Below, in pieces: positions 1 through 38,323 of a stretch of 38,323 nucleotides of DNA. The stretch is from Acidobacteriota bacterium. GTDB lineage: Bacteria; Acidobacteriota; Thermoanaerobaculia; Multivoradales; JAHEKO01. Made by a program: the position numbers and the translations under genes. The first letter of the stretch is position 1. Every line of letters begins with the position of its first letter. The DNA lies in NCBI GenBank assembly GCA_029863825.1, contig JAOTUP010000001.1, forward strand, positions 1 to 38,323, read 5' to 3'. The notes below the pieces were generated by a model, which was not told the DNA's origin, ran no database searches, and saw only the letters and a program-made list of their open reading frames with translations.

Positions 1-1012
1 GGAGCGGAAAATCGACCTCGCGGCCGGTCTGTTTGGTGCCGTAGTGGAAGGCGCGAAAGCCGGCGTTGGCCTCGGTCATCATGTTCAAAGACAGCCAGGC
101 GCGATTGCTCTCGCGGTTCTTGTCCCAGTGCGCCAGTTTGTGCTTGCGCAGGCTCTCTGTGGTTTTGATGAGGCAGTCCGGCATGGTGTGGAGGAGCTTT
201 GTGCACATCGAGTCCACAGCTTCATCGAGCAGCGCCAGGTCGACCTCCCCCTGTCCCATCAGCTCCTTGCCTTTCTCACGCTCCGCGCCCTTCTTCCACT
301 CGCCGAGGACGACGCGACCCCACTCATCGAGAAGGCGATCGGTGACGACGATGGGATTTGGCGTCCACTCGCCGTCGACTTTCAGGGCCGGCACAATCGC
401 CGTCAGGCCGCCGAGCTGATAGAAGCGGTGGGCGCTCCACGGCTCGCACAGGGTGCCGGAGTACATCGCTGCCTCGATACCGACGAACAGCGGCAGGAAA
501 TCGGTCGAGCCGCCGTCCGGCGCCGAGCCGTGCTTGGGACCGGCCTGGCTGAAGAGCGCCAGGTCCGAGGCGACGGAAAAATCGCACGCCATGCCGACTT
601 CCTGGCCGCCGCCGACCCGCATGCCGTTGACGCGGCAGATGACCGGCTTGTCGCAGTGCAAAACGGCGGTCACCATATCGTTGAAGAGACGCATGTACTG
701 GCGGTACTCGGACGGTGCGCCGGCGTAAACCTCGGCGTACTCACGCGTATTGCCGCCGGCGCAGAAAGCTCTGCTGCCGGCGCCGGTCAAAACCACCGCC
801 ACCGCTGCACGGTCGTTGCTCGCACGCCGCAGCGCCAGAATGATCTCCTTGACCATTTCGGTGGTGTAGCTGTTGAGCTCGGCTGGATTGTTGAGAGTGA
901 TCCAGACGTTGTGGAGCCCCGGCGCCGGCTCACCGCCGTGATCGAGCACCGGTTTTTCTTCGTACAGGATCTCGCGCGGCGAGAACTCTCTGGTCAGGTC
1001 GTGCGATGTCAC
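1..1012 (-). CDS. oah: 6-oxocyclohex-1-ene-1-carbonyl-CoA hydrolase (Oah/BamA-type ring-opening crotonase); 3' end beyond window edge
   Basis: Absent from the ORF track because its stop lies left of position 1. My own reverse-strand translation starts at GTG 1012, with GAGGAGGAG 8 nt upstream, 20 nt after the had stop. It reads VTSHDLTREFSPREILYEEKPVLDHGGEPAPGLHNVWITLNNPAELNSYTTEMVKEIILALRRAS..CAGGNTREYAEVYAGAPSEYRQYMRLFNDMV..VNGMRVGGGQEVGMACDF..GPKHGSAPDGGSTDFLP and stays open to the edge. The NSYTT and GGGQE[IV]GMACDF blocks are the ones I recall as characteristic of Oah/BamA. Confidence 0.7.
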   Translation of the reverse strand, partial: MTSHDLTREFSPREILYEEKPVLDHGGEPAPGLHNVWITLNNPAELNSYTTEMVKEIILALRRASNDRAAVAVVLTGAGSRAFCAGGNTREYAEVYAGAPSEYRQYMRLFNDMVTAVLHCDKPVICRVNGMRVGGGQEVGMACDFSVASDLALFSQAGPKHGSAPDGGSTDFLPLFVGIEAAMYSGTLCEPWSAHRFYQLGGLTAIVPALKVDGEWTPNPIVVTDRLLDEWGRVVLGEWKKGAEREKGKELMGQGEVDLALLDEAVDSMCTKLLHTMPDCLIKTTESLRKHKLAHWDKNRESNRAWLSLNMMTEANAGFRAFHYGTKQTGREVDFPL

Positions 1013-1032
1013 GTCAGTCTCTCCTCCTCTCG

Positions 1033-2103
1033 TCACGGCCGCAATATCGCGCGCCGTGACAGCTCGTGGCGTGACGCTCTGGCAAGAACTTCAGGCGCAT
1101 CGTTCAGGGAATGCTCCTCGATGAACGCCTCGAGCTCGACTTTGCCGTCGAGGACGAGAGCGAGGGCCGCCGGGTACTGCTCCGGCGGGCATCCCCAGTT
1201 GCCCTGCGCCGTCGCGTCGAAGGCCATGAGATTCGACAACCTGAGCTCGAGCCTTTCGGCAGTGAAACCGACGACCGCGAGGTGCGCGCCATGGTCGAGC
1301 AGGCCGAAGGCGGTGCGCTGGCCGGCAGCGGTGCCGCTGGTCTCGAAGATCTTGAGTCCGACGCCCGAGCGACCGCTCTTCTTGGCGAATCCGCGGATAG
1401 CTGCACGCAGCTCCTTGAAGCCCATCTCAGTGGCATTGAGAACGAGATCTGCACCGTGTGTGGCGACCAGATCGAGTCGGTCGCCGTCGACGTCGATGGC
1501 AGCGACCGCGGCGCCGAGGGCGGCCGCAACCTGCACGCCGAAGCCGCCGATGCCGCCGACGCCGACGAAGACCGCAACGTCGTCGGAACCGAGATGAGCT
1601 CGCCGAGCTGCCTCGAACGGGGTCGTCACGGCGTCGGCAACGACCGAGAGGTGAGCGAGCTCGAGGCCGTCAGGGAGCGCCTCCGGCACCGGACAGAGGC
1701 CCCGGGACGGCACCCGTACATGACTGGCAAAGCCTCCGTGGCCATCGTTGCCGGGCATGAACTGGCGACGACAGATGGTGGGTCTTCCTGCTCGACAGGC
1801 GGGGCATTCACCGCATGCAATGACCGCCGGTACGATGACCGACTTGCCGAGCCAGCGCTCAGTCGCCTTGCCACAGGCCACGACTCGCCCGGCGATCTCG
1901 TGTCCCAGGATAAGAGGCAACTCATGGCGGGTTGGAACGCCGTCATAAGCGAAGCTGACATCGGTGTGGCACACGCCGCAGCCCGCCACCTCGACGATGA
2001 CCTCGTCTGGGGCAGGGGTCAGTGGCCCGAGATCGATGCGCTCCAGCGGGCGACCCACTGCCGTCAAACAGTAGCCGTAGGAATCCTGAGCGGCAGCCAC
2101 CAA
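1033..2103 (-). CDS. had: Zn-dependent alcohol dehydrogenase family, probable 6-hydroxycyclohex-1-ene-1-carbonyl-CoA dehydrogenase
   Basis: 356-aa ORF with catalytic-Zn motifs GCGVCHTD and GHEIAGRV, a structural-Zn cluster CGECPACRAGRPTIC and a Rossmann motif VGVGGIGG. The Had assignment comes from position directly upstream of, and co-oriented with, oah (same order as bzdX-bzdY). The family call is firm; the substrate call is by context. Confidence 0.6.
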   Translation of the reverse strand: MVAAAQDSYGYCLTAVGRPLERIDLGPLTPAPDEVIVEVAGCGVCHTDVSFAYDGVPTRHELPLILGHEIAGRVVACGKATERWLGKSVIVPAVIACGECPACRAGRPTICRRQFMPGNDGHGGFASHVRVPSRGLCPVPEALPDGLELAHLSVVADAVTTPFEAARRAHLGSDDVAVFVGVGGIGGFGVQVAAALGAAVAAIDVDGDRLDLVATHGADLVLNATEMGFKELRAAIRGFAKKSGRSGVGLKIFETSGTAAGQRTAFGLLDHGAHLAVVGFTAERLELRLSNLMAFDATAQGNWGCPPEQYPAALALVLDGKVELEAFIEEHSLNDAPEVLARASRHELSRRAILRP

Positions 2104-2249
2104 CCGAGCTTACCGCCTCACGAGGGCAGTTGCACCCGCCAACAGTATCGAGCGTCCCGGTCGTCGAGCGGAAACGCGACAGCCCGGAGAGCACGTCGAG
2201 AGGGCGGGCTGCTGTTGGTGGTCGTACAATGCCGGAAGAGCACGACGGT

Positions 2250-2741
2250 ATGAATGCACGAGTGATGGAGCGAGGAGTGGCTGGAACCTGGAAGGCGAAA
2301 GCCCGGAGCCACGTGCTCGTCGTCGCGGTGGTGATGGGCAGCCTGCCAGTCGACGATGCGATGGCGTCAGCCGAATCTGAAGATCCCGGCACGTTGACGG
2401 TGGAGGTAGTGGGACTCGAGTCGACTCGAGGACAGGTGAGGATAGCCGTCTTCGCGTCCGAGGTTACGTGGCTCGAAACAGCTGCATATTCGGTCGTGCT
2501 GGATCTCGAGAAACCCAAATGCCGGTGGAGTGTGGGCAACGTTGCCGCCGGCGACTACGGAGTCGTTGTTCTCCACGATCTGAACGAAAACGGCAAGAAC
2601 GATCGCAATCTGTTCGGAATACCCAAGGAGCCGTACGGATTCTCGAACAACGTGCGTGCGGCCTTCGGGCCTCCGAAGTGGAGCAAGGCCAGGTTCACGG
2701 TCGCCAGCGGGGAAACCGAGATTCGCATCGAAGTGAAGTAG
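2250..2741 (+). CDS. DUF2141-like secreted protein
   Basis: Lies in ORF 2022..2741. The upstream part is Arg/Pro-rich junk. Starts at 2229, 2250 or 2265 give a signal-like HVLVVAVVMGSLPVDDAMA. This is followed by GTLTVEVVGLESTRGQVRIAVF and NENGKNDRNLFGIPKEPYGFSNNVRAAFGPPKW, the pattern I associate with DUF2141. Confidence 0.6.
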   Translation: MNARVMERGVAGTWKAKARSHVLVVAVVMGSLPVDDAMASAESEDPGTLTVEVVGLESTRGQVRIAVFASEVTWLETAAYSVVLDLEKPKCRWSVGNVAAGDYGVVVLHDLNENGKNDRNLFGIPKEPYGFSNNVRAAFGPPKWSKARFTVASGETEIRIEVK

Positions 2742-2905
2742 GCCGTCGCCGAGCGTCGAGACCGACAGCATTTCGAAATGAAGAAGGCAATCGCTGAGAT
2801 GAACCATTCCGAGAACCCATCACAGCTTCTCGAGATCGCATCTAGGCCGGCCATCCCGAGTGTTCGGGAGCCGAGCTCGGGGCATGGAGGCGAGGTGAGG
2901 CGACG

Positions 2906-3421
2906 ATGAGTGACGAGCTCGAGAGCATTCTCGTTGGCACGATCGGCCTCGACATCATCGCGCTCGTGGCTCTCGCGCTGACGGTGGCACGAGGAAGCGG
3001 CGGGTCGAAAGAGCGCGCGCGGCCCGATGTAGTGCAGCTGGGCGTTCTCACTCTGGCGCTCCAGAGCATCCACTTCGCCGAAGAGCTGGCTACCGACTTT
3101 CACCAACGCTTCCCGGCCTTACGCGGCCTCCATCCATGGTCGGCCGAGTCTTTCGCCACCCTCAATCTCAGCTGGATCGCAGTGTGGATCCTGAGCATTG
3201 TTGGCGTGCGACGCGGATTTCACGCTGCGCTCTTCCCCGTCTGGTTTCTGGGCCTCGCCTCCGCTGTCAACAGCATCGCTCACCCCGTGATGTCGATTCG
3301 CGCGGCGGGCTATTTCCCCGGCCTGTGGACGGCGATACCGGTCGGCGTCGCAGGCGCGGTGCTGCTGCGCAACCTGAATCGGTTGACGGAGAGTCGAGCA
3401 GCGAATCGAGGTGCTGCCTGA
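2906..3421 (+). CDS. HXXEE-domain membrane protein
   Basis: 171 aa with 4-5 hydrophobic helices. IHFAEE matches the HXXEE signature. Its stop overlaps the next start (TGATG). Confidence 0.6.
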   Translation: MSDELESILVGTIGLDIIALVALALTVARGSGGSKERARPDVVQLGVLTLALQSIHFAEELATDFHQRFPALRGLHPWSAESFATLNLSWIAVWILSIVGVRRGFHAALFPVWFLGLASAVNSIAHPVMSIRAAGYFPGLWTAIPVGVAGAVLLRNLNRLTESRAANRGAA

Positions 3422-4092
3422 TGGCCAGTGTGGAGATGAGAGTCTGGGAAGAGCGGTTCGAGAACGTCTTGCGACATCAGACCAGCGGCGACGCCTCACA
3501 TGGACTCGACCACGTCAAGAGAGTGGTGAGGATCGCGAAGCGGCTGGGGAACCTCGAAGGCGCTGAGGTGGAAGTCGTGGTCCCGGCTGCCTGGTTGCAT
3601 GACTGCGTGATGATCGAGAAGGATTCACCGGACCGTGCGCGCGCATCGACTCTGGCAGCCGACCGTGCGCTCGAGTATCTTCTCGAGCTTCAATATCCAC
3701 ATCGCCATCTGAAAGCGGTGCATCATGCAATTCGATCACACAGCTTTTCGGCGGGGATTGCGCCGGAGACGCTCGAGGCCGCTGTCGTGCAGGATGCCGA
3801 CCGTCTTGACGCCCTCGGAGCTGTCGGCATCGCTCGCTGCTTCACCGTCGGCGGCCGGCTCGGTCTGCCTCTCTACGACGAGGACGATCCCTTCTGCCGA
3901 GCGCGGGAAGCGGACGACCGGCATACCGTGCTCGATCATTTTTTCGTCAAGCTCCTGAGACTGCCGGAGAGCATGCGAACCGAGTCGGGTCGAGTGGAGG
4001 CGAAACGACGAGTCCGAATCATCGAGGCCTTTCTGGCTGAGCTTGCCCACGAGATCGGGGCAGACGAGACGGGAGAGCGGGAGCGGAGGTAG
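3421..4092 (+). CDS. HD-domain metal-dependent phosphohydrolase
   Basis: In-frame ATG at codon 96 of ORF 3136..4092. HGLDHVKRV, WLHD and QDADRLDALGAVG give the H..HD..D pattern. Confidence 0.8.
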   Translation: MASVEMRVWEERFENVLRHQTSGDASHGLDHVKRVVRIAKRLGNLEGAEVEVVVPAAWLHDCVMIEKDSPDRARASTLAADRALEYLLELQYPHRHLKAVHHAIRSHSFSAGIAPETLEAAVVQDADRLDALGAVGIARCFTVGGRLGLPLYDEDDPFCRAREADDRHTVLDHFFVKLLRLPESMRTESGRVEAKRRVRIIEAFLAELAHEIGADETGERERR

Positions 4093-4318
4093 CATCGCGA
4101 GAGCGGCGGCGGCGAGCCCGGCGCCTCAGCACAGGAGAGAAGGGAGATTCGTCATGGGAACCGTCGCCAATGCCAGATTCGAGACCACCCCCGGGGACGA
4201 GGAGCCGTTGCGAGAGTTCGAAGAAGGGCGGAAGTTGACGCGGAAAGCTGCCCGATGACGCGCGAGTACGCCAGTGATACGAAATCAAATCGTCAGTGAA
4301 TGAGCGGAGGGAATGAAA

Positions 4319-4519
4319 ATGGCGCAGGATGCTGTTCGAGAAGCGTGTTTGGCGTGCGACCGGGGATCGAACGAGGTGCCGCTCATCGCCCTCGTCTTTC
4401 AAGGCGCAACGCGATGGATTTGCCCACAACACCTTCCATTGCTGATTCACGACCCTCAACGGCTGGCGGGCCGGCTGCCGGGGGCGGAGTCGATGGCTCC
4501 GGCCGACACGCACGACTAA
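4319..4519 (+). CDS. small Cys-containing hypothetical protein (about 66 aa)
   Basis: Track ORF 4313..4519. GGAGGG lies just upstream and is best spaced for the second ATG at 4319. The protein carries CLAC....WICPQH. Its TAA stop overlaps the GNAT ATG (TAATG). The frame differs from the long 4300 ORF, whose N-terminal 73 codons look non-coding. Confidence 0.4.
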   Translation: MAQDAVREACLACDRGSNEVPLIALVFQGATRWICPQHLPLLIHDPQRLAGRLPGAESMAPADTHD

Positions 4520-5052
4520 TGACCGGAGATCGAGTGGCGAGAACACGCGCGGAACGGTCCGGCGATCACCCGAGCGTCGATGCGATTCACAGGCTTGCCT
4601 TCGAAACCGGGCTGGAAGCTGCAATTGTCGAGACCTTGCGTCAGGCCGTAGAGCCGCTCATCTCGATCGTCGCCGAGCTCGACCGCGGCGAGGTGGTCGG
4701 ACACATCATGTTCTCGCCAGTGACGATCGACAGACGAGGTGGTGACATCGAGTTCATGGGTCTCGCTCCGATGGCGGTTCATCCGAGATACCAGAACCAG
4801 GGCATCGGGTCCCGCCTTGTCGAAGAGGGTCTCGCGGCCTGCCGCACGGCCGGTACCGAGCTCGTCTTCGTTCTCGGCCACCCTGCGTTCTACCCTCGCT
4901 TTGGATTCCTTCCGGCAGTCGACAGCAGCTTCCACTACGTTGATTCACGATTGGACGACTATTTCTTTGTCCAGTGCGTAAGTGCGGAAGGAGCGTCGGT
5001 TGATTCCGGTACCGTGGCCTACCATGAGACGTTCGACATCGATGGGGTCTGA
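4519..5052 (+). CDS. GNAT family N-acetyltransferase (YhbS-like)
   Basis: ATG at codon 74 of ORF 4300..5052. RYQNQGIGSRLVEEGL is the acetyl-CoA loop, followed by HPAFYPRFGF. Confidence 0.8.
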   Translation: MTGDRVARTRAERSGDHPSVDAIHRLAFETGLEAAIVETLRQAVEPLISIVAELDRGEVVGHIMFSPVTIDRRGGDIEFMGLAPMAVHPRYQNQGIGSRLVEEGLAACRTAGTELVFVLGHPAFYPRFGFLPAVDSSFHYVDSRLDDYFFVQCVSAEGASVDSGTVAYHETFDIDGV

Positions 5053-5099
5053 CACTCGCTGCAATTGCCGGCGGGGGAAGCGGCGCGGGGACTGAATCG

Positions 5100-5795
5100 A
5101 TGCTGAATTATTCGTCCTTCTCTCACCTGAGCTTCGATTGCTACGGCACGCTCATCGATTGGGAGAGCGGCATTCTTGCGGCGGTCGACAAGGTGCTGCA
5201 GCGGCATCGAGTGGACCTGCAGCCTGCCGAGATCATTCGCTCTTATGCGGGCTTCGAAGCGGAAATAGAAGCCGGTGACTTCGTGGCGTACCGACATGTC
5301 TTGCGCGGTGTGATGAACCGGTTCGCACGTGAGTTTGGCTTTCTCCCGACGGAAGACGACCTGCAGGCGCTTCCGGAGTCGGTCGGCAGGTGGCCGGCAT
5401 TTCCGGACACGGTGCAAGCGCTGGCGCGCCTGGCGAAGCGTTATCGGCTGGTGATCCTCTCGAACATCGACGATGCGATGTTCGCGGAAACGCGTGAAGC
5501 TCTGGGAGTCGAGTTCGAGGACATCGTGACCGCTGAGCAGATTGGCAGCTACAAGCCCTCGACGCGGCATTTCGAAGTCGCCTTGGACCGCCTCGGAATC
5601 CGGTCAGGGCAATTGCTGCATGTCGCTCAAAGTCTCTACCACGACCATGTGCCGGCGCAGCGCCTGGGGTTGAAGACGGCTTGGGTCAACCGTCAAAGTT
5701 GCTGTCCCGGTGTCGGCGTCGCCCCGGTCACGCGCATCGTGCCGGACGTCGAGGTGGCGGACCTCGACGGCCTTGCCGATCTGGCGGGAGTGTGA
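5100..5795 (+). CDS. HAD superfamily hydrolase, type II haloacid dehalogenase-like
   Basis: SFDCYGTLIDWE carries the DxYGT nucleophile motif. ILSNID, SYKPS and a C-terminal Asp region are also present. Confidence 0.8.
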   Translation: MLNYSSFSHLSFDCYGTLIDWESGILAAVDKVLQRHRVDLQPAEIIRSYAGFEAEIEAGDFVAYRHVLRGVMNRFAREFGFLPTEDDLQALPESVGRWPAFPDTVQALARLAKRYRLVILSNIDDAMFAETREALGVEFEDIVTAEQIGSYKPSTRHFEVALDRLGIRSGQLLHVAQSLYHDHVPAQRLGLKTAWVNRQSCCPGVGVAPVTRIVPDVEVADLDGLADLAGV

Positions 5796-5796
5796 G

Positions 5797-6303
5797 ATGT
5801 CTCATTCCTTTGCACGGCCGCTTTCGGTCGGACGGTTCACCAAGATCACCCTTCTCGCCTGGCTCGCCTTCCTGGGGATCGATTTCTTTGTTCACGGAGC
5901 TCTTCTGGCGGAGTGGTACCAGCGCGGTGCTCCGGCGCTGCTGTCGCTGGAGCAGGCGTTTGCGAGGATTCCGCTGGGGTATGCAAGCTTTCTCCTCCTG
6001 ACGGGTCTTGTCGTGTGGATCGGAGCTCGGCTCGAGCTGATGGGCTGGCGCCAGGGTCTCGCCTTTGGATCTGTTGTAGGAACGGTTCTCGCTGGTGCTC
6101 ACAGTCTAGCGTTGGTATCGATCACCACTTTGAGCCCACAGCTCGCAATGTGGTGGGGGCTGGCCGAGGCGCTGGAGTTGGCTGTCGCAGGGTCTGTCGT
6201 CGGCGCGGCCCTCTCTGCGCCGCGCCTGGGTCGTCTGACCGCGGTGGTGGCCGCATTCGTCGTCTTTCTCGTAGTGCTCACGATCACTTGGCAGAATGTG
6301 TGA
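5797..6303 (+). CDS. hypothetical integral membrane protein
   Basis: ATG at codon 30 of ORF 5710..6303, 2 nt after the previous stop. About five hydrophobic helices and no recognisable motif. Confidence 0.5.
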   Translation: MSHSFARPLSVGRFTKITLLAWLAFLGIDFFVHGALLAEWYQRGAPALLSLEQAFARIPLGYASFLLLTGLVVWIGARLELMGWRQGLAFGSVVGTVLAGAHSLALVSITTLSPQLAMWWGLAEALELAVAGSVVGAALSAPRLGRLTAVVAAFVVFLVVLTITWQNV

Positions 6304-6397
6304 AGGCCGCCGCCTCAGGTGACGAGGGTAGAGTAGAAGCTGGCGGAGGGTGCTCCGGAGTCCGGGCGCCGTTTGTCGAGCGGAAGGAGCTGTCCTG

Positions 6398-6631
6398 ATG
6401 GAGTCTTACGCACCGTGCCCGAACTGCCGCGGCGGCAATCTCTATTCGACGCAGAAAGACGTCAGCGCTGGTGGTGGATACGCGCCCAACTATCTTCCCG
6501 GCCTGGGGGGCATGTTCGCAGCCGAGAAGTTCCGAGTCGTCGTGTGTGCAGACTGCGGCCTGACTCGCTTCTTCGCCAGGTCATCGGCGATGGAAGAACT
6601 GGCGAGCTCTTCGAAGTGGAAGCAAGTCTAG
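6398..6631 (+). CDS. small zinc-ribbon protein
   Basis: ATG 6398 is preceded by GGAAGGAG. CPNC....(42 aa)....CADC gives a two-knuckle Cys4 layout. 77 aa. Confidence 0.5.
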   Translation: MESYAPCPNCRGGNLYSTQKDVSAGGGYAPNYLPGLGGMFAAEKFRVVVCADCGLTRFFARSSAMEELASSSKWKQV

Positions 6632-6743
6632 ATCGCGATCTCCGAGCGTTTGGGGGCATGCCGCGGAAGAGGGCCGATGCCGGCTTTCGCCTCGCGCCAG
6701 GTCCCATGCCGACAACGGATAGTCGGAAGAGGAGAGAAGTGAA

Positions 6744-7280
6744 GTGAGAGCGTGGCACCTCGTGGTTTTGATCGCTGCGGTGGCCATCTACGTCATCATG
6801 CGGCCGCCATCCGCTGCGAAGATCGTTCGAGGCATGGAAGTGAGTATTCCGGCGGGAACCATCGAATACGCGGACGTGCGCTATGCGGCGACCTGGAGTG
6901 ATTCGATCGTGCGCAGCGGGGATATCCGTTACTTGTCCCGTGCCTACACCAAGTCTGTGCCGATGGTGATCTATGATGCAGTTCTGACGAGTGGAGAGTT
7001 CAGTGACTCGTCGATCGTCGAGATCGAAAGCACCGGCGGCGGCAACTTCTATTGGAGGTCGAAGAAACAGCCGCAGGGCACGCTTGTCGCGCTTCACATC
7101 ATTCCCGAAAACGAGATCGTCCTTCGCTCACTTGCGAGTGTTGATGAAGGCGATCGGATCGAGATCGTGGGACGCGACGAAATCAATGGAAAAATCGAGG
7201 GGGCCGACGGGAGTTTTCTCCGATTGGCGCACGATAATCACAAGTTCGTGCTGGCGAGTCGAGTGAGCGTCGAGAACTGA
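6744..7280 (+). CDS. hypothetical protein with N-terminal membrane anchor
   Basis: 178-aa ORF. N-terminal WHLVVLIAAVAIYVIM helix, then a soluble domain with normal amino-acid composition. No family recognised. Confidence 0.45.
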   Translation: MRAWHLVVLIAAVAIYVIMRPPSAAKIVRGMEVSIPAGTIEYADVRYAATWSDSIVRSGDIRYLSRAYTKSVPMVIYDAVLTSGEFSDSSIVEIESTGGGNFYWRSKKQPQGTLVALHIIPENEIVLRSLASVDEGDRIEIVGRDEINGKIEGADGSFLRLAHDNHKFVLASRVSVEN

Positions 7281-7407
7281 TGGTCGAAGCACGGACCGTG
7301 GACGCCGAGAAAAGTGACGAGATGACACACGCCGGTTCGACCGCTGTTCTCATTGACGGAGGCGGTCGGCAGCTACTCGATGGCAGAACCCTCGGCCGGG
7401 AGATGAT

Positions 7408-8175
7408 ATGAGTGGCGAGTTCAAGACGGCGATTGTCCGACGTCCTGGACCGGACTTCGGTACTGGGCTGACGACGGCGACGGGCGAACCGCCGGACTTC
7501 GAGAAGGCTCTGGAACAGCATCGCGCCTACATCGAGGCGCTGGCGAGGCTCGGAGTCGACGTCGTGGAGCTCGACGCCTTGTCGAGGTTCCCGGACGCTT
7601 ACTTCGTCGAGGACACGGCAGTCGTGTGCGAGACGGTGGCGGTAGTGACGCGCCCGGGTGCTGAAGAACGCCGCGGTGAGGAGGAATCCATCGAGCCGGT
7701 GCTGGCTCGTTTCCGCCCGATCGAAAGAATCGGTTCGCCGGGTACCGTTGATGGTGGCGACGTGCTGGAGGTGGGAGATCATTTTCTGATCGGAGTTTCG
7801 GATCGCACGAACGAGGAAGGGGCGGGCCAGCTCGGAGAGATTCTTTCTCGCCACGGAAAGACCTGGAGCGCGATGGCAGTGGGCTCAGGTCTCCATTTGA
7901 AATCGAGTCTTGCTGCTCTCGACGATGAGACCCTTCTGGTCACGCCGGAATACGTCAATCGACAGGAGCTGAAGGCCTGGGAGAAGGTCGTCGTCGAGAC
8001 AGGCGAGGAATACGCGGCGAATACGCTGGCGGTCAACGGCACGCTGCTGGTACCTGCCGGCTATCCGGGCGTCCTTCGAAAGCTCGAAGCGCGGGGATTC
8101 CCTCTCGTCGTCCTCGATGTCAGCGAGGCGCGGAGAATGGACGGCGGACTCTCGTGCATGTCGCTGCGATTCTGA
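7408..8175 (+). CDS. dimethylarginine dimethylaminohydrolase / amidinotransferase-fold enzyme
   Basis: 255 aa with FVEDTAVV, GGDVLEVG, HLKS and a C-terminal GGLSCMSLRF carrying the catalytic Cys. Confidence 0.75.
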   Translation: MSGEFKTAIVRRPGPDFGTGLTTATGEPPDFEKALEQHRAYIEALARLGVDVVELDALSRFPDAYFVEDTAVVCETVAVVTRPGAEERRGEEESIEPVLARFRPIERIGSPGTVDGGDVLEVGDHFLIGVSDRTNEEGAGQLGEILSRHGKTWSAMAVGSGLHLKSSLAALDDETLLVTPEYVNRQELKAWEKVVVETGEEYAANTLAVNGTLLVPAGYPGVLRKLEARGFPLVVLDVSEARRMDGGLSCMSLRF

Positions 8176-8360
8176 GTGTGTCCAGCGAACCGGAAGGAAA
8201 CGGGCTTCGCGACACAAGAGCTCGACGGACCCTCACCAGAAGCCCGACAGCAGACTGATTTCGGCCTTATGGGTGGCGCACTAGTGGTCTGTGGGTCACG
8301 ATTCCCCTGCTCGTCTGCGGGGCGAGAGAACCGGGATCTATACAATAAAAGTCTAGTTTC

Positions 8361-8726
8361 ATGCTGCCGCACATTCTGGCTGAACCGCTTTTTCTTCAGA
8401 TATGGGTCTTTTGGCTCATTGTCATCAATACGGCGTGCATATTCTTCTTGCGCCAGGTCGAGGCGCGCTGGGTGTTGGTGGCGTGGGTCGGCAACATTCT
8501 CTTCATGACGGCGCTCTTCGAGCTCAACGGCTTCAACCGCTTGCTCAGCCTGTCGCACGTTGTTTCGTGGACGCCACTGGTGATCTATCTCCACCGGCGA
8601 CGCGACTCGCTCTCCGGCGAACGACTCTTCGATGGCTGGGTGCGCACGCTCTTCGTCACCAATCTCATCTCGCTCGCCATCGACTATGTGGAAATTGTGC
8701 GTTATCTGCTGGGGGATCGAGGCTGA
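8361..8726 (+). CDS. small hypothetical membrane protein
   Basis: 121 aa with four hydrophobic segments. An AT-rich stretch (TATACAATAAAAG) lies upstream. Its stop overlaps the next ATG. Confidence 0.5.
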   Translation: MLPHILAEPLFLQIWVFWLIVINTACIFFLRQVEARWVLVAWVGNILFMTALFELNGFNRLLSLSHVVSWTPLVIYLHRRRDSLSGERLFDGWVRTLFVTNLISLAIDYVEIVRYLLGDRG

Positions 8727-9160
8727 TGCAACGGCGAATCCCCTTCGTCAAGGCGGTGATGACGCCATTCCCGTACTCGATAGAGGCCGGGGCGAGAGTG
8801 GAAGAGGCACGACTCCTGATGCACGAGCACGGCATCAGACACTTGCCCGTGGTCGAGCGTGAGAAGCTCATCGGGATCGTCAGCGATCGCGATCTACGCC
8901 TGGTGACCGAGCCGTCCTCAGGGCGAGTAGCAGATGAGGATCTCGCTATCCGAGACATCTGCGAGCGAGATGTCTTTGTCGTCGAGCTGACGGAGCGACT
9001 CGACGGCGTTCTCGATGAGATGCTGCGTCGACGCATCGGCTCGGCGATTGTCGTGAAGTCCGAGCGTGTCGTCGGGATCTTCACCGCCGTCGACGCTTGT
9101 CGCTTTCTGCGCCAGCTGCTCACCGACTTCTTTCCCACAGACGGCTCGCACGTGGCCTGA
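8726..9160 (+). CDS. CBS-domain pair protein
   Basis: ATG at codon 109 of ORF 8402..9160 (TGATG overlap). Two CBS repeats: HGIRHLPVVEREKLIGIVSDRDL and RIGSAIVVKSERVVGIFTAVD. Confidence 0.8.
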   Translation: MQRRIPFVKAVMTPFPYSIEAGARVEEARLLMHEHGIRHLPVVEREKLIGIVSDRDLRLVTEPSSGRVADEDLAIRDICERDVFVVELTERLDGVLDEMLRRRIGSAIVVKSERVVGIFTAVDACRFLRQLLTDFFPTDGSHVA

Positions 9161-9174
9161 GAGGCGAACGCGAA

Positions 9175-9864
9175 ATGACGACCAGGAGCCTTTCTCGACC
9201 CGAAGTCTCGGCGGACGCCCGGGCGCAGTTCATCCACCGTACGTACGGCCACCTGTTCGGGGCCATTCTCGTCTTTGTCGCTTTCGAGGCCGCGCTCTTC
9301 GGCTCGGGTATCGCCGACCGTATGGCGCGGGCGATGATGCAGGTGCCGTGGGGTCTGATTCTCGGAGCGTTCCTGTTGATCGCCTGGTTTGCGACGCGCC
9401 TTGCGCACCGCATGGAATCGCGCTCGGTGCAATACCTCGGTCTCGGGACCTACATCGTCGCCAAAGGTGTCATCTTCGTACCGCTGCTGTACCGCGCCGA
9501 GCGCGTGGCCGACGGTTTGATCAACCAGGCAGCGCAGGTCACACTGCTCGGCGCGCTCGGTTTGACAATCGTCGCCTTCTCGGTGAAGAACGACTTTTCG
9601 TCATTGCGCCCGTATCTTTACTGGGGCGGGACGGTGGCACTGATCCTGATCGTTGCGGCGCTGGTCTTCGGATTTCGACTCGGCACCTGGTTCAGCGTCG
9701 GCATGATCGCGCTGTCGGGAGGGTCGATCCTCTATGACACGGCCAAGATCGCTCGCCGCTACCGGGGCGATCAATACGTGGGTGCGGCGTTGGGTCTCTT
9801 CGCCTCGATCGGCATGATGTTCTGGTACGTCTTGCGCCTCTTTACTCGAGCGCAACGAGGCTGA
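9175..9864 (+). CDS. Bax inhibitor-1/YccA family membrane protein
   Basis: ATG at codon 27 of ORF 9097..9864. FIHRTYGHLFGAIL, seven hydrophobic segments and a charged C-terminus. Confidence 0.75.
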   Translation: MTTRSLSRPEVSADARAQFIHRTYGHLFGAILVFVAFEAALFGSGIADRMARAMMQVPWGLILGAFLLIAWFATRLAHRMESRSVQYLGLGTYIVAKGVIFVPLLYRAERVADGLINQAAQVTLLGALGLTIVAFSVKNDFSSLRPYLYWGGTVALILIVAALVFGFRLGTWFSVGMIALSGGSILYDTAKIARRYRGDQYVGAALGLFASIGMMFWYVLRLFTRAQRG

Positions 9865-9866
9865 GA

Positions 9867-10322
9867 GTGGTGGTCGGAGCGCGGGCAGAGATCGACGAGA
9901 TCGTGGAGCGCGAGACGCGCGCCTGGGACACTCAGGATCTGGATCTCTTGTTGACGGTCTTCCATCCCGACATGGTGTGGCCGTGGCCACCTCACAAGGA
10001 TGCCCATGATCCGTTGGAGTGGGTTCTCGAGTGGGGCCGATTCGACGAGACGCGCTGGCGAGCCGGGTGGAGCGATCTGTTCGCGACCCACGAGCTGGTC
10101 CACAATCGGAGACGAATTCTCAAGGTCGTCGTATCGGCGCAAAAGGACGGCGCCCTGGCGGTGGTAGACGTCGACACGTTGTGGCGTCACCGCGACGGTG
10201 GCGATTTCCACTGGCTGGGGCGAGCCGGGAAGATCTACTCGAAGGTCGCTGGCGAGTGGAAGATGATCGCGCAAACGGGACTTCTCGATTACTCGACGTT
10301 TGCACGACGACAAGAAGTCTGA
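9867..10322 (+). CDS. SnoaL/DUF4440-like (NTF2 fold) protein
   Basis: 151 aa. EIDEIVERETRAWDTQDLDLLLTVFHPDMVW..GEWKMIAQTG is the typical NTF2-like layout. Confidence 0.55.
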   Translation: MVVGARAEIDEIVERETRAWDTQDLDLLLTVFHPDMVWPWPPHKDAHDPLEWVLEWGRFDETRWRAGWSDLFATHELVHNRRRILKVVVSAQKDGALAVVDVDTLWRHRDGGDFHWLGRAGKIYSKVAGEWKMIAQTGLLDYSTFARRQEV

Positions 10323-10400
10323 GCCATCACGGCCGTTCGTTCGGGCGCCGATGGAAGATGAGATTCCCCATGGCTCCGGTCGGAACGTCGAGGCGGAGGG

Positions 10401-11060
10401 TCACCGAGGGACGTCGCCGAGGAGCTCCCCGGTATCGCTGAGAGCTGGATAGGGTGTGTCACGGCGTCGGCAGATGTCGGCGAGCTCGGGGTAGGACCAC
10501 TCGAAGAGCTTGCGGTCGTATAGCTCTTGGTCCAATCGTCGAGACGCATAGAGGCCGGCCGCTATGCGCTGCCGCTGCGCTTCGAAAAGGAGCACGGCTG
10601 CCGCCACCGAGACGTTGAGCGAGGTGACGAAACCGCTCATTGGAATCGATACGAGCTCGTCGGCAGCGACGAGCGTTTGCGGTGTGATTCCGTCTTTTTC
10701 CTGGCCGAGCAGAATGGCCGTCGGCTGGGTAAAGTCGACCTCCCGATAGTCTGTTGTGGTATCTCCCGGATGGGCGGCAAGAATGCGAAGGCCGTGCTGG
10801 CGCAGATGGTCGAGGCCAAGGCGTGCGCTCCTGTGAACGTGGACCTCAAGCCAGCGATCCGAGCCGCTGGAGCTGACGAGCGAGGTGCGCAATCTGCCGT
10901 GGGCGAACACGGCATGCGCTTCCAGCAGTCCGACTGCATCGGCGGTCCGCAAGATGGCGGCGAAGTTGTGCGGCTTGTGGACGTTCTCCAGCAGCACCGT
11001 GAGATCCGGCTGGCGGCGGTCGAGAACGTGACGGATGCGCTGGAATCTTTCGGGTGTCAT
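10401..11060 (-). CDS. trmH: SpoU-family tRNA (guanosine-2'-O)-methyltransferase
   Basis: Start taken at MTPERF (codon 9 of ORF 10401..11084). LLENVHKPHNFAAILRTADAVG, ILLGQEKDGI and SIPMSGFVTSLNVSVAAAVLLFE are present. Confidence 0.75.
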   Translation of the reverse strand: MTPERFQRIRHVLDRRQPDLTVLLENVHKPHNFAAILRTADAVGLLEAHAVFAHGRLRTSLVSSSGSDRWLEVHVHRSARLGLDHLRQHGLRILAAHPGDTTTDYREVDFTQPTAILLGQEKDGITPQTLVAADELVSIPMSGFVTSLNVSVAAAVLLFEAQRQRIAAGLYASRRLDQELYDRKLFEWSYPELADICRRRDTPYPALSDTGELLGDVPR

Positions 11061-11184
11061 GGGACGGGAAGTCGGCGCGTCCATGCTACCAATGTCGTCG
11101 GCGGCAGTCTGGTGATGCCCGGTGCGCGGTCGGCCGCGGGACTCCGCCGCAAGGGGCCTGGGGTCGAAGAGCTGATGGAGAAGA

Positions 11185-11211
11185 CCCCTGCGAAGGTTGA
11201 CTCCGCAGGGG
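11185..11211 (-). terminator. stem-loop downstream of the OMP gene (possible intrinsic terminator)
   Basis: On the minus strand: CCCCTGCG-gagtcaacctt-CGCAGGGG, a perfect 8-bp GC-rich stem 21 nt after the stop. It is followed by tcttctcc, which is only weakly U-rich. Confidence 0.4.
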
Positions 11212-11231
11212 TTGGGACGCTTGAGGAACGC

Positions 11232-11951
11232 TCAGAAACTGACCGAAAGGCCCGCTGAGAGCGTACGCCCGGACAGGTCGAGTTCGCCCAGTCCTTCGAA
11301 ATCGCTCCCGAGCTCGTCGTCGACCCGTTGCCAGCGACCTTCTGCGTAGACAGACCAGTTCGTCGCAATGGGCGCCTCGAGCCCGGCACGCCAATAGTAG
11401 CCGAGAGCGCCGCCCTCGTCTTCGAAGAAGTCATCGAAGATCTCGAAGTCGGCGGTTGTGAAGTCGATGAAGTCTCCGAACTCACGCAGGCGCCAGGCCC
11501 AGACTCCACCGCCGAGCCCGACGTAAGGAACCAGCGCGCGATCGCGTTGCGCCAGGTGCACCAGCAAGCCCAGCGTGAAGGAGCTGATGTCGAGCTCTGT
11601 CGTGTGCCTGATCGGAGCACCAAACTGATCCTCGAACCGCAAGTACTCCTGCCGCGCGGCGCCCTCATAGAACGAGCCGGAGAATGCAAGTCCCAGGCGA
11701 TCTCCGAGGAACCGCACCCATTCGATACCGATGGCGGCGTCATCGAAATCTCCACTGTCGCCGGTAAAATCGGCGGCCTTGTCGCTCCAATACTGGGAGT
11801 CGGCTTCCGGCTCGAAGGAGCCGAGGTCGAACCGAAAGATCTGGTCCTCGCCCCAGTGGCCGCGGGTGCCGCCACCGTTGGCAGCGACGGCGTGCGAGGC
11901 GAGAAGCAGCATGAGCACGGGAGCCAGCCACATGAGTTTTTTTCCGATCAT
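11232..11951 (-). CDS. outer-membrane beta-barrel protein
   Basis: Start at MIGKKLMW, preceded by AAGGAG. Signal peptide ends ...ASHAVA. Alternating-residue strands, with a C-terminal ...LSVSF ending in the terminal Phe typical of OMPs. Confidence 0.65.
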   Translation of the reverse strand: MIGKKLMWLAPVLMLLLASHAVAANGGGTRGHWGEDQIFRFDLGSFEPEADSQYWSDKAADFTGDSGDFDDAAIGIEWVRFLGDRLGLAFSGSFYEGAARQEYLRFEDQFGAPIRHTTELDISSFTLGLLVHLAQRDRALVPYVGLGGGVWAWRLREFGDFIDFTTADFEIFDDFFEDEGGALGYYWRAGLEAPIATNWSVYAEGRWQRVDDELGSDFEGLGELDLSGRTLSAGLSVSF

Positions 11952-12262
11952 CGTCTTTCTCCTTAGTGCCGGTTTCTGCAAACACGTGAGTGATGAGCAA
12001 CTGTGATGCCAGGTGAGCCAGGCGCTTCAAAGTGGCTGATTCTCAGCCGAAATCGGCCTGTTGAGGGGACAGTCGGCCGCAATCCAGGACGGCCCATGCC
12101 GAGCAGGCGCGGTCTGGTAAGATCACTGCACAGCCTCTGCGACGGTTCGAAAGGGGTAGAAGAAGAGGAAGCCGCGAAACTGCGGTAGGCGTGCTGTCGT
12201 GTTGCAGTCGCCGTTCTACGACCGAGACCGTCGCCAACAGCCGTAGGAGAGAAGAAGCAAAC

Positions 12263-13555
<1,293 letters not shown>

Positions 13556-13746
13556 CGTGAGGCCTTCACATGAAGGACTGAGTTGACAGACGAAAAGGTC
13601 AATTGCAACAATGGCGCCAAGCGCTGCAATCAGGGAGTGAGACGGGTGAGGGTTCTCGAACTACAGACGCCGTCCGGCGACGAGCCGAACGAAGGCGGAA
13701 TGAGGGCGCGCTGTAGCCGGGAGCTCGCCGTACCTGCGAGAGAATC

Positions 13747-14469
13747 ATGAGCTGTCAGGGATGTTCATACACGGGAATCTCGACCGCGATTGAGCATAAC
13801 TTCGTCGGTGTGCGTTTCCGGGAAGAGACCAATCTCACGCTGTGTGAAAGCGGGGAGGAGATCTACTCGCAAGGCGAAACAGTCGTCGTCGAGCTCGACT
13901 CGGGCCCCGCGGTCGGACGCATCGAGCGCTCACCGATGCCGATCTTCAAGCCGTGCCAGAAGTCGAATTCGGGCCGCATTCTGCGTCGCGCCGGAGAGAA
14001 AGATCGAGAGCTCCACGAGCGCCAGCTCACGCGTGAGATGAGCGCGAAGCGATTCGCTCAGGAGCGCGTTCACAGCCTGTCCCTGGAGATGAAAGTATCG
14101 AAAGTCCAGTTCTCGCTCGATGGAAGCTTGGCCCGCTTTTTCTTCACTGCCGACGGACGAATCGACTTCCGTGAATTAGTGCGGGACTTGTCCGGGCGCT
14201 TCTCGGTAAAGGTGCGGATGGTCCAGGTGGGCACTCGCGATGAAGCCGGCCTCATCGGTGGTGTCGGGGTGTGCGGCCGGACGCTCTGTTGTTCAACCTG
14301 GCTCAAGGACTTCAGGCCCATCTCGATCCAGATGGCGAAGCGCCAGGGCCTGAGTCTCAATCCTTCGAAGATCTCCGGTCAGTGCGGAAGGCTTCTCTGT
14401 TGCCTGGCCTACGAGGACGATCAGTATCAGAAGCCCAAGGCGAAGCAGAGTCCAACACGAGCGAACTGA
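13747..14469 (+). CDS. ricT: PSP1-domain protein (RicT/YaaT family)
   Basis: 240 aa. PSP1 C-terminal region with the paired Cys motifs [11 protein letters not shown] and [11 protein letters not shown]. Confidence 0.8.
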
Positions 14470-14470
14470 C

Positions 14471-14788
14471 ATGAGTAACAGAAAGCTGATTCGACCCGAC
14501 CTCTCGGAGATGAAGGGAACCGCCGGTCGCGCGGTGCGCAGGAAACAGACGCCGCCCGAGCAGACGAATGCCGAGGAGTTTTACTACCTGAAGCAGATGG
14601 CGGCGCGCACGGCAATGGTCGTCGTGCTGACCGATGGGAGCGAACTGCGCGGCTGGATCGAGTGGTACGACAAGAATGCCATCAAGCTCAACCGCCAGGG
14701 TGCGCCCAATCTCCTGCTCCTGAAACACAACATTCGCTACATGTTCAAAGAGGAAGAGCTCAAGCGCCGGCACAAGCGCGCCACCTGA
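14471..14788 (+). CDS. Sm-fold, Hfq-like RNA-binding protein with basic N-terminal extension
   Basis: 105 aa. The core [42 protein letters not shown] follows the Hfq Sm1/Sm2 layout (V.L.nG..L.G.I..fD...l.L......l..KH.I). It starts 1 nt after the ricT stop. Confidence 0.55.
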
Positions 14789-14827
14789 GGGCGGCAGAAT
14801 CTTCGCAGAAGTCGCTAAACTCCTGTC

Positions 14828-15856
14828 ATGGCTGCGCGCAGCCGAGCTCCAATTCTTGCCGTCACCCAGGGTGACGCTGCCGGCGTCGGCCCGGAGATTC
14901 TGGTAGCTCTCGCGGTATCCGAGAGCTCTCGGTATCGACTCCTGCTGGTCGCCGAGGAAGCTGCGCTGTCGCAGGTCTCAGCCGCCGTCTCCGAGACAGC
15001 GGGAGTGAGTTTCCACTATCTCACCGGCGCGCCGAGTCGAGACGCATTGGATGAGCAGCCCCCGCATGTCATCTCGGTTCTCGATCCGGTAGCCGAACCT
15101 CGACAGGTGCGCTTCGGCCGTTCCGGCGCTGCTGATGCGGCGGGTGCCCTCGCGTGTCTGGACGCCGGGATCCGTTTGGCGCAACAGAATGTAGTGGATG
15201 CGCTGGTCACGGCGCCGGTCAGCAAGGCGTCGATCGCCACGCATCATCTGCCGAGCTTTCGCGGCCATACCGACTACCTGGCCGAACGCTGTGGGTTGGA
15301 GCGCTACGGGCGCGAGTATCTGATGGCGTTTCTGACATCGGAGCTGCAGGTGGCGCTCCTCACCACGCACGTTCCGCTCGTCGAGGCGGTGAGGAGTGTA
15401 TCGACCGAGGCCCTGTCGGCCGCTCTTGAGTGTCTGCATCGCCATGCCGGTGGCCGCATCGCCGTCGCCGGCCTCAACCCGCACGCTGGAGAAGGCGGCC
15501 TTTTGGGCGGCGAGGAGGCGGACCTCATCCGGCCGGCGGTCGAGGCGGGTCGCACGGCTGGCATCGACGTGGCGGGACCCGAGAGCGCCGACTCGGTGTT
15601 CTCGCGCGCCCGTCGCGGTGAGTTCGACTGGGTGCTGGCGTTGTTCCATGATCAGGGCCTGATCGCCGTCAAGACTCTCGCCTTTGGAGGTTCGACGAAC
15701 TGGACACTCGGACTGCCGTTTCTGCGTACGTCGGTCGATCATGGGACGGGTTTCGAGATCGCCGGTCAGGGTCTCGCCGATGCCACACCCTTGCGGATGG
15801 TGTGTGAGACGACGTGCGATCTCGTCTCGGGTCGTCTCCCGAGGCGCCGGGCATGA
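14828..15856 (+). CDS. pdxA: 4-hydroxythreonine-4-phosphate dehydrogenase
   Basis: TQGDAAGVGPEI, TAPVSKASI, GHTDYLAE, GLNPHAGEGG, HDQGLIAVK and TSVDHGTGFEIAG. Confidence 0.9.
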   Translation: MAARSRAPILAVTQGDAAGVGPEILVALAVSESSRYRLLLVAEEAALSQVSAAVSETAGVSFHYLTGAPSRDALDEQPPHVISVLDPVAEPRQVRFGRSGAADAAGALACLDAGIRLAQQNVVDALVTAPVSKASIATHHLPSFRGHTDYLAERCGLERYGREYLMAFLTSELQVALLTTHVPLVEAVRSVSTEALSAALECLHRHAGGRIAVAGLNPHAGEGGLLGGEEADLIRPAVEAGRTAGIDVAGPESADSVFSRARRGEFDWVLALFHDQGLIAVKTLAFGGSTNWTLGLPFLRTSVDHGTGFEIAGQGLADATPLRMVCETTCDLVSGRLPRRRA

Positions 15857-15907
15857 AGAGGCTTCTTCGTTGACCGGTTTCAACAGGCGTCGGTAGACTG
15901 GCAATCT

Positions 15908-17191
15908 ATGTTGTCCCGTGACCTGCTGCGCAGCGATTCCGAGAACGTCAGAGAGAAGATCGCCGCTCGTGGCGCCGACGCGGATCTGGTTGACCGCTGG
16001 GTGGAGCTGGATCGCAACCGGCGCCAGCTTCTCGGCGATCTCGAAGAGCTCAAGCGGCGGCGCAACGAAGCGAGCAAGCGAATCGGCGAGCTCAAACGCA
16101 AGGGCGAGGACACCGAGGATCTCATCGCCGAAGTGGCCGATCTCAAAGGCCGAGTCACCGGTTTCGAAGCCGAAGTGGCGGCCGTCGACGGTGCGTTGGA
16201 GGAAACGGCGCTTTCATTTCCCAACATCGCTCATGAGAGCGTTCCTGCAGGTGTCGATGAAGAGGCCAACCGAGTCGAGCGTGTGGTCGGTGAACCGAGA
16301 CAATTCTCGTTCGAGTCCAAGGCCCACTGGGATCTTGGACCGGAGCTCGGCATCCTCGACTTCGAGCGCGGTGCCAAAGTTGCGGGAGCACGCTTCACCG
16401 CCTACTTCGGAGCCGGGGCGCGGCTGGAGCGAGCACTCATCAACTTCATGCTCGACCTTCATACCAGCCAGCACGGCTATCGAGAGGTGCAGCCGCCGTT
16501 CATCGTCAACACGGACGCGCTGATCGGCACCGGTCAGCTCCCAAAGTTCGGAGACGACCTGTTCAAGCTCGAAGGTCACGAGTACTACCTGATTCCCACT
16601 GCCGAGGTGCCGGTCACCAATCTTCATCGACAGGAGATTCTCGACGAAGACGAGCTACCCGTGAAGTATGTGGCCTATACGCCGTGCTTCCGCGCCGAGG
16701 CCGGCTCCTACGGGCGCGACGTCCGCGGACTGATTCGCCAGCACCAGTTCAACAAGGTCGAGCTGGTTCACTTGACGACGCCAGAGACGAGCTATCAGGC
16801 TCTGGAAGAGCTGACAGCGAGTGCCGAGCGCGTTCTCCAGCTTCTCGAGCTTCCGTATCGAGTGGTCTGTTTGTCGACTGGAGATATGGGATTCGGCGCG
16901 GCGAAGACCTACGATCTCGAAGTGTGGCTTCCCGGGCAGAATGCCTATCGCGAGATTTCTTCATGCTCGAACTGCGAGGCATTTCAGGCGCGGCGGGCCG
17001 GACTCCGATACCGACCGAAGGACGGCGGTAAGCCGCGCTTCCTGCATTCGCTGAACGGGTCGGCGTTAGCGGCCGGACGAACGCTGGTTGCGGTGCTCGA
17101 GAACTACCAGTGCGAGGACGGGTCGGTTCTGATACCCGAGGTCTTGCGTCCGTACTTCGGTGGTCTCGAGAAGATCACCGCCGCGTCCTGA
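15908..17191 (+). CDS. serS: seryl-tRNA synthetase
   Basis: 427 aa. N-terminal coiled coil, then class II motifs: [38 protein letters not shown] and [18 protein letters not shown]. Confidence 0.95.
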
Positions 17192-17352
17192 CACGGTCAA
17201 CGTAGACTCCGGGCGGCGAGTCGGCTCTCTGTCTTCCTGTCTGATCGTCCTCGAGCAAGGCCTCTTTCGAGCCGCTCCGATAGGATTCTCTGCCAGGAGA
17301 GGACTCCAGGTGACGCTGTTCGCTGTCTGGCCGTCCGCGCAAGGTTGGGAGA

Positions 17353-19533
17353 ATGGTCGGCGATCCGACAAAGCCATCACGACAGCTCTTGATAGCGACG
17401 GTATTGGGCCTGGCTGCGATGTCAGTGCTCATCCTCCTGGCAATCGAACGCGGATCGATTGGGCGCGTTTCCGGCGATGAGGGTACCTACGTTGCGATGG
17501 CCGAGAGCCTGGCGCTCGATTTCGACCTCGAATTCCGGGAAGAAGACGAAGCCCGCGTTTCCGGCGCCCCAGAACCGGGTCGTAGGACGGTCATCCTGCA
17601 GCGAACGCAGCGCGGCATCTCTTACTCGAAACCCTTCGTGCCTGCCTTGGTTGCGGCGCCGTTCTTTGCGCTTGTCGGAGCACGCGGACTGATCGTTGCC
17701 AACGTGTTGGTGCTGGCTGCCGCTCTGGTCGCGCTGTGGCTCTATTTGAGACGCCTCGGTGGCAGCGGCGCATCGGCCTTGACGCTCGTCACCTTTGCCG
17801 CCAGCGGTTCGCTGTTGCCATATGTTGTGTGGCAGACGAGTGATCTCCTGCAGGCGTGCCTGGCGCTCACCGGCCTGACGCTGTGCCTCGGCCGTCTGCG
17901 CAAGCCGATCTCGGCGGATCGGAGCTCCGATCTTCTCGATCAAAACTGGTCGCTGTGGCTGGGCGCCGCACTTCTCGGCGTGCTCGTTGCCCTGCGGCCA
18001 CCCAACATTTTCATCGCCGGGATCGCACCGCTCGCCCTGATCGCCTCCGGCAGGCGACGCCACGGCGCCGGAGTAGCGACGGCAATGGTCCTCACTCTTC
18101 TTGCCGTCGGCGGCGTCGGGTTGCTCGTCTTCGACAGCGCCATGCCTTACAAAGCCGAGCGCGCGACTTTCAACTCCCAGACCGGCTACCCTGCCGGGGA
18201 TGACGTCGAGACGGTTTCGACTCAGTTTGAGGCCGGGCGCGCGACGTCGAGCCTGGGCGTTGTGCCGGATTGGAAACCCAGAGTCTCCGCCTACTCGTCT
18301 CTCTACTTCCTGATCGGGCGCCACACCGGGGCGCTGATCTATTTCCCGGCGCTTTTCTTTCTGTTGTGGACAGTCGTCCGTTCGCCTGATCGAACGAGCC
18401 TGTTGGTTCTGGGCGGCGTCATTGCCGCCAGCACCTTCTTTCTTGTGTGGTTACCGTTCAACTACTTCGGTGGAGGGAGCTGCATCGGGAATCGCTACTT
18501 TCTGGCGAGCTACGCGGCGCTGCCGCTGGCCCTTCGAAGGCCGCTGGGGCGATGGAGCCTGGTGGGCTGCTGGCTTCTCGCCGCGGTCGTCGCTTCCTCT
18601 GCAGTCACTTCCGAGCGAATAACGCCGATCGAGGGACGCACGAGTCAGAGTCACGCTCACGCCGGCATCTTTCGATGGCTTCCGTATGAAACGACAGCCT
18701 CAGATCTCGAAGGGAGTCGCGACCATTACTTCGGCAAGGACTTTGTTCGCACGGTCGATCCGTTCATTGGCGCCGGCGAGTGGATCTTCGAGCTGCAGAG
18801 CGACCGGCCGGCGGCCGAGATCGCGCTCGCCAACCTCGAGCGCGAGGAAGCGGTGCGCTTCTTGGTCCACTCTGCGGCCCCGAGCATCGAACTGGAGTAC
18901 TCGGACTACGGACAGAAGGTGTCCGTCGTGCTCGAGAAGCCGCTCGGTCTCAGAGGGGTTGTCGAACTCGCGCCAACACCACCGATTCGGTACCATCCGC
19001 TCTGGTTTCGCAACCTCTGGGACCATGGCAAGCCCTACTGGGTGCGCGTCTTCCGAGTCGGGCTGCGGTCCGTGGACGGCTTGCCGGCGGCCGCAACGAT
19101 TCGCTTCCTTGGACGCGAGAAGTTCCCACCGGACCTCTTCGAGCGGACCGTCCTGGCGGCGGAGCTGCCGGATTCGGTCGTGGCGGGTTCGGTCTCGAGA
19201 GTCACGATCCGCGCGCGTAATCAGAGCCGCGGCGCGTGGCGATCGGAGGGTCTGTTTCCCGTCTTCTTGAGCTACACGCTTGAGCCGCTGAAGAACGGCC
19301 GCAGTGAGGTAGAGGAAGGGCAACGGAATCCTCTGGGAGGTGCGATCAGGCCGACTGCGGAGCTTGCGCTACCGCTCGAGATTCGCTGGCCGTGGAAACC
19401 GGGCTCGTATCGGGTGAAAGTGGATCTGGTGGCCGAGGGCGTGGCTTGGTTCGAGAGCATGGTCGGCGCTCCGCTGGTGGAAGGCACTGTGAACGTCGTG
19501 GGCCAAGAGAGCGAGGAAGCCGGTGGCGCATGA
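17353..19533 (+). CDS. large polytopic membrane protein, putative GT-C (ArnT/PMT-like) glycosyltransferase with soluble C-terminal domain
   Basis: 726 aa. At least 10 hydrophobic helices in the first ~450 aa. A GDEGTYVAMAESLA loop follows helix 1, resembling the DE..Y first-loop motif of GT-C enzymes. The last ~270 aa are non-membrane. The CDS is certain; the function is tentative. Confidence 0.45.
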   Translation: MVGDPTKPSRQLLIATVLGLAAMSVLILLAIERGSIGRVSGDEGTYVAMAESLALDFDLEFREEDEARVSGAPEPGRRTVILQRTQRGISYSKPFVPALVAAPFFALVGARGLIVANVLVLAAALVALWLYLRRLGGSGASALTLVTFAASGSLLPYVVWQTSDLLQACLALTGLTLCLGRLRKPISADRSSDLLDQNWSLWLGAALLGVLVALRPPNIFIAGIAPLALIASGRRRHGAGVATAMVLTLLAVGGVGLLVFDSAMPYKAERATFNSQTGYPAGDDVETVSTQFEAGRATSSLGVVPDWKPRVSAYSSLYFLIGRHTGALIYFPALFFLLWTVVRSPDRTSLLVLGGVIAASTFFLVWLPFNYFGGGSCIGNRYFLASYAALPLALRRPLGRWSLVGCWLLAAVVASSAVTSERITPIEGRTSQSHAHAGIFRWLPYETTASDLEGSRDHYFGKDFVRTVDPFIGAGEWIFELQSDRPAAEIALANLEREEAVRFLVHSAAPSIELEYSDYGQKVSVVLEKPLGLRGVVELAPTPPIRYHPLWFRNLWDHGKPYWVRVFRVGLRSVDGLPAAATIRFLGREKFPPDLFERTVLAAELPDSVVAGSVSRVTIRARNQSRGAWRSEGLFPVFLSYTLEPLKNGRSEVEEGQRNPLGGAIRPTAELALPLEIRWPWKPGSYRVKVDLVAEGVAWFESMVGAPLVEGTVNVVGQESEEAGGA

Positions 19534-19572
19534 ATTACGCCCTGCGCGCGCAGTAGGTCCGAGTCTCCACGG

Positions 19573-21483
19573 ATGGTGGGGGGTGACGTGTACGAAACGC
19601 TGATCTGGCTGGTGCCGATCTCGGTCGCTCTTGCCGGACTGTGGTGGCCGCGGGCCGGGCTCCTGGTCTTGGCGGCAACCTTGCCTCTTTTCGGAGCCCC
19701 GCCAGGCGGACCGTATCTTGGAGCTCTGGATGTCGCTGCCCTGGCTGCCATCGGTACCGGCTTGCGAGCGGGACGCAGCCGGCGCAGCTCGCTCGACGTC
19801 GGAGTACTGGCGGTTGTCGTCGTCACGCTGGCGGCGTTCTTTCCGCTTGCTTACAGGCCGCCGGACTGGTCACCCGGGACTCTCTTCAAGCTCATGACCA
19901 TGCTTCCGGGCGTCGAGAGCTGGTCGAGCCTCTATACATGGAGGGCTGTCGCGAACGTGCTGCTGGGAATCGGCCTCTATCTGTCCGTCAAGCGAGCGTT
20001 CGGACGCACGTCGCCGCTGGCATTGGGACGGGCTCTTGGTGTCGGACTGCTGGCGGTGCTGGGTCTCGGGTTCTTCGAGCTCGCAGGATGGATCGATCTC
20101 TCGGGCTATCGGCCGATAGGTTTGGCGATCTTCGACCAGCGATTTCATTCGCTCTTCTTTCACTCGGGATGGATGGCCGAGTTCGTAGTGCTGGCGACGC
20201 CGGTTGCCGTCGGGGCATGGGCGAGCGGGACACGCGCAAAACCGCGAGTTGCCGCAGCTCTGGCGTTTCTGGCACTGACGGCCGTTCTCCTCAGTGGGCA
20301 ACGGGGCGCCTGGTTTGCAGCCCTTTTTCAAGTGGTGATAGTGGCGGCCGTCCTGGGTCGCTCATTGCTTCACGGGCGGCGTCGCTGGCGTTTCGCGGCC
20401 GCTGGCGTGACGACGATGGCGGTCCTGGTGCTGGGCGTCGTGCTGGCGCGACCGGAGGTGGGTTCGTCGCTCGAAGAGCGGTTGGGAAACGCGACGAAGA
20501 ACCTCTCCAACCGGACGTTTGTCTGGAGAGCAGCGCTCGATATGGCCGGCGATCGCCCGCTCTTGGGCTGGGGAGCCGGGAGCTTTTCGCCGGTACTGGA
20601 TCTGGAAGTCCTGCCTGAAAGCTCCCAGGACTCGCGAGTTCCGGGCCGAGCGACGCTGGGACACCATCACGGCTGGCTCACGGCTCATAGCACGTACCTG
20701 ATGTTCCTGGCGGAACGTGGAGCTCTGGGGCTGGCCAGTCTTTTGTTGGTCGGGTGGCTCGCGGTGACGATCTCCGGGCGAGTCGTGCGTGACGACGCCT
20801 CGGCGTCGAGGGCTCTAGCTCTCGGACTTCTCATCAGTGCGGCGGGCTTTGCGATGTACGGAGTGGTTCAGTACCTCTTCTTCCCGCGGGCAAACGCCTT
20901 TCTCGTCTGGCTGCTCCTCGGCTCGGTGGCGACGCTCGACCCCGGTGTCACCGGACGCAAGGCGGTGCGGATCGGCCAAGCACTCATCGCGGCGGCGCTC
21001 ATCTTGCTGCCGTTGAGAGCCTTGGCGTGGGAACCGGCTCCGGCGCGGAGCGAGCAGAGCTTCGGCTTTCATCCCCCCGAGCACGGGGCGCAGAAGGCGA
21101 CGCATCAGTGGACCTCGGCGCGTCGCGCGGTCCGGCGTCTGGCGTGGGAGGATCAGGTTCTTCAGCTTGCGGTGGCCAACGGTCATCCGAAGGCCTCTGT
21201 CGAGCCGGTTCTGGTGGAAGTGCTGGTCGATGGAGCGGTGGTCAAGCAGTGTGTTGCCGGTGAGGGATGGCAGAAGCTGGGGATCTACCTGGGACCGCCG
21301 ACCAAAGACGCAGTGCTTCTCGAGATTGCGGTGAGCCGGACCTTCCGACCGTTCAGCGACTACCGGCGCTTCCCGGACCTTCCCGCGTCGCGCGATATTC
21401 GCCGACTCGGGATTGCCGTCGGCGAGATCTCCTGGACCAGCGCTCCGCAGACGATCGAGATTCCGGTGCCGAACTCGGAATGA
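19573..21483 (+). CDS. O-antigen ligase (Wzy_C) family membrane protein with C-terminal extension
   Basis: 636 aa and polytopic. SGQRGAWFA, RTFVWRAALDMAGDRPLLGWGAGSF and HSTYLMFLAERGALG form the Wzy_C block. A soluble tail of about 170 aa follows. Confidence 0.65.
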   Translation: MVGGDVYETLIWLVPISVALAGLWWPRAGLLVLAATLPLFGAPPGGPYLGALDVAALAAIGTGLRAGRSRRSSLDVGVLAVVVVTLAAFFPLAYRPPDWSPGTLFKLMTMLPGVESWSSLYTWRAVANVLLGIGLYLSVKRAFGRTSPLALGRALGVGLLAVLGLGFFELAGWIDLSGYRPIGLAIFDQRFHSLFFHSGWMAEFVVLATPVAVGAWASGTRAKPRVAAALAFLALTAVLLSGQRGAWFAALFQVVIVAAVLGRSLLHGRRRWRFAAAGVTTMAVLVLGVVLARPEVGSSLEERLGNATKNLSNRTFVWRAALDMAGDRPLLGWGAGSFSPVLDLEVLPESSQDSRVPGRATLGHHHGWLTAHSTYLMFLAERGALGLASLLLVGWLAVTISGRVVRDDASASRALALGLLISAAGFAMYGVVQYLFFPRANAFLVWLLLGSVATLDPGVTGRKAVRIGQALIAAALILLPLRALAWEPAPARSEQSFGFHPPEHGAQKATHQWTSARRAVRRLAWEDQVLQLAVANGHPKASVEPVLVEVLVDGAVVKQCVAGEGWQKLGIYLGPPTKDAVLLEIAVSRTFRPFSDYRRFPDLPASRDIRRLGIAVGEISWTSAPQTIEIPVPNSE

Positions 21484-21491
21484 GCGCGCCG

Positions 21492-21497
21492 TATACT
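21492..21497 (+). promoter_or_regulatory. candidate -10 element (TATACT) for tRNA-Ser
   Basis: TATACT ends 11 nt before the first tRNA nucleotide. No convincing -35 was found. The same decamer CGTATACTCT recurs at 22273-22282. Confidence 0.3.
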
Positions 21498-21508
21498 CTG
21501 CCCTGAGC

Positions 21509-21598
21509 GGAGGGGTGGCAGAGTGGTCGAATGCACCGGTCTTGAAAACCGGCGACCCTTCACGGGGTCCGCGGGTTCGAATCCCGCCCCCTCCGCCA
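21509..21598 (+). tRNA. tRNA-Ser (anticodon UGA), class II, CCA encoded
   Basis: Hand-folded. Acceptor GGAGGGG/CCCCTCC; 3-bp D stem GCA/TGC; anticodon stem CCGGT/ACCGG with loop CTTGAAA; long variable arm GACCC..GGGTC; T arm GCGGG-TTCGAAT-CCCGC; discriminator G plus CCA. 90 nt. Confidence 0.9.
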
Positions 21599-22087
21599 CG
21601 ACATGCGATGGCTAGCGGTAGAATCGTTGTCGTCGAACTGTGATGTTCGGAGCGTGGTCGGGATTCGAACCCGAGCGTCCCGAGCGCTTGTCGCGAGGGC
21701 GCCAGAAAGCACGTCGAACCGAAGGTCGCGCCGCGGCCTTCGAATCCCGCCCCCTCCGCCACGACATGCGATGGCTAGCGGTAGAATCGTTGTCATCAAA
21801 CTGTGATGTTCGGAGCGTGGTCAGGATTCGAACCCGAGCGTCCCGAGCGCTTGTCGCGAGGGCGCCAGCAAGCACGTCGAACCGAAGGTCGCGCAGCGGC
21901 CTTCGAATCCCGCCCCCTCCGCCACGACATGCGATGGCTAGCGGTAGAATCGTTGTCATCAAACTGTGATGTTCGGAGCGTGGTCGGTATTCGAACCCGA
22001 GCGTCCCGAGCGCTTGTCGCGAGGGCGCCAGCAAGCACGTCGAACCGAAGGTCGCGCAGCGGCCTTCGAATCCCGCCCCCTCCGCCA
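21599..22087 (+). repeat. three head-to-tail 163-bp tandem repeats, each ending in a copy of the last 23 nt of tRNA-Ser
   Basis: Units at 21599-21761, 21762-21924 and 21925-22087. The period was verified against three track ORF stops (21643, 21806, 21969) and the 22225 stop. Every unit ends TTCGAATCCCGCCCCCTCCGCCA. There are 2-6 substitutions between units. Confidence 0.9.
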
Positions 22088-22386
22088 GACCGTACGGGAT
22101 TCGAACCCGCCGTCTGCAAGAGCCGTGACCACATGAGCGCGCTCATGCTCGCAAGCAGTCTCACGTCGACAGTTGAAGATCTGGCCCCCTTATGGCCCCA
22201 CTCGCCGGGGACGGTGAGTCTCTGAAGGACGACTGGATGGACTGAGCCGGCGGAGTTTTTCGCGGGTCCTGACGTATACTCTCGGCCTCGATCGAGCGGG
22301 TTCACGAGCTGTGTCGATGGTCGGTGGTCACCGCCCGTGTGGAGTCACGGCTTTCTCATGCCTTGCGATCGATCGATGTCGCAGCC

Positions 22387-23688
22387 ATGACGTATCTCAA
22401 TCTCGTTTCGCTTCTCGGCTGGGTCGTGCTGTGCGGCCTGGCGTGGCTCATCGGCGGCGTCAAGCGGCCGCTACCGTGGCGGACGGTCCTGGGCTCGACG
22501 GCGCTCACTTTCGGCCTCGGAGCGGTGGTATTCCTGGTGCCGTTCAGCCGCCGACTCCTCCTGGTGCTGAACGAGATCATCCTCGTCGGTTTGGGGAGCA
22601 GCGCCAAGGGCGCCGTGTTTCTCCTCGGGCCGCTGGCCTTGAGCCCGGGGCAGAGCACTGCTGGCGGTGAGCCGTCGATCGGGTTCGTGCTCGCCGCACA
22701 GGTGCTGCCGGCGGTGATCTTCTTTGCCGCGTTGATGGGTGTTTTTCACCACCTCGGCCTCATCGAGCCGGTGGTGCGTTTCTTCGGTCGCATTTTTCAC
22801 CGCACCCTGGAGCTTTCGGGTGCCGAGGCGCTGACCGGCTCGGTCCATATGTTTTTCGGCGTCGAGACCGCAGCCGCGGTGCGGCCGTACCTCGGGACGA
22901 TGACTCGCTCGGAGCTGCTCGTGGTGTTGGCGTCGAACCTGTCGACGGTCGCTTCGACAACGCTTGCCGTCTACGTGATCTTCTTGCGCGATGTCTTCCC
23001 GCAGATTGCCGGCCACTTGGTGTCGGCATCACTTCTGTCGATACCCTGCTCGGTCCTGGCAGCAAAGCTCATGCTGCCGGAAACGGGTGTGCCCGAAACG
23101 CGAGGTGCGGTGCCGGAGATGGCGCGCGCCGAAAAGCACGGGAGTGTCATGGGAGCGCTGGCTGCCGGCGCTTGGGACGGACTCAAGGTGGCGGCGGGGA
23201 TCACCACGATTCTGATCGCTATTCTCGGCCTGGTCGGGGTGATCGATGTGATCCTGGCTTCGGCCGGTCGGCTCGTGCTTACCGATGCCGAACCCCTGAG
23301 CCTGGCGCGCCTCCTCGGGTGGGGTTTCATGCCGTTGGCCTGGCTCCTGGGGATCGAGCAGGGCGATTTCGCCCTCGCCGGTCGCCTGCTGGGTCAGCGT
23401 CTCGTCCTGACAGAGGTGGTGAGCTATCAGGAGCTCGGCGTCCTGGCGGCGGAGAACCGGTTTTCCCCGCGAACGCTTTTGGTGTTGTCGTACGCGCTCT
23501 GCGGCTTCGCGCACGTCGGCGGCATGGGGATTGCGGTAGGCGGCTTCGGAGCGCTGGCGCCGGAACGTCTCGACGATCTGGCAGGGCTCGGCCTGCGGGC
23601 GTTGGCGGCTGCCACACTGGCGACGCTCTTGACCGGGTGTGTCGCCGGCGTCTTCTACCACGGGCAGAGCGGTCTTCTCGGGCTGTAA
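22387..23688 (+). CDS. nupC: concentrative nucleoside transporter (NupC/CNT family)
   Basis: ATG at codon 22 of ORF 22324..23688. Polytopic, with a C-terminal LCGFAHVGGMGIAVGGFGALAPER block typical of CNT transporters. Confidence 0.75.
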   Translation: MTYLNLVSLLGWVVLCGLAWLIGGVKRPLPWRTVLGSTALTFGLGAVVFLVPFSRRLLLVLNEIILVGLGSSAKGAVFLLGPLALSPGQSTAGGEPSIGFVLAAQVLPAVIFFAALMGVFHHLGLIEPVVRFFGRIFHRTLELSGAEALTGSVHMFFGVETAAAVRPYLGTMTRSELLVVLASNLSTVASTTLAVYVIFLRDVFPQIAGHLVSASLLSIPCSVLAAKLMLPETGVPETRGAVPEMARAEKHGSVMGALAAGAWDGLKVAAGITTILIAILGLVGVIDVILASAGRLVLTDAEPLSLARLLGWGFMPLAWLLGIEQGDFALAGRLLGQRLVLTEVVSYQELGVLAAENRFSPRTLLVLSYALCGFAHVGGMGIAVGGFGALAPERLDDLAGLGLRALAAATLATLLTGCVAGVFYHGQSGLLGL

Positions 23689-23697
23689 GGGCAGGGG

Positions 23698-24519
23698 ATG
23701 AGAGGCATGGGAGCGAAACGAGGAAGTCCAGCCGACACTCCACCCACGGTCGAGGAACTCTTCGACCTGGCGAGTTGCGTCGCCCTGGTGACCGGCGCCG
23801 GACGCGGCATCGGTGCCGCTATCGCCCGGCGCTTCGGCGAGGCTGGAGCGGCGGTTGCGGTGCACTACAGGTCGAGCGCCGACGGTGCCCAGGCTCTTGT
23901 CGATGGTCTTTGCCGTGATGGCGGTCGAGCCGTAGCGCTGGCCGCCGAGCTCACCGACGGTCGGCAGGTCGAGCATCTCGTGGCGCAGGTCGTGGAGCAT
24001 CTCGGCCGCCTCGACATCCTCATCAACAATGCAGGCATCTACCCGCTGAGCCTGCTGACCGAGATGGCTGAGACGGAATGGGATGCGGTGATCGACGCCA
24101 ATCTGAAGAGTGTCTTTCTGGCAACGCAGGCAGCGGCGCGCATCATGATCGCTCAAGGCGAGGGCGGAGCTATCGTCAACGTGGCCTCAGTCGAAGGCCT
24201 GTCACCCGCACCGGCTCACAGCCACTACACCTCGGCCAAGGCGGGTGTCCTGATGCACACCCGCTCAGCAGCGCTCGAGCTGGGATCCGAGAACATTCGC
24301 GTGAACGCCGTGTCGCCGGGGCTCATCTGGCGACAGGGTCTCGAAGAGGAGTGGCCCGAGGGCGTGCAGCGATGGCGCGACACGGCGCCGCTCGGTCGCC
24401 TCGGTCGGCCGGAAGAGGTGGCAGATGCGTGCCTGTTTCTGGCGTCTCCGGCAGCGCGATGGATCACCGGAACGACGCTGCTGGTCGACGGCGGCGTGCT
24501 TGCGCGTCCGGTGTTCTAG
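23698..24519 (+). CDS. short-chain dehydrogenase/reductase (FabG-like)
   Basis: TGAGRGIGAAIA, NNAG and the catalytic YTSAKAG. Confidence 0.85.
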   Translation: MRGMGAKRGSPADTPPTVEELFDLASCVALVTGAGRGIGAAIARRFGEAGAAVAVHYRSSADGAQALVDGLCRDGGRAVALAAELTDGRQVEHLVAQVVEHLGRLDILINNAGIYPLSLLTEMAETEWDAVIDANLKSVFLATQAAARIMIAQGEGGAIVNVASVEGLSPAPAHSHYTSAKAGVLMHTRSAALELGSENIRVNAVSPGLIWRQGLEEEWPEGVQRWRDTAPLGRLGRPEEVADACLFLASPAARWITGTTLLVDGGVLARPVF

Positions 24520-24530
24520 GTCGTTGAGCG

Positions 24531-25322
24531 GTGAACAGAGAGATGCTGACCGGACGAACGATTGTGGTGACGGGCGCGGGCCAGGGCATCGGCTGCGGCA
24601 TTGCGTGCGCCGTGGCGGAGGCGGGCGGTCGCGTGGTGGCGACGGACCTGGATCTGGCTGCCGCCGAGGACACGATGCGTAGGGTCGAAGAGCTCGGTGG
24701 CAGCGGGACAGTGCATGCTGTCGACGTGACTGATCACACAGCGGTGTCGCAAGTGATCGATGACACCGTGAAGACCGTCGGCCAGCTCGACGGTTGGGTC
24801 AACAACGCCGGTGTCTTGCGCATGGGGCCGGCGCTCGAGGACGGGAGCGAGGCCGAGGACTGGGCGGCGCAGTTCGATGTCAACGCGCGCGCCGTCCTCA
24901 CCTGCTCGCGACTGGCAGCGCGGCAGATGGTGGCGCAGGGATCAGGCGGAGCGATTGTCAACGTGGCGTCGAATGCCGGGAAAGTCGGGTATCCCAACAT
25001 GGCGGTCTACAACGCCAGCAAGGCAGCGGTCATCAGCCTGACGCGCTCACTGGCGGCGGAGTGGGCCGAGCACGGAATCAATTGCAACGCGGTGTGCCCG
25101 GGAGGGGTCGACACGCCGATGCTCTCTCAGGTGGCGGGTTGGATCGGTGAGCGGGAAGGCGTGGATCCGGCGGAGCTCCTGCCGCTGATGAGACCGGCCC
25201 AACTCGGACGTCACATTCAGCCGATCGAGGTCGGACGGGTGGTTGCCTTTCTCCTCTCCGAGAGCGCGACGATCATTCGCGGTCAGTCGATCAACGTCGA
25301 CGGCGGGGATACGCCGTATTAG
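24531..25322 (+). CDS. short-chain dehydrogenase/reductase
   Basis: TGAGQGIGCGIA, NNAG, YNASKAA and PGGVDTPM. Confidence 0.85.
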   Translation: MNREMLTGRTIVVTGAGQGIGCGIACAVAEAGGRVVATDLDLAAAEDTMRRVEELGGSGTVHAVDVTDHTAVSQVIDDTVKTVGQLDGWVNNAGVLRMGPALEDGSEAEDWAAQFDVNARAVLTCSRLAARQMVAQGSGGAIVNVASNAGKVGYPNMAVYNASKAAVISLTRSLAAEWAEHGINCNAVCPGGVDTPMLSQVAGWIGEREGVDPAELLPLMRPAQLGRHIQPIEVGRVVAFLLSESATIIRGQSINVDGGDTPY

Positions 25323-25456
25323 CGACCGGCAGCAGCACGTTGCAGTCGGATTTCGGGAGCGGTCCACAGTCGAGAATCTCGCGCTGCCGCTCGAGTCTGA
25401 TGTTGCACTTCCACTCGAGACAGGAGACAGTCGACGCGTCGAAAGGCAAGAGGCGG

Positions 25457-26110
25457 ATGAGCGATAAAGACACCTGTCAGCCTGATCGTGTCTCCGACCA
25501 AGACTGCGACGGCATTGAGGAAGGCGACACGGCACCCCCGAAGTGGTCGTTGTGGACCCTCGGGGGTGTCGTTGTCTTCGCGGTCGCCTCCTGGTTCGCA
25601 TTTCACACCTGCGGCCGGGCGGAAGATCCGGTCGCGGAGTACGAACCTGCAGTTGAGACGCCGGCCGACTCTGTGGCCGATCTCGACGCGCGGGGTCTGA
25701 CTGAGGAAGATCTCATCCGCATGAGTAACGACTCCGAGATGCTGCGGACGGGACGCGAGGTCTACGAACACCTCTGCCAGGTATGCCACCTGTCGCAGGG
25801 TCAAGGTCTCGTCGGGCCGAACCTCACGGACGATTACTGGATTCACGGCGGTCGGGCCGTAGATATTCACAACACGATCGTCATGGGTGTCGTCGACAAG
25901 GGCATGGCGGCTTGGGGCCGACAGCTCGGATCCGAGCGCGTCGACGCGGTTGTTGCTCACTTGTTGACCTGGCGTGGAAAGAACATCGAAGGCAAGGAAC
26001 CGCAAGGCGAGATCTGGAAGCCGCGGGACGAGGGTGAAGCGCCAGAAGAGGTCGAGGGCTTGGGAGAGGGGAATGCCGACAGCGATTCTGGAAACCAAGC
26101 GGTTGAGTGA
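25457..26110 (+). CDS. membrane-anchored monohaem c-type cytochrome (CcoP/FixP first-domain-like)
   Basis: ATG at codon 40 of ORF 25340..26110. TM helix WSLWTLGGVVVFAVASWFAF, a single CQVCH, then GPNLTDDYWIHGG and MAAWG. Acidic C-terminal tail. Confidence 0.65.
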   Translation: MSDKDTCQPDRVSDQDCDGIEEGDTAPPKWSLWTLGGVVVFAVASWFAFHTCGRAEDPVAEYEPAVETPADSVADLDARGLTEEDLIRMSNDSEMLRTGREVYEHLCQVCHLSQGQGLVGPNLTDDYWIHGGRAVDIHNTIVMGVVDKGMAAWGRQLGSERVDAVVAHLLTWRGKNIEGKEPQGEIWKPRDEGEAPEEVEGLGEGNADSDSGNQAVE

Positions 26111-26230
26111 TGAATCGGAGATTCTTGAACAAGCTGCGGAGATGACGTGAGCGAGAAGACCGCCGGAGCCAGGCCGGGTTGTCGGGTGCGACACATCTAG
26201 CGAGAGCAACTCCGGAGAAGGCGAGGAAAC

Positions 26231-26761
26231 GTGGACCACTTGAAGATCCGAGACGCCGCTCTCGACGACGCCACGGTTATCGCCGAGATCTACAACGAGT
26301 CGATTGCCGCTGGCGACTCGACGATGATCGACGAGGCGAAGACCGCAGAGTCGATCTGCCGGCAGATGTCGGCGTTCGGCTCACGCGAGTGCTTCCTCCT
26401 GCTCGAGCGAGACGGCGGTGTGGTGGGCTGGGCGGTCATCAAGCGGTATAGCAACCGCTCGGGCTATCGCTATGCCTGCGAGACCTCGACATTCCTTCGT
26501 CGAAGCGAGGTTCGAAAAGGTCTGGGCACCCACCTCGCGCGAGCGGTGATCGAGCGCTGCAAGGTGTACGCGTACCATCATCTCGTGGCACGGGTTTTTG
26601 CCGACAACGCGGCAAGCATCGAGTTTCACAAGCACGTGGGGTACGAGCTTGTCGGCATTCAGCGGGAGATTGGGTTCAAGAATGGGCACCGGAAGGATGT
26701 CGCCGTGATGCAGCTTGTTCTGGACGATGAGTCGCAGTCTGTCCCGGGAGACGTGAGCTAA
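26231..26761 (+). CDS. GNAT acetyltransferase, phosphinothricin/YncA-like
   Basis: GTG start. IRDAALDDATVIAEIYNESI, GWAVIKRYSNRSGYRYACETSTFL, RKGLGTHLARAVI and FHKHVGYELVGIQREIGFKNG. Confidence 0.8.
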   Translation: MDHLKIRDAALDDATVIAEIYNESIAAGDSTMIDEAKTAESICRQMSAFGSRECFLLLERDGGVVGWAVIKRYSNRSGYRYACETSTFLRRSEVRKGLGTHLARAVIERCKVYAYHHLVARVFADNAASIEFHKHVGYELVGIQREIGFKNGHRKDVAVMQLVLDDESQSVPGDVS

Positions 26762-26785
26762 GGCGCTCTTGCGGCACCGCCCGGG

Positions 26786-28495
26786 TCAGTTGATATAGCC
26801 GAGCGCCTTGAGGTGCCGTCGCCTCACTTCGAGCTCCGCCGGAGTCAGGTCGTCCGCAGAGTCCACGTCTTCGACAGTTGGGGCAGGTGGTGTGTCTGCC
26901 GGCCGTATGGACGGATTGCTCCAGAAGGCGAACGCCTCGGTCGGAGTGTCGCTCTCCGCGCCGAGTTCGAGAGTGTCGACACACAGCTCGATCCACTGCA
27001 AGGCGAAGGAATCGAGAGCGAGAGTCTTTTCTTGCCATCTCCGGCCAGACAGATCGATGGTGTCTTCAAAGAGGCTCACCCAGTCCGTGGAAGCCTGAGG
27101 CCGAAGGCGCATGTGGAAACGCGCTGCGTATTCTGTACGCCCGGCGCTCGCTACGCGGCGCCGGTCGACACCGTAGGAGACCGTGAGCTGCGGTCGCAGC
27201 GGCAGCAGAAGCTCCCGGCAGTCGTTGTTGTCGACGAGGACCGTGCGCGTGGTCCGCTCCAGCATCTCCTCACGCAATGCGCCACGAGGCGCGAAGCCGT
27301 ACGTCCAGCGGTCGACGTGACGCTGATCGGGCCGAGGGCGTACCGGCATGGCATCTGGTCGGGGCAGAGCCGCTAATTGCGGACAGTGATCGAACGGATA
27401 CCGGCTGGGACGCACCGGATCGAAAGGCGGCACCCACTGCCATACGGTTTCTCCCTTGCGATTCACTTCGAAGGCGCGGCCACCACGCGAAGAGCCGATC
27501 AGGACGTTGCCGTTGACGAGAGGCTGCTCCACTCCCTGGGTCGGTGAATAGAAGCCGTCGGCCGTGAATTCCCAGACAAGAGAGCCTTGGGCGGGATCGA
27601 TCTCGAGAATCCGGCTGCGGCGGTACCGATAGGAGTTCCGATAGCCGTTGTCGAAGATCAGGATGTGGCCATGGCCAGGGTAATTCTGGGGAATAAGGAG
27701 TGCCTCGTGCTGCAGATCGAGATCCACGCCATACGACCAGACGACCTCTCCGGAGGTTCTGTCGAGAACGAAGATCTCGTTCAGGTTTCGGGCGCTGATG
27801 AGAAGGTTTCCCGGTCGAAAGCGCTCGTCGCCACCTCGGAACCGATCGTTGACAGGGATTTCCTGGAGAGAGTTGATGTGGGTCACATCGCCACGGTCGG
27901 CCTCGTATTCGTCGATGAACCGAGCGAGGTGCGTACCCGCCGACCATTTCCAGCGGATCTGCCCGTCGCTGTCGACCTCCCAGATCTCGTCAGTCGCGCT
28001 GCCGTTGGGCAGCACCGGAAAGAGCGTATTGCCATTTTCGAGCCGGATGACATCGTGATGCGGCAACCCGTCTTCGACCTCGAATCGCCAGGTGAGGTTC
28101 CCGGCCCAGTCGTATTCGACGATGGCGCGATCGAGCGCCAGGCCGAGAAGGGACCCATCAGTGAGAAGTCGGACGCGGGATTTGACTCGTGCCCCTGGCC
28201 ATGAGTGGACGATGCGTCCGTTCATGTCGATGAGTGTCGGTCGTCGGGCACCGTGAAGGACGAGAGTGTAACCGTTGTCCGCCTTCTCCGGATCGTAGGT
28301 CGTGACCCATGAGCGAGGATCGTCCGCGGCAAACTGCTGCTCGTCGGCCGAGTCGCCTGCCGACGCACCTGTTGTGTCGCGAGTTCTTGAGGGACCGCAG
28401 CAGAGGAGGGTGACGGCCGGCAGAGCGATGAGAAGAACGGAAATCCGGCCGCGGGCGAAGTGTAATGAAGCTGCGGACATCACGAGGACAACCAC
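26786..28495 (-). CDS. arylsulfotransferase (ASST)-like beta-propeller protein with extra C-terminal region
   Basis: 569 aa. Signal/lipoprotein-like N-terminus (..AVTLLCCG). HHDVIRLENGNTL, VTHINSL, NEIFVLDRTSGEVVWSYG and QHEALLIPQNYPGHGHILIFDNG match my memory of ASST-family propellers. About 180 further aa end ...LKALGYIN. Confidence 0.65.
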   Translation of the reverse strand: MVVLVMSAASLHFARGRISVLLIALPAVTLLCCGPSRTRDTTGASAGDSADEQQFAADDPRSWVTTYDPEKADNGYTLVLHGARRPTLIDMNGRIVHSWPGARVKSRVRLLTDGSLLGLALDRAIVEYDWAGNLTWRFEVEDGLPHHDVIRLENGNTLFPVLPNGSATDEIWEVDSDGQIRWKWSAGTHLARFIDEYEADRGDVTHINSLQEIPVNDRFRGGDERFRPGNLLISARNLNEIFVLDRTSGEVVWSYGVDLDLQHEALLIPQNYPGHGHILIFDNGYRNSYRYRRSRILEIDPAQGSLVWEFTADGFYSPTQGVEQPLVNGNVLIGSSRGGRAFEVNRKGETVWQWVPPFDPVRPSRYPFDHCPQLAALPRPDAMPVRPRPDQRHVDRWTYGFAPRGALREEMLERTTRTVLVDNNDCRELLLPLRPQLTVSYGVDRRRVASAGRTEYAARFHMRLRPQASTDWVSLFEDTIDLSGRRWQEKTLALDSFALQWIELCVDTLELGAESDTPTEAFAFWSNPSIRPADTPPAPTVEDVDSADDLTPAELEVRRRHLKALGYIN

Positions 28496-28500
28496 ACGAG

Positions 28501-29226
28501 CTACGGGAGGCGCCGGACTGTCGAGATCTCCACGGGCTCGAGCAGCATCTGTCCATCAGCCTCACGCCGGTGAATCGCCTTCACAACGTCCATCCCTTCG
28601 ACGACGCGCCCGAAAGCGGCAAACCCTTGACCATCGCTGTTGCGTGCGCCGGCGAAGTCGAGCTCGGGTTGGTCACCAACGCAGATAAAGAACTCCGACG
28701 ATGCGGTGCCCGGTTCGAGGCGTGCCATCGACAGCACGCCATCGAGGTGGTGAATGCCGGTGTCGCGAGTGGTTTCGTGCGCGATCGGGGGCGTCGATGA
28801 ATCGGCATCGAAGCCGAGACCGCCCTGAATGACCTCGATCTTGACCTCATTGTCGGGTTGGTTGTTCATCCGCACGACGCGGTAGAAGTGAGCTCCGGTG
28901 AAGAGCTCCTGATCCACATGGGTGAGAAAATTCGCCGCCGTGGCGGGTGCTGCGGTCTCGTAGATCTCGACGACGATGTCACCGAGATCGCTCCGCAAGA
29001 GCACGCGTGGATAAGTCTGTGCCGAGGTCGCGGCTGCGAGGTGCGTCACAGCAAAGAAAAGAGAGACGAGTACTGCAGCTCGCGGCGCCGGCCGTCCGAG
29101 ACGTCGAGAGGGCGCGGCGTTCACATGGCTTGGCGAGGGCAGATCGCCGCTCGTCGCAGCGTGCGGGCTGCGATTCTCAATCGAGATAACCGAGCGCCTT
29201 GAGACGATCGCGTTCTTTCTCGTCAA
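28501..29226 (-). CDS. secreted cyclophilin-type peptidyl-prolyl isomerase
   Basis: AANFLTHV, FYRVV, GVLSMAR, SEFFICVG and FGRVVEGMDVV. Signal peptide ends ...AATSA-Q. The ATG at 29226 overlaps the upstream gene by 50 nt. GTG 29124 (VNAAPSRR..) is a plausible alternative start. Confidence 0.8.
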   Translation of the reverse strand: MTRKNAIVSRRSVISIENRSPHAATSGDLPSPSHVNAAPSRRLGRPAPRAAVLVSLFFAVTHLAAATSAQTYPRVLLRSDLGDIVVEIYETAAPATAANFLTHVDQELFTGAHFYRVVRMNNQPDNEVKIEVIQGGLGFDADSSTPPIAHETTRDTGIHHLDGVLSMARLEPGTASSEFFICVGDQPELDFAGARNSDGQGFAAFGRVVEGMDVVKAIHRREADGQMLLEPVEISTVRRLP

Positions 29227-31399
29227 TGACTGCCTCTTCCTGGTCTTCGACTTTGGTCGGGTCGTTGTCGATCCACGATAGTACCTGCGAGCGCAACCAG
29301 TCGATCTCGATGTCCGGCTGTCCGGCCAGGTTGACCTGCTCCCGCGGGTCGCTGGCGAGGTCGAACACGTATTCGCCGTCCCGGGTGCGCCCGGTTCCTT
29401 CTCCCTGTCCCCACTGAGTGCCTCCGCGAGGAGCCCAAATGTACTTCAGATTGCCGGATCTGGCGAGGAAGATTCCGCCCTTGATGCTGGATGCGGCGAC
29501 GAATCGCACGTGCCCGGGGTCGACGAGTGACGTACACGACTCGATCTCGGGCCACAGCGACCGACCGTTCCAGGTCTCTGTGTCGGAATCTCCGAGGAGA
29601 GCCCGCAGCGTGTAGTGGATGTCGAGATGGTCACTTGGCGTGTCGAGCCGGCATGGCGAGAGTCGATTGGGCCACCAGAAGACTGCCGGGATATGGATTT
29701 GCTCTTCGTACAGCGTGTATCCGTGGAGCACGCCGCCGTGCTCGAAGAGCTCGTCGCCATGATCCGAGGTGGCTATGAACAGGGTTTCATCGGGCTCGTA
29801 CCGTGCTTCAAGCTCGCGCAAGAGCTCGGCGATGAGATCGTCGTTGTAGCGTACCGACGCGGCGTAGAGAGCGCGCAACCGCGCCCGATCTTCATCGGTC
29901 GCCTCCAGGCGACCTTGCTTGATGTCGCGAAGGATCGCCGTCGAGCCGCTGATGTTGGATTCGATGCCGGCCGTAAAGAGCTGCTCGAGTGAAGGTGGCG
30001 GTGCGTACGGGTTGTGGGGATGGAGCGTCTGGGCATAGATGAAGACCGGCTCCTCGGGAGAGAGGGCGTCGAGCCAGTCGAGCATCGCGCGGTGCACCTG
30101 CTCCGCGTTGTCGCTGTAGCCGGATGCCCCGAACCCGTGCGCGACGACCTCATCGGCGACGTGATCGAAGCCGCGATCGGTGCCGTACAGTGCCGACGCG
30201 AGGCCGTTCCCGGAAAACAGGCCAGTGCGGTACCCGGACTGCCTGAAACTCTCCGCCAACGTCAACTCTCCGCCAGGTTGCAGCTTCCAGCCGCCGTCGT
30301 AGCGAGGGGTACGGCCGAGAAACAGCGACTTGATAGAAGGGAAGGTATTCGGTGCGACCGAGTAGTGGTTCAACAGCGTCACACCGCCTTCGGCTAAACG
30401 GTCGAGGGTCGGGCTCACGCCCGGTGGTCCGCCGAGGTGACCCAGATGGTCTGCCCGCAGGGCGTCCATGACGTAGACGAGCACGAGTTTCGGTCGCCGT
30501 GACACTTGAGTTGCTGGCACTGGCAAGGCGATGGGTTGCACCAGTGTCGGACGTTGCCAGCGACCGGAGGGGCCGTCGCCAAAGGATGCAAACCGTAGCC
30601 GCACGAGACCTTCCCCGAGATCGACGCGAAGCGAACGGGTGCCACGGAGACGGTTCCAGAATCCCGGCCGCCAGCCGAAGATCTTCGTCGGATCGCTGCC
30701 CTGGCGCTCGATCCACAGCTCGAATCGCTGTTGGGGATGAGCTCCTGCGGGAGGCTCGAAGGACGTCTCGAACATGGTTCCGCTGTCAGTCATCAGGACA
30801 TAGTCAGCGAGTGAATAACCGGATTGGACGATGGACGAGTCGTCGGCCTCGACCTTGCCACCAGGCGCCACATGGCGAAAACCCGCGGTACGAACGGCGA
30901 TTTGCGTGTCGGCCGAGAGTTCGAGCTCGATAAGGAATCGTCCGAGCGGGAGATCCGTGGGCAGTTCGATTTCGAGAGGAAACGCAAGAGCCGTGCGGCC
31001 TGTCGAGCGTCCGCCGACAACGGCCTCTATCCAGGCATTCGAGGGAGACTTCAGAATCTCGCCATCGATGACCAAGCGGCGCGAGAGGTCGGAGATTCGG
31101 ACACCTTCGAGACGGGGCGACGGAGTGACAGAAACCAGGAGTACTTCACCCTCTCGCTTCCACGGCCACCAGCCACTGACGAAGCGATTCCCGTCTACAG
31201 CAGGGGGCGGCGCGACTTGTCGACTCTCGATCAGAATGTCGGGACGCCGGCCAGAGGATACGAGGGGTTCAACCACCGTACGCGCGGAGTCATTGTCACA
31301 CGCGGTGAACAGCACGATGAGCAGAGAGGCAACGAGCGTGTCACCTCTCCTCACGCATCGCCTCCACTCTGCCATCGAGATCGCATCACCTGATGTCAT
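29177..31399 (-). CDS. alkaline-phosphatase-superfamily 'sulfatase-like' lipoprotein with N-terminal ~300 aa extra domain
   Basis: Start moved to the ATG at codon 82 of ORF 29177..31642, which overlaps the upstream stop as ATGA. Lipobox-like LLIVLFTAC. Metal site VYVMDALRADHLG, NTFPSIKSLFLG, and a late TSDHGDELFEHG block. Ends ...LKALGYLD. Confidence 0.7.
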   Translation of the reverse strand: MTSGDAISMAEWRRCVRRGDTLVASLLIVLFTACDNDSARTVVEPLVSSGRRPDILIESRQVAPPPAVDGNRFVSGWWPWKREGEVLLVSVTPSPRLEGVRISDLSRRLVIDGEILKSPSNAWIEAVVGGRSTGRTALAFPLEIELPTDLPLGRFLIELELSADTQIAVRTAGFRHVAPGGKVEADDSSIVQSGYSLADYVLMTDSGTMFETSFEPPAGAHPQQRFELWIERQGSDPTKIFGWRPGFWNRLRGTRSLRVDLGEGLVRLRFASFGDGPSGRWQRPTLVQPIALPVPATQVSRRPKLVLVYVMDALRADHLGHLGGPPGVSPTLDRLAEGGVTLLNHYSVAPNTFPSIKSLFLGRTPRYDGGWKLQPGGELTLAESFRQSGYRTGLFSGNGLASALYGTDRGFDHVADEVVAHGFGASGYSDNAEQVHRAMLDWLDALSPEEPVFIYAQTLHPHNPYAPPPSLEQLFTAGIESNISGSTAILRDIKQGRLEATDEDRARLRALYAASVRYNDDLIAELLRELEARYEPDETLFIATSDHGDELFEHGGVLHGYTLYEEQIHIPAVFWWPNRLSPCRLDTPSDHLDIHYTLRALLGDSDTETWNGRSLWPEIESCTSLVDPGHVRFVAASSIKGGIFLARSGNLKYIWAPRGGTQWGQGEGTGRTRDGEYVFDLASDPREQVNLAGQPDIEIDWLRSQVLSWIDNDPTKVEDQEEAVIDEKERDRLKALGYLD

Positions 31400-33054
31400 T
31401 GCAGATAGCCGAGGGCCCGGAGTGCTTGCTCGGTGTCGGAAGTGGGTGATCGGGACCCGGGCTCGGCGACGAGAGTCCACCTCTTTTGCGCTAAATCCCC
31501 GGCTAAACGCTTGGTGAGCTCCGCGCGCTCTGAGGAGATATCGTGAGTAGCCGTCGCGTCCTTCGAGAGGTCGAAGAGCTCTGTCCGTCGCAAAGAGATG
31601 CCTCTGACCTTGAACGAAAGGCAGCGGCTGTCGTTGCCCCATCCGAGCCAGAGAGGAACATCGCAGCCACTGGTCGACAGGCGAACGCGGTGAGAAGAGC
31701 TGGTCGGCCCGAGTTGTAGACGCTTCGGCGTCCAGTCGGTTCCGACGATGAAGGCCTCGTCGTCTCTGCCGTCGATCGCCATCGTAATCTCTCGTGGCTC
31801 GCCAAAGCTGACCAGCTCGAGGTCCACGGTCGCTGCAGCGGTGTCGAAAACAGCCTCCTTGGCGACCCAGGTGCCGTCCGCTTCGGATAGACGCTCAGCC
31901 ACGACGTATTGAAGGAGCTGTCCGTCTTCGAGCGTAAACAGTGCCTGCTGCTGCTCCAGATCGACCATTTCGGCGAACGCTGGCACCGGCGTGAGCTTGC
32001 CCGAAGCCGAAAAGAGGGGCACCAGGCTGCGCCCGGAGATCGGCTCTGGAGAAGGGATTCCAGCGAGCTCGTAGAGGGTCGGCGCCACGTCGATCAGGCG
32101 AACCAGGTCGCCGACTCGGGTCCCGGAGAGCTTGGAGGGATGCAGAATGAGAAGCGGCACGCGCAGGGTCTCGGGGTAGACCTGCGAGTGGCTCAAGCGA
32201 CCGTGCTCGAAGAACTCCTCGCCGTGGTCGGAGGTGATGATAATGGTGACTTCGTCCCTGAGTCCCAGCAGATCGAGCTCGGCGAAAAAGCTCTCGAGGA
32301 CCGAATCGACGTAGCGCACCGTCCCGTCGTAGAGCTCGTGGTAGCGAGCAACGGTGTCGGCGGACACCTCTCGCCGGCGCATATTGATGTCGCGCAGGTA
32401 ACCACCCTCCGAGGGAGGAAGATCCGCGGAGTCGGTCGACAGATGCAGCGGGCGAAAAGGCTCAGGCGGGTCGTAAGGATCATGGATGGCGTAGGAGTGC
32501 AAGAAGAGGAAGAACCGCTCGTCCGATTCCAGAGAACGCAAGAAGTCGAGGCCGCGTTCGAAGGTCTTCTCGATGTCCGTGTCCGAACTGATTTGGCGAT
32601 CGACGAACTCGTCGAAACCGCGATTGAAGCCGAGGTCGGTGCAGACGTATCCTCCTTCAGTGTGGCCTGCGGTGCGAAAACCGTGACGGCGAAAGTGCTC
32701 CGGCAGCGTGTCGATCTCGAGTGACAACACACTGGACGGCACGTAGACGCCGTGCTCGCGCGGATAGAGGCCGGTGAAGATCGAAACGTGTGAAACGAGG
32801 GTTGAGGGATACTGAGCCAGCGCGTTCTCGAAAAGGACACCCCGGGACGCGAATTCATCGAGGAAAGGGCTGGTGTCGTGGGCGGCGCTGTAGGCTCCGA
32901 GGTGATCCGCACCGAGGGTGTCGAGCGAGATCAACACGTAGCCTCTGGTCGGCGGAAGGGAGATGCCCGGCGCGTCTTCGGCAGCGCGGGGAGAGCACGC
33001 GACGATGTGCAGGAAAAGCGGCAGAAGGAACAGTTTCTGGAGTGCGAAACGCAT
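31396..33054 (-). CDS. alkaline-phosphatase-superfamily 'sulfatase-like' lipoprotein
   Basis: 552 aa. Lipobox FLHIVAC, ISLDTLGADHLG, PSTLVSHVSIFTGLYP and TSDHGEEFFEHG. Ends ...LRALGYLQ. Confidence 0.75.
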   Translation of the reverse strand: MRFALQKLFLLPLFLHIVACSPRAAEDAPGISLPPTRGYVLISLDTLGADHLGAYSAAHDTSPFLDEFASRGVLFENALAQYPSTLVSHVSIFTGLYPREHGVYVPSSVLSLEIDTLPEHFRRHGFRTAGHTEGGYVCTDLGFNRGFDEFVDRQISSDTDIEKTFERGLDFLRSLESDERFFLFLHSYAIHDPYDPPEPFRPLHLSTDSADLPPSEGGYLRDINMRRREVSADTVARYHELYDGTVRYVDSVLESFFAELDLLGLRDEVTIIITSDHGEEFFEHGRLSHSQVYPETLRVPLLILHPSKLSGTRVGDLVRLIDVAPTLYELAGIPSPEPISGRSLVPLFSASGKLTPVPAFAEMVDLEQQQALFTLEDGQLLQYVVAERLSEADGTWVAKEAVFDTAAATVDLELVSFGEPREITMAIDGRDDEAFIVGTDWTPKRLQLGPTSSSHRVRLSTSGCDVPLWLGWGNDSRCLSFKVRGISLRRTELFDLSKDATATHDISSERAELTKRLAGDLAQKRWTLVAEPGSRSPTSDTEQALRALGYLQ

Positions 33055-33287
33055 GTTGATTGGAGCCTCGAGTCGGTGGTCATGCTACTACCGCGAGAGG
33101 GTGTGAAGCGACCGTCATCGACACGCACCGCGTCGCCATCGCATGAGGTGATTCCGACGCTACGGCGCCTGGGCGCGAGCCGTCGTCGAGACCGATATGT
33201 CCTGGGGACGCCGAACAACCTGCGAACTTCGGGAATCTCGGCTACGTAGTGGACTGTTGAAGAGGGGGCGAGAGGGCAGGTATCTCG

Positions 33288-34031
33288 ATGTTGGAAGACA
33301 GTTACACATGGAGCCGATTCGCCGGCGACAAGCCGAAGGCGCTTGGCGTTCATCTCGGACACGTCCCGTACATCGAGCCCGAGGACGAGAGCGGCAAGCG
33401 CCGAATGCGGCTTGCGATCGCTCTCGCCGCGATGTTCCATCTGGTCTTCTTCATCGTCCAGCTGCCTGCCGGCAGCAAGGTGCTGGAGGTCAGGTCCAAC
33501 CCGAGCAAGGTGTTCGTCGTGGAACAGGTCCGCTTCAAGGCGCCGCCGCCGGAGGCGCAGCAGCAGATTCCGAAGCAGAAAGAGAAGAAGCGAGTCATCC
33601 CCATCCCGGACCCGACGCCGGAAGAGCCGGAGCCGATTCTGGTCGACGAGGTGGAGGTGCCGGATCTCGAGTATCTGATCGGTGATGTTGTGTTCGGTAT
33701 TCCCGAAGGCCCTCCGGATCCGTACGGGTTGGGAGGCGAAGGCCCGGTTCGTCTCGGTTCCGACATCACGGCGCCTGTCAAGATTCACTATCCGTCGCCG
33801 AGATATACAGAGGAAGGCCGGCAGGCGCGGATCACCGGAGTCGTGATTCTCGAAGTGGTCATCGATCGCGAAGGAAACGTTGTCGGTGTCAAGGTACTCA
33901 AGGGTTTGCCGATGGGCCTCACCGAGTCGGCGGTCGAGACGGCAAGAGAGTGGAAGTTCAAGCCGGCCTTGCGCGGCGGCGAGCCGGTTGCTGTGTTCTT
34001 GAACCTGACAATCAGGTTTTCTTTGCAGTAG
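33288..34031 (+). CDS. TonB-family energy transducer
   Basis: N-terminal TM (LAIALAAMFHLVFFIV), a Pro/Glu/Lys-rich linker (PPPEAQQQIPKQKEKK..PDPTPEEPEP), and a TonB_C domain (ARITGVVILEVVIDREGNVVGVKVLKGL..AVETAREWKFKPA). Confidence 0.8.
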   Translation: MLEDSYTWSRFAGDKPKALGVHLGHVPYIEPEDESGKRRMRLAIALAAMFHLVFFIVQLPAGSKVLEVRSNPSKVFVVEQVRFKAPPPEAQQQIPKQKEKKRVIPIPDPTPEEPEPILVDEVEVPDLEYLIGDVVFGIPEGPPDPYGLGGEGPVRLGSDITAPVKIHYPSPRYTEEGRQARITGVVILEVVIDREGNVVGVKVLKGLPMGLTESAVETAREWKFKPALRGGEPVAVFLNLTIRFSLQ

Positions 34032-34130
34032 TGCTCTGAACGGCAACTTCCAAAGAGCGGGCAGATCGGGTGGGAGCTCTTGGCCAGCGGCCTTGCACCA
34101 GGAGATTAGTGAGACGGTCAGGCTGAGGTA

Positions 34131-34634
34131 TCAGTCGACAGCGTAGTACTTGGCCAAGACACCCCGGCCGGAGAATCGCCGGGCCAGCGCCTCCTGCGAG
34201 GCATGTCTGCCCGTGCGGTATCTCCATCTGGCGAATGTGCTGATGGGAGTGATGATCGTCTTGTAGAAAGAATCAAGCTTCGATGCTCGCTTCAAGAGTG
34301 CCTTGCCCTGACGTTCCGTGGCTCCGGGGTACAGATACCAGAAGAGGGACATCCCCAAGCCGAAGGCAAAGCAAAAGTCGGCACTCTCCGAGAACGTGTC
34401 CTTGTAGGTGCGAAAGAGCTCCATGAACCGTTCGGCGTACTGCTCGGTGGACAGTGTCGGGTCGATTCGCTCACCCTCTTCCGCCACGAGCCAACAGTTG
34501 AAGCCGAGACGGACGACGGTCTCTTCTTCGGCCGGATGAGTTTTCAGCCTTTCCTCCAGGGCGTCGATCGCCGCTGGATAAGACTCCGTGACTTCGAGTT
34601 CGTGTATCTCGGCGAGAGTCAGCACGAGCCCCAC
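34131..34634 (-). CDS. hypothetical protein (predicted all-alpha)
   Basis: 167-aa ORF with a GTG start and ordinary composition. No motif recognised. Confidence 0.45.
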   Translation of the reverse strand: MGLVLTLAEIHELEVTESYPAAIDALEERLKTHPAEEETVVRLGFNCWLVAEEGERIDPTLSTEQYAERFMELFRTYKDTFSESADFCFAFGLGMSLFWYLYPGATERQGKALLKRASKLDSFYKTIITPISTFARWRYRTGRHASQEALARRFSGRGVLAKYYAVD

Positions 34635-34673
34635 TCTACGAGAACTCGGACCGGGTGCTGGCCTGCTCCCGTG

Positions 34674-36686
34674 CTAGAGCAATCGCTTGGCGACATCGGC
34701 GATGTTTTTTGCCGTCAGCCCGAACGGTTCGTACAGATCTCCGGCTGGAGCCGAGGCGCCGAACCGGTCGACGCCGATGACGCGTCCACGGTCGCCGACA
34801 TAGCGTTCCCAGCCGAACGACACCGCAGCCTCGATGGCGAGCCGTTTCGGAATCGAAGGAGGAAGTACTGTCTCGCGGTACTGACGGGTCTGGGCATCGA
34901 AGAGCTCCCAGGACGGGAGGCTCACGACCCGCGCCGGAATGCCATCGCCGCTGAGCACCGCCTGTGCCTCCAGCGCGAGACTCACTTCTGAGCCGGTGGC
35001 GATGAGAATCAGCTGCGGGTCGCTGTCTGCCGGGTCAGCCAGGACGTATCCACCGCGCGCCACGCCTTCAGTTCCCGCGACGGAGGTCTGTGCCAGGATC
35101 GGCAGCTTCTGACGCGTCAGCACCAGCGCGGTCGGTCCGTGGCGACGTTCGATCGCCACTCTCCAGGCAGCGGCCGTTTCGTTGGCGTCGGCAGGCCGGA
35201 CGACCGTCAAGCCAGGGATCGATCTGAGCGACGCCAGGTGGCTCTCGGGCTGATGCGTCGGACCATCTTCGCCGAGAAAGATCGAGTCGTGAGTGAAGAC
35301 GTAGATGACACCGATCTCCATCAGCGCAGCGAGCCTGATCGCCGGCCGCATGTAGTCGGAGAAGACCAGGAAGGTGCCGCCGTAAGGAATGAGCCCTGGG
35401 GTCAGGGCAAGGCCGTTCATGATCGCACCCATGGCGTGCTCGCGGACTCCGAAGTGGAAATTGCGCCCTCCGTGGACCGACTTGGAGAACGCATCTTCGT
35501 CGGCGAGCCACGTGTTGTTGGAGCCTGCGAGATCGGCAGAGCCGCCGGTGAGCTCGGGAATCACGGATGCGATCGCGTTCAAGACCTTGCCCGAGGCTTT
35601 GCGCGTTGCCAGAGCCCCGTCGCTGGCCGCGAATGAGGGTAGCGCGTCTTCCCAGCCGTCAGGCAGCTCAACCGCGGTCCGGCGCTGAAACTCGGAGGCG
35701 AGATCCGGGTGCTCCTGGCCCCAGCGCACGACCATCTTGTTCCAGGCGGATCCTTGCGCGGCGCCGTCAGTCGAAACGTGTGCAAAGGCTTCCCGCGCCT
35801 CGTCCGGAATGTGGAAGGGCGGATCCTGCGGCCAGCCGAGGCGCTTCTTCGTGAGGTCGATCTCGTCGCTGCCCAGGGGTGAGCCGTGCGAGGAGGCAGT
35901 GTCCTGCTTGTTCGGACTGCCGAAGCCAATGTGGGTGCGAACCCGAACGAGAGTCGGGCGGCTGGTCTCTGCCGCCGCCGCTTGAATCGCCTTGTTGACC
36001 GCTGCGAGGTCGTGTCCGTCGTCGACCGAGACAACGTGCCAGCCGTAGGCATGGAATCGGGCCTGGACGTCCTCGGTGAAGGCGAGCTCGGTTCCGCCCT
36101 CGATCGAGATTCTGTTGTCGTCCCAGAGCACGTTGAGCTTGCCGAGACCGAGATGACCGGCGAGCGAACAGGCCTCGGACGCGACGCCTTCCATGAGGTC
36201 GCCGTCGCTGGCGAAGACCCACGTGCGGTAGTCGATGACCGGAAAGTTCTCACGGTTGAAGTGCGCTGCCAGCATGCGCTCGCCGATCGCCATGCCGACG
36301 GCGTTCGAGATGCCCTGTCCGAGGGGACCGGTCGTCGTCTCGACGCCGGGAGTGAGTCCATGTTCGGGATGCCCAGGCGTCCTCGATTCGAACTGTCGAA
36401 AGCTCTTGATGTCGTCAAGGGTCAGGTCATAGCCGGAAAGATGGAGGAGCGAGTAGATGAGCGCCGAGGCGTGGCCGCAGGAGAGAACAAAGCGGTCGCG
36501 ATTCGGCCAGGCTGGATTTGTCGGGTTGTGCTTGAGGTGTCCCGCCCATAGCACGTAGGCCATCTCGGCCTGGCCCATCGGTGCGCCCGGGTGACCGGAG
36601 TTGGCCTTTTCGACCATGTCGACGGCAAGGAAACGAATGGTATTGACGGCGATCTGGTCGAGGTCGGAGCCGAGAGGGGAGGTCAT
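34674..36686 (-). CDS. tkt: transketolase
   Basis: ATG at codon 37 of ORF 34674..36794, with AGGAGAG upstream. ANSGHPGAPMGQAEMAYVLW, SDGDLMEGVASEA and a C-terminal transketolase domain. 670 aa. Confidence 0.95.
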   Translation of the reverse strand: MTSPLGSDLDQIAVNTIRFLAVDMVEKANSGHPGAPMGQAEMAYVLWAGHLKHNPTNPAWPNRDRFVLSCGHASALIYSLLHLSGYDLTLDDIKSFRQFESRTPGHPEHGLTPGVETTTGPLGQGISNAVGMAIGERMLAAHFNRENFPVIDYRTWVFASDGDLMEGVASEACSLAGHLGLGKLNVLWDDNRISIEGGTELAFTEDVQARFHAYGWHVVSVDDGHDLAAVNKAIQAAAAETSRPTLVRVRTHIGFGSPNKQDTASSHGSPLGSDEIDLTKKRLGWPQDPPFHIPDEAREAFAHVSTDGAAQGSAWNKMVVRWGQEHPDLASEFQRRTAVELPDGWEDALPSFAASDGALATRKASGKVLNAIASVIPELTGGSADLAGSNNTWLADEDAFSKSVHGGRNFHFGVREHAMGAIMNGLALTPGLIPYGGTFLVFSDYMRPAIRLAALMEIGVIYVFTHDSIFLGEDGPTHQPESHLASLRSIPGLTVVRPADANETAAAWRVAIERRHGPTALVLTRQKLPILAQTSVAGTEGVARGGYVLADPADSDPQLILIATGSEVSLALEAQAVLSGDGIPARVVSLPSWELFDAQTRQYRETVLPPSIPKRLAIEAAVSFGWERYVGDRGRVIGVDRFGASAPAGDLYEPFGLTAKNIADVAKRLL

Positions 36687-36788
36687 GACGTGAGGTTCTC
36701 TCCTGGTGCGATCGACAGGTGTTTTGAGGCTTACTCCTGGGCGGAGCGAGCATAGCGGTGGCCGGGAAGGATGCCAAGGGCGAGGAGT

Positions 36789-36847
36789 CCCCAATCCCCC
36801 ACACCCCCCACGCCCTCAGTCCCTCAGCCCCTCACGCCCCCACGCCC
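36789..36847 (-). repeat. G-run array (putative G-quadruplex-forming tract) on the sense strand between glnS and tkt
   Basis: The minus strand reads GGGcgtGGGGGcgtgaGGGGctgaGGGactgaGGGcgtGGGGGGtgtGGGGGattGGGG. That is eight runs of 3-6 G with 3-5 nt loops in 59 nt. Confidence 0.6.
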
Positions 36848-36851
36848 TCTC

Positions 36852-38323
36852 TCATCCTCCCTGCTTTTTCTGAATCTTCGCCCAAGTGTCCCGCAGGCCG
36901 ACCGTGCGGTTGAAGACCAGCTTCTCCGGCGACGAATCCTTCGAGTCGACGCAAAAGTAGCCCTGGCGCTCGAATTGACAGCGAAAACCCGGTTCGGCCG
37001 TGGCGAGACTCGGCTCGACCTGGCAGTCGGAGAGCACTTCGAGAGAGTCCGGGTTCAGCATGTCGGTCGACTCGCGATCCACGTCGCTGTCTGAGTCGTC
37101 CTCCGAGAAGAGGTAGTCGTAGAGACGCACCTCAGCAGGAAGCGCGTGCTCGGCGGAAACCCAGTGGATGGTGCCGCGGACTTTGCGCCCATCGGGAGCG
37201 TAGCCACCTTTCGTGTCCGGGTCGTAGGTGCAGCGCAGCTCGGTGATCTTCCCGGCGGTGTCCTTCACCACCTCGGTGCAGGTGATGAAGTACCCGTAGC
37301 GAAGGCGCACCTCGCGGCCCGGCGCGAGGCGAAAGAACTTCCTTGGCGGCTCTTCCATGAAATCCGAATGTTCGACCCAGAGCTCTCGGGAAAACGGGAT
37401 CGTGCGCATCCCTGCTGACTCGTCTTCCGGGTTGTTCACCGCCTCGAGCTCTTCGGTCTTTCCCTCGGGGTAGTTGTCGATCACCACCTTGAGCGGTCTC
37501 AAAACCGCCATCACCCGCGGCGCTTTCTTGTTGAGGTGCTCGCGGAGACAGTGCTCGAGCATGGCGACGTCAACGGTACTGTTGGCCTTGGCGACGCCGA
37601 TGCGATCGCAGAAGTCACGGATTGCCTCCGGCGTGTAGCCGCGGCGGCGCAGCCCTGAGATCGTCGGCATGCGCGGATCATCCCAGCCATCGACCAGTCC
37701 CTCGTCGACGAGACGCAGAAGCTTGCGCTTGGACAGGATGGTGCGGGTGATGTTCAACCGCGCGAATTCGATCTGTCGCGAGGGATAGATTCCCAGTTCT
37801 TCGATGAACCAGTCGTAGAGCGGTCGGTGGTCCTCGAACTCGAGCGTACAGAGCGAATGGGTGATCTTCTCGATCGAATCGGACTGGCCGTGCGTGAAGT
37901 CATAGGTCGGATAGATCGACCAGTCGTCGCCGCGCCGATAGTGGTGCGCGTGGAGGATTCGGTAGAGAACGGGGTCACGCATGTTGAGGTTGCCGGCCGC
38001 CATGTCGATCTTGGCGCGCAGGACTCGCGAGCCGTCCGGGAACTCGCCGGCTTTCATCCGCGCCAGCAGATCCAGGTTCTGCTCCACCGGGCGATTTCGA
38101 TGCGGGCTCTCTCGTCCCGGCTCGGTCAGCGTGCCGCGATACTCCCGGATCTCGTCACTCGAAAGATCGTCTACGTAGGCCTTGCCTTTTTCAACCAGCC
38201 GGACTGAAAATTCGTAAAGCTGCTCGAAGTAATCAGAGGCGTGAAACTCGCCGTCCCACTCGAACCCCAGCCAGCGTACGTCTTGCTTGATCGAGTCGAC
38301 GTATTCCTGCTTTTCCTTCAGCG
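36852..38323 (-). CDS. glnS: glutaminyl-tRNA synthetase, 5' end beyond window edge
   Basis: Track ORF 36852..38087 begins at an internal Met. The frame stays open upstream to the edge (..[53 protein letters not shown]..). Also [34 protein letters not shown] and an anticodon-binding beta-barrel region. Confidence 0.9.

Follow-up and report, generated by a model that had tools for sequence, protein, structure and literature searches.

Directly 3' of a tRNA-Ser(UGA) gene in an uncultured member of the Acidobacteriota (Thermoanaerobaculia) lies an array of tandem repeats, and the question is what these repeats are: scars of a mobile element, by-products of duplication, or tRNA-linked repeats (TLRs) of the kind known from Escherichia coli. 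The window, i.e., the whole stretch of DNA that was analysed, is 38,323 nt long. The features of the locus are given below, where R1 is a covariance model of the units and R2 is a model of the M hairpin found within them.

21492-21497, + strand: -10-like hexamer TATACT, 11 nt 5' of the mature tRNA, read from the sequence
21509-21598, + strand: tRNA-Ser(UGA), intact, with the CCA encoded (ARAGORN; Rfam RF00005, 62.7 bits)
21576-21598, + strand: last 23 nt of the tRNA, the block that recurs at the end of each unit
21599-21761, + strand: unit 1 (putative TLR), 163 bp (TRF, repeat search; R1, 91.7 bits at 21655-21761)
21599-21655, + strand: spacer S of unit 1, recurring at +163 and +326
21656-21673, + strand: T' block of unit 1, GGTCGGGATTCGAACCCG, an inverted copy of the tRNA T arm, recurring at +163 and +326
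21673-21710, + strand: M hairpin of unit 1, recurring at 21836-21873 and 21999-22036 (R2, 34.6-40.8 bits)
21739-21761, + strand: terminal 23-nt tRNA 3' copy of unit 1, recurring at 21902-21924 and 22065-22087
21762-21924, + strand: unit 2 (putative TLR), 163 bp (TRF; R1, 86.2 bits)
21925-22087, + strand: unit 3 (putative TLR), 163 bp (TRF; R1, 84.9 bits)
22095-22110, + strand: extra perfect 16-nt inverted T-arm copy, 7 nt past the array (repeat search)

ARAGORN and Rfam agree on a single intact tRNA-Ser(UGA) at the locus. TRF placed the array at 21576-22087, with a period of 163, 3.1 copies, 97% matches and 0% indels, and the repeat search returned three 186-nt copies spaced by exactly 163 nt. 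The array consists of three head-to-tail 163-bp units at 21599-22087, the first beginning at the base after the encoded CCA, all on the same strand as the tRNA. Each of the three terminates in TTCGAATCCCGCCCCCTCCGCCA, which is identical to tRNA positions 21576-21598 and comprises the 3' part of the T-loop, the 3' strands of the T-stem and acceptor, G73 and CCA; the 5 nt preceding this terminal block are CGGCC, not GCGGG. In unit 1 the order is spacer, inverted T-arm copy, M hairpin, variable segment and 23-nt tRNA 3' block. A preliminary description, made from the letters alone, had given this account of the tRNA, the units, their exact 23-nt ends and the CGGCC, and it was borne out in all these respects; the variant positions that it listed among the units were likewise all found. 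The search with a tRNA finder and Infernal-type models that it had proposed left tRNA-Ser as the sole ARAGORN gene at the locus. R1 gives no unit match at the T-arm copy past the array, and this copy may be what is left of an older unit whose spacer was lost.

Orthologous loci were reached via the upstream Wzy_C gene. In six related lineages or more (L015, L016, L017, L023, L024 and L027) the orthologous tRNA-Ser(UGA) has homologous units behind it; in unit-bearing relatives the neighbouring Wzy_C is 54-66% identical (that of L024 is partial, with 62% identity where it covers 80% of the query), and the synteny upstream is unchanged. L027, which was outside the training set, scored 48 bits (E 4e-9) with the covariance model of the units. 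The relatives have 1 to ~2.8 units, which are 160-228 bp long and contain one or two M modules. Multi-unit arrays are also present in L015, L017 and L024, and in these three the distal units are truncated or damaged. In L018 and L019 (Wzy_C 53% identical) the tRNA-Ser is there and units were not found. In L019 there is also a lone 12-nt copy of the tRNA end ~440 nt downstream, and L020-L022 end in an IS-like ORF.

What is kept across these lineages is the T' block, the M loop GAGCGCUUGCGCGA and the length of the spacer, the spacer sequence itself being scrambled between genera: the distance from CCA to the GGGAT block is 59-62 nt in 12 units. The GGGCGAAUC motif is also kept, in units of L015, L017 and L024. 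The terminal block of the relatives shows 13-20 nt of identity, in each case to the tRNA of its own species, and in every species the identity stops exactly at CCA. Unit 1 of L015 is nearer to the L016 unit (72%) than to unit 2 of L015 (66%), and the units are, as judged by such sequence comparisons, vertically retained across genera. A search of 185,579 species genomes for a 20-mer of the spacer gave 0 matches; its single match in a metagenome collection was a chance one, to AT-rich phage-like coding DNA. Downstream of the array, conservation ends. Along the NupC route, tRNA-Ser was not found upstream of NupC in 10 relatives, in which NupC is kept, in several together with the adjacent SDR genes, indicating a break in synteny; further, the genes downstream of tRNA-Ser differ in every genus, i.e., the locus is a synteny breakpoint.

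On the tRNA strand, a helix, P1, arises by pairing between the 5' half of the T' block and the terminal 3' block of the same unit; it encloses the internal hairpin or hairpins and leaves a single-stranded tail of ~10 nt, CCCCUCCGCCA-3', identical to the tRNA's own end. Two inverted repeats in the window correspond to this, one of 27 nt (81%), whose arms lie 66 nt apart, and one of 14 nt (93%). The M hairpin consists of an outer stem GCGUCC/GGGCGC, a tandem G.A, GCG/CGC and a CUUG(U) loop. Among 13 instances of this hairpin, 78.6% of cells are paired, a level that 0 of 500 shuffles reached, and 6 of its 9 pairs are changed on both sides. For the whole model 81.9% of cells are paired, 9 of 26 pairs are double-changed and the covariation score is 0.158 vs 0.079; none of these three values was reached by any of 500 shuffles, and slid controls gave 32-47% pairing. 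The stems of the internal hairpins vary freely and the loops are kept, a pattern typical of RNA and not of arm-type protein sites.

The terminal block follows the resident tRNA. The tRNA T stem is altered to AAGGG/CCCTT in L024 and L023, and in L024 the terminal block and its pairing partner are both altered along with it, the T' block carrying a compensatory C-G to A-U change that tracks the altered stem. RNAalifold and the minimum-energy fold of L017 paired T' instead with the extreme 3' end (UCCGCC). We prefer the pairing of T' with the T-stem strand because it is compensated in L024 and the UCCGCC pairing is not. P1 carries one mismatch in each of three units: an A.C in unit 2, from its private variant GGTCAGGATT; one in unit 3, from the variant GGTCGGTATT; and one in the single unit of L012, a contig of the same species. 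As to strand, the fold z scores for the tRNA strand and the opposite strand in four species were -1.63/-0.38, -4.20/-3.09, -3.45/-1.26 and -2.43/-0.39, and the CUUG loop and tandem G.A are present on the tRNA strand only. A tally of G.U vs A.C pairs, 12 vs 8, does not tell the two strands apart.

The preliminary description stated that no described class fits such an arrangement. This proved wrong, since the TLRs of E. coli share the architecture (PMC8144298). In E. coli 22 TLRs are reported, spread over 10 loci that belong to tRNA or rRNA operons and have 1-5 of them each; at its 3' end every TLR is identical over 18-19 bp to the end of the gene that directly precedes it (PMC8144298). The type example is the tyrT/tyrV array of 178 bp x 3.14, with its rtT RNA (Egan & Landy 1978; Rudd 1999; Bosl & Kersten 1991; reviewed in PMC8144298). 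Re-measured here, the tyrV array of E. coli K-12 has a period of 178, 3.1 copies, 95% match and 0 indels, and its units end in AATCCTTCCCCCACCACCA, the 3' end of tRNA-Tyr. T arm and unit share an inverted repeat of 22 nt (86%), the arms of which lie 67 nt apart; a stretch of 10 nt, perfectly complementary to the 3' block of the unit itself, pairs with that block; and in RtT there are 59 nt from CCA to GGGGAAGGAT, at which the P1 strand starts. The Rfam consensus for RtT RNA (RF00391) has the plan seen in the window, i.e., a P1 that uses the tRNA-derived 3' block, internal hairpins and an unpaired tail, ...CCACCA in RtT.

Point for point, then, the anatomy of the acidobacterial array is equivalent to that of the tyrV/RtT locus. 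As with published TLRs, which directly follow a tRNA or rRNA gene and share its orientation, its units start directly 3' of the tRNA and on its strand, they end in the 3' end of that upstream gene (23 nt in 3/3 units), and their number, 3.1 copies without indels, is within 1-5 tandem units per locus. The ~59-nt spacer and the inverted T-arm copy that pairs with the terminal block, closing a helix around internal hairpins and leaving a ~10-nt tail ending in CCA, are found in the window and in the relatives as well; this last feature is our own measurement on tyrV/RtT and is outside the published TLR definition. The two systems differ in unit length (178 bp in E. coli vs 163 bp in the window) and in the length of the tRNA 3' copy including CCA (19 nt vs 23 nt). 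The one belongs to Gammaproteobacteria and tRNA-Tyr, the other to Acidobacteriota and tRNA Ser-UGA; the internal sequences are unrelated, the window units having the M hairpin with its CUUG loop and tandem G.A, and the window array has no tpr-like ORF. Transcription and processing have been demonstrated for some E. coli TLRs, and are predicted for the window array. The predicted release of its RNAs would resemble that of 3'ETS-leuZ and of the rrA/rrB/rrF TLR sRNAs, which the processing enzymes of a stable-RNA operon free from its trailer (PMC8144298); unlike the window units, 3'ETS-leuZ is unrepeated and has no tRNA-end copy. For the RrA/B/F TLR sRNAs, binding of Hfq or CsrA has been shown (PMC8144298).

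Is the array a member of the RtT family? The Rfam RtT model (gathering score 45 bits), which gave 133-137 bits on E. coli as a positive control, had no match at E<=10 in positions 21400-22400 of the window or in L015, L016, L017 and L024. In the other direction, R1 found 4/4 E. coli RtT copies in register, at 16-17 bits, i.e., the level of plain tRNA genes. Because the RtT model is silent here and R1 reaches only 16-17 bits on RtT, the window units are no detectable RtT member, and the alignment in register is no more than suggestive of common ancestry with the RtT family. Since Rfam RtT fails to detect the units, they constitute, on these model comparisons, a new TLR family of the Acidobacteriota.

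Insertion by a tyrosine integrase usually leaves a duplicated tRNA 3' end as its footprint, and the units could accordingly be read as scars or stacked minimal non-autonomous elements of a tRNA-Ser-targeting tyrosine integrase, with the 23-nt block as att core and the 140 bp as fused attP arms. A direct repeat of the tRNA 3' end after an intact tRNA, at a synteny breakpoint with different downstream genes in every genus, is indeed what attL/attR of prophages and genomic islands look like, and the lone tRNA-end copy in L019 fits as well. An integrase, though, is missing: as the preliminary description had said of the window, the Pfam scans of its larger ORFs showed no integrase or transposase domain, and no recombinase is in the Pfam tables of L012, L015-L019 and L024, relatives' flanks included. 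The 140-bp part, whose occurrence in mobile elements that description had wished to see checked, had no BLAST match among 50,697 phage records and only short, weak matches among 72,556 plasmid records, and the M-hairpin motif of the relatives' units had 0 matches in IMG/VR. Unlike attL/attR duplications, moreover, the repeats stop exactly at CCA, enclose no cargo, stand in tandem with a conserved spacer length, covary in their interior, where stems vary and loops are kept, and are vertically inherited, as the L015 and L016 units indicate; the E. coli TLRs show this anatomy too, and no integrase accompanies them. With no recombinase, no mobile-element match, vertical conservation and covarying hairpins, the att or mini-element reading is unsupported, and we regard it as quite improbable. 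Of the three readings offered in the preliminary description it is the one that fell, while amplification by unequal crossing-over and co-transcribed RNAs bearing an acceptor/CCA mimic both fit the evidence. A product of the opposite strand is more improbable still. Such a product would be a degenerate type-II tRNA-like gene (tRNA-Sec-like or allo-tRNA-like) that begins with the acceptor strand GGAGGGG and has a canonical T arm GGGUUCGAAUCCC, and the inverted T-arm copy is a perfect T-loop consensus on that strand, where Rfam also gives a weak tRNA-Sec match (21650-21752, 20.2 bits, E 0.37). That score is far under the tRNA-Sec gathering score of 47, ARAGORN finds nothing on that strand at any locus, most species have no 3' acceptor strand after the T arm, and the fold z is weaker on that strand in 4/4 species. 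Inspected by eye, the unit interior looked like the anticodon and D arms in reverse complement; when it was aligned locally with the tRNA-Ser body, z against dinucleotide shuffles was -1.6 to +0.3 in the two orientations, without significant similarity, and the idea that the unit is an inverted tRNA-Ser pseudogene was rejected.

Two further readings concern the copies themselves. Contigs of the same species (99.75-99.96% identical) have one unit (L012), at least 1.75 units (L013) and three units (the window), with mosaic variant patterns. That three copies are an assembly expansion of one unit might be supposed from the single unit of L012, from the poor handling of 163-bp repeats by short-read assemblers and from L013 ending inside the array. 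But L013, which is from another sample and 99.9% identical, independently reproduces the stretch from tRNA through unit 1 and the junction into a second unit; L012, a short-read (k141) contig, has variants that are 5' like unit 3 and 3' like unit 1, a pattern that collapse of the window array cannot yield. L012 may itself be a partly collapsed assembly. Because of the unit-specific substitutions, the L013 junction and the arrays at the same place in relatives (multi-unit in L015, L017 and L024), the array is unlikely to be an assembly artefact, and expansion of a single unit is hardly credible. The remaining reading, a functionless by-product in which a neutral tandem duplication arose once at the tRNA 3' end, through slippage or unequal crossing-over, and has drifted since, we consider rather unlikely. 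In its favour, copy number varies within the species, distal units decay, units 2 and 3 have P1 mismatches, and TLRs of tRNA operons are without known function even in E. coli. Against drift, the T' block, the M loop, the GGGCGAAUC motif and the spacer length have outlasted a divergence that leaves Wzy_C at 54-66% identity and has scrambled the spacer sequence, the helices are maintained by compensatory changes, and L024 shows a partner strand of the terminal block that has changed together with the tRNA.

The array is probably, then, a set of TLRs that would give rise to tRNA-strand RNAs, co-transcribed with the tRNA and processed from its transcript. TATACT also precedes tRNA-Ser in L015, L016, L017, L018, L019, L023 and L024, and TAGACT does so in L027. 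Because a consensus promoter scan found no full sigma-70 site, we only infer that the hexamer at 21492-21497 is the likely promoter for a transcript of tRNA and array. No terminator-like site was found between the tRNA and the units, and since none intervenes, the transcript from the tRNA-Ser promoter would read through the units. The tRNA 3'-maturation enzymes would cut or trim after each copy of the tRNA 3' block, and the tRNA plus discrete structured RNAs of ~160 nt would be released. Growth, shrinkage and mosaicism of the array would come about by unequal homologous recombination or slippage, involving the 23-bp blocks and whole units. Not every copy is under selection, because P1 is mismatched in units 2 and 3 and in L012, and distal units are damaged in L017, L024 and L015.

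TLRs have been known in E. coli since 1978 without an explained function, and the same detailed anatomy is now seen in an uncultured acidobacterial lineage. Because it is conserved in several genera, its hairpins covary and its terminal block follows the resident tRNA, this architecture would be selected or the outcome of a general mechanism, and not a one-off accident. We tentatively raise the possibility that TLRs are an ancient or repeatedly evolved functional RNA module of fixed geometry, reaching beyond enterobacteria and selected for in phyla as far apart as Acidobacteriota and Proteobacteria. The geometry of the module may be a ~59-nt spacer, a helix of inverted T-arm and tRNA 3' copy, internal hairpins and a single-stranded acceptor-CCA tail. 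If so, the module could be a tRNA minihelix mimic that engages enzymes or regulators recognising tRNA 3' ends or CCA, and the acidobacterial family, in which helices covary and loops are invariant, would be the first comparative handle on TLR function. Three elements stand out by their conservation, namely the CUUG-looped M hairpin, the T' block and the length of the spacer. In practice, arrays of this kind can be mistaken for att scars, break short-read assemblies and yield spurious ORFs. The M hairpin was also considered as a dispersed REP-like element and rejected as such, R2 matches being confined to the arrays but for two, one upstream of serS in L024 and a doubtful one within a coding sequence.

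ARAGORN and Rfam both placed a single intact tRNA-Ser(UGA) at the head of the array. Tandem Repeats Finder (TRF) returned 3.1 tandem copies with a period of 163 at 21576-22087, 97% matching and free of indels, and a repeat search of the window gave three 186-nt copies at an exact 163-nt spacing. The tRNA and three 163-bp units with 23-nt tRNA ends were thus as the preliminary description had them, and every between-unit variant position that it listed was found in the sequence. The features are:

21509-21598, + strand: tRNA-Ser(UGA), intact
21599-21761, + strand: unit 1
21762-21924, + strand: unit 2
21925-22087, + strand: unit 3

The units are 97-99% identical to one another. All three close with the 23-nt 3' end of the tRNA, TTCGAATCCCGCCCCCTCCGCCA, but have CGGCC in front of it where the tRNA has its T-stem strand GCGGG. 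Seven nt past the last unit is a further perfect 16-nt inverted T-arm copy, CGGGATTCGAACCCGC (22095-22110), and beyond it a perfect 16-nt palindrome, CATGAGCGCGCTCATG (22132-22147). This stretch, also found in the same-species contig L012, was not scored as a unit by R1, our covariance model of acidobacterial units, and may be the leftover of an older unit minus the spacer. The proteobacterial sRNA family sX4 of Rfam gave sub-threshold matches of 22-30 bits at 21506-21662, spanning the tRNA and the start of the spacer, and again at equivalent places in four contigs of related lineages (L015, L016, L017 and L024); these probably arise from overlap of the sX4 family with tRNA-Ser-like sequence.

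Previous work described E. coli tRNA-linked repeats (TLRs), whose 22 copies lie within tRNA or rRNA operons and are spread over ten loci with 1-5 at each (PMC8144298). Measured with the tools used for the window, the E. coli K-12 tyrT/tyrV locus has 3.1 copies with a period of 178, 95% matching and free of indels (TRF), and its units end in AATCCTTCCCCCACCACCA, the tRNA-Tyr 3' end. The inverted repeat between tRNA T arm and unit is 22 nt (86%, 67 nt between arms) in E. coli and 27 nt (81%, 66 nt between arms) in the window. A 10-nt stretch of the E. coli unit is perfectly complementary to that unit's terminal block and pairs with it, as T', the inverted T-arm copy, does in the window; a spacer of 59 nt lies between CCA and this complement, compared with 59-62 nt from CCA to GGGAT in the acidobacterial units. 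The Rfam consensus of RtT, the tyrT/tyrV repeat RNA (RF00391), shows the same arrangement, with internal hairpins, a P1 helix made with the tRNA-derived block, and a ...CCACCA tail that is left unpaired. Because repeat layout, tRNA-end copies, inverted repeat, spacer and RtT-like plan all match, the window array is a TLR array on every architectural criterion tested. The earlier statement that no described class fits must therefore be withdrawn, as the E. coli TLRs do fit (PMC8144298), and given the known tyrT locus the array is little surprise. RF00391 scored 133-137 bits on E. coli and, at E<=10, had no match on the window or four related loci; the acidobacterial units are not detectable as Rfam RtT members. 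R1 aligned the four E. coli RtT copies, every one in register (P1, GGGCGAA motif, tail), with 16-17 bits, no higher than its matches on plain tRNA genes. Common descent is therefore no more than a possibility, and it is safer to speak of a shared generating mechanism or a shared selective pressure. We regard the feature as a new TLR family, unrelated in sequence and in a distant phylum, and it extends an unexplained class well past enterobacteria.

The array lies between genes for an upstream O-antigen-ligase-like (Wzy_C) protein and a downstream NupC-type nucleoside transporter, with seryl-tRNA synthetase 4.3 kb upstream. Relatives found through NupC were MAGs (Acidobacteriota, Thermoanaerobaculia / "Candidatus Multivoradales") with downstream genes of ~71% nucleotide identity to the window, and in these the tRNA-Ser was absent upstream of the shared genes. 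Loci of relatives were reached instead via homologues of the Wzy_C protein, on contigs with the PSP1-Hfq-PdxA-SerS-X-Wzy_C synteny of the window and different downstream genes. Where the neighbouring protein was 54-66% identical, the orthologous tRNA-Ser(UGA) again carried units, and the comparison of orthologous tRNA-Ser loci suggested in the preliminary description gave from 0 to ~2.8 units:

L017: ~2.8 units of 160-161 bp
L015: two units, 193 bp and ~200 bp, tRNA and units inverted relative to Wzy_C
L016: a single 200-bp unit
L024: a 228-bp unit and a truncated copy
L023 and L027: contig ends in the first part of a unit
L018 and L019 (53% identity): tRNA present, no units

R1 was trained on eight units; the L027 unit, outside the training set, scored 48 bits (E 4e-9), and there were no further matches in ~268 kb of related sequence save weak ones on tRNA genes. 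L015 unit 1 matches the L016 unit better (72%) than it does the second unit of its own array (66%), so the tRNA-proximal unit is orthologous between species and old. The units make up a conserved family rather than a private scar. At 97-99% identity, the window's three units are either a recent expansion or homogenised. Distal units have decayed: the final unit is truncated in L017 and in L024, the terminal block of L015 unit 2 contains an insertion, and units 2 and 3 of the window have mismatches in P1. In L019, a lone 12-nt copy of its own tRNA-Ser 3' end, CTCCCCTCCGCC (6374-6385), lies ~440 nt downstream of the tRNA, with a small ORF after AAGGAGG and no TLR modules between; it may be a true att-type scar. 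The three contigs L020-L022, which come from different samples, all end ~217 nt past Wzy_C, within an IS-like helix-turn-helix ORF, at the site of tRNA-Ser in relatives.

Three contigs from other samples, L012, L013 and L014, are 99.75-99.96% identical to the window and so belong to its species; L014 falls short of the tRNA. L012 has one unit, with variants like window unit 3 at its 5' side and like unit 1 at its 3' side, a pattern that collapse of the window's array cannot yield, and its single unit may be partly due to short-read collapse. L013 has unit 1 of the window followed by a partial second unit with unit 3 variants, where the contig stops. From these patterns, the array is variable in copy number and mosaic inside one species, as expected if the units undergo unequal recombination or gene conversion with one another. 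That the array is an assembly artefact is poorly supported and, in our estimate, extremely improbable.

The units can be aligned between lineages and have a common modular plan, in the order spacer (S), T', hairpin M, a motif with hairpin H, sometimes a second M, and the tRNA 3'-end copy. T' is nearly invariant (GGGAT(T/G)CGAACCC); the motif GGGCGAATC followed by H is in most units, and the second M in some only. The terminal copy is 13-23 nt and stops exactly at CCA in every case. Although the sequence of S is not conserved, its length is held across genera, as are T' and the M loop (CCA to GGGAT, 59-62 nt in 12/12 measured units). On the tRNA strand, M has a 5-7 bp outer stem, tandem G.A/A.G, a GCG/CGC stem and a CUUG tetraloop (GAGCG-CUUG-CGCGA). 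The outer stems are compensated (GCGUCC/GGGCGC, GCACCU/AGGUGC, CUGCC/GGCAG, GGCGACC/GGUUGCC), and the inner stem becomes CUG/CAG in L016. Over 13 instances of M, 78.6% of cells are paired (reached by 0/500 shuffles), 6/9 pairs changed on both sides (3/500), and the covariation score is 0.252 vs 0.151 (1/500); slid controls were 29-58% paired. P1 joins the 5' half of T' to the terminal tRNA-derived block, as GG(U)CGGGAUUCGAA/UUCGAAUCCCGCC in the window and GGCGGGAU/AUCCCGCC in L017. The T stem of the L024 tRNA is altered to AAGGG/CCCTT, and the unit's terminal block GAATCCCTTCC and T' GGAGGGATTC form a compensated C-G to A-U pair and one G.U pair; the block and its partner track the resident tRNA. 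Acceptor-like GGAG/CUCC closing pairs are limited to the window, L017 and L027. For the three-helix model over 12 units, 81.9% of cells are paired (slid controls, 32-47%), 9/26 pairs changed on both sides and the covariation score is 0.158 vs 0.079, none reached by 500 shuffles; since the alignment was fitted to the model, and so is biased its way, and the sequences are related, these counts support the structure rather than prove it. The covarying helices, invariant loops and fixed spacing could render TLR function testable. The sole convincing M copy beyond the arrays is an isolated hairpin at L024 421-456, ~70 nt upstream of serS (CGCC-GA-GCA-CUUG-UGC-GA-GGCG, then CCAAAGAGCACAG), with a compensated inner stem and 29.5 bits against a separate M model.

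The count of G.U against A.C in the units, 12 to 8, speaks for neither strand. Fold z-scores were better on the tRNA strand than on the opposite strand in 4/4 species (-1.63/-0.38, -4.20/-3.09, -3.45/-1.26, -2.43/-0.39), the CUUG loop and tandem G.A exist on the tRNA strand only, and the end of the identity block coincides with the mature CCA end. A tRNA-Sec-like or allo-tRNA-like gene on the opposite strand is very improbable: ARAGORN found no tRNA there, Rfam tRNA-Sec reached 20 bits where its gathering score is 47, the acceptor partner after the T arm is missing in most species, and in neither orientation is the unit interior significantly similar to the body of tRNA-Ser. With the failure of that reading, four lines favour the tRNA strand.

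The order PSP1-Hfq-PdxA-SerS-(700-aa unknown)-Wzy_C-tRNA-Ser (window ~13700-21600) is kept across genera (L015-L019, L024), whereas the genes 3' of the tRNA/TLR change in nearly every lineage (NupC, DUF1554, sulfatase, GH20); the tRNA/TLR is therefore a boundary of repeated rearrangement. Such a synteny breakpoint implies that integration or rearrangement 3' of the array has occurred, and is a point in favour of an att scar or of stacked mini-elements. This reading from the preliminary description is nonetheless improbable, given that no recombinase or transposase domain was found in the larger ORFs of the 38-kb window (as had been noted), that the 140-bp part had no phage match and only short, weak ones to plasmids while the M motif had none in IMG/VR, that the units are inherited vertically with an RNA-like conservation pattern, and that E. 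coli TLRs have equal anatomy without an integrase. The two readings offered beside it, unequal crossing-over and co-transcribed RNAs, do fit. Neutral, functionless duplication agrees with the variability within the species but conflicts with conservation between genera, and we consider it unlikely, while allowing it some weight.

We favour an RNA-yielding TLR array. A -10-like TATACT, kept before tRNA-Ser in most relatives, lies 11 nt ahead of the mature tRNA 5' end and no terminator-like site was found between tRNA and units, from which we infer that the tRNA-Ser promoter would drive transcription of the units. On the model of rtT RNA and of RrB, which has its mapped 3' end beside the repeated block (PMC8144298), every tRNA 3'-block copy would direct tRNA-like 3'-end maturation and so free unit-sized RNAs folded P1-M(-H) with a C-rich CCA tail, possibly as putative tRNA minihelix mimics. 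The array would grow and shrink via unequal homologous recombination between 23-bp blocks and whole units, with selection presumably acting mainly on the tRNA-proximal unit. The window has two copies of the 10-mer CGTATACTCT, one just 5' of the tRNA (21490-21499), where it holds the TATACT, and one at 22273-22282, ~100 nt upstream of the NupC-like gene. Two further short tandem repeats lie in the window, one at 1536-1575 (9 nt x 4.3 copies) and one at 36805-36849 (2.8 copies of 16 nt, CCCCCACGCCCTCACG), the latter in the space that separates the transketolase gene from that for Glu/Gln-tRNA synthetase.

Follow-up and report, generated by a model that had tools for sequence, protein, structure and literature searches.

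The locus described here raises the question of why three large enzymes that are encoded next to each other, and that belong to two unrelated catalytic folds, should end in almost the same few residues: is this a sorting signal, a site of modification, a recognition motif for a partner or an element of protein assembly? We addressed it in a stretch of 38,323 nucleotides from an Acidobacteriota bacterium (the whole of which is hereinafter termed the window), and in homologues and unrelated proteins with the same ending from public genomes and metagenomes.

The locus and the shared tail

Four genes follow one another on the minus strand. The first codes for a sulfatase-like lipoprotein of the alkaline-phosphatase (AP) superfamily (sulfatase-like protein 2; 31396..33054; 552 aa); the second for another such lipoprotein (sulfatase-like protein 1; 29177..31399; 740 aa), whose ATG at 31399 sits within a CAATGA that also holds the stop of the upstream gene, and for which the gene caller prefers a start at 31354, yielding 725 aa; the third for a cyclophilin-type PPIase (28501..29226; Pfam Pro_isomerase, 7.6e-29); and the fourth for an ASST-like beta-propeller lipoprotein with a C-terminal beta-sandwich domain (26786..28480), whose ORF is open to 28495 and whose deposited protein (564 aa) takes the ATG at 28480 as its start. 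The ASST-like protein and sulfatase-like protein 2 are 100% identical to P0001 and P0121, respectively. On the plus strand, a TonB-like gene (33288..34031; Pfam TonB_C) lies beyond a gap of 233 bp (33055..33287). This layout, with the ATG overlapping the upstream stop, is as the first-pass annotation had it, and the signal- or lipoprotein-type N-termini it ascribed to these proteins likewise hold: read from the sequence, the three large proteins have lipobox-like N-termini (…HIVAC-S, …LFTAC-D and …TLLCC-G), and the cyclophilin has a signal-peptide-like one (AAATSAQ-T). The lipobox Cys (C20 in sulfatase-like protein 2) is nearly invariant in both the ASST-like and the sulfatase-like family alignments.

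The three large proteins end in …RRRHLKALGYIN, …ERDRLKALGYLD and …EQALRALGYLQ, the tails being TSDTEQALRALGYLQ in sulfatase-like protein 2 (31399..31443), IDEKERDRLKALGYLD in sulfatase-like protein 1 (29180..29227) and LTPAELEVRRRHLKALGYIN in the ASST-like protein (26789..26848), all on the minus strand; the cyclophilin has no such tail. Across all six reading frames of the window, the motif L[KR]ALGY[ILVM] has just three matches, each one residue before a stop; residue frequencies predict 0.00075 matches by chance, and none appeared in any of 300 shuffles. The last 8–14 residues are the sole BLAST similarity between the ASST-like and sulfatase-like proteins, and hhalign of the ASST-like protein against sulfatase-like protein 2 gave one weak 21-column beta-sandwich match (probability 13%), too little to claim a C-terminal domain common to these two. 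Taken together, the six-frame count and the BLAST comparison bear out the earlier claim of a common C-terminal motif on three neighboring enzymes of two unrelated folds.

Predicted catalytic identity of the bearers

Both sulfatase-like proteins match Pfam Sulfatase (PF00884): protein 2 at 2.3e-43, with a secondary match to Phosphodiest (1.5e-17), and protein 1 at 8e-42 over residues 305-603; they share 31% identity across the catalytic core. Foldseek places sulfatase-like protein 2 at TM 0.56–0.62 to the S1 sulfatases (neighbors 2vqr, 2w8s, 6g5z and 4upi). While the fold is thus that of the formylglycine-dependent (S1) sulfatases, in which a Cys or Ser is converted to formylglycine, the C/S-x-P-x-R motif is absent from both proteins, Pro and Arg included, and a formylglycine-dependent sulfatase identity was rejected. 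In sulfatase-like protein 2, P-S-T85-L-V-S-H aligns to V-[C/A]-G-P-S-R of 4upi, which puts Thr85 at the nucleophile position; in STLVSHVSIFTGLYPREHG this Thr is followed by ..TG.YP..HG. T85 is invariant across 62 sulfatase-like homologues (alignment A5), as are D45, D276 and H284, with H277 nearly so. Sulfatase-like protein 1 reads T-F-P-S-I at this point, and of 56 sulfatase-like ORFs from elsewhere that bear the tail, 52 show T-x-P-[SA]-x and none shows CxPxR. On its residues, sulfatase-like protein 2 is classed with the Thr-nucleophile AP-superfamily enzymes of the NPP, LtaS and EptA type, and such a nucleophile makes phosphoryl chemistry likelier than sulfuryl chemistry for the sulfatase-like bearers.

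The ASST-like protein matches Pfam Arylsulfotrans (PF05935) and PF14269 with 61.8 and 55.2 bits, above the gathering cut-offs of 24.2 and 27, and its AF2 model (pLDDT 89) has a propeller (residues 59-361) and a sandwich (402-527). Among solved structures it comes closest to the Cpz4 sulfotransferase (entries 9kf4 and 9kf6), and His141, His142, His201 and His258 are invariant in its family alignment (A4). Although the S1 sulfatases and the ASST/Cpz4 enzymes share the catalytic folds of the three bearers, the solved relatives have no such tail.

Conservation of the tail and of its neighborhood

All 120 closest homologues of the ASST-like protein end in the tail with G-Y in identical register (LGY in 111, M or I for L in nine), and the motif is present in all 120 homologues of sulfatase-like protein 2, 110 of which have [LMI]GY starting at position -5. 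These 240 homologues are at 45–60% identity; throughout them neither Gly nor Tyr varies and Leu-8 and Leu-5 hardly do, and not one has Phe for Tyr. The majority residue has a frequency of 0.75–0.84 over the last eight positions versus 0.39–0.50 over the preceding 30: the tail is an island of conservation following a variable acidic linker. Among ASST-like representatives at 50% clustering, 65 of 150 carry the tail, down to ~36% identity, including nearly every one that matches through to the C-terminus of the query; within this family the tail travels with the beta-sandwich domain. For each of the three bearers in the window, the tail accompanies the family wherever that family occurs.

In contrast, the gene order is not conserved. 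The ASST-like loci of four other genomes have neither a sulfatase nor a cyclophilin as neighbor, and in the most syntenic of them (L123) a peptidase S9 gene takes the place of the two sulfatase-like genes and the cyclophilin. Hence, the four-gene operon does not extend to these genomes as a unit, and neither the cyclophilin proposed in the first-pass annotation as a dedicated folding factor nor the link to the TonB gene finds comparative support.

Spread across folds, compartments and phyla

The census of tail bearers drew on public genomes and metagenomes, which were scanned with two DNA patterns, both giving at least 120 rows. The patterns fixed the leucine codons and forced a stop two codons after the Tyr, so the census samples tails with CTC/CTC or CTG/CTG leucine codons only. 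Among the matches listed, ~85–90% of classifiable bearers are AP-superfamily enzymes, namely the Thr-nucleophile "sulfatase-like" and NPP-type proteins; in the genome scan ~73% of the tail-bearing ORFs listed are sulfatase-like, rising to ~87% with the NPP-type enzymes, which bears out the earlier suggestion of LGY motifs on sulfatase-like proteins. The remaining listed bearers are ASST-like propellers, an APS kinase, luciferase-like monooxygenases and small RHH-like proteins encoded beside sulfate-activation genes. Collectively, the listed bearers come from more than ten phyla, and at least six folds are represented, among them the AP fold, the propeller plus sandwich, the P-loop kinase, the TIM barrel and the RHH. 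A relaxed motif gave 22 internal as against ~140 terminal matches in the sampled loci; this rarity of internal occurrences argues that the motif is no compositional accident, and it stands as a real, selected motif pinned to the C-terminus across unrelated folds. The tail is a C-terminal module of ~15–20 residues on thousands of bacterial enzymes, both cytoplasmic and of the envelope, and is apparently undescribed: no Pfam or NCBIfam model, PDB structure or description in the literature searched corresponds to it.

Might it nevertheless be a generic way of ending a helix, inherited vertically in the AP superfamily and copied or re-evolved elsewhere with no common function? The preponderance of AP-superfamily bearers would be in keeping with this, as would the LxxLGY-like stretches in the unrelated Era, TamA POTRA1 and a HEAT-like repeat protein, and the internal L..LGY.T motif of sulfatases (L039 and L097). 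However, the negligible chance expectation, the extreme conservation with an invariant Tyr, the fixed distance to the C-terminus in propellers and RHH proteins alike, and the persistence of the tail across the ASST-like family to ~36% identity speak against it, and we regard this explanation as improbable. Era (…ALRSLGYVDDL) and CysD (…KLRALGYM) have a near-identical L+xLGY[VM], 1–4 residues from the C-terminus of cytoplasmic proteins, but there the LGY belongs to the last helix of the family itself, with no evident acidic-linker module, and the likeness may be one of sequence only.

The sulfate-related bearers suggest another reading, namely that the invariant Tyr undergoes O-sulfation or phosphorylation, or serves as an arm for carrying sulfuryl groups, and in this way links sulfate-handling proteins. 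The set so linked would comprise the sulfatase-like and ASST-like proteins, the APS kinase (which bears the tail in locus L026), the CysD ORFs with their KLRALGYM ends, and the RHH-like proteins, whose genes in six of eight loci sit immediately upstream of sat or close to cysD. ASSTs move sulfuryl groups between phenols; acidic residues precede the Tyr, and Phe never takes its place in the 240 homologues. Yet the exported sulfatase-like bearers are unlinked to sulfate-activation genes, with the exception of locus L115, their Thr nucleophile suggests phosphoryl chemistry, and packing in an ordinary helix C-cap would also fit a Tyr at this position. A modification site therefore appears quite improbable to us.

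Comparison with known sorting signals

Like the PEP-CTERM (exosortase), LPXTG (sortase), GlyGly-CTERM (rhombosortase), T9SS CTD and OMP beta-signal elements, the tail is short and found at the extreme C-terminus of unrelated secreted enzymes. Unlike these, it has no transmembrane helix, basic tail, 70–100-aa CTD or terminal aromatic residue, and it also occurs on proteins devoid of a signal peptide. No sorting-signal family in NCBIfam or Pfam matched the whole proteins or their last 60 aa (NCBIfam at E up to 10), in accord with the first-pass annotation, which had set the tail apart from PEP-CTERM, LPXTG, GlyGly-CTERM and the T9SS CTD. Specifically, the acidic, amphipathic character of the tail and its stop two residues past G-Y rule out PEP-CTERM, LPXTG, GlyGly-CTERM and MYXO-CTERM; the T9SS CTD, a beta-sandwich of ~70–100 aa, is ruled out by the lack of a match to a TIGR04183-type model in whole proteins or tails; and an OMP beta-signal is ruled out by a last residue that is N, D or Q rather than aromatic and by a tail that is helical in AF2.

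Along the lines of the first-pass annotation, a tag for sorting, secretion or surface anchoring, served by the adjacent cyclophilin, would fit two observations: each of the three bearers in the window is a predicted lipoprotein, and a rough hydropathy screen finds a hydrophobic N-terminal segment in 51 sulfatase-type bearers elsewhere. This reading fails, since many bearers have no signal peptide, among them the APS kinase, the luciferase-like monooxygenases, the RHH-like proteins and the NPP-type enzymes; the last start directly at the catalytic strand (M..V.I.GLDGA), whereas their exported paralogues lack the tail. With no basic cluster or membrane-spanning segment in the tail, no sorting-domain model matching it and no conserved cyclophilin/sulfatase neighborhood, we consider such a tag very improbable. 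For the window, this removes the ideas of a special secretion system and of a cyclophilin-dependent operon.

Predicted structure and a proposed role

AF2 models with DSSP assignment predict that the tail is a short helix between an S/T N-cap and an L-G-Y C-cap. In the ASST-like protein T546 precedes a helix at 547–559 followed by L560-G561, at a moderate confidence (pLDDT 75–82) as against 61 in the linker; in sulfatase-like protein 2 the helix at 539–547 is followed by L548-G549, and pLDDT is 93 over residues 531-540 and 87 over 541-550. The entire last 55 residues of the latter are predicted to be ordered (pLDDT 87–97), which suggests a docked tail and not a free peptide.

In the model that we favor, the tail is a portable, self-contained, capped amphipathic alpha-helix, comprising (i) the variable acidic linker; (ii) an N-cap box (L-[ST]-x-E); (iii) three to four helical turns; (iv) a Schellman-type C-cap (L-x-x-L-G-Y), then an aliphatic residue and a polar one. 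The hydrophobic face of this helix (Leu-8, Leu-5, Tyr-3 and the aliphatic residue at -2) would dock like a clasp into a groove of its own enzyme body or of a neighboring subunit, thereby fixing the C-terminus and/or driving homo- or hetero-oligomerization. We infer that docking or oligomerization is its most likely role and such a groove the most likely surface contacted. A docking or assembly helix is more likely than an export or sorting tag because the tail is widespread and present on proteins without signal peptides; a portable clasp or oligomerization helix, being neither an export, a sorting nor an anchoring signal, is our best explanation, in which we place somewhat less than even confidence. 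A hydrophobic role of a purely structural kind does not readily account for the Tyr never being Phe, nor for the motif keeping its place 1–2 residues short of the free end in nearly all bearers. Further, the use of one helix on unrelated folds argues for a partner in trans or self-association over packing in cis.

Precedents for assembly through C-terminal extensions exist in both the AP superfamily and RHH proteins: C-terminal arms mediate oligomerization in phosphonate monoester hydrolases and choline sulfatase, and the RHH repressor Mnt tetramerizes via a C-terminal helix, these elements holding the subunits together. As with the arms of 2vqr and 2w8s (phosphonate monoester hydrolases), 6g5z (choline sulfatase) and 4upi (SpAS1), and with the Mnt helix, the tail extends beyond the catalytic or DNA-binding domain; however, the AP-superfamily arms are longer, lack the LGY and are not retrieved by the tail profile. 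Searches of the PDB with tail profiles gave weak, non-significant matches to single helices or helix ends in folded domains, namely the Era C-terminus, TamA POTRA1 and the last helix of L7/L12.

Alternatively, the tail could be a short linear motif that acts in trans: as a free helix at the C-terminus it would bring its bearers to one shared partner, whose helical groove might be TPR-, MIT- or HEAT-like, comparable to MIM1 helices or EEVD tails. The docking peptides of ESCRT-III MIM1/MIT, Hsp70/90 EEVD/TPR and PTS1 are similarly C-terminal, and the tail too has an acidic stretch and then an amphipathic helix pinned near the free C-terminus. Its [VIL]xxRLxxLG partly fits the spacing of the MIM1 consensus, (D/E)xxLxxRLxxL(K/R), but it ends in G-Y-aliphatic-polar where MIM1 ends in K/R, and the match of the RHH-tail profile to the Did2 MIM1 peptide 3ggz_E was weak and non-significant (E = 1.2). 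Portability over six or more folds and the co-location of different families (ASST-like with sulfatase-like in the window; APS kinase with an NPP-type enzyme in L026) are what such a motif would predict. On the other hand, cytoplasmic proteins and lipoproteins cannot share one partner, the tail of sulfatase-like protein 2 is predicted to be ordered, and clustering of the neighborhoods of tail loci brought out no recurrent non-enzyme partner gene, the recurrent neighbors being glycosyltransferases, ABC ATPases and SDRs. On balance, we view the recruiting motif as unlikely, if worth keeping in mind.

Implications

If the tail is indeed an assembly or docking helix, it would aid the annotation and modeling of the very large Thr-nucleophile "sulfatase-like" clade, which is functionally uncharacterized and currently mislabeled as sulfatases, and it might offer a natural tag for engineered complexes. 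The small RHH-like proteins that bear it beside sat or cysD provide a concrete way into how uncultured lineages regulate sulfate activation. More speculatively, and with a low probability in our estimate, the tail, by acting in trans as a recognition helix or by carrying a modified Tyr (e.g., O-sulfated), might tie functionally linked enzymes together across compartments: in the cytoplasm, the sulfate-activating enzymes (APS kinase and CysD-type ends), the NPP-type enzymes in sat/cysC operons and their small RHH-like neighbor; in the envelope, the sulfatase-like and ASST-like lipoproteins. If true, this would amount to a previously unrecognized assembly or regulatory code.

Some further observations concern the distribution of the tail. 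Two or more tail-bearing ORFs lie within 8 kb in 21 of 109 loci, as would fit hetero-assembly; tandem paralogy, as in locus L037 with its five tail-bearing copies, makes up much of this clustering. In a 5.8-billion-protein set searched with the tail profile, all proteins that scored were short (34–70 aa) and for the most part fragments of C-termini. Finally, a few sulfatase-like proteins run on for 120–360 aa beyond the motif, indicating that a free C-terminus is not strictly required.

A common C-terminal tail in the window

The four co-directional ORFs of the region all lie on the minus strand: sulfatase-like 2 (31396..33054) and sulfatase-like 1 (29177..31399), both matching Pfam Sulfatase (PF00884), a cyclophilin (28501..29226; Pro_isomerase) and an ASST-like protein (26786..28480/28495; Arylsulfotrans and Arylsulfotran_2). 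A divergent gene at 33288..34031 is TonB-like on the basis of Pfam TonB_C. The ATG of sulfatase-like 1 sits inside the CAATGA of the upstream stop; the gene-caller chose 31354 as the start instead. A TTG start of the cyclophilin at 29226 would mean a 50-nt overlap with the 3' end of sulfatase-like 1 (29177-29226), tail codons included; a downstream start ahead of a signal-peptide-like segment is equally possible.

All three large proteins have lipobox-like N-termini, with a Cys nearly invariant in the family alignments, and they end in …RRRHLKALGYIN, …ERDRLKALGYLD and …EQALRALGYLQ. The first-pass annotation had noted a common C-terminal motif on them, and this is borne out: the full six-frame translation of the window has three instances of L[KR]ALGY[ILVM], all of them one residue ahead of a stop, against 0.00075 matches expected from residue frequencies and 0 in 300 shuffles. 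Its further claim that the motif is common to unrelated folds likewise holds, in that no similarity is detectable between the ASST-like and sulfatase-like proteins beyond the last 8–14 residues.

Conservation and spread

The source is an Acidobacteriota MAG contig, with relatives mostly from the Thermoanaerobaculia. Every one of the best 120 homologues of the ASST-like protein (45–61% identity) ends L[TS]xEExxxxxxHL+ALGY[IVL]x with the same G-Y register; the best 120 homologues of sulfatase-like 2 all end L[ST]xExxxxL+ALGY[ILV]x, 110 of them in the same register and the other 10 offset by one residue. Throughout both sets the Gly and Tyr of the tail are invariant, Tyr never giving way to Phe, and the majority-residue frequency is 0.75–0.84 over the last eight residues versus 0.39–0.50 in the preceding 30-residue linker. 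Judged by these alignments, selection maintains the tail in both families. A search of 1.84 billion cluster representatives found the tail on 65 of the 150 top-ranking ASST-like proteins; these include nearly all those whose match reaches the query C-terminus, with the beta-sandwich kept, down to ~36% identity. The propeller-only relatives (~400 aa) have neither the C-terminal beta-sandwich nor the tail.

Scans of 185,579 species genomes and of the JGI metagenomes with a fixed-codon DNA pattern (L-[KRQ…]-A-L-G-Y-[ILVM]-x-stop) gave at least 120 matches each. About 110 of the 120 genome matches listed close a long ORF and are preceded by an acidic stretch. The bearers among the matches listed come from Acidobacteriota (several classes), Binatia, Myxococcota and other "Deltaproteobacteria", Planctomycetota, Nitrospirae, Spirochaetes, Chloroflexi, Actinomycetes including Streptomyces, Verrucomicrobia and Eiseniibacteriota. 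Classified after removal of the tail, the 142 tail-bearing ORFs of the genome loci and the 120 metagenome matches listed comprise sulfatase-like proteins (104 and 70, respectively), NPP-type enzymes (PF01663; 20 and 19), small ribbon-helix-helix-like (RHH-like) proteins (1 and 7) and unclassified, mostly truncated ORFs (11 and 24), together with three luciferase-like monooxygenases, two ASST-like proteins and one APS kinase from the genome loci. The tail is, hence, widespread and mainly a mark of the alkaline-phosphatase (AP) superfamily. Pfam confirms the APS kinase (2e-61), in which the tail is a ~50-aa extension, and also the tail-bearing Bac_luciferase and Phosphodiest proteins.

As to whether the motif is also frequent at internal positions, it is not: a relaxed version gave 22 internal matches versus ~140 terminal ORFs in the sampled loci. 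A few sulfatase-like proteins (from loci L082, L107 and L055) do carry it internally (…AEQLASLGYIATIEPG…DPKDG…) with 120–360 residues beyond, and a free C-terminus is therefore not always needed. At least two tail-bearing ORFs lie within 8 kb of each other in 21 of 109 loci. One locus (L037, 1676-7385, + strand) has five tandem, same-strand ORFs of ~460–510 aa, including four close paralogues; all five have the C-terminus …EELRALGYL[QRE] or …LEALGYVAD.

Catalytic residue, compartment and gene neighborhood

The formylglycine position is occupied by Thr (T-x-P-[SA]-x) in 52 of the 56 tail-bearing "sulfatases" (loci L003-L246), and the CxPxR motif is present in none of the 56. Both window proteins (31396-33054 and 29177-31399) conform to the Thr pattern, T85 being invariant in the sulfatase-like 2 family. 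A Thr nucleophile is typical of the phosphoryl-transfer enzymes of the NPP, LtaS and EptA types, which renders the "sulfatase" label doubtful; going by these residues, the tail-bearing "sulfatases" form a particular clade and are probably not formylglycine sulfatases.

A rough hydropathy screen detects an N-terminal hydrophobic segment in 51 sulfatase-type bearers; it is absent from most NPP-type bearers, which start at the first catalytic strand (e.g., MKTVIIGLDGA) and have no signal peptide, and exported NPP-type paralogues of the same loci lack the tail. Nor is there an export signal on the tail-bearing APS kinase, luciferase-like enzymes or RHH-like proteins. With so many bearers lacking such a signal, the proposal that the tail is a tag for extracytoplasmic proteins falls, and we consider a sorting tag of any kind scarcely credible.

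The four co-directional ORFs of the proposed operon stand as such in the window, but their neighborhood is not kept elsewhere: the ASST-like genes of four other genomes have neither a sulfatase or cyclophilin neighbor nor a second tail-bearing ORF within 21 kb. Hence, comparative support is lacking for a "dedicated cyclophilin" as well as for a link to TonB. In the most syntenic locus, L123, a transketolase, a 168-aa ORF and TonB are followed by the ASST-like gene, two SDRs and a nucleoside transporter; comparison of its 6324-11656 with window 26786-34031 shows that its TonB-like and ASST-like genes are separated by a peptidase S9 gene plus two small ORFs, whereas those of the window are separated by sulfatase-like 2, sulfatase-like 1 and the cyclophilin; the three window genes are therefore an insertion or replacement. 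The first-pass finding is real, but the meaning given to it, a sorting or docking tag in an extracytoplasmic operon that has a foldase to itself, is largely wrong. Elsewhere in the window, a 726-aa ORF without a Pfam match (17353-19533, + strand) lies directly upstream of a gene for a Wzy_C (O-antigen-ligase-like) membrane protein (19573-21483, + strand).

Predicted structure and possible role

With the family alignments as input, AlphaFold2 gave confident models, of mean pLDDT 89 (ASST-like protein) and 93 (sulfatase-like 2). The ASST-like model runs from the propeller through a beta-sandwich (402–527) and a weak linker (pLDDT 61) to a helix at 547–559 (pLDDT 75–82); the sulfatase-like 2 model is ordered throughout its last 55 residues (pLDDT 87–97), with a helix at 539–547. 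Both predicted helices begin directly after the conserved S/T and end directly before L-G-Y. By textbook helix-capping rules, we infer a capping box (L-[ST]-x-E) and a Schellman C-cap (C3 = Leu, Ccap = Leu, C' = Gly, C'' = Tyr). The tail profile retrieved no AP-superfamily or ASST structure from the PDB, and its look-alikes there are weak, non-significant and all single helices or helix ends: the C-terminus of Era (…ALRSLGYVDDL), TamA POTRA1, a HEAT-like repeat, the last helix of L7/L12 and the Did2 MIM1 peptide (E = 1.2). That the tail is just a generic cap with no shared function appears unlikely. Solved sulfatases align to residues ~30–380 of sulfatase-like 2 only, no Pfam or NCBIfam model covers the last 60 residues, and the motif strings are absent from the literature searched; as far as these libraries show, the tail has not been described previously. 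A beta-sandwich domain precedes the tail in both the ASST-like protein (residues 402-527) and sulfatase-like 2 (residues 359-495). The sole profile-profile match between the two families, 21 columns in this domain (G..W…l.L……V.L; probability 13%), may reflect remote homology of the accessory domain.

The tail is best classed as a putative C-terminal helix for docking or assembly, of unusually broad reach. We tentatively propose a portable, autonomous, capped amphipathic helix that would dock through its Leu/Leu/Tyr/aliphatic face, serving either as a clasp on the bearer itself or as an oligomerization contact between subunits. This is the most likely of the readings considered, in view of: (i) the compartment-independence of the tail and its presence on RHH-like proteins; (ii) its predicted order in sulfatase-like 2; (iii) the C-terminal continuation tolerated in a few proteins; (iv) precedents, namely the C-terminal arms of tetrameric phosphonate monoester hydrolases and choline sulfatase, and the tetramerization helix of the RHH repressor Mnt. 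Counted against a clasp or oligomerization helix are the strict preference for Tyr over Phe and the persistence of the motif near the free C-terminus. The Tyr could alternatively be a modification site, which we deem quite improbable. Also counted against the clasp or oligomerization helix is the implausibility of a single helix docking in cis on six different folds, which favors association in trans. Docking of the bearers in trans to a common partner is a doubtful but serious possibility.

Association with sulfate activation

The RHH-like tail proteins (60–79 aa; alignment A6) weakly match the NikR RHH domain (E ~0.25–0.44) and Pfam RHH_1 (E = 0.009). Their gene lies directly upstream of that for ATP sulfurylase (sat) in four loci: L085 (+ strand; 4674-4916, then 4931-6082, then from 7098), L133, L159 (3523-3939, then 4007-5140) and L233 (− strand; 10409-10176, then 10155-9118, 9068-7671 and 7656-7210). 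In three of these an NPP-type enzyme follows sat, with cysC also following in L233; the RHH-like gene is near cysD in L140 and L239. Going by this gene order, the RHH-like proteins look to be regulators or partners of sulfate activation not described before.

Further, in locus L026 the tail-bearing APS kinase (3400-4026, − strand; ending YSEEDEEEVRRRLEALGYV) is 1.5 kb from a tail-bearing NPP-type enzyme (261-1913, − strand; ending YNEGEEAQLRERLRALGYIE), so that one cluster has the same tail variant on two different folds. ORFs for CysD (sulfate adenylyltransferase subunit 2; solved homologue 1zun_A) themselves end …MQKLRALGYM or …MEKLRALGYM, a near-identical motif one residue from the C-terminus (− strand; L239 708-1439, L140 162-896, L080 6796-7536). 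This association of RHH-like proteins, APS kinase and CysD with sulfate activation keeps alive a recognition or modification code, which, if true, would tie sulfate-handling proteins together through the tail. Among sulfatase-type loci, just one (L115) has sulfate-activation genes; hence, the link concerns the cytoplasmic variant.
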